DNA from: a virus
UHGV virus genome: UHGV-0100625
DNA length: 32,690 nucleotides
Strand: one strand, 5' to 3'
Part shown: in pieces, positions 1-32,690 of the stretch
How positions within the stretch are numbered: the stretch's first letter is position 1
Layout: each line of letters starts with the position of its first letter
Notes under the pieces: generated by a model
The model's input: the letters and a program-made list of their open reading frames with translations, nothing else
What the model was told of the DNA's origin: nothing
Database searches by the model: none
Program-made: the position numbers and the translations under genes

Positions 1-113
1 TGGCGGAGCGGGAGGGATTCTTTTTCATGATTATAATATACTTATACGAATAATGTTAAGTATTTTGTACAGTTTCTTTCCTACATTACAAGATTAAGAT
101 CATGTTGGTGACG

Positions 114-869
114 TCAACAAGATGATCCGTCTTCGTTTTGCGGGAAACGGCAGCGGAACAAGGCGTCCATTGCGCGGGCCCGCTCGGATTTCGGTATGTT
201 TGTTGGGCGCGGGTTGCCGAAGGTAACCATCCAGAAATCCGCGTATTTCTGCGGAGTCACGGCGATGCTGAACCAGTTCCAGGCCGTCCACTTCCCTTCC
301 CGGTAAAAGGGCGTCCAGGGTTCATCAAGGCGGATTTGTTCCGTGGGGAAGTGATTCTGAACCGCCCGGCAGATGGTAAGGTCTTCCGGAGCGAGCGGAG
401 GAAGGTCAGTCTGTTCCAGTTCCTCCGCCGCCAGTCTGGCCGCCCGGCCGCTGATGGCGTAACACGGCCCATAGGCGGAACGTTCGGAAGGATGGCTGGG
501 GACCTGGTATCCGGAGGCGTGAAGAGCCAGCCCATGGCGCTGCATGTCTCGGATCCAGTCGCCCGACAACAGGAGCGTGTCGGAGTCGATTTTGACGATG
601 ACGTCATCGTCCTCCGCTTCCCCGGCCAGCGTGGAAATGATGCCCCGGACGCATTCCGGCCCGCGCAAGTTGCCGTTCCTCGGGAAGCTGGTTTGACAAT
701 ACCGCGCCCCGGCTTCAACAAGGGCGGTTCTGGCGCGTTCAGCAATGGGGGCGGATTCATCGTCCGCCACCGTGATGACGGCTTCCGGGATGGCCGCCGT
801 AGCGCACCGGACGCAGACGAGAGCTTCATCGGCGTCGCCGGCATAGGTGAATAGGTAAATTCTGATCAT
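114..869 (-). CDS. family-2 (GT-A fold) glycosyltransferase
   Basis: 251-aa ORF. N-terminus IRIYLFTY...VITVADDES...DDVIVKIDSDTLL matches the GT2 Rossmann-like core with a DxD-type (DSD) motif. No TM segments. ATG at 869 checked. Last gene of the minus-strand late operon. Confidence 0.55.
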   Translation of the reverse strand: MIRIYLFTYAGDADEALVCVRCATAAIPEAVITVADDESAPIAERARTALVEAGARYCQTSFPRNGNLRGPECVRGIISTLAGEAEDDDVIVKIDSDTLLLSGDWIRDMQRHGLALHASGYQVPSHPSERSAYGPCYAISGRAARLAAEELEQTDLPPLAPEDLTICRAVQNHFPTEQIRLDEPWTPFYREGKWTAWNWFSIAVTPQKYADFWMVTFGNPRPTNIPKSERARAMDALFRCRFPQNEDGSSC

Positions 870-881
870 GATGTTGTCTGA

Positions 882-3026
882 TTAGGCTGGCCCGTAGGGG
901 TAGAAGGTTCCTCCGAAGACCGGGATCTGTATCATTCCCATGGCGTATTGCGTCACCTGGTCATCTTCGATGTCGGCAATCAGGAAGGAATAGTCGAAGT
1001 TAACGCCCGGTTTTTCTTCGGCAAGCCTGATTGGGTACACCGTCCCCGGAATGCCGGAGACGTCAACGCCCGTCAATTTGGCGTCCTGGTCAAAGTGAAC
1101 GTTGAGCCATACTTCCCCGCTGGTTTGGGTGAGCTGCACCCACGAGGACCCGGAACTGCCCCCCTGCGGGTATTTGCCGAGCAGATTCCCGTTCAGATAG
1201 AGCGCGCCGGGCTTGATTTGCGCCCCGGTGACGGCTCCCGCCGTATCTTTCTGCACCCGCACCTGGAAGCCGTATTCCGGCGCGGGCGTGGCTTCCCCCG
1301 TCGCCGTCGTGATGTGCTGGCTGATGGTAGGGGATTCCGGCTTGGGGTCAAAGACGTATTCCGTCGATTCCGGCGCGCCCTGCATGTTTTCCAGCGTGGA
1401 TGAAATGTTAGAAACAGAATTAACTTCATTTAGCGAAATCAAATCTTCCACCCCGAGTTGATTTGGTGAACCGTAGGACAACGTGACGACGTTGGTCTGC
1501 AGGTCGCGGTTCACCGTCTGGATCATGGTGTTGATGTTCTGCCATGCCGGGTTCCCTCCGAGAAGGGAGACGCGGCGGCCCATGTATTGCCGCGTTTGAG
1601 CATCCCCCAGTGCGACAAAGGATATAGAGCCGTCCCAGGGCAATTCCTGCATGGATTCCCACACCGTTTTGGCAATGTCCCCATAGGGCACACCTTCCGA
1701 CGGTTCCGGCGATTCCCCTTCTTCCGGCCCGTTGGAGGGCTGCTCCCCGTTGTAGATGCCGTCGATGGGGTAGCTCGCAAAGGGGCGGTCCATGGTGACC
1801 AGATCCACCGAGAATTCTTCCCAAAAGCAGGGCACACCCTGCAAGGTCCCCACATTCTTGAATTTCTCCCGCCACTTGGCAGGGGCGCTTTCCGGGATGG
1901 CGAGACGCTGCTTGATGGTGGCATTGCACCACTGCGGCCGGATGGATTTGGTATGAATTTGCCCATCCGTCAGTTCATAGCCCGTGGCCGTGGTATTATA
2001 GCCCTTCGGTTTGTCTTCCTCCGTTCCGTCCCAGGGCTTCCCGGTGATTTCCGGAGTTGGGTCATAGGCCGCAATGGCTCCAACGTCTTTCATCCATGGG
2101 AAATGATTTTTCCAGAAACTGTTGATCATGTCGTTCTGGTCAATCCGGGCCCCCGTCACTTTCATGCGCTGGTAGGACAGACTGCCGGCCCTGGTTCCCT
2201 GTACCGGTTGAGGATCTTCTACCGGTTCTCCTGTAGAATTAAACTTAGAATAATAGAAGTCTACAGACGTTCGGTAAACGATGGAATGCGGTAAGGTCGG
2301 GTCTCCGTCTTCCGGGTATTTGGACAGGTAAGAGACGCGATAGCCGTTGCTTCCGGTTGTTTCCGCGACAATCGCCACGCAGGGAGGCACGAGGTCGGCG
2401 CGTGGGACAAGGGAAACGTCCATGGCTTTAACATCGTTGGAGGGCTGCAATGGCAGGGAGATAGGCGTCAGGACGTCATAGTCCGTGATGATCAGCTTGG
2501 GCCGCGCGCCGCTGTAGTCGTAGTACGTGGCCATGCGGGGCGACCAGCGGCGGATGGATTGAAGAAGGTTGCCCAGCGTATCGCATGAGGCATTCCACGG
2601 GATCAGCATTTTGTCATCGCTGATCTGCAGCTCGTAGTCTGCGGGGTGGTGTTTGGCCAGGTTCAGCACCCGGGAGAGCGCGGAGGAAATGCTTATTTTA
2701 GGGATGATTTCATTCCCGCCGCCGGTGCTTTGCCACATCGAAAAGACCGGCTTCCATTCGGAATCCAGGGCAAAGCAGTTGTCCAGGTAATACCAGGGAT
2801 CGGAAAAGACGATTTTCCAGGCACGGGATGCGCCGCTGTAGGTCTTTTCGATGCTGGAAACGAGGCCGGCAAGAATGGTGTTCCCGTTTTGGGAGATGGT
2901 GACGGTATCGAATTGCTGGAAGGGCAAGACTTCCCCCAGCGTTCGGACGGGATAAACTGCGGTAATGGTGGAGGCGGCAAAACTTTGCTGGTCGTGGGTC
3001 AGGCTGGACGGCTTGAGAGCCAGCAA
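882..3026 (-). CDS. phage distal tail / putative receptor-binding (host-specificity-like) protein
   Basis: 714-aa beta-rich ORF with no enzymatic motifs. It is the last large structural ORF after the tape-measure-like gene. Assignment is by size and position only. Confidence 0.4.
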   Translation of the reverse strand: MLALKPSSLTHDQQSFAASTITAVYPVRTLGEVLPFQQFDTVTISQNGNTILAGLVSSIEKTYSGASRAWKIVFSDPWYYLDNCFALDSEWKPVFSMWQSTGGGNEIIPKISISSALSRVLNLAKHHPADYELQISDDKMLIPWNASCDTLGNLLQSIRRWSPRMATYYDYSGARPKLIITDYDVLTPISLPLQPSNDVKAMDVSLVPRADLVPPCVAIVAETTGSNGYRVSYLSKYPEDGDPTLPHSIVYRTSVDFYYSKFNSTGEPVEDPQPVQGTRAGSLSYQRMKVTGARIDQNDMINSFWKNHFPWMKDVGAIAAYDPTPEITGKPWDGTEEDKPKGYNTTATGYELTDGQIHTKSIRPQWCNATIKQRLAIPESAPAKWREKFKNVGTLQGVPCFWEEFSVDLVTMDRPFASYPIDGIYNGEQPSNGPEEGESPEPSEGVPYGDIAKTVWESMQELPWDGSISFVALGDAQTRQYMGRRVSLLGGNPAWQNINTMIQTVNRDLQTNVVTLSYGSPNQLGVEDLISLNEVNSVSNISSTLENMQGAPESTEYVFDPKPESPTISQHITTATGEATPAPEYGFQVRVQKDTAGAVTGAQIKPGALYLNGNLLGKYPQGGSSGSSWVQLTQTSGEVWLNVHFDQDAKLTGVDVSGIPGTVYPIRLAEEKPGVNFDYSFLIADIEDDQVTQYAMGMIQIPVFGGTFYPYGPA

Positions 3027-3132
3027 ATCATTGATGGTGATGTCGTGGTTCCTGCTGCTTGTAAAATGGTTGTGTTACGGAAGTAATGTTACCCTATCTT
3101 GTCGGGTTCGGAAACGTGTTTACGTGTCCTAG

Positions 3133-3540
3133 CTATTTATTTTTATTTAATAGAACATAGAAGGTATACCACATGATTCCACCAATTATTCCCCCGATAA
3201 TATAGCCTATTCCTACCATAGATAAACCTGATATCAAGCTTACTATTCCCATAATTACTCCACCACCAACTGACAATGTTGCTAAGAATATGAGGATTGT
3301 AGCAAGAACAGAATGACTTTCTTTATAAGCTGAAGCCTTTTTAGGGGAATGTATGATGCGACTATTTTCCCTCAATAATTGCAACGAAAATAGCAATTCC
3401 TCAGCCTTGAACCATTTCTTTGTCCCTTCTGCACAAATTAACGTGTCGGGAGAAATTATGTTTTTCTCAACTAATCTTCTTAACTCCGTGAGAGCAATCG
3501 GACCCTTCACAACATTTCCGAAAAAATAGTGATACCGCAT
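3133..3540 (-). CDS. DUF4339 (GYF-like) domain protein with two C-terminal TM helices (moron)
   Basis: N-terminus YHYFFGNVVKGPIALTELRRLVEKNIISPDTLICAEGTKKWFKAEEL fits the DUF4339 pattern. C-terminus is Gly-rich and hydrophobic (IIGGIIGGIMWYTFYVLL). GC here is about 35% against about 60% in flanks. Confidence 0.5.
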   Translation of the reverse strand: MRYHYFFGNVVKGPIALTELRRLVEKNIISPDTLICAEGTKKWFKAEELLFSLQLLRENSRIIHSPKKASAYKESHSVLATILIFLATLSVGGGVIMGIVSLISGLSMVGIGYIIGGIIGGIMWYTFYVLLNKNK

Positions 3541-3573
3541 AAACTTGGGAATTTACACTATTCTCATTTTTTT

Positions 3574-5421
3574 TCAATGCTTTCTTCTTCTTAATCCTTC
3601 TATATTGTTTTTAGCTTGTTCCAAATCTTTTTTCATTTGCTCCAAAACGTTTTTCAGATTTTTTAGCTCTCCTGATTGAATATTAATTAGCAATAGAGCT
3701 TCTTTCAGGTTTCCGGAAAGTCCGTTCAAAATAGCCTGATTAGTAATACCCTGTTGCCTTAAGGCATCTCTAAAAGCTACTCCAATTTGTTCATATTCTC
3801 GGGAATCTATTACTCCATCGGAAGCGGCTTTTTTCACCTGTCCACGTATAGCTTCAGATGCAGCTCTAACAAGTGCCTTTTGTTGGTCGGTGGCAGATTT
3901 TCCAGCAGCCACTATAAACTTATCTAAAGCCTCTGAAAAATACTCATTATTCTTTTTAAGCTCATCGGTTTTCGTCTCTATATCTTTCTTTCGCCCCTTA
4001 ATTTCATTCTCGGCATCTTCTCTTTGTCTTTCTTCTCTAATGTTTTTTCTCTCTTGCGCTTGAGCTGTTCTTCCTCGTTGTTCATCAACTGCTGCTTCCG
4101 ATTCATTTTTCTTTTTTATATTAGAAAAGTTTCTCGTTGCCTTTTCTTCTTCATTTATAGCTTCTATTAAAGATTTTTCTGCCTCTTCATATTCTTTTTC
4201 AAGAGTTTCTATAGTTTTTGCATAAGATTTATAGGCATTACTATATCCACCTTCTCCAGAAGTTCCATTACCTAAAGAAAATCCTCTATCCTCAAGGGCA
4301 ATATCACTCTTCTCTATAACTTCCTCTGTATTAAATATTCTATCTCTTCTGGCTTCTGCGTTTCTATAACCATATTTATCAAGTAAGGAAGAGATTCTTT
4401 TGTCGGATATATCTGTGCCTTCAACAAATTGAGATACAGAATCATAAAGATTTTTATCGCTAACTTGTTTGTACCTAATAGCTCCTAAATTTACTTCTTT
4501 ATCTCTTAAAGATATTAAATAGTCATATAAATCATTTCTCAAAGAATTGGTCTGTTCTTCTACAGAAACTTCTGCAGCTCGTCTTTCTTCAAGGGACATT
4601 ATATCATCATTAATAGAGGCATTTTGCAAGGCGGCCTTAGCTTCTCTTTGTCTCCGTGCTGCATCTATTCTTTTGTTTACTGCATCAGAAACATCCAAAC
4701 TTGCTGATTCTTCTATTTCACCTCTTCGTCTTGCACGACTATCTAATTCAATTCCTTCTATCAAACGAGCTTTTCTTCGTTCTGCGTCTGCTCCTTCTCC
4801 TAATAGTCCATTTGCAAAATCTTCTTCTACCTTTAACCGGGCAATCTCTGCTTCATCGTCTTTGATTCCTGATTCTAAAGCAATCAATTCTTTACGATAA
4901 TCCAAAGAATATTTTAAAGCTTCTGCTTCTAGATGTCGATAATCTGCTATTTTCTTTGCACTATCTAAAGCCTCTCTTAAGAATTGTTCGTTTTGATTTT
5001 GCCGTGATGTTTCTTCAACCTCTGCTTTTAATTTTTTAAAGGCCTTTGCTTCCTCTTCAATGGCCTTAGCGAGTTCTTTGGATTTTGCTTCCGTGTTTCC
5101 CATCCACTCGTAAAGCTTCGCTCCGGCAAGGGTGGCAATGGAGATGGCCCCGGCCAGCCCTGCCCCGCCTCCGAAGCCCATCACAAGCCCAGGAATATTG
5201 TTCATGATACCCCTGATGCCGTATTGCAAGTCGTCAAAAAAGTAGGCAGCCTGCAAGGCTCCCTGCCCCATATTCTTCACGCTCCGGGTTGCCTGCTGGC
5301 TGTCTTTATCCAGCTGCTCCGTAGACTTGTTCAGGGAGTCAATTTTCTGTTTCGCTTCTTCCACGCCTTTTCCGTCCAGCGTGGACTTGAGCTTGATTTC
5401 GATTTCTTTCTTGGTGGCCAT
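3574..5421 (-). CDS. tail tape-measure-like protein (long coiled-coil; compositionally chimeric)
   Basis: 615 aa. N-terminal 110 aa contain a Gly-rich hydrophobic segment (GLVMGFGGGAGLAGAISIATLAGA). The rest is K/E/R-rich coiled coil. It sits after a chaperone-like gene and before the distal tail protein. The 5' 320 nt are GC-rich; the remaining ~1.5 kb is AT-rich. Confidence 0.45.
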   Translation of the reverse strand: MATKKEIEIKLKSTLDGKGVEEAKQKIDSLNKSTEQLDKDSQQATRSVKNMGQGALQAAYFFDDLQYGIRGIMNNIPGLVMGFGGGAGLAGAISIATLAGAKLYEWMGNTEAKSKELAKAIEEEAKAFKKLKAEVEETSRQNQNEQFLREALDSAKKIADYRHLEAEALKYSLDYRKELIALESGIKDDEAEIARLKVEEDFANGLLGEGADAERRKARLIEGIELDSRARRRGEIEESASLDVSDAVNKRIDAARRQREAKAALQNASINDDIMSLEERRAAEVSVEEQTNSLRNDLYDYLISLRDKEVNLGAIRYKQVSDKNLYDSVSQFVEGTDISDKRISSLLDKYGYRNAEARRDRIFNTEEVIEKSDIALEDRGFSLGNGTSGEGGYSNAYKSYAKTIETLEKEYEEAEKSLIEAINEEEKATRNFSNIKKKNESEAAVDEQRGRTAQAQERKNIREERQREDAENEIKGRKKDIETKTDELKKNNEYFSEALDKFIVAAGKSATDQQKALVRAASEAIRGQVKKAASDGVIDSREYEQIGVAFRDALRQQGITNQAILNGLSGNLKEALLLINIQSGELKNLKNVLEQMKKDLEQAKNNIEGLRRRKH

Positions 5422-5442
5422 GGTGGTCTGGATGGTAGGGTG

Positions 5443-5724
5443 TTATCGTTGAGCGCTGACTTCTTCGATGACGAAAGCGGGCAAATTCCCGGACGTGAGC
5501 GCCGTCCGGGATTCTTCCACTCGTTGCTTCAGGAATTCCAGCATCATCATATCGCGGATGATGACGCCGAAGGCATGGGAAGGATTGACGCCGGCGGATT
5601 CCGCAGCCTCAAAGACGCCTTCACGCATCTCCTGCGCTGCCTGTTTCAGATTCGGGGTCTTGTTGCATTCTTCGGCGAATTCAATGAAAAGCCGTTCAAT
5701 TCCGTGTTCTTGTTGTTCGTTCAT
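5443..5724 (-). CDS. tail assembly chaperone-like protein
   Basis: Acidic 94-aa product (MNEQQEHGIERLF...) directly upstream of the tape-measure-like gene. The maximal ORF 5443..5850 overlaps the upstream gene, so the ATG at 5724 was chosen. Assignment is positional. Confidence 0.3.
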   Translation of the reverse strand: MNEQQEHGIERLFIEFAEECNKTPNLKQAAQEMREGVFEAAESAGVNPSHAFGVIIRDMMMLEFLKQRVEESRTALTSGNLPAFVIEEVSAQR

Positions 5725-5743
5725 GATGATGGTTGATATGTTG

Positions 5744-7258
5744 TTAAGAAGGGTAATCAATGGAAGTATAGCGGATGGTGAGGGATAAGCTGAACGTGCG
5801 TCCGGGGGCGGTAGCGGCGGCCGGATAAGCATCATTGCCAAGGCCGTCAAATGACTGAGGGTTGTTCAGCATGGCGTTCTTCTCATAAATGCCGTTCTGA
5901 TTTTCTACAACCAGCTGCCAGTCCGAACGAATTTCCACGCCTGGAGAAAACGTCCATTTCACATTTCCGCCCTCTCCGGTGGAAACAGCCTCATTGCTGG
6001 TCGCCAGAAGAGAAGCCGTTCCATTTTCCACCCGGTAAAGCGACAACGTGCCTGAATTGGCGCTCGTAGGATTCGTCGTCACGATTTCCTGCAGCGTGAT
6101 TCCCTTTCCTTCCGGGTTGCCTTCCGGGAAATCGGGATAAACGTCCGAGGGGATGAACCGCCAAGACCTGTATCCCATCGGGACATCCGTATACTCTCCC
6201 TGGGGAGGTGGGAGCGTATAATTGCGCGTGACCAGTCCCGCGCGCAGCACTCTAAGGTACGCTTTTTCCCCGGAGTCCTGTTGTGTCGCGGTGATTCTTA
6301 CTGTTCCCGACGCTCCCTCGTTGGCGGAGACTGCCACCTTGAATGATCCGTTGTTGCCGTTGACCACATCGGAGATGACGACAGAGGAACTTGGAGAACT
6401 GGCCGTCCAGTCAACGCTGACCTCTCCCGGACTGTAAAAAGAAGACACATTCACGGAATAATCGCCTCCCGTAATGGGAACCTGCAATTCGGTTGGAGAA
6501 AGGCTGAATGAGAAAGTAGGAAGCGGCTGACGAAATTCAACCTCAACAGCCTGCCCGGTTCCGTCCTGAATGACCTGGAGCGACATGGTCCTGTCCTCGT
6601 CTCCTTCATTGGCGGAGACTGCCACCTTGAATGATCCGTTGTTCCCGTTGACCACATCGGAGACGGTCAACCCTTCGGAGACGTCGGCTATCTGCCACCC
6701 CTGCCCGACCGGACCCGGGGTAAACGAAGATTCCACGTTCACGGTATATTCACCACCCTGGACGGGCACGTCAAAAGAAGCGGGCGTCACGGAAAAAACC
6801 CAGTTGGAATTGTCTGGTGTCCTGTCGGTGACGGTCATGGTCAGCGTGACCAGCAGGCACAGATAGCCGTCCTCGGGAGACGGAGGCGGGACGAAGTTTT
6901 CGGTTTCAAACTGGTAGCCGGTGATCACGGCGGCAAACCGCCATTGCGGCTGTTCGGCGAATTGCAGGTACAGATAGCCGTTCTGGTTGCTGGCCAGCCA
7001 CAGAGCCATGTTCTCCTGATAGGTGGCCATGTCCTGATAATCGACGAACCAGCGATAAAACGCGACGGTGCGCTGCTCCACGGCGCTCCCAAGCCCCTGC
7101 GCGAACGCCCTGGGACCGTCTACCAGCGACGTTTCAAACGCTTCCATGGAACCGCCGAAACGGGGCGGCTCCGGCGTATCGTCCCAGAGGTTGAGAAGCT
7201 GGATCTGGTTGCCGGCGGCGGAAACGTAGCGGGCTGCGTAGGGGGCCTGGTAGGTCAT
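5744..7258 (-). CDS. virion structural protein with two tandem BACON/Ig-like domains (candidate major tail protein)
   Basis: 504 aa. The motif GGEYTVNVESSF..W....VSDVVNGNNGSFKVAVSANEG occurs twice, about 96 aa apart, matching the BACON-type pattern (S..GG..V.V.S..W...G.NG...V.V.AN..R). The gene sits immediately upstream of the chaperone and tape-measure-like pair. Confidence 0.45.
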   Translation of the reverse strand: MTYQAPYAARYVSAAGNQIQLLNLWDDTPEPPRFGGSMEAFETSLVDGPRAFAQGLGSAVEQRTVAFYRWFVDYQDMATYQENMALWLASNQNGYLYLQFAEQPQWRFAAVITGYQFETENFVPPPSPEDGYLCLLVTLTMTVTDRTPDNSNWVFSVTPASFDVPVQGGEYTVNVESSFTPGPVGQGWQIADVSEGLTVSDVVNGNNGSFKVAVSANEGDEDRTMSLQVIQDGTGQAVEVEFRQPLPTFSFSLSPTELQVPITGGDYSVNVSSFYSPGEVSVDWTASSPSSSVVISDVVNGNNGSFKVAVSANEGASGTVRITATQQDSGEKAYLRVLRAGLVTRNYTLPPPQGEYTDVPMGYRSWRFIPSDVYPDFPEGNPEGKGITLQEIVTTNPTSANSGTLSLYRVENGTASLLATSNEAVSTGEGGNVKWTFSPGVEIRSDWQLVVENQNGIYEKNAMLNNPQSFDGLGNDAYPAAATAPGRTFSLSLTIRYTSIDYPS

Positions 7259-7264
7259 GGGCGG

Positions 7265-7795
7265 TTACTGGTTGAGGTAGTCCTTCACCCCTTCGGCAAT
7301 GGCTTCGGCAATGCGTCCGGGATGGTCCTTCATCATGGCGGCGTTTTCAGGATTGGTGATAAACCCGCATTCGCACAGCACCCACGGGCAGCGGGTCCTT
7401 TTCAGGACGGCGAGGCCCGGACGCGACTGAACGGTATTGGCCCGGCCGGGAAGCAGGCGGGAAAGAGGTTCCGCGATGCAGATGGCCAGCCTGCTGCCCT
7501 TGACGCTGCCCGGGTAAAAACACACATGGGCCCCATGGGCCTGGGGATTGTCGGAAGCGTCGCAATGCAGAGAGATGCCGAAGTCATAGCCACCTTCATT
7601 GGCGGCCTTGATAGTGGCGTTCAAATCCTGGGCATTGCTCATGCCCGGAAAGTCAATCACGTCCACCTTGGCGCCCAGTTTCTGAAGCATGGGGGCAAGG
7701 CGTTCGGCGATCGTCACGGCGACGGCGTGTTCTTCAAGACCGTTTCCGCGGGATCCGGTGTTGTTGGCATGGCCAATATCAATGGCTATTTTCAT
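7265..7795 (-). CDS. N-acetylmuramoyl-L-alanine amidase (Amidase_3 family) endolysin
   Basis: MKIAIDIGHANNTG... opening and downstream conserved His/Glu are typical of Amidase_3. An AAGGAG SD lies 6 nt upstream of the ATG at 7795. No signal peptide. Confidence 0.75.
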   Translation of the reverse strand: MKIAIDIGHANNTGSRGNGLEEHAVAVTIAERLAPMLQKLGAKVDVIDFPGMSNAQDLNATIKAANEGGYDFGISLHCDASDNPQAHGAHVCFYPGSVKGSRLAICIAEPLSRLLPGRANTVQSRPGLAVLKRTRCPWVLCECGFITNPENAAMMKDHPGRIAEAIAEGVKDYLNQ

Positions 7796-7860
7796 GAGTA
7801 TTCTCCTTTAATGGTTGGTTGTTAATATGATTGAACTTGTAAGAAAAACTTTACAGTTGG

Positions 7861-8013
7861 TCAGTGTTCATACATCCGAAGGAACACAAGGGTCGCAATG
7901 GGGAAGCAGAACGCGGCAATGCCCGCCGTCGTGTCGCCGCACGCGGCAAAAACGCCGGCCATCACGCACCCCATCAGCGGCAGAAGAACGGAAGGGGACA
8001 GTAGCTTATTCAT
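7861..8013 (-). CDS. small hydrophobic peptide (lipobox-like LMGC; holin/antiholin or spanin-like candidate)
   Basis: 50-aa ORF not in the track: MNKLLSPSVLLPLMGCVMAGVFAACGDTTAGIAAFCFPIATLVFLRMYEH. Its ATG (8013-8011) forms an ATGA overlap with the stop (8012-8010) of the upstream gene. It lies between the TM proteins and the amidase. Confidence 0.3.
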   Translation of the reverse strand: MNKLLSPSVLLPLMGCVMAGVFAACGDTTAGIAAFCFPIATLVFLRMYEH

Positions 8014-8261
8014 TTTTCCAGTTTTCTTTCTATGTTTTCAATTCTGACGGCAAGAAGTTGGATCGCCTTGGCCGTCTCGACCTGGGCCTTTGTCTGCATG
8101 GTCATCAGGTCACAAAGCCGGTCATTATGGTGTCCCATGACATCTCCGATGTACCAGCAGGACGCGCCGCAAATGACCAGCGACAGCATGACGCAGGCAA
8201 ACACGGGTGACGCCTTGGCAAAATCCATGAAACGCGCCGGCACTTCGGAGAGTTTGCACAT
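8010..8261 (-). CDS. holin-like / i-spanin-like membrane protein (N-terminal TM plus C-terminal coiled coil)
   Basis: 83 aa. TM segment ASPVFACVMLSLVICGASCWYI, then an amphipathic KAQVETAKAIQLLAVRIENIERKLEK. Adjacent to the endolysin. Confidence 0.35.
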   Translation of the reverse strand: MCKLSEVPARFMDFAKASPVFACVMLSLVICGASCWYIGDVMGHHNDRLCDLMTMQTKAQVETAKAIQLLAVRIENIERKLEK

Positions 8262-8265
8262 GGTG

Positions 8266-8736
8266 TTACTTCTTGGAGGGAATTACCTGCACAACGGGCG
8301 GAACGTCCGTTTCCGGCTGTGCTTGGGAATAGGAGATATGCCCCTGCTCAATGACGAGGCAGGAGCCGTCCTTGCATACCTCCGTGCGGCCCGGCGTCAC
8401 GTCTACGGAATGACCGCAGCCGGAGAGGGACATTCCCAAGGTGCCAATGATAGCCCCGACAATAACCGCTCCGGCTGCATATAAAGCCTTTTTCCACAAG
8501 CTAGATGCGCCGGATGCCTTAATACCGAGGTAGTCTTTCACATCCCCCAGCGCATGCTTACCAATGATGGAGAGAGCAGTATTTGATACAGCAATCCATC
8601 CTTTCTGTTCGTTTTCGTTCAGATCCGTCCAGTGAGGGATTGGCGTGTTGGATTCATTGTGTGCCTGGGCTGCATAGTACATGTGCATTTCACGGGCTAT
8701 AGCCTCGGTGTGATTACATTGATTTTTGTTAGTCAT
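8266..8736 (-). CDS. membrane protein of the lysis-region cluster
   Basis: 156 aa. Internal segment KKALYAAGAVIVGAIIGTLGMSLSGC resembles a lipoprotein signal with an LSGC lipobox, preceded by a soluble N-terminal domain. ATG at 8736 checked. Confidence 0.35.
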   Translation of the reverse strand: MTNKNQCNHTEAIAREMHMYYAAQAHNESNTPIPHWTDLNENEQKGWIAVSNTALSIIGKHALGDVKDYLGIKASGASSLWKKALYAAGAVIVGAIIGTLGMSLSGCGHSVDVTPGRTEVCKDGSCLVIEQGHISYSQAQPETDVPPVVQVIPSKK

Positions 8737-8749
8737 AGAATTATGTTTG

Positions 8750-9160
8750 TTATTGATTGGGGGTAGTGAAGTATTTGAAAAAGTCCACGGCGGCGGGATC
8801 CGTGATCACAAAAGCCGGGTAGTCCGAGACTGTAAAAATCCTGCGGCCTTTGGTCTCCGCATGGACGGCCTCAACGGTCAAAGACACCGCATCAATCATT
8901 GTATAGGCACCATCCTCCGCAAGGGTCAGGACATCTTTTCCCAGCCTTGCCCATACCTGGACGGCTTGCCAGTCCTCGCCCAGTTCCACCAGAGCGGCAA
9001 CGACGGCGGCCATGGCCGGGGTCTGGTTCGCCGGAATTTCGTCCTGCGTATAGCGGTCTATGCGGGTGTACCCGTCCGCGTCCTGATAAATGGCCGTCAA
9101 CGTGAATTCCTGCCAGTTGCCGGGCCGAGGGAACAGTATTTGTATCTCCGAAATATTCAT
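8750..9160 (-). CDS. hypothetical protein (possible fibre assembly/chaperone)
   Basis: 136-aa ORF. Its ATG at 9160-9158 overlaps the collagen-like gene stop (ATGA). No recognisable motif. Confidence 0.3.
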
Positions 9161-11118
9161 GATTCTTCAATGGGTACGTTAATATCTTCAAAAGCCGCCG
9201 TTTCTTCGGTTTCAATGGCATTGACAGCCATTGCTTCCAATGCGTGATAGGTTGGATTGGTCAATCCATTGGAATAAAGGTGCCTGGTGCCTGTGCCCGC
9301 GTCGGCTGAAAGGGCATATGTTTTCTCATTGCGCGCGTCGATAATCAGGGTGCTTACGCCTGTTCCTGCCTCGAAAGCGATGAAGCCGCGGAGAGAAGCT
9401 ATCTTGAACAGGGTATTGGTACTGCCGCCTCCCAGCTCCATATAAAGAGCCGCCTTTTCCTCCCGCACTGCTGTACTCGGCAGCCCGCTCTGCATGTAAA
9501 TAAGCCTGTTCAGCCCGTTTGGCATCAGCTCATTATGGCCTACCGGAAGAAATACGGTTGTCGTCTTCACCTGCCAGTGTCCAACGGACGATACATAAAA
9601 GATTTCCCTTACTCTGATTTCATACCCCTTGCGGACAGTATCGTAAGGAGTATTGATGGTAACATCGATGATTTCCCCATGGTTGACGGCCAGCTCGTTC
9701 CCCGGAATCATAGAATAAGAATCCATCGTCAACCCGGTTCTGTTGGTTTTTGAGCCGCGGCCTATGCCAAAAGTAAATTTAGCGAAGGCTGTCGCGTTGA
9801 CCGCAAGGGAAAATCCGCACACGGAACTGTAATTAAATTGACCGTTAGGCCCTATCAGGGGAATAACCGCTGACCCGTACGCATTGGACCCGGCAGAAGC
9901 TGCGCCCACCGAAAAACGCTGCGTCAACCCGGCAAGAGTACCGTTGGAAGATTTAGAAATGGAACCCGCGACTGTGATCGAACTGGAATTAAGGTATATA
10001 GGCTGAACCAACGCTGATACAGCACCGGCCAATCCTAACGTATAAAAGCGATTAACCGCCCCCGTATCGGTCGGCGCACCGACAGCAAGAGGGATGTTGA
10101 CGCCTCCGTTGGCGTTGATGGCGCTTGAAAACGTGGATGTCCCCGCGCAGTTGAAGCTGGCGCCCTGGCTGATATTCAGGATTCCAGTCTCTACCATGAA
10201 TGTCCCTCTCAGCCATCCGCCTGACCGAAGATCGACCGACTGGTAAAACCGGGTGATCCCGTAAATCTGATTCAGCGTGCCGGCGCTTCCGCTGCCGTCC
10301 GGGTTGTTGACCACCAGAGGCCCGTTCACGGTAGCTGACTCCGCGGTCAGGGCTCCCCCGATATTCACATCGCCAACGTTGGATGTCAGAGTACCAGGAT
10401 CTCCCTTTTCCCCTTGAGGGCCCTGGGGCCCCACCGGACCTTCCGGCCCCTGCGGGCCTTCGGGACCTTGCGGGCCGGCCGGGCCCGTATCTCCCTTCGG
10501 TCCCTGCTCTCCCGTTTCGCCCTGCGGCCCCCGTTCCCCGGTTTCGCCGCGGGGGCCCTGCGGCCCTTCGGGGCCGGTTTCGCCCCGTTCTCCCTGCGGG
10601 CCTGCCGGCCCTTCGGGACCGACATCCCCGCGGGGAATGGTGAAGGAGAGCTTATAGGAGCCGGCAGCCTCCCCTTTGACGGCTTCCGCGGCGGCGGGCG
10701 TCCCCGGCTCCCCGGTGGTGACTTCGTCAACGGACAGGCTAAAATTCTCCGCGTACTTCTTGGCCTGTTCCGCGTACCAGGCGGCGCTGGACGCATTATC
10801 AAGCACTACCTGCACGCAGCCGCTTCCTTCCGGCAGCTGCACGACGACCGCGCCCGCCACAGCCTGCTGCTCGCCGGGCAAGTCCGGCGTTACCCGGCCC
10901 GAAGAAACAAAGCAACCGTAGAGAAGGGGGCTTTCTTCGCTGCCGTCGTCCATGAAGACGTCATAGGACCACATGCCCGCAGGCACCGACTCCCAGGAAA
11001 TCACGCCGTTTCCCTCGTCGTCTCGGGAAAATCCGAACTCCGTCACGCCCGTCTTGAGGCGGACGGCTCCGCGCAGGGTGACGCCGCTCATATCGACGGG
11101 GTCGCCCTGGAAATCCAC
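9157..11118 (-). CDS. collagen-like (G-X-Y repeat) fibre protein
   Basis: 653 aa with about 26 consecutive GXY triplets ([28 protein letters not shown]...) encoded around 10390-10640. These are flanked by an N-terminal domain and a large beta-rich C-terminal domain. Confidence 0.7.
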
Positions 11119-11188
11119 GACGCGGACGACCAGGGACTGGTTCAGCCCCGTGACGGTCCTGATATCATATTTGCCTGCCTGCTGCCTG

Positions 11189-11223
11189 AAAAAAACAAGG
11201 ATGCGGGGGCGTCATCCGCCCCC
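11189..11223 (-). terminator. rho-independent terminator (partial/attenuator)
   Basis: Minus-strand RNA GGGGGCG-GAUGA-CGCCCCC (alternative stem GGAUG...CAUCC) followed by UUGUUUUUUU. It lies between the 185-aa gene and the collagen-like gene. Confidence 0.4.
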
Positions 11224-11235
11224 TGGTGAAACACG

Positions 11236-11793
11236 TCAGGAACCCGGCGTCGTGGTCACGTCCTGCACATTGGAGGGCGTGAACTGGTACTTGCCGCGAT
11301 AATCCATTTCGAACTCGAACTGTGGTGAAGCAATCGCCGTGGTGTGCTCAGGGTCCTGCAGCAGGCGCAAGGCGCCATGCGCCGTTCCGACCAGATAGAT
11401 CGTACCCACGTCATTCTGATACCAGAAATGAAGATACCCTTCGATCTTGTTGTCGCCGCCATGTCCGACGGTGGTCGATTCCTCGCCATTAGCGGGAGGC
11501 GCTCCCAGGGCGAAAGACAGCTGGAACCATTCGGGAGACATGTCCGGCGTGGTGAAGGTCATCCGCTTTCCGGTCGTCGTGTTCTTGCGCTGCTGGCGAT
11601 ATCCCAGCGCGCCTCCGTAAAAGCGCGTTACTTCCCCTTCGACCTGGGTGGCAACGGATTGGAAAGCCCCCAAAAGCCCGAAACTCACCCAAGGCTGTTC
11701 AGGCCCGGCTGTCGGATCGGCGGGCGGAGCCGTGGGAGGCGTCGGAAACTGGTCCGGGCCGGTGACGTAAGAAGCTCCCTCGTCTTCGGTCAC
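11236..11793 (-). CDS. hypothetical virion protein (possibly a highly expressed structural protein)
   Basis: 185-aa ORF immediately followed by the hairpin plus U-tract. No motif recognised. Confidence 0.4.
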   Translation of the reverse strand: MTEDEGASYVTGPDQFPTPPTAPPADPTAGPEQPWVSFGLLGAFQSVATQVEGEVTRFYGGALGYRQQRKNTTTGKRMTFTTPDMSPEWFQLSFALGAPPANGEESTTVGHGGDNKIEGYLHFWYQNDVGTIYLVGTAHGALRLLQDPEHTTAIASPQFEFEMDYRGKYQFTPSNVQDVTTTPGS

Positions 11794-11900
11794 CTTGATG
11801 CCGTCGGGGAGGAAAATCGCCAGAACGCCGGTAATCTGCGGCGTTACATTGCGGTTGGTAAATGTGGGATCGTATGTAGTAGCCCTGATGCTTGAAATGG

Positions 11901-12098
11901 TTAGTAGATGATGGTTGCCTTGCCGTCGGCTTCCAGCTTATCGGCGAGTTCTTTCGTAACACGAATATGCGCTCCTTTCAAGAACGTTGAACGCCCTATG
12001 CGCACTTCTTTGGCGAGAATGAGGATGTTCGTGTTGATGACGGCGGCCTGCTCCGTCTTCTTTTCCGGTTCGGTGTTGGCTGCAGCTGCTTTGCTCAT
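11901..12098 (-). CDS. small hypothetical protein
   Basis: 65 aa. ATGA overlap (12098-12095) with the upstream gene. Confidence 0.3.
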   Translation of the reverse strand: MSKAAAANTEPEKKTEQAAVINTNILILAKEVRIGRSTFLKGAHIRVTKELADKLEADGKATIIY

Positions 12099-12361
12099 TT
12101 GATGTCAACGAGGTTAAGGGTGGACAGAGCTTCCGCGACGTTCGCGGGAAGTTCCGGGGTATCGGTTTTCATGGAGAGGCTGAGAACCAGCCCTCCGTCC
12201 AGTTCGGCGCGGGTGCGAATGACCCGCACGGCCTTCTTGTCAGTTGTTTTCTTCTTTTCGTCCGGTGCGGACGGCGTTTTGCCGGCGGTTTCGGAAGATT
12301 CGTCCGGCTTCGGGGCGCTCTTCCGCACGGCCTTCTTGTCAGTTGCTGATGCTTTGTTCAT
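12095..12361 (-). CDS. lysine-rich small protein with internal repeat
   Basis: 88 aa. K/P/S-rich disordered N-terminus with repeated TDKKAVR, encoded by a 23-bp direct DNA repeat. Folded C-terminus. Confidence 0.4.
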   Translation of the reverse strand: MNKASATDKKAVRKSAPKPDESSETAGKTPSAPDEKKKTTDKKAVRVIRTRAELDGGLVLSLSMKTDTPELPANVAEALSTLNLVDIK

Positions 12362-12869
12362 AGAATTCTGGCTTGGTTCTCATGTTAATATTAACCGGGA
12401 CACGGTAATCCACGGTCAAAACGTTCATTTGCCGCTTCTCGCCGTCAATGATGGCAGAGGAGGAAAAACGGCCTTTGATTTTGGGTTTCATCATCGCCGG
12501 TGCGGAAAAGGGAAGAGGATTCCAGTTCCACAGGGCTTCTTCAATCACGTCCCCCACCGCCCGAAGATAATAATCAGGCGTCAGGCATGCCGCCGGGAAC
12601 AGGGACGCATTGTGATAAATGGAGGCGATGATGAAATACTGACGCCACATCGTCGGCGCTTCCGTTTGTCCGTGCCCGTCCTGGTATTCTGCCGCGTCCC
12701 CGGGACACACCAGAACAACGCCGTTGTTGCCCATCGCCGACATGATGATGTCGTTGGCGGCGTACTGTGGATCGAAGGGCCGTTCGAAGATGTGGCAGTT
12801 CAGCGCTCCCAGGCTCTTGAGGCGCTCAATGAGGCGCCGGCACATGGTTTGGTCGATGGAGGGTATCAT
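12339..12869 (-). CDS. hypothetical phage structural protein
   Basis: Maximal ORF 12339..12977. The ATG at 12869 gives an ATGA overlap with the upstream stop (12868-12866), so a 176-aa product was chosen. Confidence 0.4.
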   Translation of the reverse strand: MIPSIDQTMCRRLIERLKSLGALNCHIFERPFDPQYAANDIIMSAMGNNGVVLVCPGDAAEYQDGHGQTEAPTMWRQYFIIASIYHNASLFPAACLTPDYYLRAVGDVIEEALWNWNPLPFSAPAMMKPKIKGRFSSSAIIDGEKRQMNVLTVDYRVPVNINMRTKPEFYEQSISN

Positions 12870-13534
12870 GGTTCGTTGTTTACGATGTTGGCAAGGTAGG
12901 TTTCCGCGGCGCGCTGCGCCATCAGTTCCATCGTCGGGAGAATTCCCGGCGTGGGCGGGATCGTGACTTCGCGGCACAGCACGTAGAGCACGTCGCCCGT
13001 TCTGGCTCCCTGCCGGAACAGCTTGCGGGCCGCTTTCTTTCCGGTGGCTGATTGCGCCGCCTTAAGGATGAGGACGCCGGTCACATTGCCGTTGCGTCCG
13101 CCGTTTTTGGAGGGGATGAATTGCAAGTCCTCTTTGCGGAAGCCGGCGCTGTAAATGCTCCGGGCTCCGCCATGGCCGCGGGGGGCGTTGATGGTGGGGA
13201 TAGCCAGGTTCCGGATCGGGTTCCCGGTGATTTCCGAGGTGCGCCCCGTGGGGCGGAGCGGGCCGCCCAGATAACCCTGCGTGCCGATCCAGTGAAGACC
13301 GATGCCGCGCCAGGCGATGGAGACGCTGACGCCCTCGGCGGTTTCTTCCATCGTGGTGGCGTCCGCCGCTCCGTCGTAGTAGTCCTTGCCCTGCTGTCTC
13401 AGGGTTTCCTGGATGAGCAGGCTCAAGGCGACGCCGGCCTTGCGGATGGCGGTTTTGTGCCGGGCCGCAGACGGATCCATGTCGGCAAACGTCCGGTCAA
13501 TCGCGGTTTGGTCAATATGGACGGTTACAGCCAT
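12866..13534 (-). CDS. hypothetical phage structural protein
   Basis: 222 aa, GC-rich, in operon. Confidence 0.4.
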   Translation of the reverse strand: MAVTVHIDQTAIDRTFADMDPSAARHKTAIRKAGVALSLLIQETLRQQGKDYYDGAADATTMEETAEGVSVSIAWRGIGLHWIGTQGYLGGPLRPTGRTSEITGNPIRNLAIPTINAPRGHGGARSIYSAGFRKEDLQFIPSKNGGRNGNVTGVLILKAAQSATGKKAARKLFRQGARTGDVLYVLCREVTIPPTPGILPTMELMAQRAAETYLANIVNNEP

Positions 13535-14661
13535 TTGGAGGGTAAAACGTAAGGGGTAGGCAGTTCCACGCGGAGGGCTCCGGCAACGTCTTCCACTTTC
13601 TTGACGTGCCCGGAATTAAGGCGCCAGGTGAATTCCCCCTCTTCCTTTGGGGAAACGGGGATATACTGGCGGGAGGTCGCGGCGGCCACGTCTGCGGGCC
13701 GGGCGTACCAGACGCCTTCCGGCTCGGAGGACAGGCGGTCCAGCAGGCGGTCCAGGTAGAGGGCCGCCAGCGTTCCGGCCACGGCTCCCCCGGCTGCCGC
13801 CAGGCTGAAGGCCTGGGCCTGGCGCAAGGGGATCTCTTCCGGGAAATCCCCGGACAGGACGTCCGCCAGTTCCGCGTCCGTGTAAGGGCGCGTGCCGTTC
13901 GGGTCCGTGTAGGCAAAGGTGGTATTGCCGTCGTTCCCGGTCTTGACGCGCACGGCGTCTTTCAGGATGCGGCGGATCTTGTTCCTGTTGGATTCCGTCA
14001 CGCCTTTGGCGTTGCTTTCCAAGGTTGCGTTGAAGCTGGGGGGAGCGGGACGGACGCGCGACACGGCCAGCCCGGCCGCGCGGGCTTCTTCGGCGCCCAC
14101 GGGGGCAATGTTCATGCCGGACAGGTAGTCAAAGGGCGGGTAAGGCGTGCCAAAGCGCGAAAGGCGGATCCAGATATCGGAGGCCGCCAGCGCATAGCCG
14201 ACGATTTCCCCGCGGATGAAGCCGGATGATACCGCTTCCGTGGCTTCTTCTTCCAGCCCGGCCCGGGCACGGTTCCAGCGTTCGGCCCAATAGCGCGGGT
14301 CTTCCCGCCCCTGGGAGCGGTAAAATTTGAAGGCGGCCGTGTCTTCGTCCTGCATCCAGTTATACCAGTTCCGGTAGCCGTGAGCCATGGCCGCGTTAGT
14401 TTCCATGACGACCTGGATGCGGACCCATGAGGACAAATCCTGAATGCCTCCCTGCCCCGTCGCCGGGGGGCGGTAGCCCTGCTGGCGCAGGGCTTCGCGG
14501 ATGGCCCGCTGCGCTTCCTCGTAGCTCAAGGCCCCCGAGGCGACCTGGGACGCCTTGTCCTCAAAATCGGACAGGATGACGCCGGGTTCCACCCCGGACA
14601 CGAAGAAGGCGCGTTCGGCGTAGTCGTTGGCGATCATCTCCATTTGGGCGGCGGTCATCAT
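13525..14661 (-). CDS. hypothetical virion/morphogenesis protein
   Basis: 378 aa. ATGA overlap with the upstream gene at 14661-14658. No motif confidently recognised. Confidence 0.4.
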   Translation of the reverse strand: MMTAAQMEMIANDYAERAFFVSGVEPGVILSDFEDKASQVASGALSYEEAQRAIREALRQQGYRPPATGQGGIQDLSSWVRIQVVMETNAAMAHGYRNWYNWMQDEDTAAFKFYRSQGREDPRYWAERWNRARAGLEEEATEAVSSGFIRGEIVGYALAASDIWIRLSRFGTPYPPFDYLSGMNIAPVGAEEARAAGLAVSRVRPAPPSFNATLESNAKGVTESNRNKIRRILKDAVRVKTGNDGNTTFAYTDPNGTRPYTDAELADVLSGDFPEEIPLRQAQAFSLAAAGGAVAGTLAALYLDRLLDRLSSEPEGVWYARPADVAAATSRQYIPVSPKEEGEFTWRLNSGHVKKVEDVAGALRVELPTPYVLPSKWL

Positions 14662-15134
14662 CGGTAGGTGCTTCGCATGGGGTTGAACCAGGGGCGGCGC
14701 GTGTAGCGCGGCATCATGTAGGCGGGATCCGCGGGCGCGGAGCCGTCCACGCTTTCCGGCAGCATGTCCCCTTTGGCGTAGAGCGCCAGCATCGCGTCCG
14801 CCGATTCGGCGGCCTTCTGGCGCGTCTCGGTCAGGTTAAGCTGGTAGCGCAGGTAGAGCTGCCGGATGATCAGCGGCCATGCCAGGGACCGCATGCTTTG
14901 CGGAATGTCGTACATGCCGCTGTTCTGGAGCGATTGCCGCAGGGCGAGGTTGTTGGCCAGCGCCCCGCGGATGGTCATGCAGACATCGTTGACCGCCTCC
15001 ATCATGACATCCCGGTAGTCCAGGCTGCGCTGTTCCCCGGCTGTTACCAGGGCATCGCGTTCGGCGGTGTTGAGGCCGAGGAGCCGATCGGCTTCATCGG
15101 TGGAAATCGTGGACCACGCGGGAAAGGCGGACAT
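14658..15134 (-). CDS. putative head-tail connector/head completion protein
   Basis: 158 aa, directly downstream of the major capsid gene. Assignment is positional. Confidence 0.35.
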   Translation of the reverse strand: MSAFPAWSTISTDEADRLLGLNTAERDALVTAGEQRSLDYRDVMMEAVNDVCMTIRGALANNLALRQSLQNSGMYDIPQSMRSLAWPLIIRQLYLRYQLNLTETRQKAAESADAMLALYAKGDMLPESVDGSAPADPAYMMPRYTRRPWFNPMRSTYR

Positions 15135-15155
15135 GATGGAGGCGGGCGTTGGGGG

Positions 15156-15992
15156 TTAATCGGAGGAGGCCGTGTTGATGCGGATAATGGCGCCGGGGTT
15201 GGTCAGCTTGGTCAGCGAGTAGACCCGGTTGGTCACCTTCGTTTCCTTGTTGGTCGGGAAGTATTCCGTCGTTACTTCCCGCTGGAATTGACCATTAAGC
15301 GCAAAGGTCTTGATTGCCGAAGCGTCAAACTGCGTCGGAGAATCCTCCTTATAGAGGATATAGACGTCGTCTTCCATCATCGTCTTTCCTTGACCGGACG
15401 GATCATAGAAAGGCATGTTATTGACGAAGACTTCATTCATCCGCATGTACAATGATCTGTTCAACAGATCTTCATTGAAGAGGCCGACGCTGTTATATGA
15501 CACCACCTCTCTTGCCAGCGGATTCGCCCGAAGACGGGCCCAGGCATTGGCGCCGAAAACAATGGTATTCGGCATTTTCCCGGCAGTGGCGTTGATGGTG
15601 CGGATCGCATTGTCCAAATCCGTCAGCGGGTTTTTCTGCGCATTGTCCCAATCACCGTAACCGGAAGCTGCCGGAACCTGGCTTTCGATGAGCTTGGCGC
15701 GCTGATATTCGTACGACGTGACGAATTTCGATTCCAGGAACCGGGCATGGGCGAGCAGAATCGCCTGCGCCTTCTCCCTGTTGACCCCCAGCAGAATATC
15801 GGGAATCGGATCCGTCAGCGCGTAACCTTGAAGGGTGTCGGTTTCGTTCCTTCCGAGCATGGAAGTCTGGCGGGGCGGTTCGCCCGGCGCGACCTGGATG
15901 GGCTCCACCGTAAACGCGGCCGGCGTATCCCAAACCATATACTGGAAGGAAATATCGTAAACCGGAACAAGCGGAGCGATGCGGTTGATCAT
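15156..15992 (-). CDS. major capsid protein (lambda gpE-like family)
   Basis: 278 aa. The segment NTIVFGANAWARLRANP parallels the lambda E motif IIVFDPKGWALFR. The gene follows the protease/scaffold gene and a small head protein. ATG at 15992 checked. Confidence 0.6.
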   Translation of the reverse strand: MINRIAPLVPVYDISFQYMVWDTPAAFTVEPIQVAPGEPPRQTSMLGRNETDTLQGYALTDPIPDILLGVNREKAQAILLAHARFLESKFVTSYEYQRAKLIESQVPAASGYGDWDNAQKNPLTDLDNAIRTINATAGKMPNTIVFGANAWARLRANPLAREVVSYNSVGLFNEDLLNRSLYMRMNEVFVNNMPFYDPSGQGKTMMEDDVYILYKEDSPTQFDASAIKTFALNGQFQREVTTEYFPTNKETKVTNRVYSLTKLTNPGAIIRINTASSD

Positions 15993-16112
15993 GGAATCCC
16001 GTTCCGTATTCCCCGCGCCAACGGAGAAAGAGGTCAGGACGTCCGTGAACTGATAAGCTGAATAAAATAGATTAGCCCTTGTGGTTGGTCTTTCTAATGG
16101 TTAGAGGTGATT

Positions 16113-16544
16113 TCAGGCTGCTGCAACCTGGTATTGAGCGACAAACCCGATTTCTATTTTCCCCGGCTCCCAACGGTTATGGATGGCTCGTCCATAGACG
16201 GTTTCTCCGCTGGCAGCGGCTTTCCAGGTCCCGTTGGCGGTGATGGTCACCGGCGTTCCTACGCTGATCGTTCCGGGAGTCTCGGCAAGAGACGCTTTGG
16301 CCAGACCAGCGAACATGCCGACCAGCACGGCGCAGCAGGTGCCACGGTCGGGCTGAATTTGAGTAACGAGCCCTAGCAGCTGGTCCTGGGTGGGAAGAGC
16401 CGTCAGCGGGGTTCCGATCAGCTCGGGAATATCCGGGTTTCCGGTCAGCGCGACGACGCATCCTTCCAGGGCGGACAGGTCAACGCCTTCCGGCGCGTTG
16501 AAGTAGACTTCGGCGTCTGTTTGGGTGATGTTGATTGATGGCAT
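16113..16544 (-). CDS. small beta-rich head protein (DUF2190-like decoration/cement candidate)
   Basis: 143 aa between the protease/scaffold and the capsid gene. Gly/Thr/Val-rich pattern. Confidence 0.35.
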   Translation of the reverse strand: MPSINITQTDAEVYFNAPEGVDLSALEGCVVALTGNPDIPELIGTPLTALPTQDQLLGLVTQIQPDRGTCCAVLVGMFAGLAKASLAETPGTISVGTPVTITANGTWKAAASGETVYGRAIHNRWEPGKIEIGFVAQYQVAAA

Positions 16545-16564
16545 TGGTTTTTAGCGGTTAGTGG

Positions 16565-17686
16565 TTATCGTTCGTTGACAACAATGAAGCCTTCTTTGGT
16601 CGCTTTCTGGCAGGCGTCATAGCGCTTCATTCCTTCCTTCATGAGTTCGTTCACGCGGTTGTTGAATCCGTCAATGGATTCCTTCTTGCGGAACGGATCA
16701 GGGGGATTCAGAGTCGCGCGGCGGTTCAGAGGCGTCCTTTGCGGAAGCTTCTTCTGCTCCGGCTGCTCCTGTTTCGGTGCGGGCGCCTGGCGGTTGAGCG
16801 CACGGATAAAAGCGTTCAGCGCGGCGGGGCTTTCCCGGAGCGAGTTTTTCAGCTCTTCCCGGCGTTCTTCCGTGAATTCCTCGCGTTCTTCCTCGTCCAG
16901 CGCGTTTTCGTACGTGCTGACGGCGTCGTCCACTTCGGCGTTCACGTGGTCTTTCTCGCGCTTTTCCAGCGAGAGCAGTTCATCAAGTCGTCCGAGGATC
17001 GCCCTGCTCATGTCGTCGGTGCCGTCAAATTCGACATCCAGCTTGTCAAGCAGGGAATCGAACAGGGCCCGCTGGGCCTTGTCCATCTCCTTGGACGGAT
17101 ATTCTCTATCGTCGTTGTCCATATTGGTGTTCTGGGTTGTTTCCCCCTCTTCGCGGGGCTTTTGGTGTTTGGGTTCGCCCCCGGCCTCGTCGGAGGCGGG
17201 GGAAGTCTGTCGGTTGACCAGCGGCCGCTTTCCCTTGATGCGCGGCCGGTTGGTCAGGGCGAAGCCGGTCAGGCGCGACGGTCGGTAAACGCCGTCCGTC
17301 AAGGTCATCCCTTCGCCGTATTCCGTGGATGACTGCGTGTATTCCTTGTCCTGCAGCATTTGCAGGCCGCGGGGCGTCCATTCAATGAAGCCGTAGAGTT
17401 CCAGCGTTCCGGAAGGATCTCGGTAGGTGTCCAGCCTCTTGAGCCATCCAAGCGCGCGCGTATCGCGGGAAAGGTCGTGGCTCAGGTGGTCGCCGTCGAT
17501 GAGCATGCCCGGGCCGTCAAAGGTGCGGGCGTTGAAGTCGTCCACCATGTCCCGGATCGCCTGCTCGTCGATGCGCAGCACGGCGGGTCCTTCGCCGTAG
17601 TCGACGTCATGGTCTCCGCTCTTCTCAATGTGGAACCAGCCGTTGGCGGGTCGGGACAGGTCATTGATTTGTTTTGTACTGATCAT
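16565..17686 (-). CDS. Mu gpI-like prohead protease with C-terminal scaffold-like coiled coil
   Basis: N-terminus PANGWFHIEKSGDH...GPAVLRIDEQAIRDMVDDFN...GMLIDGDHLSHD fits the Mu-like prophage I protein pattern (P.GW...G...GP...EAI...IDYEH). C-terminal 150 aa are charged coiled coil (EEEREEFTEERREELKNSL). Confidence 0.5.
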   Translation of the reverse strand: MISTKQINDLSRPANGWFHIEKSGDHDVDYGEGPAVLRIDEQAIRDMVDDFNARTFDGPGMLIDGDHLSHDLSRDTRALGWLKRLDTYRDPSGTLELYGFIEWTPRGLQMLQDKEYTQSSTEYGEGMTLTDGVYRPSRLTGFALTNRPRIKGKRPLVNRQTSPASDEAGGEPKHQKPREEGETTQNTNMDNDDREYPSKEMDKAQRALFDSLLDKLDVEFDGTDDMSRAILGRLDELLSLEKREKDHVNAEVDDAVSTYENALDEEEREEFTEERREELKNSLRESPAALNAFIRALNRQAPAPKQEQPEQKKLPQRTPLNRRATLNPPDPFRKKESIDGFNNRVNELMKEGMKRYDACQKATKEGFIVVNER

Positions 17687-18854
17687 CGGTAAATCCTTTC
17701 ATGAGGCCGGCGTAAATCATTTGCTGCAGCTGTTCATAGGCATCGGGCGGAATGAGGGATGCGGGGCCATCCCTGTTGACTGCCGCCGCCGTCGGCACGG
17801 GCTCCCTCGTGTCCTCGATCGACATGCCGATCTTTTCTTCGATTTCGGTTTTCTCCGGACGGACGCCTCCGTCCGCAAGGGCGGCGATTTCCTCGGCCTT
17901 TTGCAGGGGCGTCTGGACGGTGTCAAAGGTGATGTGGAGGCGGGCCAGCGGTTCGCCGTCTCCCAATATAAGCGGGCTGATGGCGGTGTTGAACGCTTCC
18001 GCCACTTTGGAGCAGACGGCGGAGACCACCGCGTTCCAGCTGTCCGTATGAGCGGACCCGGCCAGCGTGCCTGATCCTGATTCATTCAGGACGGTCAGGG
18101 TTCCGGCCATGACAAAACGCACCTGGTCTTTGTCGGCCATGTTGATGCGCGAGAGAAAATAGTTTTCATTGATGTTGGACGCATTGAGGGGGGCGGCGGG
18201 GCTTTCAGGAGGCAGCACGACGGAGGCGCCGGATTTAAGCTGCTCACAGGCCCGTTCCATGGCGTCCATGACGGCGGGACTCGCGTCCTTGGGGGCGTTG
18301 ATGATGACCGGGGCGCTTCCATAGCGGTCCATATGGTTGTCCCATGTGATTTTCGCGTGGTTGCGTTCAAAAGAAGCGCGAGCGGCGGGGAACAGGATGG
18401 GATACTGGTGTTCCATCACGACGAGCGTTTCGTCTTCCACGCTTTCCCCGGTGTCGACGCCGATATAGCACTGGGGGTTGAACTGCCACTCGTTCAACAC
18501 TCCCGGCCGCACCCAATAGCGCTGCGGGATGAATTCAAAGCGGCGCCCCCATGAATCCTCGATGTATTGGAGGTGGGCGTACCCGTAAAACATAGCGGAG
18601 GCCAACTGCCCAAAGGCCTGTTGAAGTCCGGTGACGGAGTGATAGAATTCTTCCAGCGCGTTCTGCTGACGCTGGGCTTCCGGGCTGTCGTCCGCGGCGT
18701 CAATCTTCCATCCCTGCATGGAGACGCTTTCGATAAGCCGGGAGTAGAGCATGCCCAGCAGCCCGTCCGAATAAATGATTTCATCCCAGATCAGCATTTG
18801 CCGGGCAAAGGCTCCCCGCCGGGCTTCATTCCGGGCCTCCACAAGAGTGCTCAA
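17661..18854 (-). CDS. portal protein (Mu gp29/DUF935-like)
   Basis: 397-aa ORF between TerL and the protease/scaffold. The track start is a TTG; the first ATG is at 18797. The same reading frame stays open and protein-like upstream to 19109. Confidence 0.5.
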   Translation of the reverse strand: MSTLVEARNEARRGAFARQMLIWDEIIYSDGLLGMLYSRLIESVSMQGWKIDAADDSPEAQRQQNALEEFYHSVTGLQQAFGQLASAMFYGYAHLQYIEDSWGRRFEFIPQRYWVRPGVLNEWQFNPQCYIGVDTGESVEDETLVVMEHQYPILFPAARASFERNHAKITWDNHMDRYGSAPVIINAPKDASPAVMDAMERACEQLKSGASVVLPPESPAAPLNASNINENYFLSRINMADKDQVRFVMAGTLTVLNESGSGTLAGSAHTDSWNAVVSAVCSKVAEAFNTAISPLILGDGEPLARLHITFDTVQTPLQKAEEIAALADGGVRPEKTEIEEKIGMSIEDTREPVPTAAAVNRDGPASLIPPDAYEQLQQMIYAGLMKGFTDDQYKTNQ

Positions 18855-19169
18855 GTCGGCTCCCTGTAACGGGTCCCAGTATTCGTACCATTGGGGACGG
18901 TTGGGCTTCCGGCTTTGTTCCGTCAGGGCTCGTCGGGCGAGGTCCGTCTCCAGCTCCTTGATTCTGGTCTCCTGTTGGGCGACCAGCTTCGGGGCGTTGA
19001 GGATATTTTTTAATGCGTTGAACCTGATCTGGAAGCGAAAGAAAATGGTGGTTGCAGGGGAAAGAGTTGGACTTTCGACTCGGGGACAGGAACCCCGCGT
19101 GATACCGTTTCACCACCCTGCGATTGATTACATATCGTCATATACGGATATGTTGATATGTTGTCAACC

Positions 19170-20477
19170 CTAATATCTCCCGATGGCGCGTTTGGATGAC
19201 ACGGGGCGCGAGTACCAGGCTCCCAGCGTCCGGGTCAGTCCGCTGTGCCGGCGCGCGTGCCAGGCCATGACGAGGGCGTCGGCGCGGTCGGGAGAACGGA
19301 CGCCCCGTTTCGCCATGTCTTCCTTGCTTTCGATTTTGACGCGGCCGATCGCGTCGGTTTGAAGCCGGGGCGCTACCAGCTGCTCAATCGTGTCCTCGTC
19401 AATGTCGAGGATGAGTTCCTTTTCTTCGATGGCTCGGGCCAGGGCTCGCCACGCCTGGGCGCGGAGGTTGACAAAGGCCTGCGTATCGTCAGCCGGGAAG
19501 CCGCCCCGATAGGAATGCACCGGGAAGCCCTCGGCGCAGAAGTCGTCAATGATGGGGAGTCCAAGGCCGTCTCCGTCCGCGTAAATGCGGTCGGCGGGGA
19601 TGCCGAGTTCGGACGCCCGGCGGCGGAATCGGCCGCGCGCTCCTACGGTGTCCGGGTCCGACCAGTGGTCGGCGATGAAGAATCGGTTGCCCTGCCCGGC
19701 CGCGAAGACGTTTTCGTCGCCTCCGGCCGCGAAGTCGAAGCCTCCGCAGGTCTCCCCGGTGTCCCGGAAGGGAGGCGGGTTGTTGACCAGCTCCATGAGG
19801 GCGCGCCGAGGAATGACGGACTGACCGTCGAGGTCGGTGAATTCGCCGAGGATGGCGGAGCGGTAGAAGGAGGACTGTTCGCCGTATTCTTTTTTCAGGC
19901 GCTCGGCCTTGCCCGGGTCATTGATCTCAATGTGGGGGCAATCCTCGTATTTGACGCGGATCTTGTAGTAGAGGGATGAATTTTTGTGGAAGCAGTCGTA
20001 GAAGGTGCCGGAATCGGCTCCCGGCGACGAAGTGATGAACGCGTGGAAGAGCGTGCAGCGGGAAACGGCGGTGAAGATGGAGTCCGGGATGGTTTTGGCC
20101 TCGTCGAGGACGTAAAAGACGGGGTCCACGTCGGGCGAGATTTTCGGGTGCCATCCTTCCGCGCGGCCGGCGTTGTCGGTGGAGAAGCCCACGGCGAAGC
20201 CTCCCTCCGGCGTGCGGATTTCTGTTTTGTTGAAGGTCCAGCCATCAAAGAAGGGATTGTCCATGTAGCGGCGGAGCGCTGGAAAGAGCTGCTTTTCCAC
20301 CTGCATCCACGACGACGACGTGACCGGCACCTGACCCCGCGGGAAGCAGGTAAGGAAGTACAGGATGGCCGGAGCGATGCAGTTGCTCGTCTTGCCGGAT
20401 CCGTTGGGAGCGACCAGAGCCACGCTTTTCCCTCCCAGGGTCAGCTTGCCGAGGGACAACGCCTTGATGGCCTCCAC
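19170..20477 (-). CDS. terminase large subunit
   Basis: Walker A LVAPNGSGKT, Walker B-like VLDEAK, C-terminal nuclease signature ...SPDRADALVMAW. The track start is GTG. Confidence 0.75.
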   Translation of the reverse strand: MEAIKALSLGKLTLGGKSVALVAPNGSGKTSNCIAPAILYFLTCFPRGQVPVTSSSWMQVEKQLFPALRRYMDNPFFDGWTFNKTEIRTPEGGFAVGFSTDNAGRAEGWHPKISPDVDPVFYVLDEAKTIPDSIFTAVSRCTLFHAFITSSPGADSGTFYDCFHKNSSLYYKIRVKYEDCPHIEINDPGKAERLKKEYGEQSSFYRSAILGEFTDLDGQSVIPRRALMELVNNPPPFRDTGETCGGFDFAAGGDENVFAAGQGNRFFIADHWSDPDTVGARGRFRRRASELGIPADRIYADGDGLGLPIIDDFCAEGFPVHSYRGGFPADDTQAFVNLRAQAWRALARAIEEKELILDIDEDTIEQLVAPRLQTDAIGRVKIESKEDMAKRGVRSPDRADALVMAWHARRHSGLTRTLGAWYSRPVSSKRAIGRY

Positions 20478-20549
20478 CTGCCAGGGATAGGGATCCAGGC
20501 GGAGGACATGGCGGAGGAAGAAGCTGACGGGGAGGCGTGTCCTGGTCTG

Positions 20550-20957
20550 TTAAGCGTGGAGTTTGCCGGCGATGGTTTCCAGCGCGGTTTTCTCGTCTTC
20601 CTGCAGCTGGGCCAGCTGCTCGGGGTCCAGGGTGATTTTCCGTTCCAGCGGCGCGCCGGGAACGCCGGCGACATCCTGACGGACCCGGTCGCCGAATTTT
20701 TCCGGCGCGAATCGGGCGGCGACTTTCAACCGCGTTTCAATGGCCAGCTTTTTGGCGGCGACGGCAGCGGAGCCGCATTCCGGGTCGAGGGCGACTTTCG
20801 CGGCCTCGTCGGACAGCTCCTGACAGGCGTCAAGCATGGCTTCCGACTGAGCTTCCCGCGCGCGTTGAATGAGTTTGGAAAACTCCGGCTTGGTTTCCCG
20901 CCAGTGCCAGACGGTCCAGACGTCCGGCATGTGAGCGTCGGCGCAGATGGCTTTCAT
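20550..20957 (-). CDS. terminase small subunit-like protein
   Basis: 135-aa helical protein immediately upstream of TerL. Assignment is by position and size. Confidence 0.4.
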   Translation of the reverse strand: MKAICADAHMPDVWTVWHWRETKPEFSKLIQRAREAQSEAMLDACQELSDEAAKVALDPECGSAAVAAKKLAIETRLKVAARFAPEKFGDRVRQDVAGVPGAPLERKITLDPEQLAQLQEDEKTALETIAGKLHA

Positions 20958-21131
20958 GGTTTCGCCATTGGCTAGCCGGACGGCTATCTCCTGGGCTAAA
21001 TCCGCGGTGTAGAGGCTCGGCCTCCCCGGCTTTCTTTTGGTTGTGGGTGATGCTTTCTTTTTCCTGCGGTTGAAGTTTACTGGTTCAAGGAAACGGAATC
21101 AAGATTCAAGGTGGATACAGTCGCTTATCCT

Positions 21132-22268
21132 TCATCCCCCCAGTCCTAATTCTTTTCTCCATTCTCGCAGTTCTTTCGCCGCCGTGTCGGTATCCACAAC
21201 GGGCCCTTCCGGCTGCCGTGGTTCTTCGGGTTTCGGTTTCTTGCGGGATGCTGCCGGCTTCCAACGCGTCTCCTTAGCCCACCTGTCGGCATGCGTCAAA
21301 ACGTCGCCGAAGCACTCCCAGAACTTCCTGCGGCTGTCCGGACGCCAAAAAGCCTTATTGCTCCGGTCATGCGTCAAGCCGCTGGCGTAGTAAGCCTTGA
21401 GCATCTCCATATCCCGCGGCGTCACCCGCCCCTGAGCGGACCGGTAAGCCTCAAGCGCGGCCGCCGTCTCAATGGCGGTTGGTATCGTCCGGCCCCAGGA
21501 CGGATTGATGTCCAGGCACGCTGCCACGAACCGGGCAGCACCGGGAGAAGATCCCAGGTCTGCATGGTTGTCGGCGCAGCGCATACCCCGGACGTCGTTG
21601 AGCCGTTCACGGAATGGCCCTGTAGAAGCCTGTGATACCCCTTGCGGGCCGTTTCTTCCATCGTGCGCATCATGTTCCGTCTCGGAACCAAAACGGGCAG
21701 GAAGCGGCCTTTCTGTTCGTTTTTCGGAATACTGGTCTTCCATCTCTGGGGAGGCAGGCAGCGCAGGAGCAGTGGACGGCTCTTCCCCCGGTGTACTGTC
21801 CACCGTAGAAATTTCTCCCTCTCTATTCCCTTTCTTTTCTTTTCCTTTCTTTTCGCTTTCCAACGAAGCTTCATTTGCTATCCAACGTTGGTTTCCTACG
21901 TCGGAACCAACGTTGGTTTCCGGTATAGGTTCCGGCGTTGGTTTCCGGCCTCCCTTACGTCCGTTGGCACGCGCGATTTCCCTTTTACGCTCAATCTCCC
22001 GCTGGGCGTCAGCAGGGTAAAAAGAAATGACAAGGTCGTCTCCGTCCCAGCGGAAAAGACCGCAGGACTCGGCCACCTCGGAAGCCATGACCCCGCAAGA
22101 CTGCATCCAGCGGCGGTCTCCCCAAGACCGTGCCCCGGCAATCCGCCCCATATTCTCCTGGTCACAAGACCAGGCGATCAAAGAAAGCCACGTGGCCCGC
22201 TGGGTGGGATCAGCGCCTATGTACTCATTGGAGCGGATAACGTAGAGTGGTATATTGATGTATTCCAT
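21132..22268 (-). CDS. DUF1376 (YdaU-like) phage replication protein
   Basis: N-domain ends in IARANGRKGGRKP, matching E. coli YdaU ...ARANGKRGGRP. It is followed by a low-complexity linker and a C-domain. ATG at 22268 checked. Confidence 0.45.
   Translation of the reverse strand: MEYINIPLYVIRSNEYIGADPTQRATWLSLIAWSCDQENMGRIAGARSWGDRRWMQSCGVMASEVAESCGLFRWDGDDLVISFYPADAQREIERKREIARANGRKGGRKPTPEPIPETNVGSDVGNQRWIANEASLESEKKGKEKKGNREGEISTVDSTPGEEPSTAPALPASPEMEDQYSEKRTERPLPARFGSETEHDAHDGRNGPQGVSQASTGPFRERLNDVRGMRCADNHADLGSSPGAARFVAACLDINPSWGRTIPTAIETAAALEAYRSAQGRVTPRDMEMLKAYYASGLTHDRSNKAFWRPDSRRKFWECFGDVLTHADRWAKETRWKPAASRKKPKPEEPRQPEGPVVDTDTAAKELREWRKELGLGG
21882..21946. repeat. iteron-like repeats CAACGTTGGTTTCC x3 (perfect 10-bp palindrome CCAACGTTGG x2 plus a degenerate copy) at 25-26 bp spacing
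   Basis: Copies at 21882-21896, 21907-21921 and 21933-21946. A polypyrimidine tract lies at 21816-21862. All are embedded in the linker-coding part of the DUF1376 gene. Confidence 0.5.
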
Positions 22269-22272
22269 TATT

Positions 22273-22797
22273 CTATATCCCTTCCGTCTCTTTTGCTTCT
22301 ACTCCAAATGCAGGTGAAAGCTGTATTTTTCTGCCTTGGACAGTATTGATTTTTAGCGGCTTCTGGATGTAAAGACACGCGGTCAAAAGGCACCTTTCAG
22401 CGGCGTAATTTGCTTCGGGGAAGTGTCCACTGTACCGAACTATCCGAACCCGTCCGCCAGGGAGGACATGCAACAAGCCCCATCGTTCCGGCAGGTCATT
22501 TTCCATTATGATCCCTGGCTCGCAGATGTAATAGCGTGCCTGCCCCATCCCATTCTGTGGATAAACGCGGAACGGCTTTTTGAGGTCTGCCCGGAAGTCG
22601 TTCAGGCTGGTTTTGGCCTCCACAAGAACACTTTTTTCCCCGCTGAACCCTATGGCGTCGGGATGTTCGTCCGTAACGATGCAGTTCGGTTCAGCAATCG
22701 CCACCCGGCAACGTTGGGAGCCCAGGAGCCATCGTTCAGCGATTTCGCACAGTTCACGGTGCGTCCTCGGTATTAAAGATGTTGGTTTACGTGCCAT
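22273..22797 (-). CDS. PD-(D/E)XK nuclease-fold protein (Hjc/VRR-NUC-like)
   Basis: RELCEIAERWLL...PDAIGFSGEKSVLVEAKTS gives an E...D...ExK arrangement like archaeal Hjc/VRR-NUC. ATG at 22797 lies 2 nt after the Dam stop. The maximal ORF runs to 22842. Confidence 0.4.
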   Translation of the reverse strand: MARKPTSLIPRTHRELCEIAERWLLGSQRCRVAIAEPNCIVTDEHPDAIGFSGEKSVLVEAKTSLNDFRADLKKPFRVYPQNGMGQARYYICEPGIIMENDLPERWGLLHVLPGGRVRIVRYSGHFPEANYAAERCLLTACLYIQKPLKINTVQGRKIQLSPAFGVEAKETEGI

Positions 22798-22799
22798 AA

Positions 22800-23612
22800 T
22801 TAAAAAAGTGTCAGTTGGGGGTTGTAGTTCATCCACAGGCATTCAATCTTCTTGCCGCCCTGCGTATCGTGAGAAACCTTGCATTCCTTCCGCCAGCCGG
22901 AAAGATGCCTGGAATAAAGGTCGGAATCATAACCTGACAAGATAACCTTGCCTTTCAGCGTCTTGAGAAAGACAAGAAGCCGCTCATGGTCTTGCTGGTC
23001 GTACTCATGCGCGTACCTCACGCGGTTGCCCCGCGTTGACTGCACATAGGGAGGATCCACGTAGTGCAGCGTGTCCGGCGTATCGTACCGGGACATGACC
23101 TGCAGGGCGTCCATGTTGTTAATCTCGATATTCCGGCTTCGCAGCTCGGCGGCACATTCCCGAACGATTTCGGGATATTCCCTCCATGTTTGAGGATAGG
23201 GAGTTGTGCGGAGTAAGCCGTTACGCTTGAACCCCGGCTTGTGGATGCCTCCGCCGTAGGACATCATGGAGTTGACGGCAAATCGGAGAGCATCTTCAAC
23301 AGGATCTTCAGCGATTTCAAATGACCGGGCATAGGCCGTTTGAGCGTAGGGCGTCAATTCCAACAGGCTGGCCAGCCGTTCAGATTTTTCTGGATCACGT
23401 AACACTTCAAAAAAGTTCACAATCCGGTCATAAAGGTCGTTATAGACCTCCATCCAGGCGGGTTGCTTATTCAGGAGAACGGTGGCGGAACCTCCGAACG
23501 GTTCAACATAAATTTTGTGATGCGGGAAAAAGCTGATAATCCAGGGGGCAATGCGGTTTTTGCCTCCAAGATACCGGGCCAGAGCCCTTTTACGGGGTGC
23601 TCTCGTGTTCAC
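22800..23612 (-). CDS. dam: DNA N6-adenine methyltransferase (Dam/D12 class)
   Basis: Motif I EPFGGSATVL and motif IV DPPY (YVDPPYVQS). Confidence 0.8.
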   Translation of the reverse strand: MNTRAPRKRALARYLGGKNRIAPWIISFFPHHKIYVEPFGGSATVLLNKQPAWMEVYNDLYDRIVNFFEVLRDPEKSERLASLLELTPYAQTAYARSFEIAEDPVEDALRFAVNSMMSYGGGIHKPGFKRNGLLRTTPYPQTWREYPEIVRECAAELRSRNIEINNMDALQVMSRYDTPDTLHYVDPPYVQSTRGNRVRYAHEYDQQDHERLLVFLKTLKGKVILSGYDSDLYSRHLSGWRKECKVSHDTQGGKKIECLWMNYNPQLTLF

Positions 23613-24027
23613 TCGCCCTCCTTTCTAAAATTGCTGCCTGATCCGGGGTAAGATACTGCCAACTCTGCGGCGGACGGGTCAGGCCGATAACCGAGAGGGG
23701 CACGGCGGAGGGGAGTCTCACAGGATCCTGGACGCCCCAGGCATAGCAAGGGAGATAGGATCGCAGGTGCTCTTTCGTCACGCAGGCTTCTTTGGTCAAT
23801 AGTGCCAGGGCTTGCCCAGATGGCATATAATGCAGAGCCACATAAGAGACCATCCGGCACTTGCCGATGATGGCCCGCTCGCCGTCCTTGCCGGACTCAT
23901 AGGTCCAGATAGTGACGTGTTCCCCGCGGGGGATGCGAGGGACGTTCTTGCGTAGTTCCCATGTCTTTTGCCCGTCCATGATAAGACCGGAGAAAGGCCG
24001 CCTGACGGATAATAGGATGTTAATCAT
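23590..24027 (-). CDS. ASCH domain protein
   Basis: LSVRRPFSGLIMDGQKTWELRK...GERAIIGKCRMVSY...YAWGVQDPVRLP fits the ASCH/PUA-like pattern. A strong SD GAAAGGAG lies upstream of the ATG at 24027. Confidence 0.55.
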   Translation of the reverse strand: MINILLSVRRPFSGLIMDGQKTWELRKNVPRIPRGEHVTIWTYESGKDGERAIIGKCRMVSYVALHYMPSGQALALLTKEACVTKEHLRSYLPCYAWGVQDPVRLPSAVPLSVIGLTRPPQSWQYLTPDQAAILERRASEHESTP

Positions 24028-24127
24028 TGCTCACTCCTTTCTCGGTTCCCATTTATAATCCCACCCATTTAACTCAGAGCAGGCAGAGCAAGGTAACAAG
24101 AATCCGGATAAATCCCTGTGCTGGCAA

Positions 24128-24355
24128 TTACTGCAACTCCTTTTTTTTCATTGGCACCCACGCCCGGAGGGCGGCACGCTTCTGCCATGCGTCACGGATG
24201 GCATCTTCAACGCCGTACATTATCCGGGGTTCTCCGTGGTAATCGCTGCATTCTTTGAAGCCTTCCGTGAAACGCATGAGGCTTTTCCGCTCTTTCAGGA
24301 TGCCGCGGGCTTCTCCATAGGCTAGGATCGCTTTCTGTTCAGGCGTCAGTTTCAT
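24128..24355 (-). CDS. small hypothetical protein (low-GC moron)
   Basis: 75 aa from the ATG at 24355 (MKLTPEQKAILAYGEARG...). AAGGAAG SD. The maximal ORF runs to 24418. Confidence 0.35.
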   Translation of the reverse strand: MKLTPEQKAILAYGEARGILKERKSLMRFTEGFKECSDYHGEPRIMYGVEDAIRDAWQKRAALRAWVPMKKKELQ

Positions 24356-24491
24356 TTTCTTCCTTTCTTTGTAAAAGAACGACATTAACCGCTTGAAGAA
24401 GCCCTTTAACTTTACCAATCAAATAAAGGTAATACCCATACGCGGCGACGGTGGCTAAAAAAACTATAAGTTGCGCAATATCAAATATCAT
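24339..24491 (-). CDS. small single-pass membrane peptide (low-GC moron)
   Basis: 50 aa: MIFDIAQLIVFLATVAAYGYYLYLIGKVKGLLQAVNVVLLQRKEENETDA. AAAGGAGGAAGCA SD directly upstream of the ATG at 24491. Confidence 0.4.
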   Translation of the reverse strand: MIFDIAQLIVFLATVAAYGYYLYLIGKVKGLLQAVNVVLLQRKEENETDA

Positions 24492-24858
24492 TGCTTCCTC
24501 CTTTCTGCTCAAGCTCCCAGGGCCATTGTTCAACATCTTCCGGCGTGGCTATTTCTACGTCTCCATCACAATTTTGCAGATAGAGTTTTCCCCGGCTAGT
24601 ATCTTTGCCAATGAGAGTTAAAACATCGTCCTCAAAATCCAGTTTGAGATTGTCTCCCTGATGTGACCTCATGATGGGTGGGAACTTGGAAATGAATTCT
24701 TTGGCGTCTTTCCACGCTAAATTTTCATTTTTCCTTAACTCGAAAGTTTCCCATCCACATATCAAGCATCCATATTTATTTTTTAATGATCCAGTTTTGG
24801 TCATTCTAAATATTGAGGTTAATTCATTTCCGCACAGCGGGCATTTAAGCGTTTTCAT
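24481..24858 (-). CDS. zinc-ribbon protein (CxxC...CxxC) (low-GC moron)
   Basis: 126 aa from the ATG at 24858 (MKTLKCPLCGNEL...YGCLICGWETF). AAAGGAGGGACG SD. The maximal ORF 24481..25014 would overlap RusA by 170 nt. Confidence 0.45.
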   Translation of the reverse strand: MKTLKCPLCGNELTSIFRMTKTGSLKNKYGCLICGWETFELRKNENLAWKDAKEFISKFPPIMRSHQGDNLKLDFEDDVLTLIGKDTSRGKLYLQNCDGDVEIATPEDVEQWPWELEQKGGSNDI

Positions 24859-25243
24859 CGTCCCTCCTTTCAAACACGATTTCCACCTGTCCGGCGCGGG
24901 TAAGATCATGTACGCGGTCAATCCCCGCGCAGTCCAGCGTCCGGTCGTCAATGCCCAGGGCCTTGCAGGCTCCGTCCAGGTACGCCTTGCAGCGGGCAAG
25001 GCAGTTGTCCGCATCCGGTTTATTGCCCTTGTAAAACCAGATCACCCGGTAATGCGTGGGCTGCATCTTGTGGCCTCCCAGGGCTTCCAACGTCACGGCT
25101 CCGGCCATGGTCCGGGCGCGGCTCTTGGCAGCCGTCTTTTTGTACCCGGCTACAACGGCCCCCCTCTGTGTGAGGGGAGTCTTGGCGTTGGGCGAAAGTT
25201 CCCGCGGCGTGTGGGGCAAGGTAATGGTTAGCGTGGTCATCAT
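24845..25243 (-). CDS. rusA: RusA-family Holliday junction resolvase
   Basis: ITLPHTPRELSPN and PDADNCLARCKAYLDGACKALGIDDRTLD parallel E. coli RusA ITLPWPPSNN and [27 protein letters not shown]. Strong SD AAGGAGGTGA. ATG at 25243 checked. Confidence 0.7.
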   Translation of the reverse strand: MMTTLTITLPHTPRELSPNAKTPLTQRGAVVAGYKKTAAKSRARTMAGAVTLEALGGHKMQPTHYRVIWFYKGNKPDADNCLARCKAYLDGACKALGIDDRTLDCAGIDRVHDLTRAGQVEIVFERRDDENA

Positions 25244-26457
25244 GCCTCACCTCCTTCCACTTCCTTCACGGATCCCTTCGTGGTTTTCGATTCGCCATAC
25301 TCCGCCAGCAACTGCCGCAGCCATTCGCGGCTGGCCTTCGTGGTCGCCTTCGGATCCTCCGCTTTACGGGCCGCGTGAACCAGTCTGTCCAATTCCGTGA
25401 TGCCGACCTTGCAGCACCCGGCAAACGCTTCCGCCGTCACCTCGTCCGGGAACTCGGCATTCAGTGCGGAAAACGCCCCGGAAGGATCCGTCACCGTGAA
25501 ACTGGTTCGTCCGGGCGCCATCTCAAAACCGGGAATCAGGCCGGCGGCCACATCCTGTTCAAACCGGTAATCCACAGCAGCCGCCCATTTCTTTGCCGTC
25601 TTCGCCAGGTGGTAAGCCTGAACCTTCTCGGCAGGGGAAAACAGCTCCCACTTATCCCGGTCCGTAGCAATCAGGGAAGCCTGTTCCACCATGGACGCAG
25701 CTTCGTGGCACACCGCCCTGGCCCGGCAATACCGGCAGGCGGCCTCGCTGCAATAGCGCGGGGCGTCCGGGTCCATAGCTGCCCTGGCGACAGCAAGAGA
25801 ATCCTGTTCGGCCTGGCTAATCGCCTCGTCATCGTAAAACGTAACAGATGCCGGACCAGCCACCCGTGGCTGGATGATAGCCGCGTAAATGCCATTGTAA
25901 ATAATCCCCTCTTCATTGGCTTTTTGAGCCGCCAGCGGAACCAGGGCTTCAAGCTGACGGTTGGCCTCGGCGGAATCCACAGCCACGCGGCCAAACTTCC
26001 AATCCAGTACCAGAAGATCCGACCCAACTCTGAACAGTGCGTCCCACTGTCCGGAATACTCGCCCCCTTCAATCCAGTCGGACAAAAAACGGCGTTCTTC
26101 GGTGGATACAAGAGAAAAAAAAGCATCGGGATAATCCAGGATCTTCTCTTTCACACCATTCAGCAGACGCAGAGCACGTCCACAAAGCTCCACCTGCTCA
26201 TGATTCAGCTCGGCAGACTCATACTCCCGGCTATTCAGAAAATCATGCCAGGAAAACTCCATTCCTTCTTCGGCTGCATCATCCTTCAAAAGAAGATACT
26301 CCATATAGCGGTGCAACAGCGTGCCTTCTGCGGCAGCCTCGGAACTCTCGTCGGGACAGGACTTCTCCATCGTAAACGAGCCTGGGCATAAAGCCAGACG
26401 TCCAAACGCAGACGCGGAGGGCAGCCCTTTACGTACATCTTCAACAGTATCGGTCAT
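25240..26457 (-). CDS. PD-(D/E)XK recombination exonuclease with 4-Cys cluster (Cas4/RecB-family-like)
   Basis: N-terminal CPGS plus C-terminal CSEAACRYCRARAVC cysteines, and an LLVLDWKFG core. AAGGAG SD. Paired with RecT. Confidence 0.6.
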   Translation of the reverse strand: MTDTVEDVRKGLPSASAFGRLALCPGSFTMEKSCPDESSEAAAEGTLLHRYMEYLLLKDDAAEEGMEFSWHDFLNSREYESAELNHEQVELCGRALRLLNGVKEKILDYPDAFFSLVSTEERRFLSDWIEGGEYSGQWDALFRVGSDLLVLDWKFGRVAVDSAEANRQLEALVPLAAQKANEEGIIYNGIYAAIIQPRVAGPASVTFYDDEAISQAEQDSLAVARAAMDPDAPRYCSEAACRYCRARAVCHEAASMVEQASLIATDRDKWELFSPAEKVQAYHLAKTAKKWAAAVDYRFEQDVAAGLIPGFEMAPGRTSFTVTDPSGAFSALNAEFPDEVTAEAFAGCCKVGITELDRLVHAARKAEDPKATTKASREWLRQLLAEYGESKTTKGSVKEVEGGEA

Positions 26458-26472
26458 GTTGTCGTCTCCTTC

Positions 26473-27366
26473 CTATCCGATAAAGGGTTGCAGCTTGTCA
26501 GGATTGGCCGCCAGCTTTTCCTTCTGCTTGTCATTCAGTTCGTGCCATCCCTTCACCTTGTCGCCGCTGGCCTTCGCAATGGCTGCGTTCAGTTGCTCTT
26601 CCGTACAGGAAAGAGCCTCCATCAGCCGGATATGGGGAGGGGGAACTTCTACGTCGCCTTTGCCGGGAACCTCCGCGTCTCCCAGCTGCCGCGGGGAGTC
26701 AGCAACCTTCTCGGCTTCAACAACGTCAACCTTGGGCATCTCCCTGGACTTGAACAGCGGCGGTTTAATATCCGGCTGGCTCTTGCCGGCCATGTCCTCC
26801 GCTTCCCCCTCCACGCTCAAGCCCAGCAACGCTTCCGGGCACTCCGTCCGGGCGAAAAAAGCCGCAGCACGGTACTTGTACATCTGTTCTGGCATCGTCT
26901 GCCACTTCTTCCCCCATCCTTCGGCCTTCACCATCTCCGGGGTAATCCAGGTTCCGTAAACATTCTGCCCCGTTTTCAGCTGGGCACACATTCTCACCCC
27001 CTTCTGAAAATCCTCTTCATTACGGTACTCGAACCAAGTCGCCGAAAACTTCGGGCAGATATTCACAAGAGCAATGGCAAACTGTCCGGACCAGGACGGG
27101 CGGTTCTGAACCACGTAAAGATTCTGCATGATCATCAAAGGGTCCATCCGCAGCCGCAGGGCTGTATTCAGGGCGATGAAGCAAGAACCGGGGTTATTCT
27201 GGTAGGTGGTCGGCACCATGCTGGAAGATGCAAGCATCTCGGCGGCCTGCTTCGCCATCTGGAACTGTTCACTGTTGGCAAACGCTCCCAGTACGGACAG
27301 TTGCTGTCCTTGCTCTTGTAAAGTCAGGGATTCTGTTGTAGGGGTATTCATGTTATTATTACTCAT
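26473..27366 (-). CDS. recT: RecT-family single-strand annealing protein
   Basis: 297 aa. The NPGSCFIALNTALRLRMDP region is typical of RecT. Lies immediately upstream of the exonuclease. Confidence 0.7.
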   Translation of the reverse strand: MSNNNMNTPTTESLTLQEQGQQLSVLGAFANSEQFQMAKQAAEMLASSSMVPTTYQNNPGSCFIALNTALRLRMDPLMIMQNLYVVQNRPSWSGQFAIALVNICPKFSATWFEYRNEEDFQKGVRMCAQLKTGQNVYGTWITPEMVKAEGWGKKWQTMPEQMYKYRAAAFFARTECPEALLGLSVEGEAEDMAGKSQPDIKPPLFKSREMPKVDVVEAEKVADSPRQLGDAEVPGKGDVEVPPPHIRLMEALSCTEEQLNAAIAKASGDKVKGWHELNDKQKEKLAANPDKLQPFIG

Positions 27367-27423
27367 GCTTGGGTTTTGGTAACAGGCCGGGTTCAGTTGC
27401 CGCTGACCCGGCTATTTTGTTAA

Positions 27424-27819
27424 TCAGTTAAAAAAGGTTCTAATCAGAAGGAAGAAGACAAATAAGATAAATCCTCCTGCCAAGACGATCAGAGACCACA
27501 CGAAAAAGGCCATGAACTTTTCAAAGAGCCTTTCTATCCAGAAGGCTTTGGGCTTGGCTTCTTGGGTGTAGTTCCAGCTCCGTTCCGCGTCGTCCGGGAT
27601 GCCGTTTAACCGTTCCCGGGCGCACAAAGGGCACAGAAAGCGCGCGGTGAAGACGCCGTCCTGATGGTCTCCTACCAGGGACATCCATGATGTCGAGGCT
27701 TTCAGCGGTGCCGCGCACATGTAGCAGCGCGTCGTCTTTGCGGGGTGCGGGTTGTTGGTGATCGTTTCCACCATCCCCTTGAAGGGGCCCCGGTCGATCA
27801 GGTGTTGATACGTAGTCAT
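27424..27819 (-). CDS. zinc-ribbon protein with C-terminal TM anchor
   Basis: CYMC...CPLC pairs, then hydrophobic FFVWSLIVLAGGFILFVFFLLI. ATGA overlap with the upstream gene at 27819-27816. Confidence 0.45.
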   Translation of the reverse strand: MTTYQHLIDRGPFKGMVETITNNPHPAKTTRCYMCAAPLKASTSWMSLVGDHQDGVFTARFLCPLCARERLNGIPDDAERSWNYTQEAKPKAFWIERLFEKFMAFFVWSLIVLAGGFILFVFFLLIRTFFN

Positions 27820-28187
27820 GATTTTTGGATTCCTCTTATTTTTTCCATATAGGCATCTACATCGGACACCAGGAAAGTAGTTATAGCTCCGCGATTTTTA
27901 CTGTTGCCAGGCCCTCCTAACTTCTTGATGGCTCCTTCTTTCACTCCGCGCTGAAGAATGGGAATGATGCCTTGTTCAGTTTTGAAATTGAATCTTTTGG
28001 CCAGAGTGGAAGCCCGGGCATACTTCACTTCATCGGCATCGGATGAATGAGTTGGAGCCTTTTCAGGAGATTCCAGATCCGGGTTTCTCGCCAACTCATC
28101 CAATGCCTGGGAAAGTGTCTTGATTGTGTCCGCTTGTGCGTCCAAGGCCCTTTTTAAGCACAACATTGTTTTTGTGTAATTGCCCAT
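27816..28187 (-). CDS. putative DNA-binding protein (coiled-coil N-terminus plus excisionase/AlpA-like HTH C-terminus)
   Basis: C-terminus KYARASTLAKRFNFKTEQGIIPILQRGVKEGAIKKLGG...TTFLVSDVDAYM fits an Xis/AlpA-type winged-helix pattern. Confidence 0.35.
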   Translation of the reverse strand: MGNYTKTMLCLKRALDAQADTIKTLSQALDELARNPDLESPEKAPTHSSDADEVKYARASTLAKRFNFKTEQGIIPILQRGVKEGAIKKLGGPGNSKNRGAITTFLVSDVDAYMEKIRGIQKS

Positions 28188-28332
28188 ATTTAGCTTCTGT
28201 TGATTGTTAAATGGCCGCCCGGACGGGATTTAATCCCCGCGCCTGCCAGACCGTATTTCTCTATCTACCGTTTTTTCGATTTGTGTTTTGGTTTTAGGCC
28301 CCACCTGGGCCGGGCGATTGGTTAAAATTCGT

Positions 28333-28500
28333 TTAGTCGTCGTAGTGTCCGTCCGGGTTGTAGCATTGGGGAGCGTGGTCAAAATCCCACTCGTCAATGG
28401 CCTGCTCTATCTGCTCCAGGAGTCCAACCGCGACGCCGTAGGAAATAGGTTCGCCGTCCACCCGGATGCACCGGTCTTCGTCGTCGTATTCAATGGTCAT
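28333..28500 (-). CDS. small acidic hypothetical protein
   Basis: 55-aa ORF below the track cutoff: MTIEYDDEDRCIRVDGEPISYGVAVGLLEQIEQAIDEWDFDHAPQCYNPDGHYDD. GC-rich. Its start overlaps the upstream stop by 11 nt. Confidence 0.3.
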   Translation of the reverse strand: MTIEYDDEDRCIRVDGEPISYGVAVGLLEQIEQAIDEWDFDHAPQCYNPDGHYDD

Positions 28501-28798
28501 TGTTTTCGGAGGGTTGAGATTTAATCACCAGGTCGGAAAACTCGTCTACCGGCTCGGAGGGAAATAATGCGCCGGGTTTACATTCAAGGCTCAACCCAAG
28601 CAGACGCCGGGCTATGTAAATTGCCCCTGCGTATTTCGCTCGAAAAATCTTATCTTCGGAGTCGGAAGACAAGTAATACGGAGAGGCATCCTTGCGAGTT
28701 TCGACTTTAAGAACTTTATCCAGCTCAATGAGCAGGTCGACTATGCTTTTATTCTTATCCATGATAACTTCAATTTCTGTTGATTGTTCTTTAGTCAT
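28490..28798 (-). CDS. hypothetical protein (low-GC)
   Basis: 102-aa ORF, in operon, no motif. Confidence 0.35.
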   Translation of the reverse strand: MTKEQSTEIEVIMDKNKSIVDLLIELDKVLKVETRKDASPYYLSSDSEDKIFRAKYAGAIYIARRLLGLSLECKPGALFPSEPVDEFSDLVIKSQPSENNDH

Positions 28799-28800
28799 AA

Positions 28801-29139
28801 TTAGTTTTCCCCTACAATTTGATTTACCATCCAGCTATGGAAAGAAATATCTCCTTTATTTAACTTAGGTTCGTCTTGGTGCCATGTCCACAGACCGCAG
28901 CATTCTCCCGGAAAAGCTGGTTCAAGATCATCTGTACTGTACCAAGCGTTATGCCAATCAGGACAAACATGACCTATCGATATCTGATCCCCTTTTATTT
29001 TTCCGACCGATCCTAATAGTTTTTTAGTTCTTTTGTGTCTGACAATTTGGCCTGGAAATATCCCGTCAACATTGTTAACCAACGCAAAATGATGCCGATT
29101 CCTATAAGGAATTTCTTTTAATTCGTGAGGTAAATCCAT
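28801..29139 (-). CDS. hypothetical protein (low-GC)
   Basis: 112-aa ORF. ATG at 29139 checked. No motif. Confidence 0.35.
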   Translation of the reverse strand: MDLPHELKEIPYRNRHHFALVNNVDGIFPGQIVRHKRTKKLLGSVGKIKGDQISIGHVCPDWHNAWYSTDDLEPAFPGECCGLWTWHQDEPKLNKGDISFHSWMVNQIVGEN

Positions 29140-29241
29140 TTTCTTTATATTGGTTTATTGTTTAACGTCCATCTAAATTTGATATGATAAGCATCAAAAA
29201 AACGATAATGCCGCCCAGAAGAATTAGAAGCACGTCACCAT

Positions 29242-29517
29242 TCATAACTCGTTATTATTTTTAACCTTCGTCCTGGTGATTCTCGTCGTTCCTGATATAA
29301 AGAGTTCCTCGCCGTTTGGCTTAATAATCCGGTATCCATGCCTCTTTGATCTATCCACGCACTCGGAGTCGTTCGTTGAAAAATAATCGTCGAGAATACC
29401 TGGCTGTTCGATCTTAATAATCCAATCCTCATTTCCTTCTGAAATGTAGTCATGAGGACGTGGGTTACAGGCGCACAGAACAAGCCCGGACAAGACGAGG
29501 GCGACCAGCGCTTTCAC
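29242..29517 (-). CDS. secreted/lipoprotein (candidate superinfection-exclusion moron)
   Basis: MKALVALVLSGLVLCAC signal peptide with Cys. GTG start with strong SD GAAAGGAGG. GTGA overlap with the xis-like stop. Confidence 0.5.
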   Translation of the reverse strand: MKALVALVLSGLVLCACNPRPHDYISEGNEDWIIKIEQPGILDDYFSTNDSECVDRSKRHGYRIIKPNGEELFISGTTRITRTKVKNNNEL

Positions 29518-29729
29518 TTCTTGCCTCCTTTCTTCAAAAATTCTTGAGTTCTTTTCTCAAGCCATGCCGTTACATCGTCAAGTTTGTAACGCGGATTTGA
29601 TCCCTTCTTCCCCATCCCCAGGCCAAAATAGACGCGGGGGCAACCTTCCTTGTTGAATTGAACTAGCGTTCCCTTGCTAATTTTCAGGGCTTTGCGTAAT
29701 TCTTCGCTGGTAAGGTATATTGTCTTCAT
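29514..29729 (-). CDS. excisionase/AlpA-family DNA-binding protein
   Basis: LTSEELRKALKISKGTLVQFNKEGCPRVYFGL....RYKLDDVTAWLEKR matches the Xis/AlpA winged-helix pattern. Confidence 0.55.
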   Translation of the reverse strand: MKTIYLTSEELRKALKISKGTLVQFNKEGCPRVYFGLGMGKKGSNPRYKLDDVTAWLEKRTQEFLKKGGKK

Positions 29730-29800
29730 GTGTTTTTCTTGTTTATCTTTGATGTTAACGCTATTGCCTTTATTTCCGTTTAAGTCTATCCTCTGCGTTC

Positions 29801-30286
29801 ATGATTTTTTTCCAATACTTGGCAGAACTGCTTAAATTCGCTTGCAATTATGCAGGCATAATCTTTTCCGCAACAGGTGTTTATCTTTTCGCTCCTCAAA
29901 GCGTTCTTGAGGCCCTGCATATCAGCTATGCGGATCATGATTACCGCGATATTGCGGGGTACGTGTTCCTTTTTTCCGGATGCGCCCTGCTGGAAAGGGT
30001 TTGGAATATAATCAAATCCTCTTACGCCGAGGCAAAATCCCGTAAAAAGGTGATCAAGCGTCTCCATGCTCTCACTCCAAAAGAGAAAGATGTTCTTCTC
30101 AGATATATCTTCTTCGATACCCGCACACAGAGATTTGATGATAGGGATGGTATCGTAAATGGTCTGATAGCAGCCGGCATTCTTATTCGGCACTCCTTTT
30201 ATGGAAGCATTGTGACCGGGTTTGACGTCAACATCACCGATGTTGCCTGGGATTATCTCAAAAAGAATCCCCACTTGCTGAGCTAA
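29801..30286 (+). CDS. membrane protein, possibly SieB-like superinfection exclusion; mutually exclusive with the antisense ORF 29786..30295(-)
   Basis: 161-aa plus-strand ORF with two hydrophobic N-terminal segments and a soluble C-terminus. Purine-rich first codon positions. It would be divergent from xis. The fully overlapping minus-strand 169-aa ORF starts 3 nt after the RHH stop and has palindromic operators upstream, so the strand call is unresolved. Confidence 0.4.
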   Translation: MIFFQYLAELLKFACNYAGIIFSATGVYLFAPQSVLEALHISYADHDYRDIAGYVFLFSGCALLERVWNIIKSSYAEAKSRKKVIKRLHALTPKEKDVLLRYIFFDTRTQRFDDRDGIVNGLIAAGILIRHSFYGSIVTGFDVNITDVAWDYLKKNPHLLS

Positions 30287-30297
30287 GTAATCCATGT

Positions 30298-30534
30298 TTA
30301 TCGGTTGGCGGTTTCGGGGTTCTTTACAGGTGGTTCACCACCTATAGATAAAAAAACTCCCTTCTTTTTGATTCTCTTTTTTAGAGGTGGTTCACCACCC
30401 GCGAGTAAAAAAACTACTTGCCCGGAAACTGATCTTTGTTCTTTCCGCGCAATCAATTTTATTTGCTCAAATAAGTCAATAGGGAGGTTAATTGTTATTT
30501 GCTTTTTCTCGTATTTCTCGGGCGATGTTTTCAT
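30298..30534 (-). CDS. ribbon-helix-helix (CopG/Arc-like) regulator with repeat-encoded tail
   Basis: KKQITINLPIDLFEQIKLIARKEQRSVSGQVVFLL is an RHH motif. The C-terminal GGEPP repeats are encoded by the palindromic operator copies. ATG at 30534 checked. Confidence 0.45.
   Translation of the reverse strand: MKTSPEKYEKKQITINLPIDLFEQIKLIARKEQRSVSGQVVFLLAGGEPPLKKRIKKKGVFLSIGGEPPVKNPETANR
30328..30398. promoter_or_regulatory. operator-like palindromes GGTGGTTCACCACC x2 (30328-30341, 30385-30398), each within a ~33-bp direct repeat unit
   Basis: Exact 14-mer with perfect 6-bp arms. Both copies are followed by n5-6 TAAAAAAACT. The period is 57 bp. Confidence 0.45.
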
Positions 30535-30919
30535 AATCTTCGGGTGTAAGGATTACGTTTTGAGTTTGTTGAACTAAATAAGCGGTAATGATTTCAGTCA
30601 TCGTCATATTCAGTTCTTTTGCTCTCTTTTGAAATTTTCGGAAGAGGACGATGGGGATCCATACTGAAATCTGTTTTTTGTCTATCTTCCGTTGACTTGG
30701 CATGCGCTCAACATAATCGGTGGTTAACCACCAGTCAACACTATTTTTCATCTTTTTTACATTTTTTTCATCCAGCATCATTCCGGATCTCCTTCCTAAT
30801 TTTTTTTCATCATTAGAATTAAGCGCGTAATGTAGATAAGTAGACACATCTACATTGATATGCACACCTAAGGAATCTTTGATCGCCGAACGAGGAAACG
30901 AGGAGATTGACGAGTTCAT
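30488..30919 (-). CDS. ribbon-helix-helix regulator (C-terminal RHH; possibly a shorter product from the ATG at 30703)
   Basis: KKQISVWIPIVLFRKFQKRAKELNMTMTEIITAYL is an RHH motif. Palindrome copy 3 sits 16-29 nt upstream of the internal ATG at 30703. Confidence 0.45.
   Translation of the reverse strand: MNSSISSFPRSAIKDSLGVHINVDVSTYLHYALNSNDEKKLGRRSGMMLDEKNVKKMKNSVDWWLTTDYVERMPSQRKIDKKQISVWIPIVLFRKFQKRAKELNMTMTEIITAYLVQQTQNVILTPEDYENIAREIREKANNN
30719..30732. promoter_or_regulatory. operator-like perfect palindrome GGTGGTTAACCACC (third copy)
   Basis: Perfect 14-bp palindrome identical in its arms to the two copies at 30328 and 30385. Confidence 0.45.
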
Positions 30920-31062
30920 TTCTTCTTCTCATCCTTTTGAGTGATGTTTCGCAAGATCCTCTTTGTGGTTCGCCGGCAACCCTCCACAATGCCAAGGCCG
31001 AAACAAACGAACCCGAACATCACAGCCAGCAAGAAAAACACAAGCATCACGTTACCCGACAT
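30916..31062 (-). CDS. small membrane peptide (first gene of the leftward early operon)
   Basis: 47-aa ORF: MSGNVMLVFFLLAVMFGFVCFGLGIVEGCRRTTKRILRNITQKDEKKK. ATGA overlap with the downstream RHH ORF at 30919-30916. Below the track cutoff. Confidence 0.3.
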   Translation of the reverse strand: MSGNVMLVFFLLAVMFGFVCFGLGIVEGCRRTTKRILRNITQKDEKKK

Positions 31063-31127
31063 TGACGTAACCCTTTCTTGCTGAAAATTTATCTCCTAAT
31101 ACACTAATATTTAGTGCGTTATAATGC

Positions 31128-31141
31128 GGGGGGGGGGGGGG
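31128..31141. repeat. G14 homopolymeric tract (C14 on the minus strand)
   Basis: 14 consecutive G starting 2 nt after a perfect TATAAT (31120-31125). Intergenic. Confidence 0.9.
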
Positions 31142-31198
31142 AAATTTTTCCTGTTTTTTCATGAGATTTGAAGCCTTGTGGCTCCGTTAAGACGATTT

Positions 31199-31236
31199 GT
31201 CATGACTTTCGCGTTCAGAGGATGACAAGTCATGAC
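31199..31236. promoter_or_regulatory. two copies of the palindrome GTCATGAC (31199-31206, 31229-31236) within GTCATGACnTTC direct repeats
   Basis: Exact 8-bp palindromes 30 bp apart. TGACAAGTCA sits between them. Confidence 0.35.
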
Positions 31237-31329
31237 ATTCCCTCATTCGAGGTTCCAAGATTGACGACCGCCGAAAATGTGATATAAAAGTGCTTTCCTG
31301 AATAAGGATCCTTTCTATTCATTCTTTTT

Positions 31330-31362
31330 CCGCCTGCGTCGGGAGACGCGGGCGGTTTTTTT
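31330..31362 (+). terminator. strong rho-independent terminator (plus-strand orientation)
   Basis: CCGCCTGCGTC-GGGA-GACGCGGGCGG forms an 11-bp stem with one G-U pair, followed by TTTTTTT. It lies just 3' of the int stop on the opposite strand. Confidence 0.55.
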
Positions 31363-31370
31363 CGACGGGA

Positions 31371-32567
31371 TTACAAAATAATCTTGCTTGAGATTTCTTC
31401 CATGGCGTGAACCACATCCTGTGAATCAGGGCGGAAATAAACCCGCTCTATCTCTTCGGAATCATGCCCCACGATGAATCGGCACAAATCCGCAGGTACT
31501 CCAGCCAATCTTAAAATCGTTACTGCTGTGGCCCGCAAACTGTGAAAGCTTTTCTCGGATAGAACACGCTTATCACCTTTCGCTTTCATTCCATCCGAGG
31601 AAATGATGCCATGTTTTTTCAAAAGCCCTGTAAATTCGAGAGACAACTTGCTGGACTTCCCGCCCGCTTGAGCATGTTTCATTGCTGCCAATGGGAATAC
31701 AAATTCATTGATAGAATACTTTTCCCTTTCTTTCAGAATCTCTTTCAGAGGTCCAATGATGGGCTTGTTCATGCGCCGCTTGGTTTTCTGGGTAGTCATG
31801 GAGATCAGGCCGCCCTCCAGATTTACTTGATCCCATTTAAGCGTTGCAATATCTCCCAGCCTCTGGCCTCCGGTGTAAAGACAAACCCTTATCATGTCCG
31901 GCCATTCGTCCGGCAAAATCTCTACAAGCCTTTTGACTTCTTCTACAGTGAAAGCCCCCCGTTCCTGCTTATCAGCCTGTTTCTTTTTCTTGTCCAGCCT
32001 TGCCCCTCTAAAAGGATTTGAGCTAATCAATTCTTTTTCAACGGCCTGATTAAAAGCACATGATAGAGATTCAAGGTATCTGGATACTGTACCCGATGAA
32101 ACACGCTCCATTTCTACCTCGGAAAACTCCCTGACAACGTTTTTGTTCACAGACGAGATTGATTGTCCCCCATCATTTCCTAAAAAGGAAATAAACTGCT
32201 GGATTGCCTTTCGGTCCCGTTCATAGGCCTGAATCTTACCCGATCTTGATTGCAGCCATTCCTTCAAATAGGCGCCAACACTCACCACCTTTCTTCCAAG
32301 GCTGAATGACTGGATATCTCCCCCCGCTATCGCTTTAAGACGATTCGAGTCTACGAAGCCCGTCTTATATCCGTTTTCCAGTTCTTCAGCAATAAGGCGA
32401 GCCCTGGCTTCATTTTGAGACAGCAACGCTCTTTTATTGACGCCGGGAGGAATAACCTTTGGAACAACGTCAACGCGGGTTGTTTTTCTGATCTCTTTGC
32501 CGTCCAGGGTTCGGAAGACGGCAACCCATTTGTTATTTCTCTTGATGATTCCTGCCATGCTGTACAT
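31371..32567 (-). CDS. int: tyrosine recombinase / phage integrase
   Basis: 398 aa. C-terminal catalytic region HSLRATAVTILRLAGVPADLCRFIVGHDSEEIERVYFR carries the R...H-x-x-R...Y signature. The N-terminus has the SAM-like DNA-binding pattern. Confidence 0.9.
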   Translation of the reverse strand: MYSMAGIIKRNNKWVAVFRTLDGKEIRKTTRVDVVPKVIPPGVNKRALLSQNEARARLIAEELENGYKTGFVDSNRLKAIAGGDIQSFSLGRKVVSVGAYLKEWLQSRSGKIQAYERDRKAIQQFISFLGNDGGQSISSVNKNVVREFSEVEMERVSSGTVSRYLESLSCAFNQAVEKELISSNPFRGARLDKKKKQADKQERGAFTVEEVKRLVEILPDEWPDMIRVCLYTGGQRLGDIATLKWDQVNLEGGLISMTTQKTKRRMNKPIIGPLKEILKEREKYSINEFVFPLAAMKHAQAGGKSSKLSLEFTGLLKKHGIISSDGMKAKGDKRVLSEKSFHSLRATAVTILRLAGVPADLCRFIVGHDSEEIERVYFRPDSQDVVHAMEEISSKIIL

Positions 32568-32600
32568 TTTTTATATCATGTACAGCTCCATGTACAGGAA

Positions 32601-32622
32601 GCTTTACATAAACCACAATAAA
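32601..32622. repeat. 22-bp direct repeat copy 1 GCTTTACATAAACCACAATAAA (putative att core/arm site)
   Basis: Exact repeat of 32662-32683. Confidence 0.8.
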
Positions 32623-32643
32623 CTGGAATGCCCGAAAATAAAA

Positions 32644-32666
32644 AAAGCCTGATAAAATCAGGCTTT
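32644..32666 (-). terminator. rho-independent terminator between the two direct repeats (stronger on the minus strand)
   Basis: On the minus strand, AAGCCUGA-UUUUA-UCAGGCUU is followed by UUUUUUUAUUUU. On the plus strand it is followed by only TTT. It would stop leftward transcription entering from the right flank. Confidence 0.5.
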
Positions 32667-32683
32667 ACATAAACCACAATAAA
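32662..32683. repeat. 22-bp direct repeat copy 2 GCTTTACATAAACCACAATAAA
   Basis: Exact repeat of 32601-32622. It begins inside the 3' arm of the hairpin. Confidence 0.8.
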
Positions 32684-32690
32684 AGAAAAC

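Follow-up and report, generated by a model that had tools for sequence, protein, structure and literature searches.

Gene content of the locus

The window examined here, the whole 32,690-nucleotide stretch of the viral genome UHGV-0100625, carries on its minus strand a tape-measure-like gene, a small gene encoding a GYF_2 (DUF4339) domain with a transmembrane hairpin (hereafter GYF-TM) and a gene for a putative hub protein, in this order of transcription (table 1). The same window contains an integrase at 31371-32567, as befits a temperate phage. A search of the literature found no description of this phage family.

Table 1. Coordinates of the features at the locus and the evidence on which each is delimited.
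Feature	Position	Strand	Basis or remark
Central hub / tail-tip protein, 714 aa (gp27 / Mu gp44 / VgrG-like)	882..3026	-	Foldseek and synteny
Conserved 45-nt leader of the hub gene	3027..3071	-	right recombination anchor, with the 5' part of the hub gene
Cassette-specific 3' intergenic stretch	3072..3132	-	varies by cassette class (alignment)
Cassette part 2: GYF_2 (DUF4339) + TM-hairpin gene, 135 aa	3133..3540	-	Pfam PF14237
Tape-measure-like ORF, 615 aa	3574..5421	-	complete, continuous; conserved N-terminal domain and variable C-terminal coiled coil
Cassette part 1, class A: C-terminal coiled-coil portion, codons 121-615 + stop	3574..5061	-	GC 0.354, GC3 0.20
Left junction zone, codons ~106-120	5062..5106	-	DNA alignment; blastn HSP ends at 5056 and 5088
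Conserved N-terminal domain, codons 1-105	5107..5421	-	GC3 0.70, host-like composition; left recombination anchor
93-aa ORF directly upstream of the tape-measure-like gene	5443..5724	-	93-96-aa gene kept there in relatives

The N-terminal domain of the tape-measure-like protein contains the motif KNMGxGALQAAYFFDDLQYGIRGxxNNIPGLVMGFGGGAGLAGA, which defines a family of 1334 representative proteins, and full-length homologues of the protein number in the hundreds in Akkermansia. The protein is called a tape measure chiefly on account of its fold type and gene position, as it has no match in Pfam, PHROG, NCBIfam or PDB sequences (curated tape-measure profiles such as PhageMin_Tail, TIGR01760 and the PHROG families included), and a Foldseek comparison of its AF2 model with PDB and BFVD returned generic coiled coils only, none of them at E<=1e-3. 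It might thus be some other long coiled-coil virion or ejection protein, which would void any consequence for tail length, and this suspicion is fed further by profile searches, in which tube, sheath and G/GT chaperone genes could not be recognised, and by gene order in the loci L042, L133 and L135, where the tape-measure-like gene comes after the homologues of the hub and of a 251-aa neighbour, and in L132, where it comes after a Mu-type portal. We nevertheless regard this alternative as quite unlikely. The AF2 model (mean pLDDT 75.8) is almost wholly alpha-helical, with helices of 90-115 residues (e.g. residues 111-203 and 391-505), the Gly/Ala-rich hydrophobic segment IPGLVMGFGGGAGLAGAISIATLAGA is visible in the sequence, and three relatives (P0130, P0121 and P0129) do give weak PHROG tape-measure matches (E 5e-6 to 4e-4). 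In the non-gut relatives, moreover, the gene stands in the canonical tape-measure position, preceded by two small ORFs and followed by the hub gene, and the hub fold predicted for the neighbouring protein would imply a long-tailed phage. The alleles of the tape-measure-like protein measure 562-666 aa, or as much as 887 aa where the N-terminus is extended, differences that predict differing tail lengths if the protein is a tape measure; given the missing family match, this consequence stays conditional.

The AF2 model of the hub protein is poor (pLDDT 52.9, pTM 0.31), and the TM-scores of its matches are about 0.1-0.2; all 24 Foldseek matches against PDB at E<=1e-3 are to VgrG, Afp8, Mu gp44/MuSo2, monocin, diffocin, 80alpha or phi812 hub/spike proteins. 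A homologue of the hub lies directly downstream of the tape-measure-like gene in loci from Luteolibacter, Akkermansiaceae(-MAG), Verrucomicrobiota and Singulisphaera. The small ORF preceding the tape-measure-like gene may encode a tail assembly chaperone; in L044, small ORFs of 126 and 147 aa lie upstream. Searches of Pfam, PHROGs, NCBIfam and PDB sequences gave no match for the hub or for the 504-, 251-, 93-, 185-, 222-, 212- and 158-aa neighbours.

The identity of the gene at 3133-3540, which a preceding sequence-only reading had recognised as DUF4339 plus a transmembrane segment, is confirmed by a match to PF14237 (34.3 bits against a cutoff of 25.8 bits, E 2e-08, residues 3-48, profile positions 1-46 of 50), and its homologues carry the same precomputed assignment. 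According to hydropathy and charge analysis, the protein lacks a signal peptide; its first 75 aa or so are soluble, a hydrophobic hairpin of roughly 50 aa comes next, and the C-terminal tail is basic. It is predicted to span the inner membrane with N-in/C-in topology, the GYF domain and both termini being in the cytoplasm. A weak promoter-like site (TTGAAA-16-TAAATT, 3577-3550) is located just 5' of the gene, with such matches being no more frequent than chance (8 versus 5.1±2.3 expected), and a scan for terminator-like hairpins after the gene found none. With neither a separate terminator nor a clear promoter, GYF-TM is probably co-transcribed with the late genes.

A low-GC block and its borders

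The sequence-only reading had drawn attention to a low-GC block at about 3060-5100, and this holds: the segment 3072-5061, like the 1984 nt at 3072-5055, has 35.7% GC, compared with 54% for the whole window. Sliding GC values stay at 0.30-0.43 across 3001-5100, with 0.50-0.66 in the flanks on either side, and the lowest 2-kb GC of the window (minimum 0.355, start 3056) essentially coincides with the block; the second-lowest region is the lysogeny region (0.408). The step inside the tape-measure-like ORF is likewise real, although the first part of the gene is less GC-rich than the roughly 60% originally stated: codons 1-105 have a GC of 0.546 and a GC3 of 0.705, and codons 122-615 have 0.354 and 0.202, respectively. 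GYF-TM, with a GC of 0.363 and a GC3 of 0.34, equals the adjoining 3' part of the tape-measure-like gene in GC and differs from the hub gene (0.57).

Amino-acid bias, with equal GC3 on the two sides of the step, had been named in that reading as an explanation that would refute it; such bias is excluded as the source of the drop. The composition expected from the amino-acid sequence, computed with the phage's own background codon usage, is GC 0.536 and GC3 0.657 for codons 122-615, and GC 0.509 and GC3 0.691 for GYF-TM. The observed GC3 values are so far below these expectations (0.20 against 0.66 in the tape-measure part) that the K/E bias of a coiled coil accounts for almost none of the difference. 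Codon choice is affected accordingly, AGA making up 63% of Arg codons in the cassette (6% in the background), ATA 55% of Ile codons (5%) and TTA 42% of Leu codons (2%). Differences in expression level or codon adaptation can be rejected as the cause because the step is intragenic, and the phage-encoded tRNA-Arg(CCT) is not an adaptation to the cassette codons either, AGG accounting for only 5% of the Arg codons there.

The left junction is in frame and occupies codons 107-121 (5062-5103), close to where the sequence-only reading had placed it (5040-5100). Its exact position depends on the class of allele compared (the classes are described below): about 5103 against class A', about 5088 against class C, and 5062/5061 against class B, where it falls between ...ELAKA and IEEE. 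On the other side, the leader of the hub gene is invariant from AACCATTTTACAAGCAGC... onward in an alignment of classes A, B and C, and blastn homology to carriers of classes B and C restarts at 3071. The GC step falls exactly at the border between the shared anchors and a block without DNA homology between classes; the intragenic junction sits at a domain boundary, and the N-terminal domain that precedes it is 87-100% identical at the amino-acid level between the classes.

Cassette classes among Akkermansia phages and the origin of the low GC

Comparison with related prophages, as the sequence-only reading had recommended, revealed sharp breakpoints (5062-5103 and 3072), but the step itself turned out not to be particular to this phage. 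All 89 of 89 Akkermansia-phage loci, many of which are near-identical copies rather than independent samples, exhibit a GC3 step after the same motif and have GYF-TM directly after the tape-measure-like gene, separated from it by 12-47 nt across loci; the N-terminal part has a GC3 of 0.55-0.79 and the C-terminal part one of 0.18-0.47 in loci of this type. In a distant lineage with permuted gene order (L042), the succession of the tape-measure-like gene and GYF-TM is retained, both being low in GC. GYF-TM is missing from about 30 non-gut relatives (from Luteolibacter, other Verrucomicrobiota and Singulisphaera), in which the GC3 difference is mostly <0.1, and this absence points to an insertion at a deep level. 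Such a distribution, with GYF-TM in 89/89 Akkermansia-phage loci but not between the tape-measure-like and hub genes of the non-gut loci, is expected of a moron (a term of Juhala/Hendrix, as summarised in PMC3594210), and so is a GC unlike that of the hub gene.

At least seven cassette classes can be distinguished among the Akkermansia phages. The class A C-terminal part of the window is 100% identical in L008 and 93% identical at the amino-acid level in L010/L011/L018, 69% identical to class A' and only 21-37% identical to classes B, C, E and F. The cluster to which the tape-measure C-terminus belongs and the cluster of the first GYF gene correspond one-to-one in 89/89 loci, so the notion of GYF-TM as an unusual passenger, advanced in the sequence-only reading, does not survive. 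Spearman correlations are 0.55 between the C-part and GYF-TM, 0.03 between the N-part and the C-part, and 0.58 between the N-part and the hub, and the C-terminal clusters are scattered across three hub-gene clusters. Individual pairs of loci illustrate how the block moves: L008 has a cassette 99-100% identical to that of the window next to an upstream flank of 66-86% identity; L018 has a cassette of 86-96% identity and a downstream flank of 58-73%; L005 has flanks up to 99% identical to those of the window around an unalignable cassette; and in L005 and L007 the N-terminal DNA is 99-100% identical while the C-terminus and the GYF gene are unalignable. The junction is thus truly mosaic, as the sequence-only reading had supposed in postulating a replaced C-terminus, although the replacement is neither recent nor unique to this phage. 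The dN/dS ratio is 0.11-0.42 for the C-part, in keeping with the functional fusion that had been proposed, and 0.22-0.27 for GYF-TM.

We consider it probable that the segment 3072-5061 is the class A allele of a two-gene replacement cassette of temperate Akkermansia phages, in which GYF-TM would be a partner of the distal end of the tape measure and would most likely serve in exclusion. The cassette would comprise the distal four-fifths of the tape-measure-like tail protein (codons ~121-615) and the gene for the inner-membrane GYF_2/TM-hairpin protein, anchored by the tape-measure-like N-terminal domain on one side and by the leader and first part of the hub gene on the other. Homologous recombination within the anchors would swap the whole block between phage backbones, which would account for both the in-frame junction and the GC step. 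Judging from these sequence comparisons, the low GC and GYF-TM are derived traits, common to every gut Akkermansia phage of the clade that was sampled, and the cassette is a functional module that purifying selection maintains, not a recent accident in this phage.

The low GC itself could stem from import from an unsampled pool of lower-GC phages or from AT drift in situ in a block unable to recombine between classes. A low-GC donor phage, as envisaged in the sequence-only reading, was not found by searching for GYF-TM homologues or by searching plasmids, viral contigs and metagenomes: homologues of the GYF-TM of the window were detected only in Akkermansia-phage-type contigs, a plasmid collection contained no match to the cassette, and neither scans of viral contigs with P0130, P0168 and P0174 nor a first metagenome scan yielded a donor. 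Relatives with lower GC across the whole genome do exist (L132, 42.5%; L133, 43.5%; L135, 46.8%), the last of which, in Akkermansia sp. N21116, has its tape-measure-like gene followed by a GYF-like TM gene, but at 25-43% identity to any cassette class they are too distant to be the donors.

A GC3 drop that arose entirely in situ, through AT-biased mutation without GC-biased gene conversion or because selection favoured rare codons within a hypervariable segment, much as in the GC-poor O-antigen clusters, would fit the exact coincidence of the step with the border between the recombining anchors and the non-recombining divergent block, the failure of our searches to turn up a donor and the low GC that the phage's own lysogeny region also has. 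A milder C-terminal dip in GC3 (0.15-0.25) in seven non-gut loci without GYF-TM (L046, L115, L118, L120, L122, L129 and L130) agrees with it as well. GC3 is uniform, however, in most non-gut relatives, and the classes differ: B and C have a GC3 of 0.42-0.47 with AT-to-GC and GC-to-AT changes in balance, class A has 0.20, so there is no single equilibrium value. Polarised counts in class A (24 AT-to-GC versus 4 GC-to-AT changes) lean toward amelioration, in a test biased by a saturated, AT-rich outgroup. On balance we view a wholly non-horizontal origin as rather doubtful. Still more improbable is an account along the lines of the sequence-only reading, in which DNA of a phage from a low-GC host recently replaced the C-terminus of the tape measure and brought GYF-TM along as an unrelated moron: the sharp in-frame break in composition and homology, the foreign-looking codon usage, the lack of GYF-TM in non-gut relatives and the existence of the three lower-GC relatives would suit it, but the step recurs at the same motif together with GYF-TM in all 89 loci and in the distant lineage, synonymous divergence within class A has already reached 0.30 at a steady GC3 of 0.20-0.22, which indicates an old block, the GC3 of the poorly matching L132, L133 and L135 (0.38-0.47) exceeds that of class A, and GYF-TM homologues were detected only in contigs of the Akkermansia-phage type.

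Possible roles of the GYF-TM protein

A literature search did not retrieve a function for bacterial DUF4339, and PADLOC matched the GYF-TM of the window to no known exclusion or defence protein; the class-B allele received a single weak match, to HEC-01B (E 8.8e-4). We infer that GYF-TM works in the inner membrane as a partner of the distal tape-measure end, which would be the first portion out of the tail and come into contact with that membrane. By analogy with HK97 gp15, the protein would most likely be a superinfection-exclusion protein expressed from the prophage, blocking genome injection by phages that bear the cognate type of tape measure, and escape and counter-escape would maintain several matched pairs; failing that, it would have a part in injection or assembly. 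A lock-and-key scheme, in which each type of distal end is tied to a cognate GYF-TM excluding phages of the same type and frequency-dependent selection preserves many pairs and decides which Akkermansia phages can co-infect or superinfect a given lysogen, is a tentative extension of this idea; it would amount to polymorphic exclusion embedded in a structural gene.

Several observations touch on an immunity-like role: class pairing, the presence in seven loci of a second GYF-TM, of another class, the occurrence in L004 of an A'-type C-terminal end with only the other GYF class, and a 55-kb contig that holds two family members with differing cassette classes. The pairing could also follow from mere adjacency combined with the lack of internal homology between classes. 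The average dN/dS, for its part, indicates purifying and not diversifying selection, and this counts against the exclusion reading, as do the missing terminator, the chance-level promoter matches and the missing sequence similarity to known exclusion or defence proteins.

The protein might instead be an essential structural, assembly or injection partner, such as a pilot protein inserting into the membrane or a tape-measure chaperone attached to the distal end, the pairing then reflecting physical co-adaptation. Its universality and tight adjacency in the clade, even where gene order is permuted, would be expected of such a partner, and so would the correspondence of its class to the type of tape-measure C-terminal end, the purifying selection and the probable co-transcription with late genes. 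We hold this to be unlikely, as the non-gut relatives and L132/L133 function without GYF-TM, some phages possess two such genes of differing classes, and L004 combines an A'-type tape-measure C-terminal end with GYF-TM of only another, non-cognate class; furthermore, the prediction that most of the protein faces the cytoplasm fits a virion protein badly.

The exclusion reading draws on two known systems. HK97 gp15, a small exclusion protein of the inner membrane, is the product of a moron beside the tape-measure gene, and its effect on an incoming phage depends on that phage's tail region (PMC3594210). Like gp15, GYF-TM is a small predicted inner-membrane protein encoded in the tail operon beside the tape-measure gene and differing in composition from the neighbouring tail genes. 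The gp15 gene, however, precedes the tape-measure gene, comes with a promoter and terminator of its own and encodes a YebO-related protein, whereas GYF-TM lies downstream, possesses a GYF_2 domain and has no terminator that we could find; in the present locus, furthermore, the compositional anomaly reaches into the tape-measure gene, GYF-TM co-varies with the tape-measure alleles, and the exclusion is putative. [quoted passage not shown] P22 is short-tailed, though, sieA lies apart from the genes of its targets, and two SieA types that were compared showed no difference in target specificity, unlike the type specificity suggested by the class pairing of GYF-TM; sequence similarity between GYF-TM and SieA was not detected.

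If the role in exclusion is true, the locus would represent a type-specific exclusion system physically fused to its structural target, and would supply a first function for the GYF_2 (DUF4339) membrane proteins of bacteria and phages. Among candidate probiotics Akkermansia muciniphila is a leading one, and its phages have hardly been characterised. Should the cassette decide which phages inject which lysogens, it would serve as a simple genotypic marker for cross-immunity, polylysogeny and the stability of strains in the gut.

Even without such a function, the locus cleanly illustrates, in natural sequences, a module boundary inside a gene. It has in common with modular phage mosaicism the sharp breakpoints in conserved flanks, the recurrence of the same module in varied backbones and the junction at a domain boundary; it departs from the usual pattern in that what is exchanged is invariably one particular gene fragment together with one gene, the compositional anomaly is clade-wide and at least seven allele classes are kept. 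In bacteria, O-antigen (rfb) clusters and the central region of flagellin are low-GC hypervariable cassettes between conserved anchors. The present cassette is similar to them in being a divergent multi-allele block between conserved anchors with a GC below that of the genome, and it differs from them in being phage-borne, only 2 kb long and inclusive of part of a structural gene. Since its GC step lies exactly at the border of anchor and non-homologous block, this locus is useful for testing why hypervariable cassettes are AT-rich.

Low-GC block and its gene products

The window is 100% identical at positions 3000-5500 to Akkermansia phage DTMo-2021a (CP084202.1, deposited without annotation; host A. 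muciniphila NBRC 114322) and 88-99.9% identical to it elsewhere (98.7% over 12-9222, 87.9% over 10066-12239, 93% over 12329-22827 and 99.9% over 24329-26224), and about 1.5 kb of the window near 22.8-24.3 kb has no counterpart in CP084202.1. Given these segment identities, the window phage, which carries every gene on the minus strand, is a mosaic relative distinct from the deposited one.

Features of the window phage, ordered along the minus strand
Feature	Position	Strand	Remarks
22-nt perfect direct repeats	32601-32622, 32662-32683		beside integrase gene
Integrase, RecT, exonuclease, methyltransferase		-	
AGGTGGTTCACCACC repeats	30320-30358, 30377-30415		two copies, 57 nt apart
Lysogeny/early region	28000-32690		GC3 0.32-0.51
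Large terminase, portal, protease/scaffold, major head protein		-	
tRNA-Arg, anticodon CCT (reads AGG)	19049-19122	-	between large terminase and portal genes
Collagen-like fibre		-	
83-aa holin-like ORF, Amidase_3 endolysin	7265-8261	-	lysis genes
504-aa gene	5744-7258	-	between endolysin and tape-measure-like gene
Internal repeats of 504-aa gene	6313-6375, 6601-6663		63 nt each, 95% identical
93-aa gene		-	
615-aa tape-measure-like gene	3574-5421	-	
GYF-TM gene	3133-3540	-	
714-aa hub-like gene	882-3026	-	
251-aa gene	114-869	-	

As proposed in the sequence-only reading, a low-GC block is indeed present: sliding-window GC is 0.30-0.43 across 3001-5100, against 0.50-0.66 in the flanks on either side, and the segment 3072-5055 (35.7% GC) is essentially the lowest-GC 2-kb stretch of the window. 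The step is intragenic, the GC3 of the continuous 615-codon ORF being 0.68-0.70 up to about codon 105 and 0.05-0.35 thereafter. Codons 122-615 have a GC of 0.354 and a GC3 of 0.202, compared with 0.536 and 0.657 expected when the phage's codon preferences are applied to the same amino acid sequence, and the GYF-TM ORF likewise falls below the GC and GC3 expected in this way. Synonymous choice is flipped, with AGA accounting for 63% of Arg codons in the cassette (6% in the background), ATA for 55% of Ile codons (5%) and TTA for 42% of Leu codons (2%). GC3 thus differs on the two sides of the step far beyond what amino acid bias would produce. The lysogeny/early region is low in GC too, with elevated AGA, ATA and TTA, so that the window phage has two composition compartments; among the late genes, the cassette forms an island of the AT-rich type. 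The phage also encodes a tRNA-Arg(CCT), which is of no obvious service to the cassette, as AGG makes up only 5% of its Arg codons.

No family match was found for the 615-aa protein in Pfam, PHROG, NCBIfam and PDB-sequence searches. Its AF2 model (pLDDT 75.8) is nearly all helix, one helix spanning 93 residues and another 115, and fold searches returned generic coiled coils only. A profile search (E<=1e-3) delimited a family of 1334 representative proteins, most of which share mainly the N-terminal 130-300 positions; the family is represented in Verrucomicrobiota and Planctomycetota. The protein is best read as a putative tape measure. This reading draws on its Gly/Ala-rich hydrophobic segment, on weak PHROG tape-measure matches of three relatives, on the order of genes in non-gut relatives, which is canonical for a tape measure (two small ORFs, the tape-measure-like gene, then the hub), and on the predicted hub-like fold of the 714-aa neighbour, for which all 24 significant Foldseek matches, obtained with a poor AF2 model (pLDDT 52.9), are central hub/spike proteins, including VgrG, Afp8, Mu gp44/MuSo2, monocin, diffocin, 80alpha and phi812. 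The GYF-TM protein has a bona fide GYF_2 (PF14237) match and starts with a soluble portion of some 75 aa, to which a hydrophobic hairpin of some 50 aa and a basic tail are joined. Since it also lacks a signal peptide, its predicted topology is N-in/C-in in the inner membrane, the GYF domain facing the cytoplasm.

Distribution, exchange and age of the cassette

Akkermansia prophages encode full-length homologues of the 615-aa protein by the hundreds, in a module of conserved order: amidase, 407/504-aa gene, 93-96-aa gene, tape-measure-like gene, one or two GYF_2-TM genes, 714/716-aa gene and 241/251-aa gene. In all loci with this module, GC3 falls past the motif KNMGxGALQAAYFFDDLQYGIxGxxNNIPxLVxGFGGxxGLAGA. 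In a set pooled from IMG/VR and from genome and metagenome scans, the step in 89 Akkermansia-type loci is from 0.55-0.79 in the N part to 0.18-0.47 in the C part. GYF-TM lies 12-47 nt downstream in 89/89 Akkermansia-type loci with a complete gene, save in L066 (570 nt), where the tape-measure-like ORF is truncated. The GC3 drop recurs in a more distant lineage (L038, L042), in which the tape-measure-like protein is extended by about 120 aa at its N-terminus and the homologues of the hub and 251-aa genes are located upstream, the gene still being followed by a low-GC GYF-TM gene. About 30 other relatives (Luteolibacter, other Verrucomicrobiota, Singulisphaera and environmental metagenomes) lack a GYF gene; their GC3 difference is mostly <0.1 (0.15-0.25 in a few), and the hub homologue follows the tape-measure-like gene immediately where sequence suffices. 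The presence of the same full-length architecture throughout the Akkermansia-phage lineage changes the interpretation of the block, for which the best description is a conserved cassette that can be swapped, is confined to gut Akkermansia phages and comprises GYF-TM and the distal end of the tape measure.

The cassette occurs in seven or more classes (table).

Cassette classes (length, tape-measure-like protein; GC3, its C-terminal part)
Class	Loci	Length (aa)	GC3
A	window, L008, L010	615	0.20-0.22
A'	L002	616	0.26
B	L005	656-666	0.44-0.47
C	L015	613-628	0.42-0.45
D	L004	562	0.26
E	L029	573	0.18
F	L040	575	~0.26

Compared with carriers of classes B and C, the window loses DNA homology at 5056-5088 and regains it at 3071. 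At base resolution, identity with class B (L005) extends to 5062 (...ELAKA); for class C the divergence begins at about 5088, and for class A' at about 5103. At the other end, every class rejoins the common sequence at 3072, which is 46 nt before the TTG start codon of the 714-aa gene. The GC step falls at these junctions. The cassette of L008 is 99-100% identical to that of the window beside an upstream flank of 66-86%, that of L018 is 86-96% identical beside a downstream flank of 58-73%, and that of L005 is unalignable, its adjoining flank segments reaching 99% (79-99% overall). C-terminal clusters are spread across three hub-gene clusters. Judging from these alignments, the cassette moves between phage backbones: a divergent block with conserved anchors on either side is exchanged whole. 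The block is functional and present throughout the clade. The adjacent GYF cluster matches the C-terminal cluster in 89/89 loci, and Spearman coefficients were 0.55 for C part and GYF, 0.03 for N part and C part, and 0.58 for N part and hub. Linkage alone could yield the pairing of C part and GYF, as the genes are adjacent, internal DNA homology between classes is lacking and many loci are near-identical.

Within classes, dN/dS ranges over 0.11-0.42 in the C part and 0.22-0.27 in GYF-TM, compared with 0.05-0.12 in the N part and about 0.10 in the hub gene, for which one pair of close relatives gave 0.22. Both cassette genes are therefore under purifying selection and somewhat less constrained than the flanks. 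With dS in class A already at 0.30 and GC3 steady, the composition of this class is old and stable, and no fresh import. The mosaic junction and the replaceable C-terminus envisaged in the sequence-only reading stand; its recent one-off event and passenger gene are not supported, and no low-GC donor was identified.

As for the donor, relatives with lower GC across the genome do exist (L132, 42.5%; L133, 43.5%; L135, a prophage of Akkermansia sp. N21116, 46.8%), and L135 has a tape-measure-like gene of uniform GC3 whose N-terminal domain is of another type; the next gene encodes a GYF-like 4-TM protein. Hence the C-terminal module is indeed combined with more than one kind of N-terminal module, in hosts that differ in GC. 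Identity of these three to the cassette classes is no more than 25-43%, and their GC3 (0.38-0.47) is like that of classes B and C, unlike class A. Alternatively, the low GC may reflect AT drift in situ in a block unable to recombine between classes; polarised substitutions numbered 24 AT>GC against 4 GC>AT in class A and were roughly balanced in B and C, with a saturated, AT-rich outgroup biasing the test. L132 also carries a Mu-type portal gene (3555-4961; PF06074, E 1.7e-57) between the amidase and tape-measure-like genes, and a gene for a zinc-ribbon-plus-TM protein (8619-8969) in the GYF-TM position, a slot that seems to attract small membrane proteins of various kinds.

Possible role of the GYF-TM protein

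In long-tailed phages the tape measure has its C-terminus at the tail tip, and this end is the first to make contact with the cell envelope. GYF-TM, a small inner-membrane protein whose class tracks the tape-measure end, would act at the same step, which we infer to be the best explanation of the tracking. By analogy, it is possibly a cognate exclusion protein, a proposal we rate somewhat below an even chance. HK97 gp15, an inner-membrane exclusion protein whose moron gene adjoins the tape-measure gene, has an effect that depends on the tail region of the incoming phage (PMC3594210), and it offers a fitting precedent. A second one is P22 SieA, for which escape has been mapped to C-terminal regions of the ejection proteins gp16 and gp20 (PMC10883804). 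Counting against an immunity-like role, no terminator was found at GYF-TM, promoter-like sites in a scan were not above chance, and PADLOC detected no similarity to known defence proteins. HEC-01B, a candidate-defence model of PADLOC, is matched weakly by the class-B GYF-TM (L005, 8027-8464; E 8.8e-4, 17 bits) and by no other class.

That GYF-TM is instead an essential partner in injection or assembly seems unlikely. Relatives do without the gene; in seven loci (L002, L003, L040, L041, L043, L100, L104) the tape-measure-like gene is followed by two GYF-TM genes in a row that differ in class (the first of 140 aa, the second of 147/150 aa); L004 retains an A'-type tape-measure end with only the other GYF class; and a 55-kb contig contains two family members with different cassette classes. 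We thus consider an accessory function resembling immunity more probable than a structural one that the phage requires. The cassette is a variation on known phage mosaicism and tape-measure-adjacent morons, and the exclusion hypothesis is testable. The contig, IMGVR_UViG_2850266918_000004 from an isolate genome, bears L008 (class A, 135-aa GYF-TM) and, 24 kb apart, L036 (class C, N-extended 887-aa tape-measure-like gene, 170-aa GYF-TM), and may represent tandem polylysogeny by phages with different cassette types.

Other features of the window phage

The 504-aa protein, without a family match in Pfam, PHROGs, NCBIfam and PDB-sequence profile searches, contains an internal duplication with two similar beta-rich segments, FSVTPASFDVPVQGGEYTVNV and FSLSPTELQVPITGGDYSVNV. 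Relatives have a 407-aa form, and among the flanks this region is the least conserved (66% identity). The 251-aa protein, with no family match in Pfam, PHROGs, NCBIfam and PADLOC, is 56% identical in the distant L042, and a hub homologue always precedes it. The lysis genes interrupt the block of tail genes in its middle, after the collagen-like fibre and before the tape-measure-like gene, an unusual position yet conserved in all relatives. In the low-GC early region, the palindrome-containing AGGTGGTTCACCACC repeats look like operators, and the 22-nt direct repeats may be arm-type or att-related sites.

Follow-up and report, generated by a model that had tools for sequence, protein, structure and literature searches.

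Three palindromes inside the reading frames of a two-gene RHH cassette are probable operators of a self-contained switch in temperate Akkermansia phages

In the 32,690-nt viral genome UHGV-0100625 (the window in what follows), an Akkermansia muciniphila prophage with 99.8% identity to phage DTMo-2021a, one 14-bp palindrome occurs three times among two overlapping genes for small ribbon-helix-helix (RHH) regulators, which raises the question of what these sites are for and which protein reads them. A first-pass annotation had suggested an operator set for the RHH proteins. The evidence assembled here indicates, with a probability of about 0.7, that the palindromes are the DNA operators of a self-contained regulatory cassette in temperate Akkermansia phages; this is very probably a familiar kind of self-regulating switch in an unusual layout, with all three sites inside open reading frames. 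No publication was found on how A. muciniphila prophages are regulated, and the 14-mers of these sites are absent from the literature searched. The sites, which have no strand of their own, are the following:

30719-30732, strandless: O3, the perfect palindrome GGTGGTTAACCACC, within the spacer of the RHH1 promoter
30386-30399, strandless: O2, GGTGGTTCACCACC (GGTGGTGAACCACC on the gene strand), at the end of the RHH2 core and 333 bp from O3
30329-30342, strandless: O1, the second downstream copy, 57 bp from O2

The sequence GGTGGTTMACCACC occurs without mismatch at 30329-30342, 30386-30399 and 30719-30732 and nowhere else in the window. With up to two mismatches, eight strand-matches are obtained against 0.26 expected, a number reached in 0 of 100 shuffles, and the sole further site, at 10302 with two mismatches, is at chance level. 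Each 14-bp site consists of two inverted 7-bp half-sites, GGTGGTN/NACCACC. The first-pass annotation had located copy 3 (O3) correctly and copies 1 and 2 (O1 and O2) 1 bp too low; the direct repeats of ~33 bp that it saw around copies 1 and 2 exist and are slightly longer, 39 nt (30320-30358 and 30377-30415, 79% identity, 57-nt spacing). Its reading of the coding content agrees with ours: copies 1 and 2 encode GGEPP on the minus strand in the 78-aa ORF 30298-30534, whereas copy 3 encodes WWLTT in the 143-aa ORF 30488-30919, its distance to the downstream internal ATG (30703) being 16-29 nt.

The sites accompany the RHH genes in related Akkermansia loci, 46 in number, which provide 25 distinct site sets. 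Relatives outside Akkermansia, sought with the aim of obtaining more site types, were not found, all loci from GTDB genomes (2) and metagenomes (22) being of the Akkermansia type; type-B RHH1 as a protein query gave one new relative, of type C. The palindromes and the two overlapping RHH genes move as one unit, in the order A-tract, -35, O3, -10, RHH1, RHH2, O2, O1 in gene orientation, while the flanking genes vary among the 46 loci. Relative to the RHH1 ATG the sites have fixed positions in these loci (-29, +304 and +361), O3 being at -29 in every type-A locus, and the O3-O2 spacing is 333 bp in all three site types, A, B and C. O2 and O1 are 57 bp apart in every type-A locus, compared with 71 bp in type B and 56 bp in type C; these distances are not whole helical turns and are inconsistent between types, so that simple same-face cooperativity is not indicated.

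The sequence of the sites changes in concert. Three lineages have three site sequences, GGTGGT..ACCACC, GGCGGTGAACCGCC and GGCGGACACCCGCC, and in each of them all three sites and both half-sites are altered together; the O3 replaced in this way reads TGCGGTTATACGCA in locus L017 and GGCGGACACCCGCA in locus L045. Site positions 3 and 12 pair as T:A six times and as C:G five times and never mismatch, and within type A variation is confined to the central 2 bp (TA, GA, GT or GC). O2 and O1 form conserved islands within otherwise neutrally evolving DNA. Both are kept where they are not read as GGEPP (the frameshifted L012 and L042), and O1 is kept even after a stop codon, in L017 and L045; one lineage, represented by L010 and L038, has a truncated RHH2, has lost O2 and O1 and carries two substitutions in O3. 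Joint change of three sites and of both half-sites fits a DNA-binding protein encoded by the cassette itself, and the proposal that the sites are one functional set tied to both RHH genes is strengthened by their constant positions in 46 loci and their concerted change in three lineages.

O3 and its surroundings comprise:

30710-30738, minus strand: sigma-70-type promoter, with -35 TTGACT (30738-30733), a 17-bp spacer starting with O3, and -10 TATGTT (30715-30710)
30744-30748, minus strand: A-tract just upstream of the -35, A5 here and A7 in types B and C
30488-30703, minus strand: RHH1 short form, 71 aa, from an invariant ATG 6 nt past the -10
30488-30919, minus strand: RHH1 long ORF, 143 aa, with a 72-aa N-terminal extension that contains O3 and the internal promoter
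30916-31062, minus strand: 48-aa hydrophobic ORF, whose stop overlaps the start of the 143-aa ORF (ATGA)

The arrangement TTGACT-17-TATGTT has 9 of 12 matches and is the only promoter-like match in the 2.1 kb from 29400 to 31500. It shows the features of the sigma-70 type, hexamers 16-18 bp apart and conserved critical positions: among 17 distinct variants, the first, second, fourth and fifth bases of the -35 (T, T, A, C) are present in all 17 and the third (G) in 16, the sixth being free, and in the -10 the second (A) and sixth (T) are present in all 17 and the third (T) in 15, the others being free. The promoter-critical bases are kept while the overlapping amino acids differ, as where VD becomes LY with the change from TTGACT to TTTACA. 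The A-tract resembles what we take to be the proximal subsite of an UP element. Since the -10 ends 6 nt ahead of the invariant ATG, a distance constant in length and variable in sequence, the mRNA of short RHH1 is probably leaderless. Because O3 lies inside the spacer of the promoter that would make short RHH1 and RHH2, a protein bound there would exclude RNA polymerase, and negative autoregulation would result. That copy 3 controls a stand-alone short RHH protein, as had been suggested, is supported by its filling a conserved promoter spacer directly upstream of the invariant internal ATG; the product, given as 69 aa, has in fact 71.

Across relatives, M73 of RHH1 is invariant and the C-terminal 71 aa are near-invariant, the substitutions in the short form falling mostly on third codon positions. 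RHH1 alone reaches no curated family threshold; it matches an Arc-like PHROG (7e-4), BrnA (0.013, a weak match) and, by BLASTP, the strand of RHH2 (1e-4), and its AF2 elements (E81-89, H90-102, H107-120) give a predicted strand-helix-helix plus an extra helix. In each lineage the long frame runs without a stop for 63-116 codons, whereas the other two frames have 4-11 stops per 216 nt. Dual coding and regulatory sequence, also part of the earlier proposal, therefore finds support at copy 3, over which the frame is stop-free in every lineage, as well as at copies 1 and 2, which are read as the RHH2 tail. The 72-aa extension carries an RHH-like strand-helix motif, VxVxVPxYLHYAL, which hhalign places in register with the strand-helix of RHH1 and RHH2, weakly (P = 0.03 and 0.07). 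A Foldseek search with the structural model gave no match, and the extension was not accepted as a second RHH repeat. As for the ORF preceding the long frame, locus L020 has a called gene of 46 aa similar to the 48-aa hydrophobic ORF. A G14 tract, a candidate for phase variation, lies at 31128-31141.

The other two sites belong to the second gene and are each preceded by a run of T:

30298-30534, minus strand: RHH2, 78 aa, with a ~45-aa RHH core and a 33-aa tail running through O2 and O1
30407-30413, minus strand: T7 at O2 (A7 on the plus strand), 7 nt upstream of the site in the direction of RHH transcription, with an in-frame U_UUU_UUA
30350-30356, minus strand: T7 at O1, 7 nt upstream of O1

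RHH2 overlaps the 3' end of RHH1 by 47 nt. Its membership in the RHH (MetJ/Arc/CopG) proteins by profile (beta-strand and two helices, the latter predicted at 19-32 and 36-44) is above the Pfam threshold, with 27.3 bits to RHH_5 against a cut-off of 26 (E = 3e-6). By sequence search, the PDB offers no useful relative, the best RHH match being MazE6 at E = 1.5, and PADLOC and NCBIfam give nothing more than a weak match to the RHH protein BrnA. The cassette does not look like a type II toxin-antitoxin system with an RHH antitoxin, as the partner of the RHH protein is a second RHH protein and no toxin family is found among the neighbours. The RHH2 core is under purifying selection, the nine codons between the sites are neutral, and the tail is without amino-acid constraint. 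T7 at O2 is invariant in all lineages though its codons (V/I-F-L) permit synonymous change; T7 at O1 is kept in types A and B, in L017 even past the RHH2 stop, and is replaced by A6T4 in type C. Among 2.9 million viral contigs, the unit of T7, seven nucleotides and site is found in nine cassette contigs only.

Two inverted 7-bp half-sites in three copies would suit the way in which RHH dimers bind, with a two-stranded ribbon placed in the major groove at repeated operator subsites, and the most likely binder of each 14-bp site is two RHH dimers, composed of RHH1, RHH2 or both. The closest parallels in architecture are omega of pSM19035 and Reg576 of p576, which are autoregulating RHH repressors whose operator is a pair of 7-bp motifs, each operator of Reg576 being bound cooperatively by two dimers (PMC6294495). 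The two inverted heptads of the Akkermansia palindrome are compared with them by architecture and not by sequence relationship, and they differ from those operators in lying inside reading frames and at the operon 3' end. Covariation of the beta-strand residues with the site type is not clean and does not single out the binder: in RHH1 the strand KKQISVWIP is shared by types A and B, type C having KKRVTFWVQ, whereas in RHH2 types A and C share QITIN and type B has QVSIN; neither protein tracks both variable site positions.

In genetic organization, the cassette recalls immI of phage P22 (Arc, Mnt, Pant, arc-ant), with which it shares two small RHH regulators in a temperate phage and an operator between the -35 and -10 of the promoter transcribing the RHH gene. 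As in P22, where a superinfection-exclusion gene adjoins the immI module, such a gene adjoins the module here, and in the close relative L005 an antirepressor gene (Bro-N/ANT) follows the cassette directly in the same orientation, as in arc-ant. Unlike in P22, where mnt is divergent, the Akkermansia RHH genes are co-directional and overlapping, a common 14-bp palindrome is present in three copies, of which two follow the genes, and the place of ant is taken in the window by sieB on the other strand. Homology to Arc or Mnt was not found, the Pfam Arc profile giving E = 0.19 and 12.1 bits against a cut-off of 20.4. The gene that follows the cassette in the window is:

29801-30286, plus strand: sieB, superinfection exclusion protein B, convergent with the RHH genes

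It matches Pfam PF14163 full-length (profile 7-147 of 147, E = 1.5e-19, 70.5 bits), while the minus-strand ORF 29786-30295, which the first-pass annotation took as possibly gated by copies 1 and 2, matches neither Pfam nor PHROGs and is an antisense shadow of sieB. Both frames are open in relatives, and the third-position excess in the codon-position test is slight; it is the Pfam match that decides for sieB, and not the palindromes, which had been offered as a guide to the real strand. The distance of the two copies from 30295, given as 33-103 nt, becomes 34-104 nt with the corrected coordinates. Although gating of that ORF is thereby abandoned, the gating idea survives in relatives, whose next co-directional gene begins 25-110 nt past copy 1. 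After the cassette comes sieB in the window, whereas relatives have an antirepressor, early genes or a lipoprotein-like ORF in this place, other following genes encoding small proteins without a family match. An arc-ant-type arrangement, RHH genes plus antirepressor, is seen in L005 and L046 (Bro-N and ANT, 8e-28 and 3e-27), where the antirepressor gene begins 5 nt after the RHH2 stop, and in L002 the RHH2 stop overlaps the start of the next gene. The idea that O1 or O2 contains a promoter serving the downstream genes was rejected as unsupported, since in the aligned relatives neither strand has a conserved -10 (A2/T6) beyond the sites.

What, then, would O2 and O1 do at 333 and 390 bp downstream of O3, at the operon 3' end and immediately ahead of the next gene module? 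On the operator model they would be auxiliary operators, looping with O3, blocking polymerases that leave the RHH operon, or both. Operators inside coding sequence are known: lac O2 (+401 in lacZ), gal OI (in galE) and the PurR site in purB act by looping, as in lac and gal, or by blocking elongation, as in purB; dual coding and regulatory sequence is uncommon and has precedents. As in these, the Akkermansia sites would be repressor sites within translated sequence, hundreds of bp away from the operator at the promoter; unlike these, which lie in the regulated structural gene, they lie in the tail of the regulator's own gene and are duplicated, each with a conserved one-sided T7. Looping to O3 around both RHH genes, with tighter autorepression as its sole effect, is a tentative reading that we consider possible and on the less likely side. 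It accounts for O2 and O1 having the same sequence as O3, for an O3-O2 distance of exactly 333 bp in all three types (the lac O1-O2 loop spans 401 bp) and for the keeping of two downstream copies even in type C, whose duplication seems to have arisen independently, its repeat unit continuing on the 3' side of the site (AATTAAC) and not on the 5' side. The 333 bp is dictated by coding length anyway, however, and neither the one-sided T7 nor the constant site position at the operon 3' end before the next module is explained by looping. The operator model alone also leaves the conserved T7 upstream of O2 and O1 unexplained, and here a refinement of it, not a replacement, is available, in which O2 and O1 with their T7 would be directional, repressor-dependent stop signals: a polymerase leaving the RHH operon would meet the bound protein with its RNA:DNA hybrid in or entering a U-rich stretch and be released, so that downstream antirepressor or early genes would be silent while the repressor operon is on. 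Roadblocking by DNA-bound repressors is established (PMC10310618; PMC4132739), and stop signals of this kind would explain why T7 is always on the upstream side of RHH transcription at a fixed 7 nt although the site is symmetric, and why it resists synonymous drift and is kept untranslated in L017. In addition, the terminator scan finds no intrinsic terminator after the RHH operon, and the next genes follow as closely as described for L002 and L005. The RNA 3' end of a stalled polymerase is ~14 nt before the obstacle, however, which puts the stall point at the first T of the tract, with the hybrid not yet U-rich, and O1 in type C has A6T4 only. A T-tract combined with a bound protein terminates yeast Pol I with Reb1; we know of no bacterial terminator made of a T-tract plus a repressor, and on balance this refinement is unlikely.

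Readings that place the function in RNA, or the binder outside the cassette, fare worse. As RNA the sites are self-complementary, with stems of 4-6 pairs and -6 to -12 kcal/mol, and an RNA-level role for O3, which would be transcribed within the long ORF, may count against the operator model. In one form of this view, O2 and O1 would also act as a dnaX-like -1 frameshift signal that yields tail-less RHH2 beside the full-length protein. The elements are there: a slippery U_UUU_UUA/G in the RHH2 frame, correctly framed at the O2 of each type and at the type-A O1 as well, a 6-nt spacer followed by a hairpin, a -1 frame that stops within 4-9 codons (in type A with TGG TGA inside the palindrome), and a T7 protected from synonymous change. 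The dnaX stimulator is nevertheless far stronger than these stems, the O3 palindrome has no slippery site, the unit of T7 and site is kept past the stop codon in L017, and an unconstrained tail gives no obvious benefit to two isoforms, which makes frameshifting very unlikely. Least probable of all is a function as RNA hairpins, for instance terminators or processing sites, in place of protein binding by the DNA, even though the palindromes are self-complementary with compensatory change at positions 3 and 12 and a 141-nt RNA across O2 and O1 folds with z = -2.9. On the gene strand the T-run precedes the hairpin by 7 nt, while on the other strand an A-run (A7) follows it; O1 and O2 were accordingly rejected as intrinsic terminators, the scan giving no match at either and the T-run being on the wrong side of the hairpin. 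Moreover, type A shows no variation at arm positions 6 and 9, which a hairpin would place at the edge of its loop, pair 3-12 has no G:U intermediates, O3 falls in a promoter spacer, and three separate hairpins would have no reason to acquire one new sequence. Rfam gives no family, with two chance-level snoRNA matches (E ~0.7-0.9). There is also hardly any likelihood that the sites are bound by a factor from outside the cassette, be it a host protein, the HTH_17 protein or the integrase. The link between the RHH proteins and the sites is itself one that we infer from sequence, and the imperfect covariation of beta-strand and site leaves some room for such a factor, but the sites co-vary with the cassette type while the flanking genes differ among loci, and the unit occurs nowhere else in viral contigs or in the window.

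To return to the operators of the cassette, it is conceivable, though we consider it quite unlikely, that two devices are combined in it: an operator-gated, leaderless, nested promoter at O3 and, at O2 and O1, either directional terminators made of T7, seven nucleotides and operator or dnaX-like frameshift sites. By the former, one gene would give two proteins: transcripts from upstream would yield the long one, with RHH in tandem (single-chain-like), and the short one would be a classical RHH monomer; in the terminator version of the latter, bound repressor would cut the repressor operon transcript off from the antirepressor or early genes. Nested in-frame isoforms are known from gene c of phage phiC31 and from Tnp/Inh of Tn5, and lambda cI is expressed leaderless from PRM. 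As in phiC31 and Tn5, a promoter internal to the ORF would give an N-terminally shorter protein with the same DNA-binding domain, and, as with cI, the start of the repressor mRNA is predicted at or beside the ATG. The Akkermansia isoforms differ from those of phiC31 and Tn5 in being predicted from an open frame and a conserved internal promoter, and this promoter differs from all three in having an operator in its own spacer. The two devices are not known to have been described together.

A. muciniphila is a prominent gut commensal and a probiotic candidate, and the cassette offers a compact, testable candidate switch with defined operators for its temperate phages. Its three natural specificity variants are material for swap experiments, and its promoter is a possible genetic tool in Verrucomicrobia. 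If the unit of T7, seven nucleotides and operator stops transcription only with repressor bound, it would add a bacterial way of insulating a repressor operon from its lytic or antirepressor neighbours.

The 14-bp palindrome GGTGGTTMACCACC is found by pattern search of the window exactly at 30329-30342 (O1), 30386-30399 (O2) and 30719-30732 (O3), so that the three palindromes of the first-pass annotation stand, its first two coordinates being 1 bp too low. With up to two mismatches, 8 strand-matches are counted in the window where 0.26 would be expected, a number that no shuffle reaches; beyond the three sites they include only a 2-mismatch occurrence at 10302, in line with chance. O1 and O2 are contained in a 39-nt direct repeat with a spacing of 57 nt. 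The sites accompany two ribbon-helix-helix (RHH) genes, RHH1 and RHH2, in a cassette that, judging from its sequence, is most likely an autoregulated operon. With Akkermansia phage DTMo-2021a, whose host is A. muciniphila and whose record is without annotation, the window shares 99.8% identity, and almost all window genes are on the minus strand:

31371-32567, minus strand, integrase
minus strand, 48-aa hydrophobic ORF
30488-30919, minus strand, 143-aa ORF (RHH1)
30298-30534, minus strand, 78-aa ORF (RHH2)
minus strand, HTH_17/excisionase-like gene
19049-19122, minus strand, tRNA-Arg (CCT), within the prophage, shortly after the terminase large-subunit gene (19170-20477) when read along the minus strand
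further window genes: RecT, exonuclease, methyltransferase, terminase

The ATG of the long RHH1 ORF overlaps the stop of the 48-aa ORF in the window (ATGA). Upstream of both lies a G14 homopolymer (31128-31141, C14 on the gene strand), which adjoins GCATTATAAC and whose length among otherwise close relatives is 8, 9, 10, 11, 12, 13, 14, 15 or 19 (for example, 14 in the window vs 12 in DTMo-2021a, and 13 in locus L019 vs 11 in L020); the tract may be phase-variable through strand slippage, within a promoter spacer, or the differences may be homopolymer assembly noise. Just downstream (gene orientation) of the C-tract and TATAAC, the inverted repeat CACTAAATATTAGTG (~31108-31122), with similar forms, GC.CTAAATATTAG.GC, in related loci, is a further candidate for protein binding. 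Just beyond the integrase stop (31371), at 31330-31355, T7 follows a G+C-rich hairpin of 11 bp on the plus strand, oriented to terminate rightward (plus-strand) transcripts, not int. Near it, TGTCATGACTT and AAGTCATGACA (31198-31208 and 31227-31237) form a perfect inverted repeat of 11 nt, which overlaps direct repeats GTCATGAC(T/A)TTC; a small plus-strand transcript, or sites bound by recombination proteins, may be located here.

From protein searches, and from scanning viral, genome and metagenome collections, 46 related loci were obtained, which carry 25 distinct site sets; all loci with an organism name are Akkermansia, the remainder being viral, metagenome and sequencing-run contigs. The sites are at –29, +304 and +361 from the RHH1 ATG in all lineages but two, while the neighbours vary, upstream (integrase, a T5orf172 gene, divergent ORFs, a long ORF with a weak peptidoglycan-binding match, among others) as well as downstream (including sieB, a lipoprotein-like ORF, a Bro-N/ANT antirepressor and several small ORFs without family match), and therefore the three sites move jointly with the promoter and both RHH genes, as one cassette. 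The O3-O2 distance is 333 bp in all site-sequence lineages (types A, B and C), and the O2-O1 distance is 57, 71 and 56 bp, respectively. In type A, to which the window belongs, the sites read GGTGGT-NN-ACCACC with TA, GA, GT or GC centres; in type B (L017, L018) they are GGCGGTGAACCGCA and GGCGGTGAACCGCC, with TGCGGTTATACGCA at the O3 position; in type C (L045), GGCGGACACCCGCC or GGCGGACACCCGCA occupies all three positions. The 3:12 position pair is T:A in six distinct sites and C:G in five, and never a mismatch. The appearance of the same new sequence at three sites, in both half-sites, is as co-evolution with one DNA-binding protein predicts, whereas palindromes acting as independent RNA hairpins would not be expected to change to one shared new sequence. 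Conserved positions and concerted change thus support well the operator interpretation already proposed for the sites, and the comparison shows three co-evolving predicted operators, one in a conserved promoter spacer and two at the operon 3' end. Nor is the 14-mer a widespread repeat in viral contigs: among 2.9 million of them the unit T7-N7-GGTGGTGAACCACCT is confined to the nine cassette contigs, each with two copies 57 bp apart.

As for the candidate binders, RHH2 is above the Pfam RHH_5 threshold and its core (codons 17-40) is under purifying selection, while the C-terminal half of the 143-aa ORF has Arc-like and BrnA-like matches, is predicted by AlphaFold to form strand-helix-helix plus one further helix, and has a strand resembling that of RHH2. 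Types A and B share one RHH1 strand and type C has another, a difference that matches site position 6; in RHH2 it is type B alone whose strand differs. In the sole lineage with a truncated RHH2 (L010, L038), O2 and O1 are gone and O3 carries two substitutions. A hetero-oligomer of the RHH proteins is a possible binder. RHH2 starts 47 nt inside the RHH1 3' end in another frame (30488-30534, a stretch coding in two frames), an overlap conserved in all three types.

A promoter scan of 29400-31500 returned one sigma-70-like site, on the minus strand, with TTGACT (30738-30733), a 17-nt spacer starting with O3, and TATGTT (30715-30710); an A-tract flanks the –35 on its upstream side. Base counts over 17 distinct upstream variants are T17 T17 G16 A17 C17 N at the –35 and N A17 T15 N N T17 at the –10, and the amino acids encoded over the hexamers vary freely (VD to LY where TTGACT becomes TTTACA; YV, HY, HS, HD, HN, HT or ED over the –10). 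A protein on O3 would fill the promoter spacer, the classical autorepression layout. From the –10 to the invariant ATG (M73 of the long ORF) there are 6 nt of variable sequence in which no Shine-Dalgarno motif was found, and we infer that the mRNA of the 71-aa RHH1 form is probably leaderless.

Downstream of M73, substitutions are almost only at third codon positions, and upstream they are even over the three positions, so that by substitution pattern alone the upstream part would look non-coding. Ahead of M73, however, every lineage keeps 63-116 codons of the RHH1 frame open, and in the last 216 nt most lineages have 0 stops in this frame vs 4-11 in the other two. The motif VxVxVPxYLHYAL of the extension is kept in all three types, AlphaFold models the extension as strand plus helix (E18-26, H27-44), and hhalign places it, weakly, in register with the strand-helix of RHH1 and RHH2 (P = 0.03 and 0.07). 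We conclude that the long frame appears to be translated and fast-evolving, and the earlier proposal was therefore right in giving O3 a coding (WWLTT) as well as a regulatory role; two products in the one frame, of 143 and 71 aa, are likely.

At the other end of the operon, neutral evolution marks the nine codons that separate O2 from O1, whereas the two T7-N7-site units hardly vary. Here DNA is conserved where the peptide varies: in L012 and L042 a T8 run and a flipped centre give RWFTT in place of GGEPP, in L017 and L045 the RHH2 stop falls between O2 and O1 and leaves O1 untranslated, and some relatives have lost one repeat. The GGEPP tail is thus read-through into regulatory DNA and not a peptide repeat with a function. 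In the L012/L042 lineage the downstream site is single and flipped, with the T8 run, and the RHH2 frame runs for 213 codons through the antisense strand of a convergent gene (2877-3302, minus strand) for a 141-aa protein with a weak YdaS/Cro-type HTH match (5e-4).

The T7 is at a fixed 7 nt from O2 and O1, always on the upstream side relative to RHH transcription, and synonymous alternatives to its codons (V/I-F-L) are never used; the exception is type C O1, with A6T4 instead and a repeat unit extending 3' of the site. The tract is a candidate release element for polymerases stalled at bound protein, or a bend aiding binding; a dnaX-like slippery site is a further candidate, as T7 lies in the reading frame that slippage requires and, within the palindrome, TGG TGA ends the –1 frame. 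Nothing similar to an intrinsic terminator was found at O1 or O2 by a terminator scan, their hairpins are weak (–6 to –12 kcal/mol), Rfam gave no match, and the aligned relatives show no conserved –10 after O1/O2 on either strand.

The first-pass annotation had tied O1 and O2 to the minus-strand ORF 29786-30295. This ORF has no family match and the overlapping plus-strand ORF 29801-30286 encodes full-length SieB (Pfam, 1.5e-19), of which it is the antisense shadow; the strand call follows from the Pfam match, as in a codon-position comparison with relatives both frames stay open without separation. In the window the two sites are consequently not upstream of a minus-strand gene, and that assignment was wrong: they sit where the 3' ends of RHH2 and sieB face each other. 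In the 71-bp gap (29730-29800) between the divergent sieB (plus) and HTH_17 gene (minus) there is TTGCCT-17-TATCCT, whose end is 8 nt from the sieB ATG, and the sieB leader may be very short or absent; a strict promoter scan gave no promoter for the HTH_17/early genes.

In L005 and L046 the next gene begins 5 nt after the RHH2 stop; that of L005, the one scanned, whose RHH1 is 100% identical to that of the window, encodes a Bro-N + ANT antirepressor (8e-28, 3e-27). In L002 a lipoprotein-like gene has a GTG start that overlaps the RHH2 stop, and other loci have small co-directional ORFs without family match 25-110 nt after O1. Unless something stopped it, transcription of the RHH operon would continue into these genes.

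Each 14-bp site would be bound by a pair of RHH dimers that recognise it as a pair of inverted heptads, in analogy to the heptad-type RHH operators of omega and Reg576 (PMC6294495). Binding at O3 would repress the promoter, and O2 and O1 could cooperate with O3 by looping and/or block read-through into the downstream module; roadblocking by DNA-bound repressors has been reviewed (PMC10310618, PMC4132739). The literature search found no paper containing the 14-mers, and the Akkermansia prophage papers found deal, to judge by titles and abstracts, with detection and induction. P22 Arc/Mnt-Pant-ant is close in function and layout; homology to P22 Arc/Mnt was not found when tested. The RHH operon followed by an antirepressor resembles P22 immI, where the order is Pant-arc-ant. 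Operators inside coding regions, as here, are those of lac O2, gal OI and purB, and the two features proposed for RHH1 have counterparts in the nested repressor isoforms of phiC31 c and Tn5 Inh and in the leaderless cI. The kind of system is known and the layout is a variant: the promoter, with its predicted operator, is nested within an open frame, and the downstream predicted operators are duplicated, have a directional T-tract, and lie in the tail of the regulator itself.

Follow-up and report, generated by a model that had tools for sequence, protein, structure and literature searches.

A homopolymer of 14 G (14 C on the coding, minus strand) in an Akkermansia muciniphila prophage is a real, conserved and hypervariable repeat in a phage control region, and its length changes much faster than the sequence around it. 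Judging from sequence comparisons, this tract probably acts as an on/off switch for a phage regulatory operon. The window, i.e. the whole stretch of DNA analysed (UHGV-0100625, 32,690 nt), is an almost complete A. muciniphila prophage that matches Akkermansia phage DTMo-2021a (CP084202.1, host NBRC 114322) in a mosaic pattern, with 88–99.5% identity. Nearly all genes, including those encoding integrase, RecT, exonuclease, methyltransferase and terminase, are carried on the minus strand. The gap between the stop of the integrase gene (int; 31371) and the ATG at 31062, which contains the tract, measures 308 bp rather than the 290 bp given in an initial annotation made from sequence alone, and holds orfs of 36, 39, 30 and 32 aa (ATG, GTG or TTG starts) where none of more than 21 aa had been reported. 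Scans for tRNAs and Rfam families, covering the whole window as well as 31000–31420, revealed nothing relevant. Features of the region are listed in Table 1.

Table 1 Features of the tract-bearing control region and neighbouring genes in the window.
Feature	Position	Strand	Description
G14 (plus) / C14 (coding minus strand) homopolymer	31128–31141		hypermutable simple-sequence repeat, candidate contingency locus
Near-palindrome GCGTTATAATGC	31116–31127		beside tract; holds plus-strand TATAAT and minus-strand TATAAC
Short leader ORF, 36 aa	31052–31162	minus	MKKQEKF-PPPPP-HYNALNISVLGDKFSARKGYVNVG; from ORF list; runs through tract
39-aa ORF	31168–31287	plus	in gap; from ORF list
Small leader hairpin	31170–31185	minus	GGAGCC-ACAA-GGCTTC (RNAfold)
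Candidate core promoter P2	31086–31114	minus	-35 CTAAAT (31114–31109), 17 nt, -10 TAAATT (31091–31086)
Candidate promoter P1, operator-flanked	31205–31233	minus	-35 ATGACT (31233–31228), 17 nt, -10 GAAAGT (31210–31205)
Operator-like array	31197–31237		GTCATGAC at 31229–31236 and 31199–31206; TTGTCAT at 31222–31228
Candidate small-RNA promoter	31261–31288	plus	-35 TTGACG (31261–31266), 16 nt, TG (31280–31281), -10 TATAAA (31283–31288)
Candidate ~68-nt non-coding RNA	31295–31362	plus	5′ hairpin, C/U-rich single-stranded stretch (CCUUUCUAUUCAUUCUUUUUCC), terminator with U7
Intrinsic terminator	31330–31362	plus	11-pair stem, GGGA loop, T7 (terminator scan)
Integrase gene (int)	31371–32567	minus	
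48-aa protein gene	30916–31062	minus	first gene of operon; one membrane helix and basic tail
143-aa protein gene	30488–30919	minus	variable N-terminal part; conserved C-terminal ribbon-helix-helix-like (Arc-like) DNA-binding domain
78-aa ribbon-helix-helix protein gene	30298–30534	minus	Pfam RHH_5, E = 3e-6, above curated cut-off
SieB gene	29801–30286	plus	follows minus-strand 48-aa, 143-aa and 78-aa genes; convergent with 78-aa RHH_5 gene
Excisionase-like HTH_17 gene			next after SieB gene

Length variation and conservation of the tract

The sequence bears out the arrangement first described, a TATAAT (31120–31125) followed by GC and then 14 consecutive G. The run-length distribution identifies this as the sole G or C run of more than six in all 32,690 bases, far beyond chance, and its length lies within the range in which homopolymers are considered hypermutable (~7–9 or more G/C). 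Related loci were gathered by flank patterns and by the neighbouring protein, and 29 independent contigs with both flanks were counted. This amounts to the comparison of homologous prophages proposed in the initial annotation, and it revealed the tract at the same position in all 29, with lengths from 5 to 27: 5, 8 (four contigs), 9 (two), 10, 11, 12 (six), 13 (four), 14 (two), 15 (four), 16 (two), 18 and 27, one of the length-12 and one of the length-16 tracts being runs with a single-base interruption.

Within groups of contigs with 140 nt of identical flanks, tract lengths were {12,13,13,14}, {12,13}, {9,15} and {14,18}, i.e. up to six bases apart, and some of the one-base differences (Illumina or nanopore assemblies) could be sequencing errors. 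The short C8 allele had length 8 in three separate samples. Long tracts thus vary within identical flanks while C8 is constant, pointing to length-dependent instability, as slippage predicts. Over 3.4 kb shared by the window, GCA_030268425.1 and CP084202.1, the tract (14, 13 and 12, respectively) is the only indel, and the other differences are two bases, both within 5 nt of it. The tract is also where some 12 additional contigs end, either at it or within it, and a viral contig of 33,065 bp has its two ends on opposite sides of it; such breaks are compatible with switching, and poor sequencing of poly-G could also cause them. Contig ends at this site should not be mistaken for phage ends, since many assemblies of these prophages are broken by the tract. 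The length range, the isolated indel and the broken contigs uphold the earlier proposal of a hypermutable tract and a good candidate for phase variation. An assembly artefact is ruled out, as both flanks are present in the 29 contigs, which come from independent projects, one of them being a complete genome (L059) and another a phage record in GenBank.

The tract is kept in lineages with diverged flanks and in which the 143-aa protein is only 81–85% identical, which argues for selection on it. It is present in all flank types with the 48-aa gene and absent only from three loci (L021–L023) with a different upstream region. A scan of genome contigs with a 25-mer from the flank found no match, and one with an 18-mer identified a single Akkermansia MAG and four chance matches.

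The operon and its control region

The first gene of the operon is a real coding sequence, with pN/pS of 0.28 in frame versus 0.84 and 1.50 out of frame (26 variants), and its stop overlaps the start of the next gene (ATGA). The 143-aa product of the latter has weak but agreeing profile matches to an Arc-like repressor (PHROG, E = 7e-4) and a BrnA antitoxin (E = 0.013). In its AlphaFold model, pLDDT per 10-residue block is 86–91 for residues 91–140 and 70 for residues 81–90, and the top PDB fold matches (CopG, Arc, CdbA and AmrZ; none significant, E >0.5) are all ribbon-helix-helix proteins; a PDB sequence search with the protein gave no match. The family is restricted to Akkermansia, and this marker protein is listed in 662 blocks of a public assembly collection, indicating that the phage family is common in human gut Akkermansia. 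In the window, the 143-aa gene is followed by the 78-aa RHH_5 gene and the convergent SieB gene and there is no antirepressor gene, while in many relatives (L051–L053, L056 and L059) a Bro-N/ANT antirepressor gene comes after the 143-aa gene.

Both of the GTCATGAC palindromes noted initially were found. They are the only two copies in the window, with 0.28 expected over its whole length, and form part of an array in which direct repeats of TGTCAT, spaced by 10 bp, are combined with the inverted pair TTGTCAT(C)...(G)ATGACAA, with three of the 11 TGTCAT copies of the window. The arrangement TTGTCATC-N18-GATGACA is conserved in all flank lineages but one (L017), where the right arm has been lost, and an extra TGTCATGACA is found ahead of int in L013-type and L012-type loci, where int is inverted. 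A role as integrase sites, one of those originally suggested, does not fit: the att end is 1.3 kb away from the palindromes, which accompany the control region of the operon whatever integrase adjoins. From their sequence and placement, the GTCATGAC/TGTCAT repeats look like operators common to divergent units, and are likely those of a ribbon-helix-helix repressor.

The consensus promoter scan demands a -35 match and a T at position 6, and missed both the TATAAT and the small-RNA promoter of Table 1. A sigma-70 weight-matrix scan of 14 variants was used in its place, since A. muciniphila promoters carry -35 and TATAAT-like -10 elements (PMC4782308). In none of the 14 was a sigma-70-like promoter spanning the tract found (best spanning matches, 3.2–4.1). 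P1 has a modest score (6.1) and a predicted start near 31198. Its -10 is GAAATT or GATAAT elsewhere, with A2 and T6 kept across lineages, and the promoter is bracketed by both GTCATGAC palindromes; its -35 occurs only together with the outer palindrome and is missing from lineages where int abuts the region. Use of this candidate promoter would put the tract inside the transcribed leader. P2 is the only sense-strand candidate in all 14 variants, but lies in an AT-rich region where chance matches are likely; its use would put the tract ~49–62 nt upstream of the start, so that it would not be transcribed. By eye, no conserved elements were seen for a sigma-54 pattern, a start site within the tract or a leaderless start at the leader ATG, and all three were rejected. 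The small leader hairpin has one covarying pair (C-G in five sequences, U-A in six) and one invariant G.U that can pair in minus-strand RNA only, a pairing that weakly favours minus-strand transcription through the region.

How the tract may act

Our preferred reading, to which we give slightly less than an even chance, is that G14/C14, placed in the leader that controls the regulatory operon, serves as a slipped-strand contingency locus, acting via the frame of the leader ORF and translational coupling. The ATG of this ORF (31162) is invariant in 11 aligned flank variants, and the tract begins seven codons (MKKQE-x-L) past it and would be translated as prolines. In all 17 flank variants exactly one frame is open for 22 more codons beyond the tract, to a TAA (TAG in three variants) 8 nt past the ATG of the 48-aa gene (ATGTCGGGTAA), whereas the two remaining frames have stops 2–6 codons past the tract in every variant, giving products of 12–18 aa versus 33–36 aa in frame. 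The tract is therefore placed as in intragenic frameshift repeats, inside an ORF with nearby stops in both other frames, and the frame of the leader ORF varies with tract length.

In this model, the operon, which encodes the 48-aa membrane protein, the Arc-like ribbon-helix-helix protein and either a second ribbon-helix-helix protein (window) or Bro-N/ANT (relatives), would have its transcription start in the operator-flanked region ahead of the tract, placing the tract in the leader RNA. This placement is supported by the lack of a tract-spanning promoter, by a GAnAnT hexamer resembling a -10 and the operator-like repeats, both upstream of the tract, and by the pairing of the leader hairpin. 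A tract longer or shorter by one C would then shift the position of the leader ORF stop. In one frame out of three, ribosomes would translate across the Shine-Dalgarno sequence of the 48-aa gene as far as the TAA just inside that gene, and translation of the read-through leader ORF could feed into a chain of overlapping, coupled genes, as suggested by the coding nature of the 48-aa gene and the overlap of its stop with the next start. In the other two frames, ribosomes would halt soon after the tract. Tract length would thus set operon output heritably but reversibly for each lysogen or phage lineage.

Several observations bear on translation of the leader ORF, for which the sequences are no more than suggestive. 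Its pN/pS is 0.40–0.43 in frame versus 0.86–1.12 in the other frames, a difference that is not significant (equalled in 141 of 1000 column shuffles), and variable sites at codon positions 1, 2 and 3 number 10, 5 and 8. No Shine-Dalgarno sequence was seen ahead of it and it is absent from gene-finder calls. Of the 29 contigs, 11 have the read-through frame, the share expected by chance, and the commonest tract lengths (12–13) are out of frame for the flank type of the window. In post hoc comparisons, the short stable tracts of three lineages (C5, C8 and C8) are all in the read-through frame, compared with four of the 20 contigs with tracts of 12 or more. Two other routes were rejected. A length-dependent RNA structure switch was discarded when folding of the leader with 5–27 C left accessibility of the ribosome-binding site of the 48-aa gene unchanged, and the TAG or TAA in TTAGGAG/TTAAGAG prevents the leader ORF from being joined in frame to the 48-aa ORF in all variants.

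It is distinctly less probable that P2 drives the operon, with the tract, at about -49 to -62 and just upstream of the -35, serving as a promoter-proximal rheostat. Tract length would then shift the distance or helical phase between the core promoter and an upstream A/T-rich stretch or operator-bound proteins, giving graded transcription. Besides being the sole sense-strand candidate in 14 of 14 variants, P2 has hexamers that are better conserved than its spacer, which is variable in sequence and constant in length, a palindrome (GCATT..AATGC) lies between the tract and its -35, and -35 plus -10 elements are what A. muciniphila promoters carry (PMC4782308). However, its scores are low to moderate (4.4–8.3) and the surrounding AT-rich sequence often gives matches by chance, an antisense match of equal quality overlaps it, no activator site was identified, and a range of 5–27 is much wider than a geometry-sensitive element should tolerate.

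A similarly low probability is assigned to a tolerated mutational hotspot, i.e. an unstable tract with no regulatory role, drifting in length and persisting because slippage regenerates long runs or because it occupies a spacer of irrelevant length. The chance-level in-frame fraction, the lack of any promoter element that depends on the tract and the existence of decayed alleles (C5 in L029 and interrupted runs in L009 and L044) are all consistent with this. Against it, other G/C runs of the phage never exceed six, suggesting that long runs are normally purged, while this one is kept at one site in diverged lineages with changed flanks; known functional contingency loci (Neisseria, Haemophilus, Campylobacter) also share the population pattern, including frequent off states.

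The model of the initial annotation, in which TATAAT starts a ~230-nt antisense RNA through G14, or C14 is the spacer of a TATAAC promoter, is very improbable: although the TATAAT matches the -10 consensus perfectly, a start 7 nt beyond it would land in the G run and the terminator is correctly oriented, this hexamer has neither a -35 nor a TG extension and was not reported by the consensus promoter scan, no promoter spans the tract, the terminator has its own conserved promoter 40 nt upstream and is missing from tract-bearing L003-, L006- and L025-type loci, the invariant G.U of the leader hairpin suits minus-strand rather than plus-strand RNA, and in seven of 17 flank variants that retain the tract GCGTTACAAATGC replaces GCGTTATAATGC, changing TATAAT to TACAAA and TATAAC to TTGTAAC. 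At this site, other lineages have GCATT-TGT-AA(C/T)GC, in which the inverted arms GCATT/AATGC are kept and the -10-like hexamers lost. The weight remaining beyond these four readings goes to mechanisms other than those listed.

Simple-repeat contingency loci are classic in mucosal bacteria, and homopolymers in promoters or leaders include the Bordetella fim C stretch, those of Neisseria opc and porA, the T tract of Helicobacter pylori sabA and the poly-G of Moraxella uspA1. In these, the length of an intergenic, strain-polymorphic run sets expression of the downstream gene, and the present tract resembles them in being intergenic and polymorphic. In fim, opc and porA the run lies between the -35 (or activator) and the -10, an arrangement that was looked for and does not apply here, as the scan of 14 variants gave no such pair of elements around the tract, for which some lengths should yield a spacing of 16–18 bp, and the -10 beside the tract is not conserved. 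From the sequence, the tract might instead be placed as in sabA, where the run precedes the -35, or as in uspA1, where it is part of the leader.

Poly-G tracts of Campylobacter phages are contingency loci in phage. Such loci have also been described in T2/T4 phage genomes (bioRxiv 10.1101/2025.10.21.683753). Like the present tract, these are hypermutable, phage-borne simple repeats, and they yield heterogeneous progeny. However, they are short and lie inside coding genes of lytic phages (glucosyltransferase, rIIA, receptor-binding proteins), while the present tract is long and belongs to the regulatory region of a temperate phage. To our knowledge, phage contingency loci have only just been reported, and only inside ordinary genes of lytic phages. 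A conserved hypervariable tract in a temperate phage control region would amount to a heritable throw of the dice on regulatory decisions, not on a surface structure.

Phage P22 immI comprises the arc-ant operon, Mnt and the sar antisense RNA, and is not known to have a repeat tract. Likenesses to it are the Arc-like gene before an antirepressor gene in relatives, operator-like palindromes at the promoter and, within one control region, a candidate ~68-nt RNA that has a promoter and a terminator of its own. In contrast to P22, the window has no antirepressor gene, the candidate small RNA is divergent and not antisense to a ribosome-binding site, and a 48-aa membrane protein gene comes first. 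The window was not assigned to the immI-type arc-ant systems, the antirepressor being found in relatives only.

It is conceivable, if rather doubtful, that a repeat-based stochastic switch on an Arc/antirepressor-type operon of a temperate phage in a key human gut commensal keeps lysogens permanently mixed with respect to spontaneous induction, superinfection immunity or exclusion. The route may be an unusual one, a poly-C leader RNA with a polyproline micro-ORF, whose frame would decide translational coupling into the operon. It might in addition control whether an ideal Rho-loading site is exposed, or stalling that depends on EF-P.

In A. muciniphila itself, phase variation by a G9 tract has been reported for Amuc_1413, with slippage demonstrated experimentally (PMC13055324). 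There too, in the same host genus, indels in a G run shift the frame into nearby stops and lengths vary among public genomes (PMC13055324). The Amuc_1413 tract differs in lying inside a 735-aa chromosomal exopolysaccharide export gene (PMC13055324), whereas the present one is longer (up to 27), phage-borne and placed in a control leader or micro-ORF before regulatory genes. Akkermansia is under development as a probiotic, and if tract length sets induction or immunity, strain stability and gut phage-host dynamics would be affected.

A candidate small RNA between the operon and int

The plus-strand terminator of the initial annotation was confirmed as a hairpin (31330–31355) of 11 pairs (nine G-C, one G.U) followed by T7 to 31362, i.e. 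the G+C-rich hairpin plus U run of an intrinsic terminator, and is the only plus-strand terminator-like site in a scan of 30000–32690. On the minus strand, A5GAA comes after the hairpin, so that this version departs from the consensus that a terminator of int would need. Its assignment as the end of a ~230-nt RNA was not borne out. The plus-strand promoter 40 nt upstream of the hairpin (TTGACG-16-TGaTATAAA) has the top weight-matrix score in the region (9.9), and its -35 TTG and the block AATGTGATATAAAAG are retained in three unrelated upstream contexts (TTGACG, TTGCCT and TTGAAA). The terminator is thus a candidate for closing a separate ~68-nt RNA gene, which would be transcribed away from the operon by its own promoter.

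The predicted RNA has a fold energy of -28.5 kcal/mol (z = -4.8). Nine unique sequences were found, belonging to two alleles that both keep the layout of Table 1, with G.U pairs at different stem positions that would be A.C mismatches in minus-strand RNA. The RNA contains no ORF, and in Rfam gave no match at gathering score, only chance-level matches (E ~1). No outstanding duplex was found with any start region in the window (best non-self match -18.1 kcal/mol, inside a gene), and the target search otherwise returned only the trivial self-antisense match. Among features expected of a phage small RNA, its own promoter and terminator and conservation in relatives were found, and target complementarity and a curated family were not. 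The unit is missing from the tract-bearing L003, L006 and L025 types. Where present, it stays between the operon and the integrase gene in either orientation of the latter.

Sequence adjoining the G14 tract

The eight bases adjoining the tract (31,142–31,149) read AAATTTTT in the window and TAATATTT in Akkermansia phage DTMo-2021a (CP084202.1), GCA_030268425.1 and most other relatives. The differences between these two versions are the only two substitutions across 3.4 kb when the window is compared with CP084202.1 and GCA_030268425.1, and may reflect error-prone repair beside the repeat or sequencing error. At the start of the public viral contig L035 (IMGVR_UViG_3300045988_146845; positions 1–40), a stretch resembling Nextera adapter sequence, GAGATGTGTATAAGAGACAG, is fused to phage sequence immediately past the tract. 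The fusion looks like an artefact of assembly at the repeat.

SieB, palindromes and a likely cargo site near the ribbon-helix-helix operon

Two long orfs on opposite strands overlap completely (29,786–30,295, minus; 29,801–30,286, plus), and the only family match for this pair is that of the plus-strand orf to SieB (E = 1.5e-19), which places a predicted SieB gene on the plus strand, convergent with the ribbon-helix-helix operon. No terminator-like site was found between the two in the window. Within the operon, three copies of the palindrome GGTGGTTNACCACC were observed (0.01 expected by chance). Because the copies encode different peptides (GGEPP in two, WWLTT in the third), it seems to be the DNA motif itself that is conserved; the copies may serve as additional operators or as binding sites for proteins. 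Some relatives carry an insertion of two plus-strand genes that separates the operator array from the small RNA unit (3,500–4,310 in the related locus L012), encoding a 158-aa protein judged by eye to be DUF4065/Panacea-type antitoxin-like, and a 109-aa membrane protein; this insertion point is likely a site for defence or toxin-antitoxin cargo.

Features of the window by position.
Feature	Position	Strand	Location
Imperfect 9-nt-periodic repeats, CCCTGCGGGCC-like	10,421–10,621		Within 653-aa orf (9,157–11,118)
tRNA-Arg gene (anticodon CCT)	19,049–19,122	minus	Inside prophage, directly upstream of large terminase gene
14-bp palindrome GGTGGTTNACCACC, 3 copies	30,329–30,342; 30,386–30,399; 30,719–30,732		Inside both ribbon-helix-helix genes
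TGTACA motif, 3 copies	32,555–32,600
Exact 22-nt direct repeat GCTTTACATAAACCACAATAAA	32,601–32,622; 32,662–32,683		Directly upstream of integrase start, hairpin between copies

Candidate attachment sites and a possible tail fibre repeat

The GCTTTACATAAACCACAATAAA repeats, with no third copy elsewhere in the window, and the TGTACA motifs are possibly attachment-site or integrase-binding repeats. At the opposite end, positions 1–20 (TGGCGGAGCGGGAGGGATTC) resemble a tRNA 3′ end in reverse complement and may be an attachment-site remnant; the end of the DTMo-2021a record corresponds to window position 12. In the 653-aa orf, the 9-nt periodicity suggests a collagen-like Gly-X-Y stretch of a putative tail fibre protein.
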